Part shown: positions 1-64,000 of the stretch, one piece after another
Layout: each line of letters opens with the position of its first letter
Position numbering within the stretch: the first letter of the stretch is position 1
Origin: Takakia lepidozioides
Lineage: Eukaryota; Plantae; Bryophyta
Direction: 5' to 3'
Assembly: GCA_030704615.1 (NCBI GenBank)
Contig: CM060733.1
Location: forward strand, 33,976,001 to 34,040,000
Length of the DNA stretch: 64,000 nucleotides
Made by a program: the position numbers and the translations under genes
The notes under the pieces: generated by a model
Seen by the model: the letters and a program-made list of their open reading frames with translations, nothing else
What the model was told of the DNA's origin: nothing
The model's database searches: none

Positions 1-881
1 GCGCTAGGGCTTTAGGCTCAGCCTCAAGATTTTCAAAGTTGGTGAACAGAGGTGCAGGAACAAAGGTATTGCTGTTACTGAAGTGGGTCATTCTCTGGTG
101 AGAATACCCTGGACAATGTATCAGAGAATGGATATTGTCTTCAGGCTGCCCACACATCGTACCCTAGGGAGCAAGAAAGCCAGGAAAAAATAACCCTGCA
201 AGGTCAATTACAATCTCCTTTCCTTTCTGCGTCTGTTTTTTGTTCAAAGGTAGGCTCCCCACCCTGAGCTTAAATTTCAACCAAGTGCCTAGGGAAGATA
301 GGCCCTTCGGATCATCCTTAAGGTCCTCCCCCATGTTACAGACTGGAAACAAGTTCAGGGAAGTTTTACCCCTAACCTCTTCATCGGCCAGTCTTTGGGC
401 ATCTGACACATGGGCTTAGACTCAACAACCTCCAGGTCAGCTTCATCTAGCAGGGTCAATTGTTCTGGGCTAAAATTCAGATACTTGAAAATGACTTGTA
501 CCCTCTTCCCCCAGGATTTACCCTGTTTAACAGGATAGTGCTTCCACGATATAGTCCATTATCATAGGGTATCTGGTATTAGACATGCGATTCAACTGAC
601 CCACCTTGAACAACTCATCACGTCTAGAGCTTAAGGGAGGTATGCCAAACTTGCCCCGAATAGCCATTGATAGCTGTTGTGGAGCATGCTCTCTTTGAGG
701 ACCGCAACCTCATGGACTCTAGAGATTTAGAATGGTTGGAGTTGTACCCACACAGCAGATGCGTACTCCAATGCAGGCCTTATGACCCTGCAAAGCATGG
801 TCCTTTTAAATTCAGTATTGATCCCTCTGCAGTGGAAAATTTTATTGAGACCCCAAGCTTTGCGTTTAACTGATTGAAATG
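1..881 (-). mobile_element. Degenerate non-LTR retrotransposon (LINE) ORF2, post-RT and C-terminal region
   Basis: Minus-strand translation across frameshifts gives 'INTEFKRTMLCRVIRPALEYASAVW' (RT thumb) near 750-830. Positions 1-160 are homologous to the Cys/His C-terminal region at 1230-1390. Confidence 0.75.
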
Positions 882-1034
882 TTCAGAGAGAATGTACTCA
901 TAAGACTTTGTTTGCCGTAGCCTTCAGAGAGAGAGAGAGAGAGAGAGAATGTACTAATAAGACTTTGTTTGCCGTAGCCTTCAGAGAGAGAGAGAGAGAG
1001 AGAATGTACTCATAAGACGTTGTTTGCCGTAGCC
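882..1034 (-). repeat. Three tandem copies of the LINE 3' terminus, each ending in (TC)n-TGAA
   Basis: The plus-strand unit ttc(ag)n-aatgtactcataagac(t/g)ttgtttgccgtagcc starts at 882, 923 and 980. The third copy contains the stop codon of ORF 1010..1519. Confidence 0.9.
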
Positions 1035-1400
1035 TTGTGGCCATCGACCCCGTGCCCAATTTGAGCGGAACACAAAGGGTCAGAACCTACCTCTGTTAGG
1101 GGCTGACGTCGGTTGTAAGACTTACCTTGAAATAAAACATTGATCCGGGTTTTCCAGATATCCTCTAGAAATCCCTTCACACAAGCATCAATCTGCTGTG
1201 TGTGGTTTGCCCAATAACTAGGCCCCAGAAGGGCCTGGGTTTTTGGCTCAGCCTCAAGACTTTCAAAGTTGGTAAACAGAGGTACAGGCACAATTCCCTT
1301 GATAGATTTGAGGAGAGCGTCTCTCTGGTGAGAGAACCCAGGACAGTGAATCAAAAAATGAATATTGTCTTCAGGTTGCCCACACAACGGGCAATTGCAC
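1010..1400 (-). mobile_element. 5'-truncated LINE 3' end (C-terminal zinc-binding region)
   Basis: ORF 1010..1519 contains CPLCGQPEDNIHFLIHCPGF...FLEDIWKTR, typical of LINE ORF2 C-termini. Confidence 0.8.
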
Positions 1401-1439
1401 TCTCCCTTTCCTCTCTCTCTCTCTCTCTCTGTCTCTCTC

Positions 1440-1549
1440 CTACAGCCAAGAGATCCCGGTCCTCCCTTCCTACACTTACCTGGGCGTTGAGTTTTCCTCC
1501 AATTGTAATTGGGATGCACATATCCGGAAAGTTGTTCAAACTGGCAAGG
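1440..1549 (+). mobile_element. LINE RT fragment (YxYLG region) in opposite orientation, between (CT)n and (GA)n tracts
   Basis: Plus-strand translation SQEIPVLPSYTYLGVEFSSNCNWDAHIRKVVQTGK. Confidence 0.7.
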
Positions 1550-3092
1550 AGAGAGAGGGAGAGAGAGAGGGAGAGAGCAGGAGAGAGAGGGAGAGGGAGA
1601 GAGTGGACAAAGTTATAGAGGCAAAGACAAGTTGCAAGGGAGGGAGACAGTATTTAGATAATGAAGATCCTCCAGTCTACAGCTATTTGACTCCCTGTCC
1701 ATCAGATTGTTCCTGCCCAAGCCATGTCTCTCCCCTCCCATTGTGCATGTCTCCATGATCACCTGAAGCCTTGTCTTGAAGTGGATTCTTGAAGGTGGCT
1801 ACAAATTCAACTATTGTGTCTAGTTTCACTGCCAACCATTCTTTTGAGTGAAATGACAGTGTTGTTGTTGAACTGTTTTGTCCAAATATTTAAATCAGGT
1901 TGGGTGGTTGGCCATGGCAGGTTGTAGCAAAGCTGCCAAGGGACCTGTCTGTGAAGCTACCCAACATTAAGACCACCGGGGAGGTAACAATTCCACTAAT
2001 CAGATGTGAATAGGCTTTGCAAAGACAACTCTTGAGCTTGCGATCATGTTTTTCCTGTGTCTAAATCATCTCATTATTGGATCGTCTAGAATAGAGACCT
2101 CAATTGAGTGGTGGTGCCTACATTTTTGACACTGGCAATGTCGCACGCTGTCCAGCAAGGTACTATTAAACCACAAAGACATCTTTAGGGGAGTGCACCC
2201 TCACAGCCAGGTGCAAAGCTCCAGGCAACCTGATGTTCAATTCAGGATACATCTGATTGTTGAAACAATGCATGTGTCCAGTGCTCATTTTGGAGGCCCT
2301 GGGTCCAAACTGATTTACTGCGTGTACAAAGAAAATGAAAATTTTGGTTTTCTGTGTGGTTCTGATATCAGCTGCTGGAGCAGATGCCAGCTGTCATTGT
2401 GGCACTGGATGCCCACTTAGACAACGCCTATCAAGGGTTTGTCTCTTCAAAGCCTCAACTCAATCTTTCTGTCTGCTGATGTATATAGAGGATTTATATG
2501 GGAATTTCCAGATGCTTCAAAATCAAACCAGAATGCACTTGGAACTCTTCCTATGTCTTGTGTTTCTTGATCTGAAATTATGCCCCATCCCGGATGTGAC
2601 AGTGCTTTGCTGCTGCAAGATGTAAGATCTATTCTCCTGGATGACACAAGCAGGGCTGAAGTGCACCTGCTGACAGACACTACGAAGGATCTGGGCCATG
2701 GGCAGTGAGAGACCAAGTTCTCTATGTAATATCTGCTGCGATTGTACTCTGCTGTTTTCCCCTGTTCAGAAGTTTTACTCAAGAAATGCTTTGCTTGACA
2801 AGTCTGTTGTGCGGCCTGCCCCGTGGGGACAATGTTCTAGCCCTTCACAGCTTGTGAACAAAGATTTGGATGATACCTCTTCACAGCCCTGCACACTAAA
2901 GTTGTAGATAATAGGAACATAAAGCAGGTTGCAAGAGGAATGAAATTGCCAAAAAACTCGTACTCTTTCAAGGAAGGCAAATGCACTGAGTCATAAGCTA
3001 TGAATATTTCTGTAGAGCAAAGTCTGGTGTGTGTTGTTGAGTCAAAACCCCTAGTGCATAGCACTGCACAGTTTGACGAATAATTGAGGACG

Positions 3093-6000
3093 TCAAAGGA
3101 GGTCAAAAAAGTAGTCCAACCCTTGCCCTATCTCCCAAATTGAAAGACCTGTACCCCAGGCATCTGCTTCTTCAAGCCTCAGAGACAGTGACTTCAAGGT
3201 GGGGTAATACACTGCGTGCTTCCCATTGTCATGTTCATACTCGAAGTAATGCTCCTCACTTTCATCATCCCAGGTAAATTCTGGCTTGTGTTGGTCTAGA
3301 AGTGAAATGTACTGGTGGCCAACGATTGGTCCTCCACCTGATAAGAGGTTTTTCAGATTGTGAACTTCAAGGAGAGATGCCAAGTAAAGTCACGGAGCTT
3401 GTAATAGCAGCCAAACAGACCAAAAGGTTTCCCATAATCTGCTCTTCACACACTTTTTGGAAATTGTCTAGGTGTCCACTATATCGCTCGCAGTGGGACT
3501 TCATTTGCAGAAATTATGCATGGTAATACCAGAGGCATCTCAATCCTATGTGTGTTTGTCAGATTTGGGAATCTTCAATGCTACATCACAAAGAAGGATC
3601 TGACTTAAGGGGTTCCAATATACCCAAGCTGTCTGTGCACAGACAGCTATAATGAATTGTCTCTACACCCTTGGATACAGGGTAAGAGCTGAACTTACAA
3701 CAAACATGAAAATACTGAAACAAAACGAACAGGTGCAGCATTGGAGAGTTGGAGCCAATCAAACATGTAACAAGTTGACAGGCTGGAAGCACCCTGTAGA
3801 GTCCTACCATCATCCAGGTTTTACAAATAGCCTGCTCATACCTTGTGGAAGAGTAAAATCATTGCCATAAAAGTTGAAGCCCGTAAAAATGTATGAGGTA
3901 TTTTCAGTCTCTTCGTCTCTGTGTGGGCCTTTCAGTGCGTGTAGACAACTGTCCACCCAGCTGGTTGGGGCATTGGGGCCAGGCTCATTTGGGTTGGAAT
4001 AATCGTATGTCATAAGAGAAAACCCATCGACTGAGCCCTCCAGGAAAGTGATATCGGCAGCTGTAAATGCTCGGGGATCCCGCTTCTTTTGAGAGGGTGG
4101 AGGGATAACAAAAATGAACTGCATCCGATGGTCTTGATCACCAGCACTCGATGCTGTCATTGAATGCAATGTGGACCCGAGGGCTTGGATAAACTCCAAT
4201 GCCTACAAAGACAGTTGCTTCAGACACAAACTCCAATGCAAGGACGCTCTCACGACAGTCAGCACTCAACAACCAATCAAGCAAGCAAAAAGCACAGAAC
4301 CTCTGACTGCTTGTGTGATCCACTGCCTGGCTTACCACTAACCAGTAAACAAACACAATCCCAAATCATTTTTCATAAGCATTCACTGCATTCAAACGAC
4401 CATACCAATCCCAGAAGAATGCATGGCAGAGCCTGCTTTAAAGAACAGCAAGGGTGCTATCTTGTAAAGAAAGAATTCTGGAGACAAGTCATTATCTATC
4501 AACCACAAAGTTCATCAAAGAAACCCATGAAACCTTCCTAGAAAGAGGAAGTCTGCCAGAAAAGGAAGGAGCACCTTTTGACGCAGATTTGGTTTGTCAA
4601 GAATGTGAAAGAGAGCCCATGCAGACCAAGCCTCCAATACAATTCCATCATACTCCATATTTCTGCCATCAGTTTCATTTCATTCTCTGGACAGAACGTG
4701 CACATCCTCTCAACTGACTTTCCCAAGTCTCTTTACCTGATTGAATGTCACTACTCTCCCCTCCTCTCTTGCTTCACCTTCCCATTGCTATATCTTCCAA
4801 GCTGATGTGTGAGGGCAAGAGATTACAATGCAAAACCCCAATAACATATGCAAGATACTATTGACTTAGGAAAAACTAAAAGTATCCTGCTAATTGTAGA
4901 TAAATGAACAAAACATCGTTAGTTTGCAGGCAATGTTTGCAAAGGATTACAGGATGCGACCACCAGGAATGGTGCCGTTGCAATGACACAATACAAAATC
5001 CTACAGTTGAACCACTAAACCAACTAACACAGCATAGTCCAAACATTGCACGAACACAAAAGTGGTTTATTCAGGTAAGGTGCTAGACAGAGACAGACAG
5101 ACAGAAACTTTCAGAATCTTACTTGCACTCAGATGCAATGAGGTCAATTGCTTCCTGTCTCTCTGTAGGCTGTAGCAGCATGTCTAGAGGCCAGCCTTCC
5201 AAGACAAATCGCGGTAAAATCTGTTTTTACATTCCCACTGGATAGGAACTTTGAATAAAACGTCAGTGAGAAGGAGAAATCTTCATCCAAAAGATAGGGA
5301 CAATCTTATCATCATAAGACAATTCTTTTTATATGAGGATTTACATGTACTGAACAGCAAGTTACAAAAATAGCCTTCACCTAAATTTTATTTTGTGGGA
5401 GTGTGATTTACCATATGTCTCCGACAGAGAGGGATGAAGTGGTGTTACAATTGACTTGGGTTAACAAGACAAAATGTAAAAGAATGTCTCAATGAATTTA
5501 TTGGGTCCATGGCATGACAGCTGCTACTCTAGGGATGGATACTACCCTAAAAAGCTTTTCATTGAAATGTTTGGGAGCTCCAAAACATGGAAAAGTTGTT
5601 CATACTGCATCCACAGTGGTGCCAGGAACAATGTGGTTTGAATATCCAAAATGAGTGTTTACATGTCAGAGAAGTCGTGTATGCATGCTATGAAGGTAAT
5701 TGTACCATTGGATGGCCTTGCTGGCGAACTTCAGCCATCCAGCTGGAGTCTACATCATGCTTGCCCAATAGCTCCAAGCCTTCTCTGCCTCTGAAATGCA
5801 CCCAGATCTGGTCACTCAACACAGCACCTCTGTAATTTAAGATAAATCAACTCCAAGCAGCTCATTTGATTAAAAATATCTCAACTCTCCCCATCCCCTA
5901 TCTTCCCTCCCTAGGTTTCAGCTGGGTCCAAAAGGGATCAGGATGTAAGACCATAAGGCTATCACAAGCAATGTTTAACAAGTACAGATTTTGAAGAAGA

Positions 6001-7526
6001 CCTTGCCAAAGTTTGTGCTACTATTTAATACATCCCTCATTTTCTGAGTGCAGAATATTCCAGTGGATGTTGACATGTGGTTAGTACACAGTTACAGTCT
6101 AAGGCCCACAGACCTTTTGAGCTGATACCAGACAGGGGAGACGTGTGTAAACTTGGACCGAAACTTTTTGGCCATATCATAGCCCTTTCCATTCCTGCCC
6201 ATCAAGCCACACTTGGTCAGTTTATCCCACAACTAAGCCCTATGTTCAACTACAAGGAAGCCATCCAGTGCTTTGCTATTTCCGGGTAAGAATGTTCTTC
6301 ATATTGAGTAAAGAAGAAAATTTTTACAGCCGCACTACAGTTTTGAGCGTCGGGCACAGAAATGCTCCCACTCAGTATTTGCTTTAAAGACAAAAATGCG
6401 GAGATCACTGCTACACCGAGGCAAAGAGTAGATGGAAAAGCTCAAAATAATATTTCCAAAAAGCTAAGTTATGGAATGCAGCAGGTAAGAAATCACCAGG
6501 GTGTGACATAGGCCAGCACTGGAGACAGGAAATGTCGGTGCCCAGTGTTGCTCCACGGCCTTCCATGCTCCTATATTCACCACCAGAACATGTGTACTTA
6601 GAAAAACTATGCATAAATGTCAGTGCTTGCTATACTTACCTCGTGTAAGTATACAAGACACAAAGTAGGGTTGCTCATTCAAAAAGTCCTTCATATGAGC
6701 CATGAATTCCGGCCTGCTTATTCCACTCGCAGAGAGTGGTCAACCAAACCGAAGACTGCAAGACCTTTCAAGGCATACCAACATGTTTATGCAGGACTTG
6801 GTGTCTTTAAGACACAAGTGCGATGATACAGATTCCCCCCATTGGCTGGAAGGCCCACCCTGCCACTCCACAGTCCGAATGCACTTCCCAATGACTTCAA
6901 GCTGTATACATGGGGTCCAGACAATTTTTGAACCAAAGGTAATGAGGATTAGGTCGCTGATTCTGATCAAATCTTTGATTTATTGAAACAGTGCCTGAGC
7001 TGCTGGACGTTTCCAACACTGAGCTGCAAATGATCACATTGCTCTCTCAATCTGTTGTTGGGGGTCTTCCGGAGACAATGCTGCCGCAATGCCCAAGCCT
7101 GCCAATTTACTCGCTAGGGTAATATGGATAAATTTGTAGCCAGCATATGCCTCCCCAATTGCATGGACGTCTGAGTCAGAAAGCAAGACATCATCTGCGA
7201 ATCTACGAGTGTGCTTGGTGTATGAGAGAGAGGCGACCTACAGCAAGAACAGACTGATAGGAAATGTTGGTGGTGACCAGGTTGCGGTCATAGACGGATG
7301 CTTCTGCCATCCCTGTGACTATCACGTCCCCAGCTGGTGGGCTCTGAGCTTCCGTGGATTGTCTCCAGACAATGAGACAGATGAGAAGAGCTACCAGACA
7401 TAGGAAAGTGAACAAGAGAGAGTCGGCCTGCCATGCGACCGCGCTAGTGCGTCGCTTCATCGGCAGTTTGCTGTCCAGCACGGTATCTCTTGCCTCCTGA
7501 ACACCACGCCGCTGCCGCCCTGCCAT
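3093..7526 (-). CDS. CHID1: Chitinase domain-containing protein 1 (GH18, SI-CLP-like), 8 exons, 438 aa
   Basis: Exons 7526-7242, 6570-6497, 6194-6114, 5790-5706, 5220-5123, 4662-4575, 4202-3842, 3337-3093, all GT-AG, total 1317 nt in frame. Motifs: [65 protein letters not shown]. There is an N-terminal TM segment. Confidence 0.93.
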
Positions 7527-8070
7527 CGTGCCCTCCGCAGATCTGTGCACCTCCTCTCACCTCTCCACAAGGCCAAATCACATTCCGGTGCTCAACCCTC
7601 TTCTTCGATCTTTTCAATCCCCGAGACAGCTCAAAACAACTTTACTCTCCTTTCTCACACACACGTACTACTCAATTACTCCACAAATTCCAGCTTCTTC
7701 TTCAACCTTCGCGATCGAAAATCCCTGATCCAAATTTCCTGTTCAGACTCTTTTAGATTTGAACAAATAGTTAAAATCTTTGTCTAACCAAGCAGCACAG
7801 CATCTACAGTAAAATGTTGCAGGCTTGTGGGTCCATCTCAAATGGTCACAACTGTCCGTGCTTGTGCTCAGCCTGCCTCGTATCTCGCCTCAAGTACCCG
7901 CAATACACGACACAGTGCACAACGCAACACTTGGGATCTCACTAAAAGTACTCACACACACTTTGCAAGTGCCAACACTCCACACTACCTACTCTACATC
8001 GTATCGTGTATCTACCAGTGTTGGACTGGTATCATGGTTTTTTTATACCACTAGGGCAAGGGTATTGGGG

Positions 8071-8415
8071 TAGAGTTGAATTATTCAAACCAATAAGGGG
8101 CCAGGTTGGAAAGGGGGTGTCAAACCAATAAGCGGGAGTTATAGTAAGCTACAACAGGAGTTCAATTAATAACTGTCATGTAAAGGGGGGGAGGAAGGTA
8201 AGACCTATTAAATAGGGGATGGTCCATGGTTAGATTGCGGTAAGCAGTGTGGTGGTTTCTAGGAGTGGCTTGTGTCAGGCAGCCTTCTGGAAGGTCCCAC
8301 AGTTTGAGGGGTGGGCCTTCTAGAAGGGTCCCACCGTCCTACGAGCGTATATAAAGAGACCCGGCTCTCTTCCCCTACATCTTACTATCTATTTTTACTA
8401 CTTACTACTTACTAC
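8071..8415 (+). repeat. Unclassified dispersed repeat (LTR-like, with TATA-like tatataaag and a short tandem tail); inverted copy near 49860-50140
   Basis: The shared segments acctattaaataggggatggt and ccttctagaagggtcccaccg are reverse-complemented at 50115-50135 and 49920-49940. Confidence 0.6.
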
Positions 8416-8419
8416 TTAA

Positions 8420-9260
8420 CCCCTTAAGGACTGGAGGTGTTTTTGGCAATTCCGGGACCCACCCTCACATGGCTACCTGCCCACCAACGTTCATCCACGC
8501 GGATGAACCGTACAAACTGCTTCCTACCTACAAGATGCACAAGCCCCCCAAATTTAGGGAGATTCCACTGTGTAGTTTGGGAGATTATAACATTTGAAGA
8601 TGGTGCATTTTTTTTTAAATGGAAAAAACAAAGCAAAAGTTCATGTTTGACCAAGCAGATTATCCATGATCCCAAATTTTCCTGGGAGAAAAAGTGTTAT
8701 ATTCCTGTGAAGTGCACAATCCCAAACCCTCACACCAAATTTCACCCCAATCTACCAAAATGAAAGGGGGGGTGCTTTGTATGTGATTGGAATAGGGGTC
8801 CAAAAAGAGAATTTGCAAAGGAAATGGTATAGGCCCCATTGGGACCCCAAATTCTCCTTCATTTGGGAATTCCAACAGTCAGTCCCTCATAGGCCAAGAA
8901 CTACACAAGCATGCCCAAGAATTTCCCAAAAATTCCCTAAATTGCATTTGGGATGTGGGATTTTGTGAAATTTCTGGCCTCCTCTAGTCAGGCAATCGGT
9001 GGCCGGAATTTCGCCTGAATCCGGCGACGTTTTCCGGGCCACGTTGAGGTTTCCCATTATTTGCCAGGCCAACTCATTCGAGCCGTCCCTGTGTTCGTCG
9101 GCGTTTTGGGGAGGGCCTCACTAGCCCCCCACTCCAACCCCTGCATTGCCCCCCACCGCAAACCCGCGTGGATGCTGCCACCTGCCACGTCGACGGTCAA
9201 CTGCCGTGCCCCGCCCTCCACCCAAAATCCTGCAATTTCCAAACTTCAAAAAAAATGCAA
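8420..9260. mobile_element. One-ended piggyBac-like non-autonomous element fragment
   Basis: TTAA (8416-8419) is followed by CCCCTTAAGG, resembling the terminus of the complete element at 11828. No matching right end was found, and the right boundary is approximate. Confidence 0.45.
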
Positions 9261-11827
9261 ACCATGAGATAATAAATTAATAGAAGTAGAGGTAATGATG
9301 AATAACCCGCCATCAGCTGCAGCAGCAGAAACGACAAATATTACCGGTATCAACTGATGTGTAAATTTGCTAGCCTAGTATGGTATATGGTATGGTATCA
9401 AAGTGCTTCTGCATTGAAGTATTCTGCTACATTGGACCTAGGAAACACACATCCATCCCTAGGGTCATCAGGCCAATTTTTGTAAATCATAACTAGGGCA
9501 TCTAAATTCTCTATGCCCAACCTACACCTTCTCAAAACACTCCAGCCACTGAGAAGATCCTCTCTGTTTCAATTTGGCTGCCTGGTATTGCAAAGATTTA
9601 TCGGGCAAGGAATAACACATTTGGAAATCTACTCTGGTACTCCTTCCACCATGCCAATGGCTACACGTCTGCATCAACTGCAACATGGGTCATCCTGAAA
9701 GAGACTCAACTTTGACATTAACATCCCCTCACTTGCTTCTTCAGAAGAAACAGGAGCTCCAAAAAGAGATTCTATTGCGTAGGCTATTTGAGCTGGGGCA
9801 GCTGCTGCCATATTTGGATTCAAAAACTTGGCTACCTTCACCAACATAGGGAGCAGCACCTTCCTATCATATTCTTGCACCAAAACTTTAGCCTTGTCCC
9901 TGCCAATGAACTCGGTAATGCAAGACGACCCTTTGTATCTAGGGTCAAGCATTAAGGCCAGCATATTGTGTGCGTTGTCTCTAATGAAACATGTAGCAAA
10001 GGCCAAGAAAGGTGCCAAAACACCAAATGCCTTACCTCCAATTCGAGCACACAAAATCTCCAGTTCAGAGTCTGCCTCACCCAACTTGTAACGTGGAACA
10101 TGGGTTGCCCTCCTATTCTTGTCCACTTGCAACTGCCTACATATGGTAATGCAAGCCACCAATGCATCAGATAGTAACCAGTACCCTCTGATCTGGTTCA
10201 GCACACATTGTTGCACCATTGGCTTCAATGTCTCCGTCACAGCTCTTGCCACAGCCCAAGTCAAGCCACTTGGGACTCTAGTCTGCAGCTGAAGGGATTG
10301 CCTCGTGTAGCATATGTTGATGGCGGAGCTGTACTCTAATGTTTCCTGCACCCCTAACCACATATTCATTCAAAAAAATTCAGGAATGAACACTTTCATA
10401 ACTCCCCCCCAACCCTGGAATGGTCATCAACTACCTGCAGCCATGTTTCAAGCACACGCTCTGTAAGCTCAAATTCATTGAGCAACCGCTTCACCACCTC
10501 AGCTAAGGTCACCCGAGAAGTGTCTTGGACCTTGAAAATGCCCACAAGTCATATGGCGAGGAACCCACTCTTCATCTCTGAAGTTAACCACCAAGCAGAA
10601 AGTATTGAACCCACATCTCGACATCCATAGATCAAAAGTTATGGACACAGTGGCGCAATTAGCCAACAATGGCAACACAAACCTGTCCATAGTTCAAGCC
10701 AACATCGAGGGGTCACCTGGGGTTTTTGGGCGTCCACCGACATTGATAGATCGTTGAGGCGGAAGAACGCCCAAACAATGTGATAAGGCACCAAAACTTC
10801 CGGTTTTCATTCAAGGCTGCAAGGCGCACCCTCCAAATCGCTTGTTCTTCAGCAACTACACCTCATCTGGTGCCTCTTGAGTGTCACCAGCATCTTCACG
10901 CTCGTGCGTAGTACTGGCTGTGGCTTGTGTCTCGAGCCCCGATTCCACTGTGACTCCAATAGTGTCACATGCATCTGTGAAGGGAAACTCCACAGAAATA
11001 GAAATGTCAACATCTTCCATGCTTAGATCTGCTCTTGTAGAGCTTATACACGATGTGCTCAACCCCTAACCCCAAGAATATGATGCAGTTGAGATGCTAG
11101 CACGACTTCAAAGCAACAAAAAACAAAGCAAAACAACATCAGATGCACATTTAAGAAAGAAGGAGAGGAAATCCGACTGAAAACCCTACCAAACTTCTAG
11201 AAATGAAGGCGCAACCATGCAAAAACGCCTCTCAGCGCCACAATCTCTTCAAATCTGCCTCAAATCTGCCTCCATCCTCATTGAAGTGCCCTCTTGAAAA
11301 CGCTCTATGTAGTTAGTATCCCTAACCTCAAACTACCCTAGACCCTACCCTACATCATGTCCCTCAACCGACGCATGCATAGTATTGGAGTGGTAGCGCG
11401 AGGAAGAAAACCTGACTGGTATGTTTTGCGCCAGGGTTCTAGAAGTCCATGTATCCTACCCCAAGCGGGTACCTACAAGGGCAAAACCCGGCAATACCCT
11501 GGTGGTATGATCTTTGATACCATTACCCTTACCCTAGTTGATACCTGCCCAAGACCTATATACCGGTCCAACACTGGTATATACTCTAAAAGGGCAGTAG
11601 CCGCAAGGTGAGGTGGATCTTAGTTAGGTCGGCCTTGGCCGGAGTCCTCTCTCTCTCAATGGTTGGGTATTGGTGTCTTGCCTGTGTATAACCTAGGTGA
11701 TCTTGGGTTCAATCCTTCAACATGTGACTTCAAACCATCCATTGGGCCCTTGATGGATGGCATGTATGTTGAGTAGTAGGCTCTGTAAATTCACTGGATG
11801 TTAAAGAAACTTTATCTTTATCTTTAA

Positions 11828-12637
11828 CCCTTAAGTTCCCAAGCGACCTGAATCGGGTCACTTTGAATTTGCACTTCTACCTAATTTTTGCAGATCTAAT
11901 CTGATGGGGCCCACTCCTGAAGCTTTAATGACAAGGGATTTGTCTCGAGTATGATGCAAAAAAAAACCAAAAGCTGCGACTTACTAAAAATACTTAGATC
12001 TCTCATTTACGTTTTGGGGCCTGAAAAGGGTTGTTGAATGCTGATGTGGCGGGTAAACAAGCCCAAAATAGATTGCACTCCAAAGGCCATTTTTGGCAGA
12101 AAATTAGCAATTTTGGAAAAAACACTTCACCTTGTGGTGTGTGAGCATTACATACACACATCCACTGTTGGCTTTTAAAAATTTTGTAGAAAAAAAAGTA
12201 CTTCATTTGGAGGCACATTTTCTCTTGTCAATTTTGAGATTTCAACCCCCATGTAATTGCATGAATAGCAACCATAGGTGAAAAAATCAGTTGGACCTGC
12301 AATTTAGTGGGGTCATGGCCACTCCACTATTGATTTGGAAATGGTGGGTCTTGGGGCAAGCAAAATTGGATAAAGCTAGGTTTTGATTTGGTCAAACCAA
12401 TTTCTTTCTCACTTTTTCTTTGGGACCTGATATATGAGGTCCGGGCCAACGCTATAATCTCACAATTTCCACGGTGGACTTGGCTCATTTTTTGGTATGT
12501 GATGCCTAAATGAGCTGGTCCCATTGCTATAAGGCTGGAATCTCCGGATGATTTTTGGTAGGTTTCTAGGGGCAATTTACTGCAGCTGGGTACCCAAAAT
12601 TGGTAAAAAGTCAAAAAAGGGCTTGGGAACTTAAGGG
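11828..12637. mobile_element. piggyBac-type MITE (810 bp)
   Basis: Perfect 17-bp TIR CCCTTAAGTTCCCAAGC / GCTTGGGAACTTAAGGG, with TTAA on both sides (11824-11827 and 12638-12641). No coding capacity. Confidence 0.88.
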
Positions 12638-12819
12638 TTAATCTGTATATACTCTTATTACCTGTTATCTGTCTACAACCACAGTGCATACCGTCATGGC
12701 GCATTGAACATAGAATCTCATGGCCTTCAAGCATTGAACCCAGGATCTCAGGAGCTTGAGAGCATTAAATAAGTTTTGCCCTGGGCCCACCAGCCCCACC
12801 AAGGGGTCAAGAAACCTGT

Positions 12820-13013
12820 TTTTATCCCCTTGCGCCCGGTTCTCCGATTCTCACACCCAGCAGGAACCGCCGGTTCGGTGCTGCGCCGATCTTAGTAAGT
12901 TCCGGTTCCGGGTCAGGTTATGTAGGAATGGGCCCGGTACTGGTCCGGTTCCGGTTAACCTGAACTTGAACCGGCGGTTAACCTGGGTCCCGGCGGATAA
13001 CCGCCCAACACTG
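12820..13013. mobile_element. Right end of a hAT-type MITE with ccggtt/aaccgg subterminal repeats
   Basis: Ends in ...ccgcccaacactg, the same terminus type as the element at 38270-39427. Left TIR not seen. Confidence 0.55.
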
Positions 13014-13059
13014 GATCATAACAGTGTGGAGACGGGCTTGCGTGCCTGCTGGTAGCACT

Positions 13060-13520
13060 AAGTCACCAGATCAATGAGTGAATCGTGAGTCTTGCATTAT
13101 GAAGCACGCGGGATCCACGGCAAGAGTTACAGCATTGAGAGCAACGTCATAGCATAGCCGCACGGGCACTAGGAAGGAGTATAAAGGGCGATCATAAAGG
13201 CTTATGAGAGGGTGAACAAGGGCTCAACCAATAGAGATAGTCATTTACAGCAAGGCCGACCGTGGATTAGATGGCAAACTGCCGAATCAGCGAGTTGAAC
13301 GTAGCACAATAGAACCAATACAAGCGATAGTGTGACCATCCGAACGCTGACATGGTGAATCATATGAACGGACTGACGGATTGTAGTTGCCCCGGGCCGC
13401 GCAACCTCACGGGGTCATGATATCTTCTCTGAACAATGGTCACGGGCTGATAATAGGGGACGAAACCAACCATTGAGATTCCAAGTGAGAAGTTATTCGT
13501 CCAGTCTAGGTGTCATGATG
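13060..13520 (-). mobile_element. Highly decayed L1-type endonuclease remnant
   Basis: Minus strand reads LLTWNLNG near 13470-13492 and LISGDL near 13057-13075. The interval between contains many stops. Confidence 0.35.
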
Positions 13521-13615
13521 TTTTCCTGCTTCCGCTGTGGCTTCATGTAGCATCGAAACTAGGACTACCGGGTTGTGTGATCAAGAGGGAAATGGGATAT
13601 ATGTATATATATATA

Positions 13616-13780
13616 AACGCCTGGAGAAGGGAGTGTAACTTATGGTGTCTCAAGGGCTACTGCCTTCGAGCTGATAAGTGGACACTGGACACCTTCATGA
13701 CATACCAGACCGTGGTTTGAACCCACAACCACATCCAACGTGGTATGTGCCCATTACCACTGGGCTGCATGCTGGTTGTC
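13616..13780 (-). mobile_element. tRNA-derived SINE, family 1
   Basis: A-box-like cagcccagtgg and B-box ggttcaaacc on the minus strand. Homologous to 52483-52651. Confidence 0.75.
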
Positions 13781-14439
13781 AAAGGAAATGGGAGATCTAT
13801 CCTGGTGGGTGTGAAACAGGGACCCGTTTTTACTTTACAGGAGTCTTCTAGGAAATATGGTCAACTCCTCCGCTACCCACTTCACTCGTGTGTGCATGGT
13901 AGTGGAGCCTTTGTGAAGTCTGTTTAACTCTACTACCCCACTTCACTCCTCTGCAGTAGCCCTAAAACTCTCGAAGGATGCCCACCGCTGTACTACTACT
14001 TGACACATGCCCTCACTAATCAACCATTCTTAGACCCCTACCTTTGGACTCATTGGCTACTATATTTTTGTCTTTTACTGACCTTCAGAATTAACCCCCG
14101 CCAGAACTTGGGTCCATTCTTGAAGGACTTGTTGAGAGCAGGCGTAGAAACAAAGGTAATCTGCATGTTGTTTCAGAGTTGAAATCTTCATTTTATAAGA
14201 CATAATGGAACGGTTGAAAGAAATATTTCCCGCATATCTTGCTAACTTTTCTCTAAGCTACAATCTGCCATGAACCATGAGGGACAATTGGAAATTTGTA
14301 CAAGTTCAAAAGTGTATACTAGGCAAATCAGCATATTAACAAAGGTTTCATGGGTGAAAAACGGGCGAAAATTGAATAGCAAAAATGTCCTCCTGGAGAA
14401 CTTCCTCAGATTTTGTTTTCCAAGTTTGAAGTTCAAAGC

Positions 14440-14474
14440 TCAGTCCTGGAGTTTTAGATCAAAATGGTAGACAC
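14440..14474 (-). other. Duplicate (alternative) ferritin terminal exon
   Basis: cag|GTGTCTACCATTTTGATCTAAAACTCCAGGACTGA encodes (G)VYHFDLKLQD*. It lies 130 bp from the first copy, which encodes (G)[10 protein letters not shown]. Confidence 0.85.
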
Positions 14475-14569
14475 CTGCCAACCCCACCAACATCACACCA
14501 TTCAACAAAAATGACGACATATGTGCAAACAGCATGTTGTAGAACACCATAGTGTTTGAAGTTCCCGGC

Positions 14570-16904
14570 TCAGTCCTGGAGAATTAAATCAAAATGATAG
14601 ACACCTGCGACCCCACCAACATCACATCATTCAATAGATGACTTAACATATGCAGATAGCAATTTGTAAAAAAAATGCAATGGCGGTGAACAAGGAGAGA
14701 TGGCTGTTTTGGAGGAAGCTACATCCAGTTGTCTTCTAGCAAAGCTGATTCCAATTGCGAGCATGTGAAGTGACAACCCAAACATGTGTTCTTACCATGG
14801 CCTTTCCCAACGCGCCGCAGCTGTGATACATACTCTGACACTTTCTTTATGGCCTCCACCTAGACATTTTAGTCCATTCCAAAGTAATCAATTTCGGAAA
14901 CAGCAAGAAAGTTCAGCTCACTTCTCAAACTAGGGTGTCATGGTGCTTCCCAAGGTGATTCATTTCTGTGGCATGAGGTGTATGATGCGTAGCTGAAAAG
15001 CACTACAATCAATAAAGGACATTGCTAAGTACATCATGTACTGAATGTACTTTTGCATCTGGTAGTGGCACAAGACAAAGATGATGTTATAACCAAAGAA
15101 TTCAAGGACCTGTACGTCAAGCACACTCAGGACTGAAAGCCTTACCTGTTCTTTAAGGAACTCGCTCTCTATGAACTCCCACATCTGGGGATCGTTGTTA
15201 TCCACAGCAACCTGCAGAAACACGTTTAGTTGTTGGGCACATCGAAACATTCACAGCCAAACAATGGCATACTGTGAGCATTTGAGCAGCTAGATCTAGC
15301 CATCGACACTACACTACAAAAATAATCGCCCTTATGATCACAGAACATCCAGATGTCAACTAGTTGGTCTTGAGAATAAATCTGTTCCAATACTACCCTC
15401 AAGCAAGCACCTGAACATAGGGGAAAATACATTATGATTATACCAACCTGGTGCAATGATAGAAGCTTTTCATTCGTTAGCTTCTCCAGAGCAAGTGCCA
15501 GCTCCATAGCTGAAAAGAACACAAAGCAATATGACGGAAAGTAGAAAGTACATTGTGTACACAAAATAGCACACCGCCATAAATTTTATTTTGACATCAA
15601 CCAAAGCGCTAAACCAATTCAGACAAGCTTGGAACTCAGTAGAGGCAGAGGCATACAGTAAAGTGCATCTCCCTTTTCAGGGTGATCAAACTCAGAAACT
15701 GGCGACACAATGGATTGCAATCTCACTCTGCCACCACGCTTGTTCTGATAGCACAGGGAAAATAAAACGCGGCATAGTATCATCAGCACAGAGAAAAGAG
15801 CATAATTCTAATGGATGGCACAACTTCAGAAGTCCTTTTATAACTGTCACTAAGATTTGAAACATCCATTGCACTTGATGACCCCGCCTGTAAGAGTATT
15901 GAAAGCTATTACAATTAATTTTACCCTCGGCCTGAAACTAAAACTGAGCAAATACTGTATTTTCATAGTAAACCACATCCAATGTGAATAGCTGATAATG
16001 CAGATAGCATCATGTCCGCAACAAAGGAATACACTTGAACACCTGGTATTTCATGAACTTTTCCGCATGCCCCCGCTCCTCGTCACTTGACTCCTTGAAG
16101 TACCTGCGGTGATTGCAGTCTCCGCACAGATGTTAGATCTAGAAACAACTCCCTACTAACAAGCTTCAACACATTTACGGGGGAAAAAAATCTGCAACTT
16201 CACAACTTACTTGGCGAAGCCAGGGAGAGCCACATTGTCGCGGTCGAAGTAGGAAAACAGCGCATGGTACACATAGGAAACATTGTACTCAACACTGCAA
16301 AAGGCCAACATTACATGTCATAACAACTTACTGGAAATCGGAATCTTTCTTTAACAGCTTGCCTCTCAATTAAATGCATTCATTGACTGCCAAGTTTATA
16401 TTGAAAAACTAGAGCACAGCAAGAGAAGATAGAGTAAAACAGAAGAGTAGACTGCGTAGTGACGAGCAGCAGGGCATGTAGCAAAAAACAGGATGGCTGC
16501 TGACACGGCGTCTCTTTCCTCAGACTTTCTCCAGAAGAGATGGAGGCCCGTGAGAGGGCGCCAAAGATCAAGTAAATTGCTCACTTGATCTGATCGTTGA
16601 TGGCCGCTTCGCAGCTTGTTGAGTAGCGCTGACGAGCCAAGGACTCCGAGTACGCAGATGGCACCTGGACCAACTGAGTTTGTACTTCTGCAAATGGTTC
16701 AAACACGACACCCGTGAGAGCCTCGGTGTCAACTCCTCCTGTTTGCGCAGCTCTCACACCCCCTCGCCGCGACGACTTGCTCCAATTCGAGCCCCATGTA
16801 GCCAGACTCAACGCATCTCCTCTGCTATTTCTCTCGATGTTGGTAGCACTGGACAAGGAAGCAACCATCCCCGACGCGGGGGCTGTGGCCACGCGAAGCA
16901 TCAT
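14570..16904 (-). CDS. FER: Ferritin, plastid-targeted, 8 exons
   Basis: Exons 16904-16585, 16294-16211 (84 nt), 16103-16043 (61), 15744-15657 (88), 15509-15448 (62), 15211-15146 (66), 14859-14796 (64), 14604-14570. These are the conserved plant ferritin exon sizes. Motifs: [104 protein letters not shown]. Ser/Ala-rich transit peptide. Confidence 0.96.
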
Positions 16905-18349
16905 TTTCCCGTCTTTTCCTACCAGAATCTAGTTTCCGCTGCAAATTAGTGGAGTAACCAACTATAAAACACTCAAATCTCTCTCTCTCAACAGCACTCA
17001 GCACACCATAGCACTCAGCAGGAGTGGTACAAATTTCACACAGCCTTCCTAAATCCCCCCTCTCTGTCTCAAATACAGCAACAACCAGGAAGCGGGGTGC
17101 AACAGCAGGAAAATCCCGCATCCACACGTAGTCCTCCCAACGCTTCAGCTATTCAACTCAGGGATACCACAACCAAATGCTCGCAGACAGAGATAAAGAC
17201 GCTCTCCAGCTAATACATGACAGTAAATACATACGTACTATGTATTATGCGTAATATGTGTTGGTACATGGCCACTAATGGCGCGCACACCCAGTTCGAT
17301 CTCGAAGTTAAGTAATCAGATTATCTCTTAGGCTTTGGGACAAGAGACGAGAAGAGAAGCCTGAAGGTCGACGAAGAAGGCGTCAAAGGACTCTGCGGGA
17401 AGCGCTGACGAGGCAGCGGAGTCATGAGTCTGGTGTTTGCAGGGAAGGTGGCCATGCTGACAGCACCGAATGAGGACGGGGCCTGTCACTAGTGGCCCCC
17501 ACACCGAGCTCTGACTCGCATCAGCCTTAAGTATCTTCAAGTCCTCCGTGCCTGCTCACCAAGCTCTGAACTTACCTCCTTGGAGGTTCTCCTAGCCTGT
17601 ACTCGGCTATGGCGTCTGTCTCTTGTCGTCCACTAACAGATTTTTTCCATCCATTTTGCATCCACGAATATATACCAATCGTCGATCTGGAGGATGGATG
17701 ACAGTAAATAGCCGCAGTAAATAGGCAAAATAGACATGTTGATGGCATGGCATGACACTATGATGATGACATGTTACGACGTAGGTACGCGCGGATACGT
17801 ATGATAATTACGTACCCGCACACAGCGTGGTGCAATATGGCAGCGTACAAACGCGCCACGCGGCGAAACCTGGCATATGGGCGCATGTACGGCACGCGCC
17901 CCCAACCAATGTGAGCGTGGGGGCGCAGGACAGGACGAGCTTGCGGGATGGCGCGTGCCGCGCACACTCGGCGTTCCCGATATTTGCCGCCCGCTACACA
18001 CTATGCAACAGGATCTGAAAGACTACCTCCATCAAGGTAACCAAATCGATCTTTCAAGGTGTGAGAATACCTCCCTGGAGGTAATTTATGGGGTCTTGTG
18101 TAGTATCCACGGTTCTGGAGCAACTTGGAGACGACGAGGGTGCGAGACAAGCGGGAATCAGGTTTCTGTCGCGGTGGGCCACAGCGTCACACTAGAGAAA
18201 GGTGATGGAATGGTCTCGCGGACGAGTCTGTTGTGGACTCAGATCTCGTGTAGCTGCAAGAGACAAGCTGGAGTGAGGAGCTGGGCGAGATTTTACAAGG
18301 AGACCCCTTGCGATGGAGATCCACTGCATGCGGCCACAGTGCTGGTCGC

Positions 18350-18840
18350 GTGGAGGCCCTGCTCCATGGCCGATTGGGCAACCTATTTTCCGCGGTAAGC
18401 ACCCCCAGAGAAAAACCTGGCAGAACTCGCATGTACTAGTCCTAGTTATCTCAAATGCGAAGATGAGTACAGGGAGCTGCTGAAGGTCAATGATCTTGCA
18501 CGGACCTCAACCACAGATTCTAACATACCTTTTGAATAGCATGGTAATTGTTCCCTACATGATGCCTCACTGCGACGAGTATGTCAAATATGTAAGATTC
18601 CGAACAGTGGCTGCTTCGTCGAATATCCATCCTCCTTTGAAATGGCTCAATTTAGAAACCATGTACAGGACCAAGCTTGGTCGGCTGTACGGAGCTGACA
18701 GGTGCAAGAGAAGCTAGAAATCTTCAAGGACTTGTTTGAGAAATTCATAGCCGCAGGTGGGAGGCTCAATATTGGCGACCTGATTCCGGCGCTCAGGAGG
18801 TTTGATCCTTCAACCCGACAAGATGAGGCATCCAAGGAAG
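18350..18840 (+). pseudogene. Cytochrome P450 (CYP71-clan-like) pseudogene fragments
   Basis: Collinear, frameshifted motifs: GPAPWPI/GNLF...NLAELA (Pro-rich N-terminus), RELLKVNDLA, LKWLNLETMYRTKLGRLY, FKDLFEKFIAAGGRLNIGDLIPALRRFDP. Confidence 0.7.
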
Positions 18841-19299
18841 TGACTATGCATGATATAGGGGTTGTCCATTTAAGCTCTCACTTTGTTTATCAGATCTGGA
18901 AACACCGTGCTATCCAAGCTCCCGACGGCCTGTCTTCATCATTACATCAGCTCCCTCATCTTTGTGTTTTTCAACATGGCCTCGTGGCATCCCACTGTGC
19001 AATTTCCTCCAACAATTTCAGGTATGTGCTGGTCAATAGGCCAGTAGCAAATCGAACAGGCTCACTATCCCAGCAAACCAGGTACTGCCCCCCCCCCCCC
19101 CCCCCCCCCTTATTTTTGATACATACATGAAGCAAAATTGCTATGTGGCAGGGGTGATATGCTCACTTCATAAACGGCAACTTGTTGGTATAGCCCACCT
19201 AATAGGCATACTTGCTCAGCTGCTGCCCCCCTGGGCTGGCTTCCTCTCCATCCCCAACACTCAAACACCACATTCTGATATATTTTACACCCACAAAGA

Positions 19300-19545
19300 T
19301 GTACCTGATGACATCATCAAAGCCGTAATTGTTCCAAATGTCATTCTGCACACTGCCCTGGCAGATCTGGAAAAGGGCATAGAGGTCCATGGCGACATCT
19401 TCAGAGCTGGAATTGTACCAATTGTCATTCTGAACAATATCCTGGTGGACATGTATGCAAAATGTGGGTGCATCGAGGATGCAAAGGGAGTGTTTGACGC
19501 TATGGCTGAACGAGATACGGTGTCGTGGAATACGATGCTTGAAGA
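19300..19545 (+). pseudogene. PLS-class PPR gene fragment
   Basis: LEKGIEVHGDIFRAGIVPIVILNNILVDMYAKCGCIEDAKGVFDAMAERDTVSWNTML, i.e. L and S motifs only, within ORF 19127..19858. Confidence 0.85.
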
Positions 19546-19849
19546 TTCTGCTGCAGTTGTACCAAATGTCACCCTAACACAACCACTGGTAGGCAAACAA
19601 TGGCGTAAGCAAAATCGAAACTTACCAGGGGAGAGTATGGGCAGTGTAAATGTATGTCGAGTTGCCAACACCAACACCATGAGGCCTCCCTGCACTCGTG
19701 CACACCACCAATGTGCGACCTACTTAGAGAAAGCTCCCCTGCCCATTAGATTGGAACTACGAGCTGAAACTCATGTGACACCAGCCGAAGAAACTGGAGC
19801 TACGACACAAGCTGAACGGTTCAGTTTAAGCTGTAGTGACTTTCCACAC

Positions 19850-20320
19850 TCCCCGTAATGCCGCCAACCCAGCCACATGGAAGCCGGACTCCTGGGGACA
19901 AGACACCATATATCAGAAAAATAAAACGTTGTACAGGGAGCTGGCGTCCATACTCCAGGAAGATCCCACCCAAGCTCTGAACTATGACAAATGGAAATTG
20001 CATTCTGGACTGCCGAATGGCATATCACAATGCATGAGGTCCATAAAAGTCGGGCCCGGGAAAAAAAGAAAGCCAGCGCCACAACTAACTTTTTGTATCT
20101 GGGTATGAAAGCCTACTTTATGTGGAAACTAACCTCAACCAGACCCTCCCACTCTCGCCATGTGGCAATACTTAACCCTCACTTGATCCATACATTTTTG
20201 CTCTCCGGCAAACATCATGGTCACAAAATTCCCCACAAGGCGACACTCACACGTTGTGGTAAGTCAGATGGTGTCTTTGTACTCATCATACCGTGCAACC
20301 ATTTCTTGATTGTGTAGCAC
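19850..20320 (+). mobile_element. Possible L1 ORF2 C-terminal (zf-RVT region) remnant
   Basis: Trp-rich frameshifted pieces: NKTLYREL...KWKL, FWTAEW, KAYFMWKL, TRCGKSDGV. The match is weak. Confidence 0.35.
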
Positions 20321-20399
20321 TTTCAGGCTATAATTTCGTAGCTAGTTATATTTACAATACTTCCACAAGTAACAGCTTTTCCAACTAGTGAGAACGCTC

Positions 20400-20950
20400 A
20401 GTACTTCAGCTCTTTCCTTGAACTTCAACTTCAGTTTGGTAAGCACGTCAGCATTTATATTATCTGTGCTGCAATATAATAAAGCTGGATTTGTCCGCTT
20501 GTAAATTTTCTCGCTCAAAGTGACATTGAATTTTGTTCTCCTTTCACACTTTGCTGGCTTCTTTATCTCCTATCAATCTGCACGACATTTTGTAGGTAGT
20601 TTGCTATGGACACGGGGAAGTTCCCTCACGGTTAGCCTTCACGGCCTGCAGGGTGGTTATCTTTTCCACCAATGTGACTCTTTTATTATTTAATTTGATT
20701 AAACTTAAGGGGCCGTCCCCTTTCTTTGTTTTTTTTATTTTTAAAAATTGGTATGCTTCCTTGTCATGGAACTTAGGGTTATATGAGAAAGTGACATACT
20801 TACAACTTTGGTTATCACACCAAATTATAGTGAATGACAGTTTCACTTCTCCCACAGTTGCCAATTATTTCCTTTATTGCTTGTTTGGAAGGCATAGACT
20901 CAGCCTTGGTGCTGGATACTTAGAGCGACAATTGTCTCTTGCTACTCTAG
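20400..20950 (-). mobile_element. Ty1/copia RNase H remnants
   Basis: IIWCDNQSC...NPKFHDK (20604..20864), and a second piece IQCHFERE...QIQL...NADVLTK near 20430-20545. Confidence 0.65.
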
Positions 20951-21129
20951 CTAATTGCTCATGATCCAAGAAAGAAACAATATCCGGTTGTAGATTTTCT
21001 TTTTTCAATATATTATGTCCAGTCAGAATCGTAGCCCTCAAGTTTGGCTCCAATATTCGAGACCATGATTGATTGTACCTTTCATATTTTGCAAATTTTG
21101 TTTAATTGTAATCTAATGTCTTTGTCTAG

Positions 21130-21950
21130 GATTTAGAAATTGAGACAACTCTCCTCGATTTACTAGGAATAATCACGATAGCATATCGGTGGTGGTTGAT
21201 AGGTTGTCTAAAGCAACACACCCAATTCCCACAAGAACGAACGCACCCTTTCACCTTGAGATAGATGCTCAAACGGAGAGAACCAATCGCATGATTGAGG
21301 AGACATTGAGAACGTATGTTGGTGAGACAATCTTCTTGGGGGTAGTATCTGTACATGGTGGAATTTGCTTACATATAAGCATTTCCATAGTGCCATTGGG
21401 ATTAGTCTTTTTTATGTATTGTATGGTTGTGATTTCTGGCTCCTGCTTCTTTGGTTAATTCGCCTCCATCCAAGGTACGGGGTGTCAATGATAGAATATA
21501 AGAGATGCACTTTGTATTAGACATCTTAGAGAAGTGGAGTATGCAAAGTGCAAAGGAACGAGCAAAGTTTTATGTTGATAAACATAGAAGTTTCCGTGAA
21601 TTTGCTCTTGGTTTCTAAGGGTTGCACCTAAGATAAACAGTTTGAGTTTGGGGAAGTGTTATAAGCTATCTCCAAAACTTTGTGGTCCACTCCAGATTGT
21701 GAAACACTTAGGTCTGCGGCTTATGAATTGGACTTACCTTATAGTTGGAAGATCTATAATGTTTTTCATGTCAGCCTTTTGAGAAAGTACATGTCAGATC
21801 CACATTTGCTTACATTACCTTAAGTTATATCTAATGGACAAATGTTTGCAGAACCAAAACGGGTTTTGGAAACCCAGATAAAGAGTTTGCGCAATAGATT
21901 TTGTTGTGAATATCTGATCAAGTGGTTGCAAAGAGAACCTACGCCGTGAG
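21130..21950 (+). mobile_element. Ty3/gypsy integrase and GPY/F remnant
   Basis: VVDRLSKATH, DAQTERTNRMIEETLRTYV, KLSPKLCGPL, AYELDLPYSWKIYNVFHVSLLRKY, with stops and frameshifts. Confidence 0.85.
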
Positions 21951-22419
21951 CAGCTCACGTGAGCGTGCGTGAGGAGATTATGTGGTGTAAACGTGAGTTT
22001 ATTTGAAGCGTGAGCAAAATCAAGAAAGAGAGCCCATAACCATAGAGATGATGGGCATATTACCGTGGAAGGAATAGTTCTGAAATGGTGAATTTGGGAA
22101 CGTGATAGGGACCAAAGACAACACCGTGAAAATGGAAATGGGACGATTGTTGACTTCACCCAGCAAAGACTAAGACAAGCTGAATATGTATTTCCCATGA
22201 AGTTGTGGTGTCCGTTCCTCAAATGTCAATGCATCTCGCCTTGGCTGAAAGGGTGCAAGATCAAAATATGTTACCCGGGCTGAAATCATTAACACACATG
22301 TGTGCTATTGAATAGAAAAAAAACATTGAGACAGAGAGAAGACAATAACACATCCAAGTTACAATTGAGAATTCAAAAGTTCTACATCATTTATGAGAGG
22401 ATACTAAAACGGAATAGTA

Positions 22420-25400
22420 CCTTATGCGCGGGTCGATTTCGCACATAATTAATTAAAAATGGCACTGTCCAAAATATAGAAAAAATGAGCCATTTGTCTC
22501 GAATATTCGAGAAATTCCAAGCTCACAATGTCCGAATAAATAAAAATTGAAGAAGAATATGTTGAAAATAAAAAATACAAATATGATCCACTTATCAAGT
22601 AGCAACTAAACCTAGTGCACTTCAAGCTTCACTCATAGCACATTCGAGCATCATATCCATGATATCATCATCTTCGAACAACTCCTCCATGTCTTGTTGT
22701 TCATTAGTATCTTCACAACCGTCCTCTACACTGAAAAACAGGGAAGCATGTGCATTTGATTCCATAGCCTCCGCTTGAAAACCTTTATCAAATGTCATCA
22801 ACAACCCACACTTGCCCCACCCTTTCACAATTATCTATGTCTGACATCCCATGACTTTCCAAGTATGCAGAAGCCAAGTACACAATTTTTCACGTAGTGT
22901 ACCTATTCTGAGATCAAGCTGGACATTTAAGGCACTATTCTCAATTTGATGTTGAATTGATGTTGCCGACCATTGCTTGAACTGTGTTGTGAAACCACAT
23001 TTCACAACACAGTTCAAAAGCCATTAAAGAATGACATCTGCAGGTTGGAGCTTTGATGTGCAATTTGCAGGAATAAATAGCACACAAATATTCTTCATCC
23101 ACGTAAGAAATGCCTCTGATTTATGGACGGACCAGCAATCTATAAGCCAAATAATCTTATGGCTCCTTGGCAGTCTCATTTTATCCACCACGTCTTTGAA
23201 ATATGGAACCGGAATATGACAGACAAATTGTTTATATGTTTTAATGTTGGACCAATGGTTTTCAGTTATTGTGAAATGAAACCCATAATCCAAACAAATT
23301 CTTGCAACTGGGATTTTTGGTAAACATCGATCTGTTTTACTAGTGAAGATGATTTGCAATGGTAGTAAGTTACCAGCAGCCCATGATGATACACAACATG
23401 TAACCTGACGCTTGTCCTCTACTCCAAGGACTTTTGATATCTTTTGAGCCCTTCCTCTCCCAAGTGCACTCCCTAGCCATGGGAGCAAGATGAATACCTA
23501 TAGAAGAAGAAAAAATTAAATAAAAATTAAATAAAAATCAATTGACATGAGAAATTTTAAATCATACATGTAGCTACTTCGTTAATTGATCATTATCTTT
23601 AAAAATCATGATCAAATATATGACACATAAAATCAGCAAGACACGGGGAGAATAAAACCACATTATGAACTATAAAGCAAGCTAAATTGATAAGAAACAC
23701 ATAGCATACACAGATACATACATAAAATCAAGTTTCGGGCAAAACTGAGCCATGCAAAATAACATTAGCAGAGTATGAATTGTAGTACCTATCTGATCAG
23801 TATTTACAACCAGATTTGGAAGGATATCGTAGGCACGGTATGCCATGAATTTTCCAAGAGTCTCCCAATCTTCTGGAAGTTTTCCACGTGCCGTGATGGC
23901 CTGTCAATAGCTCCAATTTAGTGTATTTTTAAAGAATGCTCATGTCCACGGTATTGTCACTTTAAACTTACCCAATAACTCAAGTGCACGAGCAATAATG
24001 AAACCCAAAATTATTGGCTGACAAATCCAAGCATTTAAAGATTGCCCTGCATCTCTCATTTTCATAAGCAACTCACACAATTCTTTCACCACGTTAGGTC
24101 TACATGCAAGAGGTCCATGATTTTGAATTGAGGGTGTGAATTGACTGTGTCTTCCAACATGAGGAAAATACTTAGGCTTCAAGTGCCCTTCAGAAATGAA
24201 CCACGTGTACAAAGAGCTGCGACTGAGTCTGTCAAAGGGGCTTGAACTTGTCCCAGGCACCCTACAAAATAAAATTGAATCAAGTGACAAATGTGAGACC
24301 TTTCTACATTGTGCAAGTATAATTCCTCAATCAAATTTAACTAGATTCAATTTAATGTAGGCCTCCATCCAAAAAGAGGTCAGCCACCAGAGCAACTGAA
24401 AGTCTTGTCATAACATCAAGAAAAGTTAGAGAGAAGTCCCAACATTCACTATGGACAAACTATCCATCATGTGGCCCACGTTTATAGCACTCACTGATTT
24501 TAAGGAAGCACCATATGGGTTTGCATTACCTCGCAGTCCCTTTCAAACAAGTGCATGCTCATGCAATTTAAAACTCAGCCTTGTGTGTACTAGACAACCC
24601 TCGTTGGAATTGCTGCAAACCCTAATTCATGCATGCTGAATTCACAGACTTCCAGTATATCAAAGGTGACTCCCAATGAGCTGCGTGCATGTTCATTACC
24701 TAAATAAGACTAGCTAGCTTTGTTTTCACTGACTCTCTTTCTTAATTACCTATATCTATGACCACAAAGCTATGTCAAATAATGTCTCAACAGTACATTC
24801 TCTTTGAAATAATACTAAAAAAATAACCACAATGAAGAGAGTACCTAATGAGAGTTAGGTACCTGTGAGTCAATTTCAAATAGTGTAAGGCAGCGGACAA
24901 ACTTTGATGCTACTTCACCGCCGCCTCAATTAGAGGCCAAGTATCCTCCGTGAACCAATTCACATATGATCATGGGTGAATGCAGGGTTGACTGGACCAA
25001 AATGGACGTTATTGGCACAGTTTTAGATGACTGCAATTGATGGTGTCATCAATTGAATTTGAATAAACTCATTAAAACCAAAAATATATATATGTCATTG
25101 GATTCCTAGCTTCAATACGCACCCATAGCAACTCTCCAATCATGAATCCGATAAGAAATAACTCTGCTATGGACTTTTGAACACTGTCATTGTGGACTGT
25201 TACCGCAATGAATGGAATTACAATGGACTCAAGTTCTCATATGTGCCATTGGTGAATTCCATTGAAATTTGGACTTACGGTGGCCATTTTGGTCCACATC
25301 ATAGGTATGGATTTGAAGTGGCAAAATCATTTGTCATTTGACTCATATGGACTAATATATGTAAAAACAACAGGCGTTTTTTGAAAAGTCATCATCTTGT

Positions 25401-26625
25401 TTTTTGGATTTTGGGTTTTTTTTTTTTTTCTAGAAGTATAAAAAACCTATAATCTTCAATGGCTAGGTGGCATATTGAAAGTTTTTTGTAAACTCTCATT
25501 TTTAGTTTTTCATAATTTCTCTAAATAATAAACTAAAATATTTAATGAATTATATCCTTAATATTTGGGGTAGGACTCTTTACTAAATATGTTTGGTATA
25601 CCATTATCTATCACTAAAAAAATATTTTGGATAATATTATCTTCTTTTTTTCTTTTTTTTTGTCATGGATTTTCATGGAGCAGGATCTAGCCGTTTTTGG
25701 TCCACTCAACCCTGCAACTGCCCGATAGTAACTCTCCAATCATGAATCCGATAAGAAATGACTCCGCTATGGACTTTTGAACATCGTCATTGTGGACTGT
25801 TACCGCAATGAATGGAATTACAATGGACTCAAGTTCTCATATGTGCCATTAGTGAATTTTAGACATAAGGTGGCTATTTTGGTCCACATAGGTATGGATT
25901 TGAAGTGACAAAATCATTTGTCATTTGATTCATATGGACTAATATATGTAAAACAAATAGGTGTTTTTTGAAAAGTCCATAGCTCATCTTGTTTTTAGGG
26001 TTTTGGGTGTCATTTTTTTCTAGAAGTATAAAAACCTATAATCTTCAATGGCTAGGTGTCATATTGAATTTGTTTTGTAAACTCTAATTTTTAGTTTTTC
26101 ATAATTTCTCTAAATAATAGACTAAAATATTTAATGAATTATATCTTTAATATTTGGGGTAGGACTCTTTACTAAATATGTTCAGTATACCATCTAAAAA
26201 TATATTTTGGGATAGTATCCTCAACTTTTGTTTTTGGTCATGGACTTCATGTATGGGCAAAGCCCTGCCAAATTTCATGGAGCAGGATCTGCCGTTCTTG
26301 GTCCACTCAACCCTACAACTGCCCTCCTCTTTTTTTCTTATCAGATCTTTTGCATGTGCACATTGGTGGTGAACTGCTAGTTGTTGCAAGAAGTGGTCCT
26401 AAAGCGCCATTCAAAATGTCATTTGAGGCTCTACTTTCCGAGGTCTCCCCACTGACCGCTTAGGTTTGTTTAGGTGGAAGAGACTTCTTTTCTACAGCTT
26501 CTTCTCAAGTTTCAAAGTGATTTTCTGAAACTCTCCATTGATATCATCATCACTCATATTTTTCAAAAACCTCGTCAAAATTAATTAATTCGGCAGCTGG
26601 GTGCCAAACCGACCTGCGCGTACAG
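22420..26625 (-). mobile_element. pogo/Tc1-mariner-superfamily (DDE_1) transposon, intron-containing and decayed
   Basis: Imperfect TIRs ccttatgcgcgggtcgatttcgcac / gtgccaaaccgacctgcgcgtacag with TA on both sides (22418-19 and 26626-27). Transposase motifs VNTDQ, LLPLQIIF, IIWLIDCWSVHKS, VLFIPANCTSKLQPADV. Confidence 0.85.
24983..26315. mobile_element. hAT-type MITE (CAGGGTTGA...TCAACCCTG) with an internal ~600-bp tandem duplication
   Basis: Left end cagggttgactggacc at 24983. The right end ggtccactcaaccct(g/a) occurs twice (about 25713 and 26315). Units of about 25125-25723 and 25724-26324 are near-identical. No TSD seen. Confidence 0.7.
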
Positions 26626-26627
26626 TA

Positions 26628-27553
26628 ATTTGACTACGGGCTACTATATAAGAGAGGAATGAACATATCTTTAAGTGGTTTCATAGATGCCAACTGGGTT
26701 GGCGATAGTGATAGTCGACACTCAACCAAGCATGTTATGTCTTCAGAATGGGTGATGGTGCAGTAACTTGGAGTTCAAAGAAGAAACCTACCGTTGCATT
26801 GTCCTCAACAGAAGCTGAGTATCGTGCACTCACCGAGGGTGCTCAGGAGACAATTTGGTAGAGAAGACTCTATACAGAACTCGGAAATTTGGAATTTGGT
26901 CATAGTGTTATAAGCTGTGATAATCAGAGTATCGCAAAAATTGCTCACGACCCAGTATTTCACGCTCGTACAAAACAATATATATATATATATATATATC
27001 AAGATTCATTACCATTATATTCGTGAGAAAGTATAAAGCAAAGAAGTCGATTTGATGCATGTTGCGTCACAAGAACAAATTACAAATATTATGACCAAAT
27101 CCTCTTGACAAACAGAAATTCGAGAAATTTAAAGCAACTCTAGGTGTTTGTTGTCTTTCGAAACTCAACAACAAACAAAATTAGGGTAAATATTCTTTTT
27201 ATTGATAACTCACGTGTTACAATGAATAGCCTTCTACAATTCTATCTTCTACCTCTATCAAGTGGAGAACCCTAGAAGAAATATGCTAATATTGAGAGGG
27301 GGTGTTAGATTTAGAAAGCTATATCAGCTTGGTCACACCAGGGTGACACCCTGTTTGCTTTATCTCTTTATTGTACTCAAGTGGGAGTCATCTAGTTGGT
27401 AAGCATTAGGTGAATTTTAGCTAATCGAGTTTAGTGCCACCTACCAGCAATCAATGCCAACTCTTTAGATAAATAGGGAACTCGTTAAGGATACTATATT
27501 CATGATGTTCCTCTTGAGTAAAACAATTCAGTACGCTGAATATTTCAATAACA
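26628..27553 (+). mobile_element. Ty1/copia 3' end: RNase H, PPT and 251-bp LTR
   Basis: GFIDANWVGD...VTWSSKKKPTVALSSTEAEYRALTEGAQE. Polypurine tract gagagggggg immediately precedes TGTTAG (27303), and the LTR ends in ...TAACA (27553). Confidence 0.88.
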
Positions 27554-29734
27554 GTGGAATGTCCAGCGGAAACACGGTCACTCGTCAAAGGCTTTTCATG
27601 CCCACTTCTTAGTTGCTCCAGACCTCATTCGACATCCCGACTCTATCTAACTGTACTTGATCAATTCACTACAGGAAAAAGGAGGGGTTTGCGACGTCGC
27701 GGTGTCGTAAAACAGCCCTTTTCGGGCAGGGGAAAAAACCCAAATTTGCGACGTTCGGACGTCGCCAAAAAAATGTCGCAAATTTGCGACCAATGGGGGT
27801 TGCAAATAGGCGAAACCGCGATTTGCGACGCCAACGCGATTTGCGACGCTCGGACGTCGAAAAAAAAAAAAAAAAAAAAAAAAAACCTACTCTGCAATGC
27901 AGAATTAGCACCGTCCGGGGGTCGCAAAGTGCGACGCCCGGACGTCACAATTGAAAGGGGTACATTTGAATTTAGGAAGGAAAATTTGAATTTCAAAAAC
28001 TTGTTGACCATTGACTTCGGCGTTGACCATTGACTCCGGTTCTCTCTAATGACGATATGTTCATTGTTCTACATACACCATGCAATGCAATGCAATGCAT
28101 ACTTGAACCGAAGACCTCCACGTTATAACATTTCTAAGACACTACAAACTAACCAACACACATATGTTACATCTATGTATCACAAAAGCAATCTAAATAT
28201 ATATATACACATATAAAGATTTCCTTCTAGAGCCTTCAATGTATCACAAAAGCAATCTAAATATATATATACACATATAAAGATTTCCTTCTAGAGCCTT
28301 CAAGTTCCTTCTAAGGGGTCTCTCTTGTGACGCCGGGGAGTTGCAACCTCCACAGCCTTAGCGCCCAACCCCAGCCCCAGCCCCAGCATCGTCGCCGTTG
28401 TTGCACCCCCCCACCGCCAGACGCCCTAAACGACGTCCTTGTGATGACCTAAGCTGACCAAAACACCATTGCGACCCCCTGGCGTCGCAACGTTGGGCGT
28501 CCCAGCGTGGGGCGCCCCAGCGACGTTTTTGTGAAGTTGAAGGCCGCAAAGTCCCAAAAAAAAAAAAACAAACTCTCACTATGGTGATGCTGTAGCGACG
28601 CCCTGGCGTCGCAGAGGCACTGGGGCGCCTTTAGTGACGCTTTTGCGACGCCGAGGCGTCGCAACGTCCCAAATATATATATATATATATTTCCGACGTC
28701 GGGGCGTCGCAAACAAACACCGCGGGCTCGGCGTCGCAGACTCAGCGCCGCGCGGGGCGTGGGGGCGCGGCTGGCGTCGCAAACCCCCCCACCCCCCCAT
28801 TTGTTGTAGTGATTTCTCTGAATCTATTTTTACTCTTGTTCATCTGGTTCTCATTTTTTTTTTAACAAGGTGACGCAATATCATTCTGTCCTTCTGCATG
28901 CCAGTAGAAAGTTGATAAAGTATATGACGATCTGAAAGAGATATTGTACCGATAAGGCTAGCACGATTTTCGCTATCATTGAGAGACAGATCGTGAGGAA
29001 AGACTTCAGTGAGTACATCGCTTTCTATTATAATTGTGTCATTTTTCAATGCATCAATTTGGGGAACATCATCAAACTGTGGATAGCTTTGTGTAATACC
29101 AAGAGAAAAGAAGTTAGCATCAGTACCATCGTAATTTGTATTTCCAGCAACAATGTTAGGAAATATTTTTGGCAGATCATTAGTATCACACGTTGTAGAT
29201 AACATTGCTTCTGTAACAAGCTCATATTATATTCCAATTAACGTCATCTTCTGGATTATAATTTGTCAAAGAAGAAACTCCAAACTATAGATCGTAGCTA
29301 ATAACTACAAGAGTCATACATTGAAACAACAAAGAAATTAAAGATAGCTAAAGACACTAAGAATTGATAGAGGCTCCGTGCAGAGCTCAGAATTGGTTGG
29401 GCTCAAAACAAGTGCTCTACGACAACAAATGAAAAAGAAATCAAAGCAAAAACGAGTGAGACGCCGTCACCAGTCCCGTATACATCCAAACCCTCCAAAA
29501 GATACCTCAAAGATCTTATTGCATTTACACCATTAAATTAGGCGCCATCTTTGAATAGATCTGAACCGTCCAGAAAGACATCGACGGTTCAAAAAATATT
29601 TTGAGTTTTTCACGTGAGGTAAAGTCCTGCACTTTGGACTTTATGCGATTTTAGACATTGCCCTGGGGCTAGCGCCCTCGTGCAACATCTAAAATCGCAG
29701 AAAGTCTTCGATGCAGGACTTCACCTAATACGTA
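27554..29734 (-). mobile_element. Putative Crypton-like (tyrosine recombinase/DUF3504-type) element remnant, split by the CACTA insertion
   Basis: Removing the CACTA and one ATT restores RFREIDQVQLDRVGMSNEV, then after a frameshift ATKKWA*KAFDE*, resembling the N-terminal region of Crypton recombinases. A 110-bp terminal hairpin lies at 29617-29726. Confidence 0.45.
27667..28811. mobile_element. Non-autonomous CACTA (En/Spm) element
   Basis: CACTACA...TGTAGTG termini with 3-bp TSD ATT (27664-66 and 28812-14). Many subterminal TTGCGACG/CGTCGCAA repeats and an internal ~63-bp tandem duplication (about 28175-28302). Confidence 0.95.
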
Positions 29735-29739
29735 GCGTC

Positions 29740-30842
29740 TAGGGAATTCCAAAAAGGCCTTGATGTGAAATGCATCGCAATTCACTTGATCACCCCCCTA
29801 AAAGTGCGCAATTCAATTGAATTGCAAGGGCAATTCAATTGAACTAACCCTAATTTGCAATTCAATTGAATTGTCGGCACACGATTCAATTGAATTGCTG
29901 ACTACAATTCAATCGAATTGTAAACTATATTTTTTAACTTATTTTTGTATATAGTATATAATATATAATATATATGTATATAAGCTAAAAATACATGTTG
30001 CCCGTCTATTCTTGCTGGCCCTCTTTCTTGTGCCCTTGAGGAAATTGTGGAGTTGTGAAACCACCCTCAGCCTCAGCGAGAAAGGGAGAGCCAGAGACGG
30101 AGACAGATCAGCAGCTTCCTGTGATTCACTGGCAAAAGAAACATGGCTGGCTCCGAAAAAAACAGACAAAATCAAACCTGACAATTGATGAAAGGCTTCC
30201 CCTGCATCACCATGTAGTCCCTTAACACTAGTATCTGGCCCATGACAAAAAAAACAAAAAATATGTTCATCTTGAGAATTATCAAAAATTTCAATACCCT
30301 TACAAAGGTATCATGTTGAAGTTGGGATGTGTGTTCTATATAAGTTTAATATATCAAACTCTTACACGTTGATACTCTTACATTGGTATCATGTTTGGTA
30401 TATGTACATAGCCATATATTGGCACCAACATCCACAAAGAGAGACAATCCCGCTTTTACAAGCGCTTCGTGACTTCCCCTCTCTCGCTCTCCCTTAGGCT
30501 TATCTTGGGCTCAAGCCTTACCACGGGCAAAGGAATGACAGACGGACAGCAAAAATAGACGGGCAACATGTATTTTTAGCTTATACCTGTGTATGTATAT
30601 ATGTATAATTTAAATATATTTATATATATATTATATACAAAAATAAGTTAAAAATTATATATTACAATTCAATTGAATTGTAGTCAGCAATTCAATTGAA
30701 TTGTCAGCACAAACGATTCAATTGAATTACGAATTAGGGTTAGTTTGAATTGCCCTTGCAATTCAATTCAATTGCGCACTTTTAAGGGGTGATCAAGTGA
30801 ATTGCGATGCATTTCACATCAAGGCCTTCATGGAATTCCCTA
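29740..30842. mobile_element. Non-autonomous long-TIR element of the same family as 56596-61716
   Basis: TIRs of about 280-300 bp start TAGGGAATTCCAAAAAGGCCTTGATGTGAAATGCA and end ...TGGAATTCCCTA. Internal 30112-30425 is homologous to about 59415-59745. The flanks (agcgtc / accttt) give no clear TSD. Confidence 0.9.
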
Positions 30843-32270
30843 ACCTTTTTGCGGCTCGACGTGGGCAGCGATGTAGGAAAAGAGCGGTTGACGACAGCTG
30901 GCACGTGGCACCCCCGCCTCTGATTCATGATGAAGCTTTCGTTCTGTCCTTGACGTCGTCGTTACAAGGTCATTACCGCCACAGCGTCGTGCTCAGGTTG
31001 CCATTTCCCGCTTGCGCGCTCCTTGGATTCATTCACTAATGTTATATGGCGCTGCTATCTACAAGAGATCTTGCTTCAGAATGTGGCGTATCTGCGCAAA
31101 GGAATGTAGAGTTTGTGTAGGTGAGATTGTTTTCTGATTGAGCTACGAGAAGAGATCATTTGTTTCAGGTTCCGGACTCGTGCGTTCCGGAGGAGATTGT
31201 TCTCTGTGAGTAGAGTGCGACAAAAGATCATCTCTGAGCAGGTGAGTGCAGCATCTAGAAGAGAATGTTAGTGGACTGGTCAATCCGAAATACTGTTCTC
31301 TGTGAGAAGAGATGGTTTCTTGAGGTTTCGAATGTTTATTTCCTTCGGAGGAGCTGCTAGAAACTTTGATTGTTGAAGCTGCGAAAGATTACTCTTGAAT
31401 GTGCGAAGCTGCAGGCAGAGACGGAGACGACTCCAGCCAAAGCCAGCTCGAACATCATTAAGCTTCAGGCAAGAAGAGATCGCTTGTGGAATTCATGAAA
31501 GGTTATGTCAACTTACACTTTGAACAAGTCTCTAACTAGTCAAAACATCGAACATAAAATATCATATCCAGGTAAGTATACCATGCTTTAATAAGAGGGT
31601 AGTACCTGTAAGGATGCTGTTCAGTGTAGTAACTTGAACAAGAAAATGCCACGGTAATACGGTAATACTGTCCGTCTAGTATGTTGAGATGTTGGAGTCT
31701 CGGGCCGTGCGAAGGTTTCCTGTATGCATAGGTAGGTCTCTGTTATTTTAAGATATAAGAAAATTTAGAGCTTGTGGACAAGTTATAGAGCTATTAGTGC
31801 GAGCTCGACGATTCTATGACGCTGGAATGTTTGATTGAATACAACTCGAGGTATGAGTCGTGCTATCTCTTATAAAAGGTACTTTCTCAGTTAGATGTCA
31901 AAACCTATTAATTAGTCACGTCTTTATGTACAGCTTGTAACCATATTGGTTTCTGCTTCGAACGTTTCTCATGTCTGACCTCTTCGACCTGTACTGTCTT
32001 ATCCTCTGCATTCTTTGTGTTGAGAAGCTGTTGTGCACATAAACCAGATACCAGGCTCAAAAATTCGTAAGGGACTCAGGCCCGATATTTCTCTCTTGTG
32101 TGCTCTCCGCAGATATCCATTTCCTGCCCGGACAGTAGGGATCATTACATCTTCAGACCAACTTTCTTTGGAACAGTGTAATGTACAGGTCTACCTGATA
32201 GGTTTGGAAAACCATACTAGAGTTCGATTTCGGATTTATAACAAAGACCTGTACTGGTTCGAGGTGAAAA

Positions 32271-35200
32271 ATGGAGGGAAAGATATCGATAGGATGGGCC
32301 TTAGCGATGGCACTGACATTGTGGAGGCCGATGATGATGGTGGCGGGGGAAGATCCCTATCAGTTCGTTGATTGGACAGTCACCTACATCAGTGCTACTC
32401 CTTTAGGAGCAACTCAGCAAGTACATACTCATGTCCTTATGGCTTCCCTCCCGCCCTCTTCTCGCTTCCTAGCTACAGACGAGCCGTTGGTCACCTCTTA
32501 CAAAATCTAGAATCCGCAGGTTGTCGCAAAAATCTTGGATTATGCATGATAACATTGTTTAGAAATATGTTTGCTCAAAGGAATAACGATCCGACTTGTG
32601 CTAATGTCCTCTAACCTAGTACGTCAATGTCTGCACATGGACCTTATTCATATATAGACCTACGGTTTGATGCTGAAGGGATAGAGGGTTGCAGGTCTGT
32701 AATTAACCAGTGCAATCTTGTGGGACAGGTGATTGCCATCAACGGTCAATTCCCAGGGCCGCAACTCCAGACCACCACCAATTACAACATAGTCATCAAT
32801 GTGTACAACCAGCTGGATGAACCCTTCCTTCTGACGTGGTGCGCCCTCCTAGTCTAGAGAATAGTTCTAAATGCATTCATGAGATTGAAACGATGGTTAA
32901 ATTATCTTCTAGAAGATTGCTCAGATTGTACGGCCTGCCTTGCTTCATGTCTGAAGGCCACCCGGCGGCCCTATGTCAGAGCACTGCATGCATTTCGAGT
33001 CTCTTTACTTAACATGTACAAGTGTAACTTTTGAAGAAAAACTGTGTTGATATCCTGCTTGCAAGAGGAACTCAGCAAGAGATGATTTGGCTTTGTGTTC
33101 AAATCTCTTCTCGCTGAGGGATATAGTTACAAATACAAGCCAGTAGAGCAACGTAGGTCTACAGTGTTTCAAAATCTCAAACTTTTCAGTTCCTGCAACC
33201 AGCAGACCAGGCACCTGAAGGTTCTAATGGAAATTATATGATATCTGTAATGTTATTCACCCGTTTGTACAGGGATGGGATTCAGCAACGCAAGAATGTC
33301 TGGCAGGATGGGGTGACAGGAACCAACTGCCCAATCTTGCCGGGCCAGAACTGGACATACCACTTAAAGGCCAAAGACCAGATTGGTAGTTACTTCTACT
33401 TTCCTACCACTTTCCTGCAGAAGGCAGCGGGTGGGTTCGGAAGCATTCGCGTCGACCCCCGCATTATTATTGCCTCTCCCTTTCTTCCTCCTGCTGACGA
33501 CTTCTATGTACTCATTGGCGATTGGTATAAAACTGATCACAAGGTAAGTTCCACATATCTGTTGTTTGCAATCTGGTGGATGTGGCTTAGTGTATAGTAT
33601 AAGGTGATTGCAGATGTGGAGGTGGGGTGCAGAAATGTCGAATACAGACGTTCATATGTAGATGTATATCTTGGATTGGTTTTGTCAGGGCTATTTAGAA
33701 GCCCGAGCTAACATTTGAGGCTTGCACCAGACCCGAGCATAATCTGGCTAGTCGGGTGGGGCCATTTAAAAATTTAGCTACACATGCATTCAAGAGCTCG
33801 TAGACTTTTGTCTCTCACATTCTGGCAGAAGGGAATCCAGAAATCAGCAACAATATTGTACTGGAGGGAAATCATGAAGCTTTCAGACACTTCATACACG
33901 TTTTCTGATGCAACAGACATTGAGGTCCACTCTTGATGAAGGTTTTCGTCTAGGGAATCCGGATGGAGTTCTTATCAACGGCCTTGGATCCTTCGGCACT
34001 ACCTTCATTGTTGACCAAGGTGGGTTAGGGCATTGGAGTTATGATTTGGAGCCTGAATACATCTAGACTCAATTTAAAATATCATTAAAGATATCATGGT
34101 ACTACTTAAGTATGTAAGTTTATACTTAAATACAGATCTAAGTCAGGACCATGTGGTGTTTAGATTACATTCCCTGTAGTACAGTACTATCTCACAACGG
34201 CAGTGTTTTTTTCTTCATATTTCTAAAATCGCTGGCGGGGCCACCTGTGAATTCTACCCAGTGCCCAAGTGGCGAGAATATTAGTTCGAAAAGTTGCTAT
34301 ATTCCAGGTGTCACGTTTTAACTGGTCCACGTCGGCAAGATTAGGCCCCTGAAATTTATCCGCTGCTGGTTTTTGGCAAAAAAGTCAGATTTTACCCCCC
34401 ATAATTCCTTTGTACAAGTAGCTGACGTAGTTTCCAGGTCGAAATTTGGCGATTTTTCGCCAGAAAGAAAAACACTGCCCTAAGGTTATACATGTGCTTT
34501 CCCAGGACTCTATACATGGTTCTAATGTGTCACGAATCAGGAATGATGTCTAGCATTTCATTCCAAGTATGAAAAGTCCCTGAACTTACTAGTGATTTAA
34601 GTACAATTTAAACCAGTATTTGAAGAGGCTAACAATGACAACATTGCAGGCAAAACATATCGCTTTAGGATATCAAATGTGGGGTCTGCTCAGACTCTCA
34701 ACTTCAGGATACAAGGGCACCGCTTGCTGTTGGTGGAAACTGAGGGCTCGTATGTGGCCCAGACCTTTTATGACTCTTTAGACATCCATGTCGGTCAGTC
34801 CTATTCTGTCATGGTGACGGCCGACCAGAACGTGACAGACTTCTACGTGGTCGCAAGTACCCGCTTTGCTCTGCCGGTGCTCACTGGCATTGCTATCCTG
34901 CACTATTCAACTTCGTCTACATCTGTGTCTGGGGATCTTCCTCCAGCCCCCAATGACGTCAAATTTTCGTTTGAGCAAGCTCGAAGTATCAGGTAGGTTC
35001 GCATCATCTGAAAGATTACCTCCCAATGTCACATTGAACTGTAGAGATAGCTCTAGAACCTTGTTATTATCGTACGTGTACATAGATATTTTACTGAAGT
35101 AGATGATCAATACCTTGATCTGTTTCTGCTTTTGGAAAGAGCTGAGCAAGAGTCATGGTCTGGAGAATGAATGCTTGATCTAAGGCTTAATTTCTTTTCA

Positions 35201-36759
35201 ATGCATACCCTTAAAAATGCGTACATAGCACTTGAGAATTCATTCATATGTCGCCAATGAGGTCTACCTCTTTGATTACACCCAGCTATTGATCAGTTTA
35301 CTCTCAAGCTTTAATCATATGATGGAAATCGTCCACCATCCAACCTCCATTAGGTGGATCTGGGATGGCCACAGACTTGTACAACGTTGGAATGAACCCG
35401 GAGAATATCACTATGTTAAGCAATTTGTGCATGCATGTCATTGTATTCAAGGCGGAATTTGACAGCTGGCGCAGCAAGGCCAAACCCACAAGGCTCTTTC
35501 CACTATGGCATGATCAACGTCTCAAAAACCTTCATCTTTGCGAATTCTGCACCAATGCTTAATGGCAAACAGCGGTATGCGGTGAACGGCGTGACCTTCG
35601 CGGAACCTGATACCCCTCTCAAGTTGGCTGACTACTTTGGAATCAGCGGTGTCTTCAACACTGGTTCCATCCCCGACTCTCCCACTGGAAATCCTCCAAG
35701 TTTTGCGACATCGGTGCTTGCTGGTGAATTTAGGTCGTTCATCGAGGTAGTTTTTCAGAATGATGAGAACTCTCTGCAGTCCTGGCACATTGATGGCTAT
35801 GCCTTCTTTATCGTCGGGTATGTTATAACACCTCGTCCTTGATAAGCTCTAGCATTATTGTCCAATTTTGACCATCACAGATCTTGAGGTCTTGTGTACG
35901 AAGCCTGTAACTGTATATTATATTGAGTACGAAAATTTCTCTTCTTGATGTTGCTGAAACCTCCCGGTTAACAGTTTATGTTCTATATCTCAAACGAATG
36001 GTGTGATTTCTGTAGACTTGGGCCAGGGACTTGGAGCTCAGCAGCCAGGCCCTCCTACAACCTTGTTGACGCGGTTTCACGCACGACCGTACAGGTGGCT
36101 CTTCCACCTCTTACTACTTTATAAAACAGGTCTTAATTTAAGTAGAACTGTGAATTATTTTGGTAACTATTCTTCTTATGTTCTGCTTAACTTCAAGGAT
36201 TCGTTTGCCGACGTATATGTCGTATGCAACGCTGGCATCCTAACTGTTTTCGATTGCTGGTAAACTTGTGTAGTTCGTTTACTAAGATATTCATTGAGTT
36301 TCTCCAGAAATAGTATAATTTAACAGGTACATGCTGAACTTCAGCTGAGTGTGTTTCTATGAACAACAGTCTGGCGGTGGTAGCATCTCGGTGATGCCTG
36401 AGATCCTTGCAATAACACTCTATATTAGTGAACTAAATGTGATGGAACGGAAGGGATGAAATTGAAGAACTAATGTAAAGGAACTGATAGGCATATTTAA
36501 GATTGACCACGAACAGACTTCGAACAAATTATCAATGCCGATCGTCCACTTCATCGTGCAGGTGTATCCGAACTCCTGGACGACAGTGATGCTGGAGTTA
36601 GACAATCCAGGGCTTTGGAATATTCGGTCGGAGGACCTGCAGCGCCAGTGGCTCGGGCAGGAGTTCTACATGCGTGTGTTCGACCCTTTGATGTCCAATA
36701 AGCGGCAGGAGGACCCTCCACCGACCAACCTCCTCCTCTGTGGGAGGGCGTTAGGATGA
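32271..36759 (+). CDS. SKS: SKU5-similar (SKS) monocopper oxidase / L-ascorbate oxidase homolog, 8 exons, 539 aa, secreted, no GPI tail
   Basis: Exons 32271-32420, 32729-32838, 33273-33543, 33917-34019, 34650-34992, 35452-35817, 36016-36094, 36562-36759, GT-AG, 1620 nt in frame. Motifs EDPY, INGQFPGP, GIQQRKNVWQDGV, KDQIGSYFYFP, ARPNPQGSFHYG, QSWHIDGY, LDNPGLWNIRS, LLCGRA. Confidence 0.95.
34201..34477. mobile_element. hAT-type MITE in SKS intron 4
   Basis: CAGTGTTTTT...AAAAACACTG termini with degenerate 8-bp flanks cacaacgg / ccctaagg. Confidence 0.65.
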
Positions 36760-37503
36760 TCAAGCAAATATTTGAAATTTACAAGCGGAGTTTTGTCTGG
36801 TGATCGGAACGTCGGAACCGTTCCTCATCTCTGTTGTATCATTCAAAGTGCTGACATCATTTAGGCTTCATAATACCTGACTGACGAGCCGTTCCTTTCA
36901 CACACCGTGCAATGTTGTCCTAAAACAGAACATATGGAGCCTGGACTCCCGAGGATTGAACAAACCTGTGAATGTAGCCGTTGGAGTGCCAAAATTGCCT
37001 CTTGCTATTTCGGAAGTGCATTTCACCACCCTTATAGCCGCACACCCCACTCTAAACGTCCCTGGAGGAGTTCGCTCCATGTGTCAGATCGCATCCGGAC
37101 AGTCGGACTACCTAGCCTTCCACATGGTAGCCATTGTCCCGATGTGGCTGGATAGAGCAATGTGGAAAGTATTGTGAGGGTTCTCTTCCGAAAGATGCAC
37201 TTGCAAATGTACTGGCAGAAGCAAATGATGGTATGGAAGGAACACGCAGGACGGAGTAATTGTCATTGTCGTGCCGATGAGAATCCCCATCAGATCCTGG
37301 AGGGGTGTCCAGCTTTGCTTGCAGGAACCAAAACGCTCCTCACCTTTTAGATGTGCAACCCGGGATTGCAGAGGTGTTCCCATCGTACATTCATCGATTG
37401 TCTTTGCCATCTCTTCTTGCTGCCCTCAACATCAACTATCTGGTACCCTCCCACCACCACGCCCCCTCAAGAAGTCACGGTACCTTGACATAAGGTGCAG
37501 GGG

Positions 37504-38209
37504 AAAGATGCTTGCGACGTCGCAAGCATCTTTTAATATCTGCAAGTGGGAGGGAGAGAGAGAGAGGAGAGAAAGATACAGAGAGCCACAAAGAGACAGA
37601 CAAACAGAGGGGGAGATGCTTGGCAATCCACTGTAGCTGTCCCTTGAAGATGCTTGCGGTGACGCAAACATCTTCCACCAACAGAGTTGAGAGAGAAAGA
37701 TCGTTGGAGAGGGAGACAAAGAAAGAGAGAGAGACAAACGGGGAGATAGAGGAAACCCTCCATAAGGTGTCATGAAAGGGTCTTGCATTGACAGACAAAT
37801 AGAGAGGGAGGGAGGTGGAGGCAGGTCGTGTACTGAAGGTGTCCGGCCTGCAAGATGTTTGCGTTGTTGCAAGCATCTTTCACCTGCACTTTCCAGACAA
37901 ATAGAGAGTTGGAGAGGGACAAAAAGAAAGAAAGAGAGGCAGATGAAGACATGGACAGACAGAGAGGGAGATGCTTGCTTCAACGCAAGCATCTTCTAGG
38001 GTCGATTTGAAGGAAGAAGAACATGACTGTAGGAAGTTTGTGGCTGCAGAGGAATCTTGAGGGTCCGATGAAACGAGCTACAATGAAATATGGTTGCGTT
38101 ACCGCAATAATCTATCACATGACAAACAGGAACAGCATGAGACAGTGTGGTTCTTCAGAGAACCCCTGAAAGGCAATGGTGGAAGATCCTTGCGTCAACG
38201 CAACCATCT
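37504..38209. repeat. Five interspaced copies of a 26-30-bp palindrome AGATGCTTGCG-N4-CGCAAGCATCT
   Basis: Copies at 37504-37533 (perfect 30-bp palindrome), 37646-37675, 37852-37879, 37969-37994 and 38184-38209, separated by GA-rich spacers. Confidence 0.85.
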
Positions 38210-38269
38210 CTCATACAGCCATTCTTGGCATTATGAAAGTTTTCCTATGGTCAGATGCAGGGTTTGTAC

Positions 38270-39427
38270 CAGTGTTGTGCGGGTATATTGATTTCAATAT
38301 ACCCTTAGGGTATAAGTAAATTATTTTTGTCATATCATTTACCCTCCGGATATGGATAAATTGAAATCTCAAAAAATTATTTACCCTCCGGGTATGGGTA
38401 AATTAACTTTTCAGATTTCTATATAACCCCCGGGTATGGATATATATGCCAAAATATACCCTGAGGGTATGAATAGTTTCCGGGTATGGATAGTTATTTC
38501 CATTAATATATAATTTAATGGTTTTAAGGAATACATGATGTTTTTTTTTTTTTCAAAAAGGAAACCTGGGAGCGACTGCCCCTCACAAGATGTTCTTCAA
38601 TATGTACAAAACACAAAAAACAAAAAAAACAAAAACAAGAAAAAAACAATCTATGGTAAAAGAGAAAATTGATAAGATATTGCATAATATTTTGGTGTTA
38701 ATTTCCAATGCAAGATGGAGGAGGTTTGAGATTTTTTTTAAAGCACATGGGCTGGTAGCTCAGTTGGTAAGTGCACAGTGTGTGTCACTCAGGTGGTTCG
38801 GGGTTCGAACCAGCTGCCCTGCCCCGTGTGTGGGATTGTTTGTGTGACGGTATGTTTGGGCATTGATCGTCCTGCAGGTCTCATGGCCCATAAATGAAAG
38901 GGGGTTAATCTTTCCCCCTCCTCAAGTGCCTGAATTGTGGGCTGTCGCTCCCAGATTTCCTTAAGTGAATAAAAACCCCTCAAGGACCTAAATTGTGGGT
39001 TTCCTTTTATATTTATATATATATATATATGCGAGATCTGAAGAGGTATTGTTTGGGTTATATGACATTTAAGGAATGATATATATGTAGCATTTGTTTT
39101 AGCTGTGATTGGAGCTTTCTTATAGCTCAAGGCTCCCTAATAACACAACAAAAAGAGAAAAGACCTAGCACACAAAGGCTATGAAGGCACATAAAGGCCC
39201 TTATATACCCTGATTAGATATACCCTTCATTTTAACATATACCCTTCAGGAAAGTAGGGTATATTGAGCGTCTTGATGCATAAGGATAAGGGTATATCAT
39301 AAAAATATATCCTGATATAAGGGTATACATCCGGGTACCTATTGCCACACCAGGGTATATATATATCAATATACCTTGATATACCCGCCGGGTATATCAG
39401 GGTAATTCATATACCCGCCCAACACTG
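38270..39427. mobile_element. Non-autonomous hAT element with a nested SINE
   Basis: TIR CAGTGTTGTGCGGGTATA / TATACCCGCCCAACACTG with perfect 8-bp TSD GTTTGTAC (38262-69 and 39428-35). Many taccc/gggta subterminal repeats. Confidence 0.93.
38743..38962 (+). mobile_element. tRNA-derived SINE, family 2
   Basis: ggtagctcagttggtaag (A box) and ggttcgaacc (B box). Homologous copy at 52010-52214 and an inverted 3' piece near 38556-38588. Confidence 0.8.
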
Positions 39428-40069
39428 GTTTGTACATGTGAAACATGTCTGCGGTAACGCAATTTGACATGACTGTTGGGAGTAGAATAAGGACACTGCT
39501 TTATTCTCACATGGGTCTACTGTGGTGCAGAAAAGGAGAAGGAAGGGGAAAGAGCCCAAACCAGCTCAGGAGAAGGAGGGTGAAGAAGATGAGGATTTGG
39601 ATTACGAATTCAGAGCAAAAGAGATAATGTCTGCAAAGAAGGTGAACTCTGGTCAGGTTATTAGGGCCATGATGTTTGTGGACAACAATCTGATATGTTT
39701 TGGCTTACAAGTAATGATTTGGATTGTATTGAATGTTCATAAATGTATTTACAGACCAGATAAGTTTATCATTTTGGTGCAAATGTATGTACCCTATAGA
39801 TGCCCTATAAATTGTATCCGCCAATGGTTTTCTTCCGTTTTGAAAACTTATAACTCATGTGATCAAGGTTTAAAAATATAAAACCACTGACTAACCAAAA
39901 GGAAACAATTCGAAGTGGGACAAGTGCTTCGGGCAAATGAGATTCATGTTTGTGCTGGGCAAGAGACATGGGAAACTTAGAACAAACTGGTTGGAGATGT
40001 CAACGGTTATAAGTGGATTGGTAAGATTGGTAAGATGTGCGCTCTTAAGGTGGCGTGTGCCAAACGTGG

Positions 40070-40635
40070 TCAAATGATTTTTTGGGCGACAATTGTGAAA
40101 TTATCAACATGGGTTTGCGGTATGAGTATAGTGTCTGGCGGCGTGAATATGAAGGACCTCTTTGTGGGTTGTGTTTACATGCCCACATAGGGAACCCTTA
40201 GCGCTGACGTAGACAAAGCTTTCGAAGACGTCAAGCTGGACTGTGCTAAGTTCCTTGCCAAAGGTTAGGTGGTCTTATTTGGGTGACTTCAATGTCCGGG
40301 TGGGCAAAGGTCTTAGGATGATACGTGTAGAGGTTTTGGTGGTGACTTGGGCTTGGTTACCTGCACCATATTCTAAAGAATCTCTTGTAGACTATTAATA
40401 AACCGTCTGGAAGAACTTTTGACCCTGAATAATATGTCAAAAAGAGACCAAGTTCAGTGGACTCGTGAGAAAGCCCAAACTGGGAACGTTCCATTGTGGA
40501 TTATATCATAATGGACAAAAATTCTGTTTCCCCGTTGATCAATAGAACTGATATTGGTACATCTAACCACTGGACTAAGATCAAAAGGTGTTTTCCCAGC
40601 ACCAAGAGATCTATGAAACGTTCGATTGGGAGCTT
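40070..40635 (+). mobile_element. Decayed LINE endonuclease fragment
   Basis: Nucleotide homology to 58360-58930 (VYMP, GDFN, WTREK, SIVDYII), with stops and indels. Confidence 0.8.
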
Positions 40636-41439
40636 AAGATGGAGGCTTTGTAGACCTATAAGCAAATGCTGCAGAAGTGGTCTGGCCACTTCTTTCTTTT
40701 CAGTCACCAGTTTTTGTATTGGGGTGGAAGCTATTTATACAGTATGCAGTGGCTGGCTGGCATGGACAAGAGTAGAAATTGCAGTGGTCCAATCAGTGAA
40801 TAACCTTGTCACTGCCCCCTTCTTTACAATAGCATTTCTCCAAAGCCACTCCAGCCATCTTGAAGACATACTGAAATGTCCTTCACATGTCTGTGGCCTG
40901 TTCCTCTGTATTCTGTTTCGATATTGTTGCGTCAATTGTGTACCGCAACTGCACTGTGTCTTCTCTAATGGTACTGATAAACTCTCTGGATGTGGTAAGG
41001 TAACAATGGGGAGCATTGATCCAGATTTCATAGTGGTGGGCAGGAACAGGAAACTCGCACCCAGCAACCCAAAATTGAACTGGTCAAGTTAAGAGTCATA
41101 GGCCCATGAGTTGGGTACCAAAACCTGGTCTCATCATGAAATGGTGGTCTATCACAGCCAGACCATACTACTTACAAAGTGGATTCCAGCAGTGGTGCAA
41201 AGCTCTGACAAACACTCTGCACACTCTGCACAGAAACTCTCCAACTATGCACATAAAAACCAGCTCGACAACGTGGACTGCATGGAAAGGTAGTAAAATG
41301 AAATGAACATGTCATGCCCAACATGCTCATGGCACATGCAGACATGATACACTTCTGAAAGAATGGCAATAGTTCGTCTAAATGGTAAGGATGCACAAGA
41401 AGGCGTGAGTATAGATTGGATTCTTTCCACCACTGACAA

Positions 41440-44400
41440 CTAGGAAAAGGCAGCAGCCTTGCAAATAGGGCACTGATTTTTCTGGACAAGCCACTGCTTG
41501 ATGCACGATACATGATAACCGTGCCCACAATCGATCTTCCCCAACTCGTCACCCTCCTCATATTCCTCCTGAGACAGTCCCAGTGAATAATGGTCAGGGC
41601 ACAATACTTGATGGCGCATGCAATGAGACAACTTGCCTTCGAATAAAAGTAACAACAGTCACATAATGCTCACAATTGCTTGCACTCAATGTGTATGCCC
41701 AAAGATGGTGCAAACATCAGATCCTCTAGATTACAATTCTTTGAAAATTAAAGTACAAGTGACATGCCAATATGTACATGGAAGCCAATAAGAAAATCCC
41801 TGCTCAAACTTCCATCAAGGCGCACAGCTTACTTTAAAACTTGGGACAGTGATTCAGTACAGATGATGTAGAGGTGCAGAGCACTTTCAGAGTGCTGAAA
41901 TCACCAATCCACAGCTGTCTTTCTCGTGCCCACTTATACGTTTGGGGGCGAAGGCCACACAGCGAAGTCGAGGCTACATGACTACACATTATATAACACC
42001 TGCACAGGCAGAGCATGAGATACCATACCTGACAGATGCTGCATTTCCTGTCACACTCTTGTGGAGAGGGAGTAACCACCACATCCAATGAGGAGTATTG
42101 ACTCCTCTTCAACTTCTGGTTCACCACATCAGCACTCACCCCTGTACTCACAGTGCCTATTCTCTCCTCCAGAGCAAGCAACTCCTGCACCCACACATGG
42201 CAAATACCATCACCTTTATCCAATCAGCCTAATAGGCTCAGTGCTACCCACCACCAACAAGAGTGCAGTTTTCCTTCTAGTGGCACCACACTCCAATGCG
42301 CAAGCATTAGGAAAAATGATGGCCAGCCGATGGTGCGCCACACTTCATCTGTACATCAACCCCTCATATATAACATCAATTTTACTCCTGCATTCCACCG
42401 CACCCCTATACTCGACCCATATGCGATCCTATATTTCTAGAATGATAAAACAGCAGGTGCCCCCGTCATGGGGCAGACCTAGCTATCATTTGACTTACAT
42501 CTGAGTCTTGTGATCACTGAAGCAATATAGATAGCACAACTAAATGTTATCCATTTCACAGTAGGCAAGAACTTATTGGGACTCTGGAACAACTTGTGGA
42601 GATTTAGCGATCCTAAGTGGACTTCTAGGTAGCTTCACAGCATACACAAGTCCCAGGAATAAGGTGTCTTAGGCACAGCAACCTGTTCCAAACTAACTGT
42701 ACTCCCCACAGTGCAAGGGCACAAAAAGCATCACACGGTAAACCAGCCTTGAATAGAAAATAACTAAACAGCAGGTACAGAAGTGTCAGACCTCATAAGA
42801 CATGTTGTCGACATCAAGACGCAAGTCACTGTGTTGGTCATGGAGGCCCATTCCTCCAAACAGCAAGGTCGCCTCCAGCATCAAAAGTTGCTATGCAGGT
42901 TGTAGCCACACATGTCGTCCATCACCAACAAGGAGCACAGAACTTCAGGCAATAAATAAATGTAACAACATTCGACAAAAACAACTTGACTGAAAAGCTT
43001 GGACCATACAGTTGCATCTAAGACTGGGTGGCACCTGATGGGATGCTGCCAGAAATCAAGCAATACTCTGTCTTGTGTGGCACTCCAAGCAAAACCTATA
43101 CATGAGCTTATAAATGAGCAATTCACTACGAAATGACAGGACTACACGCAAACGCTTACAAGATAATGATGTACCTCATATGTTAGATCTTCATCTCTCT
43201 CTACACACTCCAGTGCCAACAGAATCTGTTTCATAAATCACCTCATCAGAAGGCAATTTTGATCATTCAAAATCACTCCTTGAGACCCATGGGTAGAATA
43301 AGAAAAAAGAAACAATAGGACTAAATGAGATCTGAAAAGAAAGTTTCCACTTGTGTACACCAAACTGTGAGCAGTCACGCATCAGAAACTCTGAAGTGAG
43401 TGAATTCTCAAAATGGGCAGGCAAGTTCCAGTTGCATCATCTTACAATGCAAAAAACTATGTTTCCAACCTGGACACAACTTCATCTAAGATCCAGCATC
43501 ACACAGCCTTCCAGACTGATGTGCCCGATACCAGCAACAAAAATCAGTGATACCACTTTCCCCCAAAAGCAACCAAGCCTTTCTGTAATTAACAGAGAAA
43601 ATAACATCAAATGACCAACCTCAGCAAGACCTTCTGCCACAAGTCGCGACTGATGTGCTCCATCACCTGCTGACATCTGCAAACCCCGAAAAGGCAGTCC
43701 AAGAAGACTTTCTGCAACAGATGAAAGCCCTCTTTCACTGCGTACTCCAGCTTGTGACCTTGGCAGTATTGACCCTTGGAACAGACTTGCAGGTGAGGGG
43801 AGTGTATCCATGGAGGTAGCAAGTGCCGAAGGGGCTGAAGATGGAGGTGATGGAGGCATACGAGAAGGTGCAGGTCCTGATGAGAAAGGGGAAGGCATAA
43901 ATGTGTTTATACTGTTGCCCTGCAATCTCCCACGCAGCACTGGGGGGTGAGGAGGTGGCCTTGCAGGAGACCGTATGGAGGTGGTCACTGAGGTTGCAGA
44001 TGCTTGCATTGAGGGAGAGACAGGGTCAGCTGGCAGGGGAGGAGTGAGAAAACTGATTGTGGAGTCCAAGTTACTGTGGTTGATGCCAGAGCTTCGAATT
44101 CTGCTCTCAATTGCAACTGCTGCTCCAAGCTCACTCGCACTTGATGCACTGGTTGCCAAACTTCGTGTGCTACTTCCCATGTACCTGTGTGATAGCCGTT
44201 CTCCTAGAGTACTCAAGCCAACACTAGTGTCACCAAGTCCTAAGGATGCAGAGCTCCCACTTGTGTCAACTGAAGGAGTGCCACTGGGTGGCACAATAGA
44301 AGCACCCAGCATATGATCAACAATAAGCAGGCTGCTACTGGAGTTGCTCTCATCTGCATCCATGGACGACTCTGCTAGTGATGCTCTCTGAGAACCCCAG

Positions 44401-45893
44401 CTGTCAGGCTGCAAAACTGGCGTGGGCTTGTGCTCTCTGGGAGCAAAAGTGGATTGGGAAGGCTGGGATGTTTCTGCCTGCAACGACACCGCTCCACCTG
44501 CTCTGCCCCTTACACTTCTTTGAGAATTTACACCTGAACTACTACTACCTAATACACTCTTACCAGACCGGCCTTCTCTGAGAGGTTCAGGCAATACATC
44601 AATTGGGTCTTGGAGATAGCCACCCTTCCGAGTACAGGGATCCTCTGAAGTGTTAGCCAGAACTGGGGGTTCAGCGCATCGGCCAATGGATGTTGCCTGT
44701 GCTGAAATTGAGGTAGAGGCCACAACTTCAGAAGTAGAGGTGCTGCCTGCAATACCAGTGCTGCGCCGACTAAGTCCTCTACCTCCCATTGTCCTCCCAC
44801 TGCAGCTCTCCCGAAAGCCACTTCTATGAGGGGATCCATTTCGACAACCAAAACTACCTGCCATCACAGGTGTGCAACTCTTTCTCTTACAAGCAGAGCC
44901 CCTGGAGCTACTACTCACATTACTTAACCTACCAGCACCAGTTTCCACAGAGATCCCTGAGGAAGTGCCTCTTGAAGAATGTTTGTCTGCACCATGATGG
45001 CAAACTTCACCCCTGCTGCCTACTTCACCATCAAATACGCCCTGATTCTCAGCAGAACCTGACAGAAATGCCCCTGTCGGACCACAGAGGTCGCTGCCAC
45101 CCCCATGAAGGTGTGCTCGATCTCCCGAATCTTGACGCTCCATGAACAGTGAATTGGAGGTCACACTTCCATCAAGCTCCCCTGACTTTCCCTCATCAAT
45201 ACCGTTCCTCCCTCCCTGATCAGGGATGCCTGCTGGAGCTTGCCTGTTACCTATTGGTGGTAACCCAGAGGCTGCACTCCGATTGCCCAAACTGTGTGCT
45301 ATGTGACCTGCTGCCCTGCCTGGGAAAAGCCCTGAGCTACTGCTCCCCTGAACTGGTGCCCCCCCAATGAGGAAGTCCAGGCTGTTGCTCACTGACCGCT
45401 GTGCTCTTCCTGAAAAGGAATCTGAAAGAGCGTGTGGGTGTCCATGGCCTTGAAGCATACCATCCTCCTCAGACAGACCCAGCTGTGTGTTGAGGCCCAT
45501 TCCAATGTTGGCTTCAGCATCCAAGCCCGCAGAGCCTGTTCCTGACTCATTCACGAAGCCCTGCAATACATTCCACTGCCCTTGCAGTGACCCATGATGG
45601 GGTCTTTGCACTCTCCGAGAACCAGGTGAGCATGCAGCAACCAGCTTTGGAGACAACTGAGATGGTTTGCGGACAGGGGTTCTGCTGCATTCTGGACCTT
45701 TACCTGTTTCATGGTTACAAACTCTTCCCCCCAAACGCAATTCCATGGCTTCTTCCATTTTCGTGGGCCTGCTACTACTGTTGCTGCCACTGCCTCCATT
45801 GCTGCTACTAGACTGGTAATGTATGTCTGCAGAAGACCACCGACTCCCACCCATGAAAGGAGCACCTCTTCTTGCATCTGTGCCGTCCTCCAT
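41440..45893 (-). CDS. RING-H2 E3 ubiquitin ligase (MBR/HIP1/RHG1a-type) with a long disordered N-terminus, 5 coding exons, about 902 aa
   Basis: Exons 45893-43620, 43225-43175, 42890-42792, 42184-42029, 41568-41440, GT-AG, 2709 nt. Motifs DQHSDLRLDVDNMSYEELLALEERIGTVSTG and CSICQEEY...CGHGYHVSCIKQWLVQKNQCPICK. The start codon and 5' UTR exons (probably up to about 49000) are uncertain. Confidence 0.92.
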
Positions 45894-48800
45894 GGAGACA
45901 AGCAGATGTGGTATAGTACTTTATCGCAAGTTGTACACAGGTCTACAGTGACGAGCAGCTGTCAAAGGTGAAACTAGAGATGCATACTCTGTTCAGTCAT
46001 GGCAACCTTCCATGAACACCTCTGCAAAGAAAGAGCTCTACAAATGCCTGATCTCGCCAGCTGGATCCCCCATCATCACCTGATAATGAATGGAAAAACA
46101 TACCATGATAAATCCAAAAAAAGGAATTTAGATAAAACCTTGTCCCCCTCTTCTGCTCCACCTGAACTGGGCAGGGATCTATGGCCAGCACTTCTCATGC
46201 ATTTAATGAGATCCACACACCAGCCTGGGATCAGGTTTATAACCTATTGACCTACAAACTGTAGCTGTTTGCAAATACATATGTCATGCGCATAATGGTG
46301 TAAGCACTAAGAGTTCGTATAATAATCTATAACTGCCGCATCAATCAATAGACAACAGCTAGACAAATCACAAAAACCTCTGGCAAAGCAGACTCTGCCC
46401 ACCACTAGTTCCCAGGTCTAGAAGGCTAGTTTCGGTTTACTATGAGTGCAAGATTTGGGCGCCACAGCCGGGGTGTGCGGCTCTCCACTCTGCACTGGAA
46501 GGCACTTGGAGGTAGGAAAGTTAGTAGTCACCCTGTGGCCTTGCGAACTGGCAACCGCCAGCTGCAAAGTCTGCTTGCACAACATCCATTACCAGATATG
46601 AGGACAGAAGGTAATGGAACCACTCATCCACAAGAGATGGAGAAGATGTTAAGGCTACCTCCAGGGACGGTCACAAGGTACAAGAGTCGTCATCTTTCTG
46701 AAACATACAAGAGGCATCTAAAGTCGTCAACTACAAACACTTTCTACATGCATATTCCAGTTTGCAGTGACAGGTTCGGACATCTATCATCAAGAGCTTT
46801 TCGAAAGCATCTCCTCTACAGAAGGACATGAGAAGTTGCAGACTCCCTTCCACTTCGTTTGTTAAATTATTGGTTGATCTATGAATAGAATCATAGGATC
46901 TAAGTTAGCAGCAAATTCTATAGCAGCCACAAGACACAGTTATTCACAAAAAGTCTCTTTCACATCAGAGAAGAGAACAGGGCCTGAAATGAGGGTCCTG
47001 CCATCTATAAGAAGTAGCCAGCAGAAGGTGCCAAACTACATCATTACATGGTTAATTGTCAGTAGATTCTTCATGGATAGATTACAAGAAGTGGTTAAAA
47101 AATACCACAAGGCTGCCAAGGTTGACACTCTCCAAGTTGCCATTCGCCTCCTTGCCCTCACCCTCCATGCTGCCCTTAGATTCCCTGCCCTCCTCCTGCA
47201 TCCGCACATGTGGCTTCAGGGGAAAAAACAGTTCCACCCCTATCACCTTGCTCACAAACAAATCTTTTCGTAGAAATCAAGATATGCTATCACAAATCAA
47301 TGAGCACAAGCTTCTGATTAACCTGCCGCAACGTCATATAGGAGTCCTTCTCCTTCCCCACCCTGTCAATCATAGAGATGTTTGTTCTCTCTCCTTTCAT
47401 TTTTATCTTTCTCGTCCTGTATTTCCTTCTCACAGTCTCGCTTTCAAAGGCTTCAGTGATGCTGCAATACTCTGCACTTTGTACAAACAGAGGGACGGTT
47501 CGCCACACAGTTGTGGCAAGCCAACTCCAATCACACGTTGTCTCATACTCACACAGACTTGAGATTCCATCACCATCTCTGCCAACTTGTCAAGGCCCCT
47601 TCCTACATACTCTTTGATAATCCTAGTTCTTCCATTTGGTCTTTACCAGGCCCTGACTCCCTCATCATTATAAGAAAGTAGCCTCCCCTCCTCTGTGACT
47701 CTTGTGCATTTGGCCATTCACTTTTGGTCATCCTCCTGCTGTCATTTACATTGGTAACTAAGTCAAGTTTTCCTCCAACATACTAACATTGCGTCCTTCC
47801 CCAACTCAAACCCAGGACGTGCAGGCAATTTCCATCAGAGAACCAGCAAAAGAGGTGAGGGGATTGTGACGACCAGCCGTCCTATTAGAGCCTCTTGCTG
47901 AATAAGCCCCGCACACCCCTGCCTTTACCTGAACATCCCATTCATTCACAAGCCTGCTCAAGCCTCCATACATCCGTTTGTTGGATGCAAGGAGATGCCT
48001 CAAATGAGAACAGGGACTGATCAATCGGCAATATCAGGAGCTTTCCACACACCGAAAGATGTTATCAACTGGGAAGATGCCCTTCAGCTCGATTCAGTTA
48101 CTTGGCAGGTGGGTCGTAAAATTATTCTATGCTTCGCTGAAAACAGCATACGCTACGAAGGAGAAGCCTCACAACACAAACAGTGGAATTAAAATCTCAC
48201 CAACCAGCAATTCAGGAGAGGCATGTAGAATTGGCGCAGGACAACAGAAGAACAGGTTACCATACAACTCTCAGTTTTCACTCGGAGGAGAAAAACACTC
48301 ATGGTCCGAAAACAGCAGTTGGTGAGATCGTAAAAGAGTAGATGCCAAATACGGCGACCAGGAGGACTCGTCACAAAGTAAAACATATATTCTGTGATGA
48401 GACAACTTATGTTCAGCGCATCACTCAATGTGGAGAACTCTACCACAACCATGGCGATCCAACCAAGTATGAAAGCAATGACCGCGTCATTTAATTATGC
48501 AGGCTCGTGCGGGTGAGGAATGCAAGGGCAAACAATCACAGTTTGAACGCAAGTCTCATAGCAAGTAATTTAGAGCCCAGCAGGATTGACAGATTCATGT
48601 GAATACACTCTTAACCCCAAAGAGAAGAGAAAACAACAAAGAACGGATGGCAGAAGGGCAAAGAGACGCACCGCACTTAAAATGGTGGGAAGCGGAGAAC
48701 GAAGCGATCCTCCATTCACACAAGCCAGGGACAATGTTAGACGCCCTTCTCAGAGAAGATTTGAACGCCGAAATGCAACAGCCTCACGCCAGTTGGTGAC

Positions 48801-49052
48801 AGGGAATGGACGGATTCTCCATCCCGCAAGGAGAACTTAGCAGCATCGATACGCAATCTTAGAGTGAGACCCAAATTTGCCCTTGCTTCCCTCTCACTAA
48901 CTTCCAACCTAATAAGGCACCTCCGATACCAAAACGATCTGCGACGAAGAAGAAGAGACCGAGGATCCAACAAGCCAAGTGAAGTCGGGAGGAGCGTTGA
49001 AGAGCCATGGGACGCCTGCCATGACCAGGCCCATCATGCCTGCTATGCTTGC

Positions 49053-49072
49053 CATGCATGCATGTATGCATG
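49053..49072. promoter_or_regulatory. Clustered RY/Sph-like (CATGCA) motifs upstream of the RING gene's presumed 5' end
   Basis: catgcatgcatgtatgcatg. Function not demonstrated. Confidence 0.3.
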
Positions 49073-50001
49073 CCCCCTACATTCTCTCGTTGTCACTTGG
49101 ACGGACGATGTTTGTGAGATGGACGAACGACATTCAACTGGTCCCCTCGACTGGTCCCTTATCCTTGACTCTTCCTACTTCATCTTCCTGCTTCCATTGT
49201 GCGGAAATTTGGTAACTCAAGGAAAAGCAAAAGCATCTTGAACACGGCATCAACTGTCTGCCTCTCAAATATGTGGATATATCTCCAGATGTTGAAGGCA
49301 GTCGATAAGCTCCAAATGAATCTGCCTGCATCGGACTACTGAAGAACAACGAGCAAGTTAAAAGCACCCAAGCTGTCCCGTTGGTTAGTCTGCGAGCTCA
49401 ACAGGATTGCCCACGCGTCCACTGCTTGCTGCTACACCAATGATTTTTTATTTGGTAACCTAAAAAATAGCCGCAATCAGCCCCAAACATGGCCTATGAG
49501 GGTACCCAGTTTCGGTTTAGGGCCTAGGGACCCTACCTCGCAAAAGACCCTTACCTAGCGGACCTTGGCCGGGTCATAGATCATGGGGCCACCTAAAACC
49601 ACCCCTCCTCAGTGCATGGGCATGCTGCCTGGCTCACACGTGAGACTTAAAGACTCAATTATTAAAAAATGAGAAGCTTTTTTTAGTCTCTCTTGATGTT
49701 GACGGTGATGTTCCGGGAGGGCTAACTTATGCGGAGGTATAGTGTATTAAAGGTGGTGCAGATCATTGGGGGGCTTATTAAGCTTACTGTTGCTATTAAT
49801 TAATATACTGATTAATATATTAATTATTATTTTTTGGGCCCTGCGTGTGTAGACCCCCCTAGGTAGTTAGTTAGTAAGTAGGAAGAGAGCCCCCCTCTCC
49901 TTTATATACCCTCTCAGGGCGGTGGGACCCTTCTAGAAGGGTGGGACAATCAGGCCTACTCCCACCTACTCCCACCACTTGACATACCCTAACTACCCAA
50001 A

Positions 50002-50091
50002 AAGTATGACGCCTCCCGAAGGGAGCGTAACCTATGGTGTCACTTGACCCCGAAGGGCTACTGCCTTCCAGTAGGAAGGTGAACACCTTCT
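50002..50091 (-). mobile_element. 5'-truncated SINE family 1 copy
   Basis: Matches the 3' half of 52483-52651. 13-bp TSD ctaactacccaaa (49989-50001 and 50092-50104). Confidence 0.85.
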
Positions 50092-50189
50092 CTAACTACC
50101 CAAATTGGCCTGAACCATCCCCTATTTAATAGGTATCACCTTCTTGCCTTCTTTTTTTGGACCCCTTCATTTCTTGAAATCCCTCTACA

Positions 50190-51219
50190 TCAATATATGA
50201 ATCGAGATGTTTGTTTTGTTTTGTTTGTTTGGTAGATTTGAGATGTCCCAAACTGCGGGGCCCCACCCTAAGTGCTTGGTTCCGTTGGAAAGCCCTCGAC
50301 GAGGAGGGGTGCACGGGCTTGGTCTCACGATTTTTGGACCTGCGGTGTGGGAGATGTGGAATTTCAAGTACTTTGGGTCGCTGAAAATTCACGAAAAATT
50401 GCAAAGTGGGCATTCTTGGGACAATGGTTGGAGCCTCGACAGGAGAGATATCAAGGGAAAGGTCTCCATTTCAAATCTGATCGTAGGCTCTGTGGAAAAA
50501 ACATGCATTTGGACTTAGATGACATTGGACCCTTGGGCCAACGGCATAGGCTACCCTAGAGGTCGCACTTGGGCCTCGACATTGGAGACGCACTTGGATA
50601 CATAGGAGATTGCACTTGGGCTTATATCTCAATTCTTCACACATGGGCCAATGGCTAATGCTACCCTATATCTCCAAACAATGGGGTCTCCGTATACATA
50701 AGGGATTGCACTTGGACATAGATGACACTTGGGCGCGGGTGCTTGGTCCTAGAGGTTGCACTTGGGCCTCGACGAGACACACTTGGATAGATAGGGGATG
50801 CCAATTGGACTTAGATGACACTGGACACTTGGGCCAACGACACAGGCTACCCTAGTCAATATATGAAGCAAGACGTTTGTTTTATTTTGTTTTGTAGATT
50901 TGAGATGTCCCAAACCACAGGGTCCAGCCTTGGTGCTTGGTACCGTTGGAAAGCCCTCGATGAGGAGGGGTGCACCGACTTGGTTTCATGATTTTTGGAC
51001 CTACAGTGTGGGAGATGTTGAATTTCAAGTACTTTTGGCGCTGGAAATTCCCAAAAAATAGGAAAGTGGGCATTCCTTGGACAATGGTTGGAGCCTCGAC
51101 ACGTGAGATATCAAGGGGAAGGTCTCCGGTTCAAATCTGTTTGTAGGTTCTGCGGAAAATAGACCTAAGATGACTTAGATGACATTGGACACTTGGCCCA
51201 ACGGCACAGGCTACCCTAA
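50190..51219 (+). mobile_element. Head-to-tail pair of Helitron-like non-autonomous elements
   Basis: Both units start TCAATATATGAA (50190 after an A, and 50856). They end ggcc(c)aacg(g/a)cacaggctacc-CTAG|T (50855) and CTAA|T (51219), with an extra internal 3'-end copy at about 50559. No TSD. Confidence 0.65.
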
Positions 51220-52009
51220 TATGCCTTATTATATAACCCCCCAACTCTAATTCCTAGACCACTCTAGAATGAACACGGCCCACCCAAACTTGGGAGGCTT
51301 ATTTGGGGTGCCCAAATGGCCAGGGATGTACTTCTTAGTCATAATAGAATCAGCTCGCAACATAACATCTTCTAGTCTGGAAGCTAATCTTATGCAGCCA
51401 CTGAAGGCTGTGGCTCCAAAGGGACCTTGCTCTTCATGGCCTTGTGCAGGGGTCGTATAAGGTAGATTCCAAAGTACTGAATACAATGCTCAGTGCATCA
51501 GCATCTATCTGCCGCAGTGTTGTATGTGGAGGATATGGTGGTCTGGAAGCTGACACTTGAATCAGTGGTGGGTAGTGTAGTAGTTGGGAGCATTGATTGA
51601 TATATGTGAGGTTGCATGTTCAACTCTAGATGGCGTTGCATGTGCATTAATGATGGTCTTTATTACGGACGAGTTTTCCCAAAAAAATTTCTAAGGCCCG
51701 AGCAGACCCGGACCCGCAAGCAGACCCTACAGTTGGACCCAGCAGACCCGGACCTGCCAGTAGACCCGTCCGATGGTAGCGGGGGAATGCTGGTACGACC
51801 CCACGTTTGTGCGGCCCACACGTGAGACTTAAAGACCCAATTGTTGAAGAATGAGAGGCTTAAAAAAACAGTTTTTACTCAATCCAATTTTCAAGAAAAC
51901 ACTATTTTTTAAAAATAAAAGGGAAGGAAACCTGTAATTCCCTATAAAATTTGGAAAAAAACACAATTCTAAAGAAAAATAAAAATAAAAATAAAAATTT
52001 AATAAAGTT

Positions 52010-52214
52010 GCACATCGGCAGGTAGTTCAACTGGTAAGTCCACAATGTGACACCTTGGTGGTTCGGGATTCAAAACCGCTGCCTTGCCCAATGTGTGGAT
52101 TATTCTTGGCGTTCCGTCGGGATGTTATCGTCTGCCTCCATGGCCCATAAAAAGGGGGTTATTTTTCCTCCTCAAAGGTCTAAATTGTGGGCTGTCGCTC
52201 CCAGGTTTCCTCTT
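52010..52214 (+). mobile_element. tRNA-derived SINE, family 2
   Basis: Homologous to 38743-38962. Confidence 0.75.
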
Positions 52215-52482
52215 ATTAAATAAATAAAATAAAATAAAGTTCTCATCAGGGCCACTGTCCCATGTTCCAAAAACTTTTATAAAAAAAAATACAATCTTCA
52301 TTAAAAAAAACCAAAAACGAAATTGAATGTAATTATTGCAAATATTTTCCCCTTTAGTTCTGAGGGCACCTTTCTTAACAAAAAAAAACTGCATAGAATA
52401 CCTGGAAGCCTTGCCATATTGGTGATCATGTATTTGCGGAATGTTTTGCAATGCAATTGGTATCCTTTGTGTTACTAGACAA

Positions 52483-52651
52483 GACAACCAAGTTGTAGCC
52501 GAGTGGTAATGGGCACATCCACCTCGGAAGTGGTTGTGGGTTCAATCCACCCTTGATGCCACAAAGGTGTCCACCTTCCGAAGGCACTAACCCTTCGGGG
52601 TGAAGAGACACCATAATTTATGCTTCCTTCGGGAGGCGTCAAATATTATTA
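52483..52651 (+). mobile_element. Full-length tRNA-derived SINE, family 1
   Basis: tagccgagtgg (A box) and ggttcaatcc (B box). 10-bp TSD ttactagaca (52472-81 and 52652-61). Confidence 0.85.
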
Positions 52652-52970
52652 TTACTAGACAGTCATTTGTCTAGTCTATTGACCATATGAATTAAATCTT
52701 ATTTACATATGAAATACAATATAGAAAGATATTTTTTTCTCATTAAGTCTAAGTTCAAAATAACAGGTGAAATGTTTTGCTGAACTTGCAGACCCCCCAA
52801 TATGTACTCCTATTAAAAGTAGTTCAAAAAACAAAAATACAAACAAACAAACAAACAGGCTTGGACATATAACAAGCTGTCGTAACAAATGTGGCTATAG
52901 CATGTGGCCCCACATGGCTATTGCAATGTGAAAGTGCCAATTGCATGTGGCCCACATGGAGTGCATGCAA

Positions 52971-53049
52971 AAAAGTATGACGCCGGAGCGTAACTTATGA
53001 TGTCACTTGACCCCCAAGGGCTACTGCCTTCCAGCAGGAAGGTGGACTC
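52971..53049 (-). mobile_element. 5'-truncated SINE family 1 copy
   Basis: 3' half of the family consensus. 9-bp TSD tgcatgcaa (52962-70 and 53050-58). Confidence 0.8.
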
Positions 53050-54624
53050 TGCATGCAATAGTACATGGCCAAGGTGGCCAAGGTTCTAGAAGTTGCCCAA
53101 AAATAGAGGCCCTACAACAACATTAGTTGGGGATGCCAAGAGACCGCAAGCAACAACGTACAGCAACATAGGAGGACCAGCACGAGGAGGGAGGCTAAGT
53201 ATGGGGTGTTGGCGGTAGAGGCTGGCGACAACAAAGACCAACACAAAGAGGGAAGTAGCGGTAGGGGCTGGCGGGTGGGTGGCGGCACCTAGGACCAGCA
53301 GGAGGAGCATGGCTCGAGGGAGGCTCTGGATGGGATATTGCAACCTAAGTTCTCTAGTTCATTTCATTGTTGACATACTTACATTTCAATATTCTATTTA
53401 TTCTTTGCAGTGTCCTTGGGTGAGAGTGGTTGGGCACGAATATGAGTCTAAAACTATGTTATACAAGGGGTTTTATCACTTCCAAGGTGGACTTGAGTCA
53501 AGATTGCACTTTCTTTCAGGTCCTCACAGTGGTGATCAGATTGCATTGGTGGAGTGACCAGTTATATATCAACATATATTTCTATTATGTTGTAAGATGT
53601 GCATGTGACTATGATTTTTTTGGCCCCAAATTACATTTACAACGGACTTTGCTATATCCATTACGACACATGGAGGGGGTTATCTACTGCAGAATGTGCT
53701 TCTCAAAAAGGTTTGTTGTGTTTTAGGAAATTTAATGAGAAAACTGGAATTTTTGGCTCCCCAAAAATTTATATATTGACATATTCTGAATTTTTTTGAG
53801 GTGGTAGCTTACCAAGGTCACAGCTCACCTTATATATAGTCAATGTTCATGGATCTGAATTTTGAAAGTCATTCCATGCCTGTAAGAGCGCCGGTAGACA
53901 CTTCTTCGGCATGGAGGGGGATGCGGAGCTGTTTTCTAGCGAGCTTCAACAACTCACCTCCGGCTCAACATCAACCCCCCACAAGGAAGCAGTTTTCGAC
54001 GAGCGGGAAGGTCCAGACGAAGACCTCGACGTGGACTCCGACTTTGAGTGTACGTAAGTCCGGTTTGTTTGGATGCCATATCGGATTTTTCATTATTCAG
54101 ACCTTCTTTTTGGTGAGAAAGTCTTGCCTCCGCGGTCCTGTCCTTGTGCTTACTGGTCTTGCAACTTTGGAAATCTTTGCAGGACACCAAAAGCGAACAG
54201 AAGTATCCCTTTCTTTGCTATCCCGGAATTTTTCCCCAGCCCACAAGCCCCCCTAGAGTTGCTAAGCTATGCGGAGGCTGCCGCTACGCAGTTTACTCTC
54301 TACGACTCTCCCCCTGCAATCTCGATCGTGTAGAAAAGGTGGACATTAGGGCTAGGATCTTTATGGACATTAGTGCTTCGGAGTCCGGTGCTAGCACTAG
54401 TTCCAGGGCATAGACATTTTCCGACTGATTCGACCTGTTTAGGAATATCTATGAAATCAACTGTGAGGGGATTGCTTCTCTTCCGTCCAGTGTGTGCCAC
54501 CCTTTCCAACATTGTCTCCATAAGACATTTCCTGGACATAAAATTTTTCATCTTCACTTGCAAGTCTATTCATACATTTTGTGTGGGTCCACAATACTTC
54601 CAGTCTTTAAACATACGCACGTAA

Positions 54625-54985
54625 ATTGTTCATGCATCCAAAACATTATGTCCATCCTTCAACTATCAGCCATTCTACTATTCCAAATTTGTTCCTCCGT
54701 CTTTCATCCAGTGTTCCAGCATATATCATCCATCATTCGCCTCACACTCAGCATGCATCCAACATCCAACCAACATTCATCCATCATCCATCCAATATTT
54801 TCATCCATCCAACATTCATCCAACTTCACATCCAGGTATGCATTACATTTTCACTCGTTCCCACGGGAATAGGTCCCCTGGGTCTGCACCGTCCGCTGTT
54901 GTAGGCCCGTGCACCCTCTGGCGTGAGCATCTTTCCGCTCACGGATTGACATCTTCTCGCTCACGCATCTTCCCGCTCACGGACT
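54625..54985. repeat. CATCC-rich low-complexity tract followed by repeated cgctcacg motifs (probable DNA-transposon subterminal region)
   Basis: Many catcc/catcca units at 54630-54835, and cgctcacg three times at 54937-54981. Confidence 0.5.
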
Positions 54986-56094
54986 AGCAATCCCCCCCAC
55001 AATTGGTCCCTTTATCTCTTCTGGCTCGATACTTGGAGTTCTTCTAGCATTCGAGAATTGACGCCCTTCAAAGATTTGTAGGATAATTTTGACACACATA
55101 AACAAAAAACCAATGTGGTTACCTCTCTCCGAATGTATATAGGCTTGATTACTTAGATAACTTCTTTCAATTTTTAACCTTTGCACTGTTTTTGCATCTA
55201 CTAACCTGTTAACATTACTGAGTTTTTTTTTTCTATTTTTGGTGTTAATAAGTCCTATAACCGTGGAAGAGAAGATAAGAAAGACAGATTCTAAGCCCAG
55301 GTCATTTCCGGCCATAGTCACGTGGCTGCTTTCTTCCATTTTTCACTTATGGTTTTGTTGTGATTGCATCTCTACTTGGATTTTGAGTTACCATCTTAGT
55401 ATATTTCGTCATCATCTTGTGTCATCCTGACCGAACCCCTAAGCTGAACTGATCACTCATCTTATTGCACCTAAGATTTGTGCAAGGAAAAAAACTAGAC
55501 ATCTCCTTGAATTTTGCAAAATCATGTGCACTGCAAGTTTTTTGGTTCATACATTATCAATATCCCTCAAATTTTTGGCACATATACGTGACTTGTATAC
55601 AAGCTGTCCGACAAAATAGAAAAACGAACATTTATAGGCTGACCAAAAGACACAAACTTTTAAAACTAAATTGTAATTATCGATGGCCGTGAATTAGTGG
55701 ATGTGCATAAAGGGATTGGGACCATGAAATCAAGAAATGAGATGTGTTAGCAATGCAAATTGGGATCTTAGCTAAAATCCATACAAACAATTAACTTAAT
55801 ACATAAGGGGGACAAGGGACAAGAATCAGAACGCATTTCATGAATTTGATGCATATTGAATCAGAGTGGTGCATAATTTCAACTCTATTTCAAGGTTGGA
55901 TTGCATGATTTCAACTCTTGAAAATAGAGTGGAAAGGCGTTTTTCAACTCTATTTTGAATAGAGAAAATGGCCCATTGCTTTTGTGATTCCAGTGTCACC
56001 AAGGCCTTCAAGACAGAAAGTATAATGACCAAATTAACCTTATTTGAATCTGATTTTTGCATTTTCAAACCAAGATTTAGGGTTTAAGGATTAG

Positions 56095-56200
56095 GTATCT
56101 TGCTGAATTGTATTCTTCACGAACTTGGGCTCCACGTCTAGTCTGCGCATTGCAATCGAAGCCTCGACATCACAGTCATTCCATTTTTTTTTGCCTTCGT
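56095..56200 (-). mobile_element. Possible PIF/Harbinger-associated Myb/SANT ORF remnant
   Basis: WNDCDVEASIAMRRLDVEPKFVKN resembles the first helix of Myb/SANT-like (trihelix) domains. Confidence 0.35.
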
Positions 56201-56949
56201 CTTCATCATGATTCATCATCATCTTCCCTCAAAATGACCCACTTCTATTTTGACTTTGCCACTTTTGTTTTTGAGAGGAGGTAGGGCAAAACTCCATCAT
56301 CGTCCGTCTTTCCGCATCCATGGGCAGACATTTGTTTCTCCTTCCCCATTGTCATCTCCACTCCCCTACTTCTTTCAAACTCAACACCATCATGTTCCTC
56401 GAAAGACAATATAGTAGGAAATTGAGTTATCACAACAACAAGGACAATTAGCGTATGCAATGGGGGAATTCAACAAATCCTAATTCTTCCCATGGATACT
56501 TTTCCATTCTCACGGATTCAAAGCTACAATAGAAGGAGTGGTGAAAACTAAGATTGATAGACTATTATAGCCGCGTTAGGGGTGGCGGGCACGAGTAGGG
56601 AATTCCAAAAAGGCCTTGATGTGAAATGCAGCGCAATTCACTTGATCAGATGCCAATTCAATTGAATTGCGATGCCAATTCAATTTAACTAACCCTAATT
56701 TGCAATTCAATTGAATTGTAATCTATAATTTTTAACGCAGTTTTGTATTTAATATATATAATATATTATCATGTATATGTATATGTATATGTATCGTATA
56801 CACATATACATACGAGAGTATAAGCTGAATATACATGCTGGCCCGTCTATTCCTGCTGCCCGTCCATCCTTTGCTTGTGGTAAGGCCTAAGTCACGACAT
56901 GAGTCGCGTAGCCTAAATGAGAGATATATACTACACATATATACTAGTA

Positions 56950-57196
56950 GAGGTATCGTCATTAGGTTGTAGCCCTGTTTGATATATCTACAGAGGTATA
57001 GTATTTCATTTTACAAGAAAAGTTGGCCAAATTAATCTATATTTATGCGGAGGTATCGTCATGAGACAGTAGCCCTGTTTAGTATACCACCAGAGGTATA
57101 GCGCCTGACTTACAAAGAAACCTGGTCAAATCAGCCTATATGCAGGTTGAGGTATCGTTATGAGGTAGTTGCCCTGTTTAGTATACCTACAGAGGG
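56950..57196. repeat. ~100-bp tandem repeat, 2.5 copies, just inside the left TIR
   Basis: gaggtatcgt(c/t)at...gccctgttt...agagg recurs at about 56950, 57050 and 57149. Confidence 0.85.
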
Positions 57197-57601
57197 ATTG
57201 GCAACGTACGCATTCTTATCTCTGTTTTTATCCCAGTCCTCGCTTGTTAGATTTTACAACTGTTCATCGTGTAGCACTTGGCTACATGATTGTCTATTGT
57301 TTCTGGTTTACTCAATAAGAAGAGTGGGATAGAAATGTCAAGTGAGTTTTCATGGTACGTGTCATGGTTGGGTGGACAGGAAGAGGCCAAGGAAGAGGCA
57401 GCAGCAGAGCTGACACATTTGGTAAGGCAACCGTGTCCATCCTGAGTATGAAGGATGCTGCACCCTCGGAAATACAAGATGCTTCAAGTAAGTTCAAAGA
57501 GCTTTCTTCTCTTTCTGGTGTGCTGGATATGTATGCGGAGGACAACTAATATCACCTTAGGTGCCAAGGGAGAAACAAACAACCAGACCCTATTTCATTT
57601 C

Positions 57602-59010
<1,409 letters not shown>

Positions 59011-59027
59011 TAGATCACCAGTCACAC

Positions 59028-59177
59028 CTTCATAGGAGTGGGCATGTGGCTTGCAAGTGTTGGGCTGCCAATAACAAACCCACTACAACGTTGCACTACA
59101 ACCATAATCTCATCACTATTGCAGAACTCAGCATTCATGCTCTCGATTCCCACTCCAGCCTTTCAAATTCCTCAACT
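59028..59177 (-). pseudogene. Captured exon fragment of a flavodiiron protein (FLV / diflavin flavoprotein), flavodoxin domain
   Basis: Minus-strand translation S*GI*KAGVGIESMNAEFCNSDEIMVVVQRCSGFVIGSPTLASHMPTPMK followed by a GT donor. It matches the Flv motif GITKAGVxVES.N.E...GFxIGSPTLGGHxPT and has two stops. Confidence 0.8.
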
Positions 59178-59920
59178 TCCATTCAGCATCCCATGAACCC
59201 CACATGCAGCCCGAGTGTTATTACAAGCACGTTATGTGCTTTGGTAAATACTGTTGTGGGAATGAGGCAAAGCCCTCAAACCTTGGCCAAATGTTTATGC
59301 AAACCTCCTTAAACTGCTTGTGAGCTAAATGGGTTTGATGTGCATGCCAGGGCTAGCTCCATCTCATTTTTTGGGGGACCCTTTGGGAGACAGATGGCTT
59401 ACTCAGAAGTGCTTCAGCTTCCTTTGATTCACTGGCAAAAGAAATATGGCTAGCTCTGAAAGAAACAGACAATTTCAAACCTCACAATTGATGAATGGCT
59501 TCCCCTGCATCATCATGTACTCCCCTGGCACTAGTATCTGGCCCCCATGACACAACCCCAGAGAAAACAAAAGACATGTTCATTTCGAGAATTATCTCCA
59601 ATAATCTTGTTTCGATACTCTTACAAAGGTATCATGTTGCAATTGGGCTGTGTGTTCGATAGAGAGTTTAATATATCAACTCTTAGACGTTGATACTCTT
59701 ACAGTGGTATCATGTTTGGTATATGTACATAGCCATATATTGGCACTATAAGGGCTTGGCAGTATGAAATTGGTTAGTGTCTCAAGGTGCAGATGAAACA
59801 TGCTAACATATTTAGATTGTAAGCAACACCCACCAGTCAAACTCATCCTCAGAAGAGATTGATACACAAAAATTTCTCAGGGTCGTTGGTGCGCAGGCTT
59901 TTGTCAAGGGCTTGATATCA

Positions 59921-60786
59921 TCATAAAGGTGTTTCAGAACGTGTGGCTTCAATGTGTTGTTTTATAAGAGAGTGCTCTACTGCAAAATCAGATCGAATTC
60001 GTAAAGGTGCTCCAAACTTGGAAACTGCATCGTGATATCCTTTTAAAATGGTTTTTTCTTTCTTGTTTCTTGCAACGTTCGCCCATAAAACAAAATGAGA
60101 GGCCCCATCAATGCCAGCATGTACTCGAAGACCAAACATAATCAATTTGTCATAAGCTGCACCACGAATTGTATACATGTTTTAGTTTGCCTACAATTTT
60201 GTGCGATATGTAATACAAGAAAACGTCTTGCATGTGCATCTTCAAAGAACATTAAGATGCATGAGATAAAATACTTACAGTCAATGTGCCATAGAGCCAT
60301 AGGCATTGTCACATTATACTGAGTCATTTGAATTGCCTGTGCCCTTCTCCTACGCTCATAATGGTAGGGTGAGATGATTTTCAAAGCTTCCCCCACCTTC
60401 CTTCGAGGAATCCGCCAATTTGACCTCTTTAAGGCAGATTGCACTGTTCTCATTCCCCAATTTGACCCATTCTCTTCAATAGGAAGTAACTCTTGAATCT
60501 TTTCACACAAGCGTTGGACACTCAATTCATGATGAACTTTGAAAGGAGACCCTTGGACTTCTGATAGCAATCTTCTCAATGGTCGTACATCATCAAAAGA
60601 AAGGGCAGTGGCGATTGATTTCATTGTGGCACCCTCATTCAACATTGCTTCCACATAAAGTACTAAATCATCCACTACTTTGTCACCATCCAAATGGTTG
60701 TTTTCCATGCTTACATGATCTGTCTTATCTCTGCTTAATAGCCCCAGTGCCAATGCCTTCGACCTTGCCCTTGTTGTAATTGTTTG
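59921..60786 (-). pseudogene. IS3EU-like / integrase-core DDE transposase, spliced, C-terminally deleted
   Basis: Splicing intron 60278-60157 (GT..AG, 122 nt) joins ORFs 60142..60753 and 59921..60178 in frame. The product has an HTH (EGATMKSIATALS), NWGMRTVQSALK...YNVTMPMALWHIDSYDKLIMFGLRVHAGIDGASHFVLW...FGAPLRIRSDFAVEH. It stops before the expected third catalytic Glu motif. Confidence 0.85.
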
Positions 60787-62049
60787 CTGTTAATTCTGTA
60801 GTCACTGCATCCACTCACACACTCCCCATAGGACTTACGTCACTAAAGTTCACATAGGCTATCAAGTAGATGAACCAAATGTACTTTGAAACAACAACTA
60901 CTATATCCTAAAATGTATTAGCAAACCACAGTACACAGTGTGGGCAGGTTGAAGACAAACCATGTGATCAAGCTCTTTCTTTCAGTGTGTGTGTTGAGGA
61001 GCGTTTGGTAACCCACTCTACTACCCCTAAAGTTCTCTCCTCAAAACTCATGAGTCACCAGCACGTACACAAGAACTACAACTTTAGCTAAAATGATATC
61101 TTTATCAATGATTGGGGGAACTCATGCCAATATGGGAATGTGCTTACTCATGGGCAGATCTTGTCATTTGGTGATCCAAGAAGGCTTCCATTATACATAG
61201 CGCCACCACCGCTCCACCACCGCTCAACCCTAAACTTGTTGTTGCATTCTTCTCTCGTTACTTCTCGTCCTCCAACTGATTTGATCATTTCACTTTTAGG
61301 GCACCTCTGCCCCAAAAACCCTTCATCACTTCATTTCTCTCTCCCTTTCCCTCGCTCTCGCTCTCTCTCTAGTATATATCTCTCCTTTAGGCTACGCGAC
61401 TCATGTCGTGACTTAGGCCTTACCACAAGCAAAGGATGGACGGGCAGCAGGAATAGACGGGCCAGCATGTATATTCAGCTTATACTCTCGTATGTATATG
61501 TGTATACGATACATATACATATACGTATATATGATAATATATATATATATATATATATTATATACAAAACTGCGTTAAAAATTATAGATTACAATTCAAT
61601 TGAATCGCCAGTTGGCAATTCAATTGAATTGCAAATTAGGGTTAGTTCAATTGAATTGGCATCTGATCAAGTGAATTGCGCTGCATTTCACATCAAGGCC
61701 TTTTTGGAATTCCCTACACGGGCAGTGTGGCTGCCGTGAGTACCCGCCTCCACGTCCTTCCCACACCGTCCCCTCGTCATTCTCGCCGGGCTCAAGTTTG
61801 AGAGATGACTTGTCCTGACGAATTGGAATTTTTCCACATGGCAGATATCGAATCGTGGCTAGCCAGCCGCGACCTGCTAGCGGGTGCAGGTGCCGGGCTC
61901 TGCGGTTGCGGCTAGCTGCAACCTCTAATGTATGTGTAAAAACGTCACGACTACCTCTAAATGTGTGTGTAAACAGTCTATGACTCACCTTCGAGATTCA
62001 ATCTAATCAATGGTCATGATCAATTTAAAAATTATATTTTATTATTTCC

Positions 62050-62325
62050 GTACGTGGTCTAAGGTCCAAGAGTTGGTCTTCCAAACCACATGGACTCCTT
62101 TTTTGGTCCGTAGACCAACAATCTCCCGCAATATTCACCGCCGCACCTTTTCTAAGTTTCTTAGACCAACAATCTCCCACAATATTCACCGCCGCATCTT
62201 TTCTAAGTTTCTTGGTCGTACTGTAAAGCCAATATGACCAAAAAAACATTGCCTCGACCAATAGGATCATTGCATTTTGAGTTGGTCTTGGTCTTGGTCT
62301 TGGTCCGTAGTCTAAAGTGGCCCTT
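62050..62325. mobile_element. Tourist/Harbinger-like MITE right portion with a 51-bp tandem duplication
   Basis: Ends ...gtctaaagtggccct|tag, with (ttggtc)n subterminal repeats and duplicated tagaccaacaatctccc(g/a)caatattcaccgccgc at 62111 and 62162. Confidence 0.5.
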
Positions 62326-64000
62326 AGTTCCACACGAATCCATGAGTTTGCCACTAAACTATAACGGTAGGCTGTATTTAAGGGTCCGCATAGCTTTAGA
62401 TGAAAAGAGCACACTAAGTTTTTGATGCGGAGGGATGTTTAAGGCGGGAGTTGCAAACATAAGAGTAGACAGATGGTTAAACCTGGGAAAGGAGAACAAC
62501 GACCAATGTTCTTGAACTGGACTCAGATCAGCTTTGTTGAAACCAAACTATTACTACCAGATCTGGGAGAAAGCCTGCAGACTTGCTCATATATCAAAAG
62601 GTTGTTCCCAAGGGTTTAGTTATTGTCCAAGGGACACCTATTAAGAAGGCCTCTTGCTTAACTTTCAGTGGCCTGCATAAAAGCTCTCATGACAAAAATC
62701 ATCCTCTGTTTTCACGCCATACACTATCGAACTCTGTTTTTTTGGGGGGGGGGGGGGGGGACCTTTTTCATAGCTTACTTGGAAGACAAGTTTTCACTAT
62801 CCAACTCTGAAAAACGTGGAGTAATTCCAATGCCAAAGTTGAAGGCATTCCTGCTGTCAACCCACCGTCCATTGCTAGGCCTAAAAGGCAGCATAGGTGG
62901 GAAGTCAGCCGGAAAAGTTCAATCATAACTCAAGAAAGGAAGAGAATCCATAGGTGATTATAGGATATATAACTAGTGCGCATACATGTTATTCCCTAAC
63001 TAGAAAGCAAACTAGAACCTCATAGTCATCAAACTTAGACACTGACACAAAATGCACTGTTTTCAAATATCTTTTGAAATGTCTTCCAGAATTTCACTGC
63101 ACTGGGGTACTCTTTACAGCAATTTTGTTACCACTTGTCCCATATTTCAGTAAATGCTTCTCTATGCCATGAGCCTTTAATTTAAGACCTTGAATAAATC
63201 TCAACGCTTTTCTACCAACTCCAGTTAGAATGGTTTGCCTAAAGCATGCAAATAGCATGATCGAAAGACAACAGAGATGATACAGTAGAGATATTGCAAG
63301 ACAAAGCGACAAGGTTGAAAGAGGCAAGGTTGCACCTGACTTGAAGCTGCTTGTAGGTAGCCTAAACTCTTGTCCAAAACTGAAACTGTTTGCAACACAT
63401 ATGGTGGATAGCCCGCGGAGCTTTGATACCCATCCATCCCACTTCATTTATGAATTAGTAAAGAAACTCCACTCATACAAAACAATTTGAATTTCATCCC
63501 ACTAATCACCAAGTTGGTTGCTCGTCTAAGATCTATTTGGCTGTATAGTGAAGTTGAAATCACTGCCTCACCCTCCTACCAAATGGGGTCAGTTGCTAGG
63601 AGGCACGGCCAAACAAAGGGATGGTGGACAAGTGCAAAGGATCAACTTGCCTCCAGGCATTTGGAGAGACGGAGACAATCAATGGGTGAGAGTATCTTCC
63701 AGAAGATACAACTTGCTGGTTGTTCTCTCCTTGGGACTTCTCAAATTGCAGGCATGGAATGTGATACATGCATCACACATAAATCAAATGATCTATTTGC
63801 CATAGAATTGGAACTTGAAGAACACCGCCATTGCAGTATTAAGCCCACCGGGTCATATATTGCAGGAACCTTGATGGAATTGAAGGAGATCTACAACAGG
63901 AACAAGATTGGAGTTCAAAATACAGAATTTGTTATTTACTCTTGATTGACACACTGGCCACCTCAACTAATGCAAGCCTCCCCCAAGCAGGGCAGCTTCT

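What the first reader, a model, noticed from the sequence alone, without database searches (positions are those of the whole stretch)
59028..59177. Flavodiiron (FLV) photoprotection gene exon captured inside the element: Pack-type behaviour
Seen: a 50-codon minus-strand segment, missed by the ORF track, with the Flv flavodoxin motif (KAGVGIESMNAEF...GFVIGSPTLASHMPTP) and its GT donor retained, lying between the TIRs. Established: FLVs occur in cyanobacteria, algae, bryophytes, ferns and gymnosperms but not angiosperms. Gene capture is known for Pack-MULE, CACTA, hAT and Helitron elements. Inference: the retained donor implies DNA-level capture by an IS3EU-like element, which would be a new Pack class and a possible source of siRNAs against FLV.
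Basis: partly seen in the sequence, partly recalled or inferred. Interest (0 to 1): 0.72.

Follow-up and report, generated by a model that had tools for sequence, protein, structure and literature searches.

The report
Moss transposon carrying a photoprotection-gene exon
A jumping gene in what is likely a moss carries a broken copy of one exon of the plant's own flavodiiron photoprotection gene, likely picked up as DNA and then copied tens of times; this family of elements (GingerRoot) is already known to carry gene pieces, so it is a tidy new example, not a new kind.

Summary
The FLV piece is real. It matches Flv/MpFLV1 proteins and the host's own spliced FLV transcripts at about 94%. It equals one 50-codon exon, now with two stops, and its match to the host's single-copy gene runs 5 nt into the next intron, so the GT donor is truly retained. 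It sits in a 5.1-kb element with ~340-bp TIRs, TA..TA ends, a 5-of-6 six-base TSD and an rva_4 transposase cut off before its third catalytic residue. The DDE motifs match, by eye, GingerRoot, which is the IS3EU lineage (PMC10045372). Contig depths suggest tens of near-identical FLV-bearing copies; a sibling lacks the neighbouring LINE piece, so the LINE likely did not bring it. Two more host-transcript pieces lie in the element. The 'new Pack class' claim fails: 22 of 77 Selaginella GingerRoots carry exon-plus-intron fragments (PMC6839031). The siRNA idea is untested and is known for maize Pack elements. The scan noted a similar gene-carrying IS3EU-like element in another genome (e1-7393099). 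Verdict: new member of a known kind; interest 0.2.

The parts
56590..56595 (.). Left target-site duplication CACGAG (5 of 6 with the right one)
   Evidence: chance of 5/6 or better about 0.005
56596..56933 (+). Left TIR, 338 bp, begins TAGGG
56938..57219 (.). Three ~100-bp subterminal tandem repeats
   Evidence: (D4, D9)
57605..57708 (.). (CT)n microsatellite; may belong to the LINE piece (not resolved)
57750..59008 (+). Piece of a very high-copy LINE (5' part and endonuclease, no RT), 3'-truncated at 59008; left end lies at or left of 57750 and was not mapped
   Evidence: Pfam Exo_endo_phos_2 E 1.4e-6; LINE contigs leave the window after 59008; depth about 200,000-590,000 in run X4
59023..59178 (-). 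Captured FLV (MpFLV1-type) exon 59028-59177 plus 5 nt of the following intron; two stops; about 94% to host
59415..59746 (.). Internal block shared (85%) with the small sibling element at 29740-30842
59837..59927 (-). Second host-gene piece (unidentified gene; matches an RNA contig in two runs at 59837-59910, and by eye on to about 59927), lying right where the transposase breaks off
   Evidence: tables 3 and 7; no Pfam match
59928..60156 (-). Transposase exon 2 (DDE core, second D in RSDF); breaks off at 59928 before the catalytic E region
   Evidence: Pfam rva_4 PF24764 E 1e-11, profile positions 18-87 of 194
60157..60278 (-). 122-nt GT..AG intron of the transposase, spliced out in an RNA contig of a family member
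   Evidence: table 8 record 23
60279..60804 (-). Transposase exon 1 (N-terminal part to the first catalytic D in WHID)
60960..61031 (.). Third host-gene piece (unidentified; matches one RNA contig in run X9, by eye on to about 61055)
   Evidence: tables 4 and 7; no meaningful Pfam match
61370..61716 (-). Right TIR, 347 bp, ends CCCTA
61717..61722 (.). Right target-site duplication CACGGG
   Evidence: right junction confirmed by a 586-nt contig at single-copy depth with 0 differences (record 8)

Best explanation
This is a transposase-broken GingerRoot (IS3EU-lineage) DNA transposon of what is likely a moss, carrying a dead 156-bp copy of one exon of the host's single-copy flavodiiron gene that was likely copied in once from genomic DNA and then multiplied to an estimated tens of copies. 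Shown: the piece matches host FLV mRNA and gene at about 94%, keeps 5 nt of intron, has two stops, and lies inside TIRs with TA ends and a six-base TSD. Inferred: it entered as a short templated patch during repair of a broken element (the two other host pieces are of like size, and one sits exactly where the transposase breaks off); the defective element was then moved in trans by autonomous relatives, one of which is transcribed and spliced; a LINE later inserted in this copy's lineage and a deletion joined it to 59009. The piece makes no FLV protein and is most likely neutral cargo.
For: Host genomic contig at depth 75 aligns to 59023, host mRNAs stop at 59032. Exon limits from P0003 versus P0005 give exactly 50 codons. 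Element-version contigs over 59037-59297 differ from the window by 0-1 letters and stand at 23-50 times single-copy depth in X4, against 10 differences in 156 nt to the host: one capture, later amplification. A 372-nt contig of an independent study (X5) bridges the exon to the block shared with the small TIR sibling (record 12). X5 record 14 carries 59009-59156 with 0 differences and no LINE. Of 7 placed differences 6 change the amino acid (neutral expectation 79%) and two stops are present. Transposase: rva_4 E 1e-11; motifs DSYDKL, HAGIDGASH and RSDFAVEH match the Selaginella GingerRoot rows by eye. Host groups with mosses, 98/92. PMC6839031 reports the same anatomy, including loss of DDE region in cargo-bearing copies (6 of 22 keep it).
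Against: The tool does not print the aligned intron letters and 1 of the 8 DNA differences is unplaced. Contig depth is a rough copy measure and run X4 may be the sample the window came from. TIRs (338/347 bp) are longer than the 100-150 bp reported for GingerRoot. The lineage call rests on one 123-aa exon. No genome was held, so no sibling was seen whole.
Confidence: 0.85

Rival explanations
1. The exon was captured through RNA: a chimeric or partly spliced transcript that joined element sequence to the FLV exon's acceptor served as the repair or reverse-transcription template, which would explain why the piece is almost exactly one exon.
For: 5' end within about 3 nt of the exon start with no recognisable acceptor (GGA where a relative has Q, likely CAG); all three cargo pieces come from expressed genes, though they were found through RNA contigs, which biases this.
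Against: 5 nt of the downstream intron are kept, which a fully spliced mRNA cannot give; no neighbouring FLV exon is joined on either side; the second cargo piece ends inside continuous mRNA sequence near a stop codon.
Confidence: 0.09
2. The neighbouring LINE carried the FLV piece in (transduction or template switch) and the GingerRoot is only its landing site.
For: The LINE piece ends 14 nt from the FLV piece (59008 versus 59023), and this LINE family is abundant and present in RNA contigs.
Against: A sibling contig has the identical FLV piece with other sequence in place of the LINE, and in X5 it alone covers 59017-59120 (depth 6.26); LINE and FLV are on opposite strands; the LINE piece is the 5' part with no RT or tail.
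Confidence: 0.04
3. The arrangement is an assembly chimera or a decayed FLV paralog into which repeats fell.
For: No listed contig spans the whole element.
Against: Overlapping element-version contigs tile 59037-59297 in X4 and a 372-nt X5 contig bridges exon and element body; only one FLV exon is present in 64 kb; TSD and TIRs are intact.
Confidence: 0.02

Closest known systems
GingerRoot elements with gene fragments, Selaginella lepidophylla (Cerbin et al. 2019, PMC6839031; abstract, passages, sections 16 and 21, Supplementary File 1 seen)
   Same: TA..TA ends, 6-bp GC-rich TSD, integrase-like DDE with DSYDKL and RSDF motifs, size in their 3.9-12.9 kb range, cargo of 84-1654 bp at 79-98% identity with exon and intron, several donors per element, DDE region often lost.
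   Different: Host is likely a moss (their moss evidence was DDE reads only); TIRs about 340 bp versus 100-150; the cargo-bearing form appears young and multi-copy; a spliced transposase transcript of the family is seen, whereas they found no DDE reads in S. lepidophylla. Their list of ten donor genes (Table S3) was not in the file held, so I could not check it for FLV.
IS3EU superfamily of Repbase (Kojima and Bao 2023, PMC10045372; Kojima 2025, PMC12730594; passages seen)
   Same: TA..TA termini, usually 6-bp TSD, same lineage as GingerRoot (bootstrap 99 in their tree); fungal IS3EU families are reported to carry a captured TET/JBP gene.
   Different: Ends here read TAGGG..CCCTA rather than the TAYGG..CCRTA of rust-fungus families; no second element-encoded protein was identified here; cargo is dead fragments, not a working gene.
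Pack-MULE, Pack-CACTA and Helitron gene capture with siRNA cross-talk (review PMC13317346, passages; bioRxiv 10.1101/777037, start of abstract in a search listing)
   Same: Host gene fragments inside a transposon; possible siRNAs shared with the donor gene.
   Different: Different superfamily; no small-RNA or methylation evidence here.

Membership tests
GingerRoot / IS3EU | Termini 5'-TA...TA-3' with TIRs | tested here: met
   TAGGG...CCCTA; TIRs 335 identities in 357 aligned columns of the end regions
GingerRoot / IS3EU | 6-bp TSD | tested here: met
   CACGAG / CACGGG, 5 of 6, chance about 0.005; imperfect by one base
GingerRoot / IS3EU | Integrase-related DDE transposase of the GingerRoot type | tested here: met
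   Pfam rva_4 E 1e-11; 349 relatives at E<=0.001; motifs compared by eye with SL_GR and AD_GR rows. First two D present; E region missing in this copy
GingerRoot / IS3EU | Placement inside the GingerRoot clade in a DDE tree | not testable with these tools
   Reference sequences exist only in a paper supplement and could not be used as tool input; compared by eye only
GingerRoot / IS3EU | TIR length 100-150 bp (as reported for S. lepidophylla; descriptive, IS3EU has no fixed length in the passages seen) | tested here: not met
   338 and 347 bp
Pack-type element | Host gene fragment between the TIRs with an identifiable donor in the same genome | tested here: met
   Host FLV mRNA contigs in 2 of 2 RNA runs and a genomic contig in X4
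Pack-type element | DNA-level acquisition (intron kept) | tested here: met
   5 nt of intron align with the host gene and not the mRNA; short, and the 5' side is open
Pack-type element | Cargo moved with the element (several copies) | tested here: inconclusive
   Depth 23-50 times single copy and bridging contigs, but no second whole copy with its own TSD was seen
LINE transduction | Cargo downstream of the LINE 3' end, same strand, travelling with the LINE | tested here: not met
   Opposite strand, no RT or tail, sibling without LINE
Flavodiiron protein (FLV) | Full three-domain protein | tested here: not met
   Only residues 449-496 of 744 of MpFLV1, with stops

The most novel reading that the evidence does not exclude
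A young Pack-GingerRoot family has spread tens of copies of an FLV exon through a moss genome, and silencing of these copies yields perfectly matching 21-24-nt siRNAs (a 27-nt identical run lies at 59074-59100) that methylate or dampen the single FLV gene, so that a transposon sets the plant's tolerance of fluctuating light.
Probability: 0.07. Interest if true: 0.55.

Novelty: new member of a known kind. Interest (0 to 1): 0.2.

Why it matters
As it stands it extends gene-fragment carriage by GingerRoot from a lycophyte to a likely moss with a clean donor-versus-copy pair, and it warns annotators that FLV searches in this genome will return many dead one-exon hits. I found no paper on an FLV fragment in a transposon or on a Pack-GingerRoot in a moss, but the phenomenon itself is published. 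It would matter more only if small RNAs from these copies were shown to act on the FLV gene, or if cargo ends in the family proved to follow exon borders, which would point to an RNA step in capture by a DNA transposon.

Tried and rejected
No whole genome was held, so siblings and the host FLV locus were seen only as short contigs of 4 of the 10 listed runs. No listed holder is on record as RNA; X7 and X9 are guessed RNA, though their contigs are spliced. No RNA contig carried the element version of the FLV piece; a part without cover is no evidence on expression. The sibling's sequence left of 59009 was not found in the window (0 matches at 3 mismatches; 8 short matches against 19.6 expected), and no LINE target-site duplication above 6 bp was found. 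The junction region does not fold better than shuffles in this copy (z -1.5). The two other cargo pieces and the 59224-59352 frame could not be named: Pfam gave nothing above cut-off for 5 of 5 frames and the protein atlas could not read new sequences. No downstream transposase exon was found: all 27 of 176 matches outside the exon-2 core lie within 59864-60687. Terms flavodiiron, diflavin, flavoprotein, flavodoxin gave 0 hits in the one supplementary file held for PMC6839031; its tables S1-S7 were not visible. FLV distribution across plants is recalled; I saw only listing and abstract starts.

Full report
Observation. window:59028-59177 on the minus strand gives 50 codons with the FLV motifs quoted. 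Two are TGA stops (59172-59174 and 59163-59165), so the open part is 45 codons. That part hits the solved 'Putative diflavin flavoprotein A 3' chains 6h0c and 6h0d at E 7.5e-9 and five proteins in the large collection, three named as liverwort proteins including MpFLV1, at 60-64% identity (5 of 5 candidates). tblastn of these five against the window finds only this one piece below E 0.01. P0003 looks like a genomic read-through of the same gene as P0005: they are identical from SRG to TPVQ, 50 codons, and differ on both sides.

Donor gene. Laying contigs of four public runs on 58965-59330 showed the host's own FLV. RNA-type contigs of 1624 nt (X7) and 1717 nt (X9) match 59032-59178 with 8 differences; their loose ends read as FLV coding sequence on both sides (my reading: ending AQAI upstream, starting QNALG downstream). 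A DNA contig in X4 (868 nt, depth 75, like the depth 55 of the unique flank) carries the same five listed differences and aligns on to 59023, five bases into the intron, and then diverges. The donor site is therefore inherited from the gene, not a chance GT. With the two changes at 59030-59031 the copy differs at 10 of 156 positions. Of the 7 differences I could place, 6 change the amino acid against 79% expected without selection; 3 are unplaced. With only one silent change, this host gene is the donor or very close to it, and the copy is not kept for protein.

The element. Inverted repeats span 56596-56933 and 61370-61716. Ends are TAGGG and CCCTA; flanks CACGAG and CACGGG match at 5 of 6 (chance about 0.005). 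A minus-strand transposase runs from about 60804 to 59928 with a 122-nt GT-AG intron that an RNA contig of a family member splices out (record 23). Exon 2 hits Pfam rva_4 at E 1e-11 and 349 representatives at E<=0.001; relatives align to exon 1 as well. Across the splice the motif reads WHID-SYDKL, followed by HAGIDGASH and RSDFAVEH, which by eye match the Selaginella GingerRoot rows of Supplementary File 1 of PMC6839031. The copy breaks off at 59928, before the N-x-R-I-E region that 43 of 151 stored relatives hold; family contigs diverge or end at the same point. IS3EU and GingerRoot are one lineage with TA..TA ends and 6-bp TSDs (PMC10045372, passages). A chitinase-domain exon elsewhere in the window groups with Ceratodon and two unnamed rows at 98/92 in a 37-row tree, so the host is likely a moss.

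Amplification and the LINE. In X4, element-version contigs over 59037-59297 differ from the window by 0-1 letters and stand at 23-50 times single-copy depth; transposase contigs stand at 19-31 times. Depth is a rough guide and X4 may be the source sample. In X5, a different study, a 372-nt contig bridges the exon (from 59127) to 59498, inside a block shared with a small TIR sibling at 29740-30842. A LINE piece (5' part and endonuclease, plus strand) ends at 59008. LINE contigs leave the window there, and X5 record 14 holds 59009-59156 unchanged but continues with other sequence that is not in the window. A further X5 contig leaves at 59127. So the FLV piece belongs to the family, siblings differ inside, and the LINE join is likely later.

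More cargo. RNA contigs match 59837-59910 (X7, X9) and 60960-61031 (X9) with long loose ends on both sides. These are pieces of two further host genes that I could not name. By eye the first extends to about 59927, the point where the transposase breaks off.

Mechanism. Shown: identity, donor, 5 nt of intron, stops, element anatomy, spliced family transcript. Inferred: short patches copied from host DNA during repair of a broken element, then transposition in trans by autonomous relatives. The repair model is from general knowledge of Pack elements and is not tested here.

Comparison with what is known. Cerbin et al. 2019 (PMC6839031; abstract, passages, sections 16 and 21 seen) report 22 of 77 intact GingerRoots with fragments of ten genes, 84-1654 bp, 79-98% identity, with introns and exons, some with two donors, and only 6 of the 22 keeping a DDE motif; GingerRoot reads were found in 18 moss species. 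Fungal IS3EU families carry captured TET/JBP genes (PMC12730594, passages). siRNA cross-talk between captured fragments and donors is reported for maize (PMC13317346 passages; 10.1101/777037 listing). Searches for GingerRoot (13 papers), IS3EU (62 papers, 30 listed) and flavodiiron with transposon terms (168 papers, 15 listed) showed no report of an FLV capture or a moss Pack-GingerRoot; tables S1-S7 of the GingerRoot paper were not visible. The scan's notes hold a similar gene-carrying IS3EU-like element in another genome (e1-7393099), and other notes on this genome also call the host likely a moss; these are unchecked and not counted as support.

Verdict. Observation confirmed; interpretation partly supported; new member of a known kind. 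Interest 0.2. The bold reading, that the copies feed siRNAs onto the FLV gene, is possible (a 27-nt identical run exists) but has no evidence here: probability 0.07, interest 0.55 if true.

Noticed in passing
window 29740-30842: 1.1-kb non-autonomous sibling with the same TAGGG..CCCTA ends, 70-87% to the big element's TIRs and 85% over a 330-bp internal block; no TSD (GCGTC / ACCTTT).
   Followed up: partly
window 59837-59927 and 60960-61055: Two further host-transcript pieces inside the element; donors unidentified.
   Followed up: partly
window 59009-59027 and X5 record 14: In the sibling without the LINE, the FLV 3' junction is one arm of a 9-bp inverted repeat with a 9-nt spacer (read by eye); the LINE join removes the other arm here.
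   Followed up: partly
window 59179-59414: Multi-copy sequence between the FLV piece and the shared block with a protein-like frame at 59224-59352; may be more cargo; no Pfam match.
   Followed up: partly
window 40075-40631 and 885-1612: Other LINE remnants: a 71% copy of the endonuclease region, and what looks like a LINE 3' end beside a simple repeat (the 3'-end label is recalled).
   Followed up: no
window 13617-13780, 49999-50089, 52483-52641, 52970-53047: Another repeat family with inverted arms (50007-50089 / 52564-52641) and internal tandem repeats at 50190-51218.
   Followed up: no
window 23024-24326 and 25122-26324: DDE_1 transposase remnant (Pfam E 5e-6) and a 600-bp tandem duplication at 84%.
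   Followed up: no
window 3810-7556, 33157-35842, 41834-45920: Host genes: GH18 chitinase-domain protein, multicopper oxidase (Pfam) and a long low-complexity exon upstream of a RING-like exon (label recalled).
   Followed up: partly
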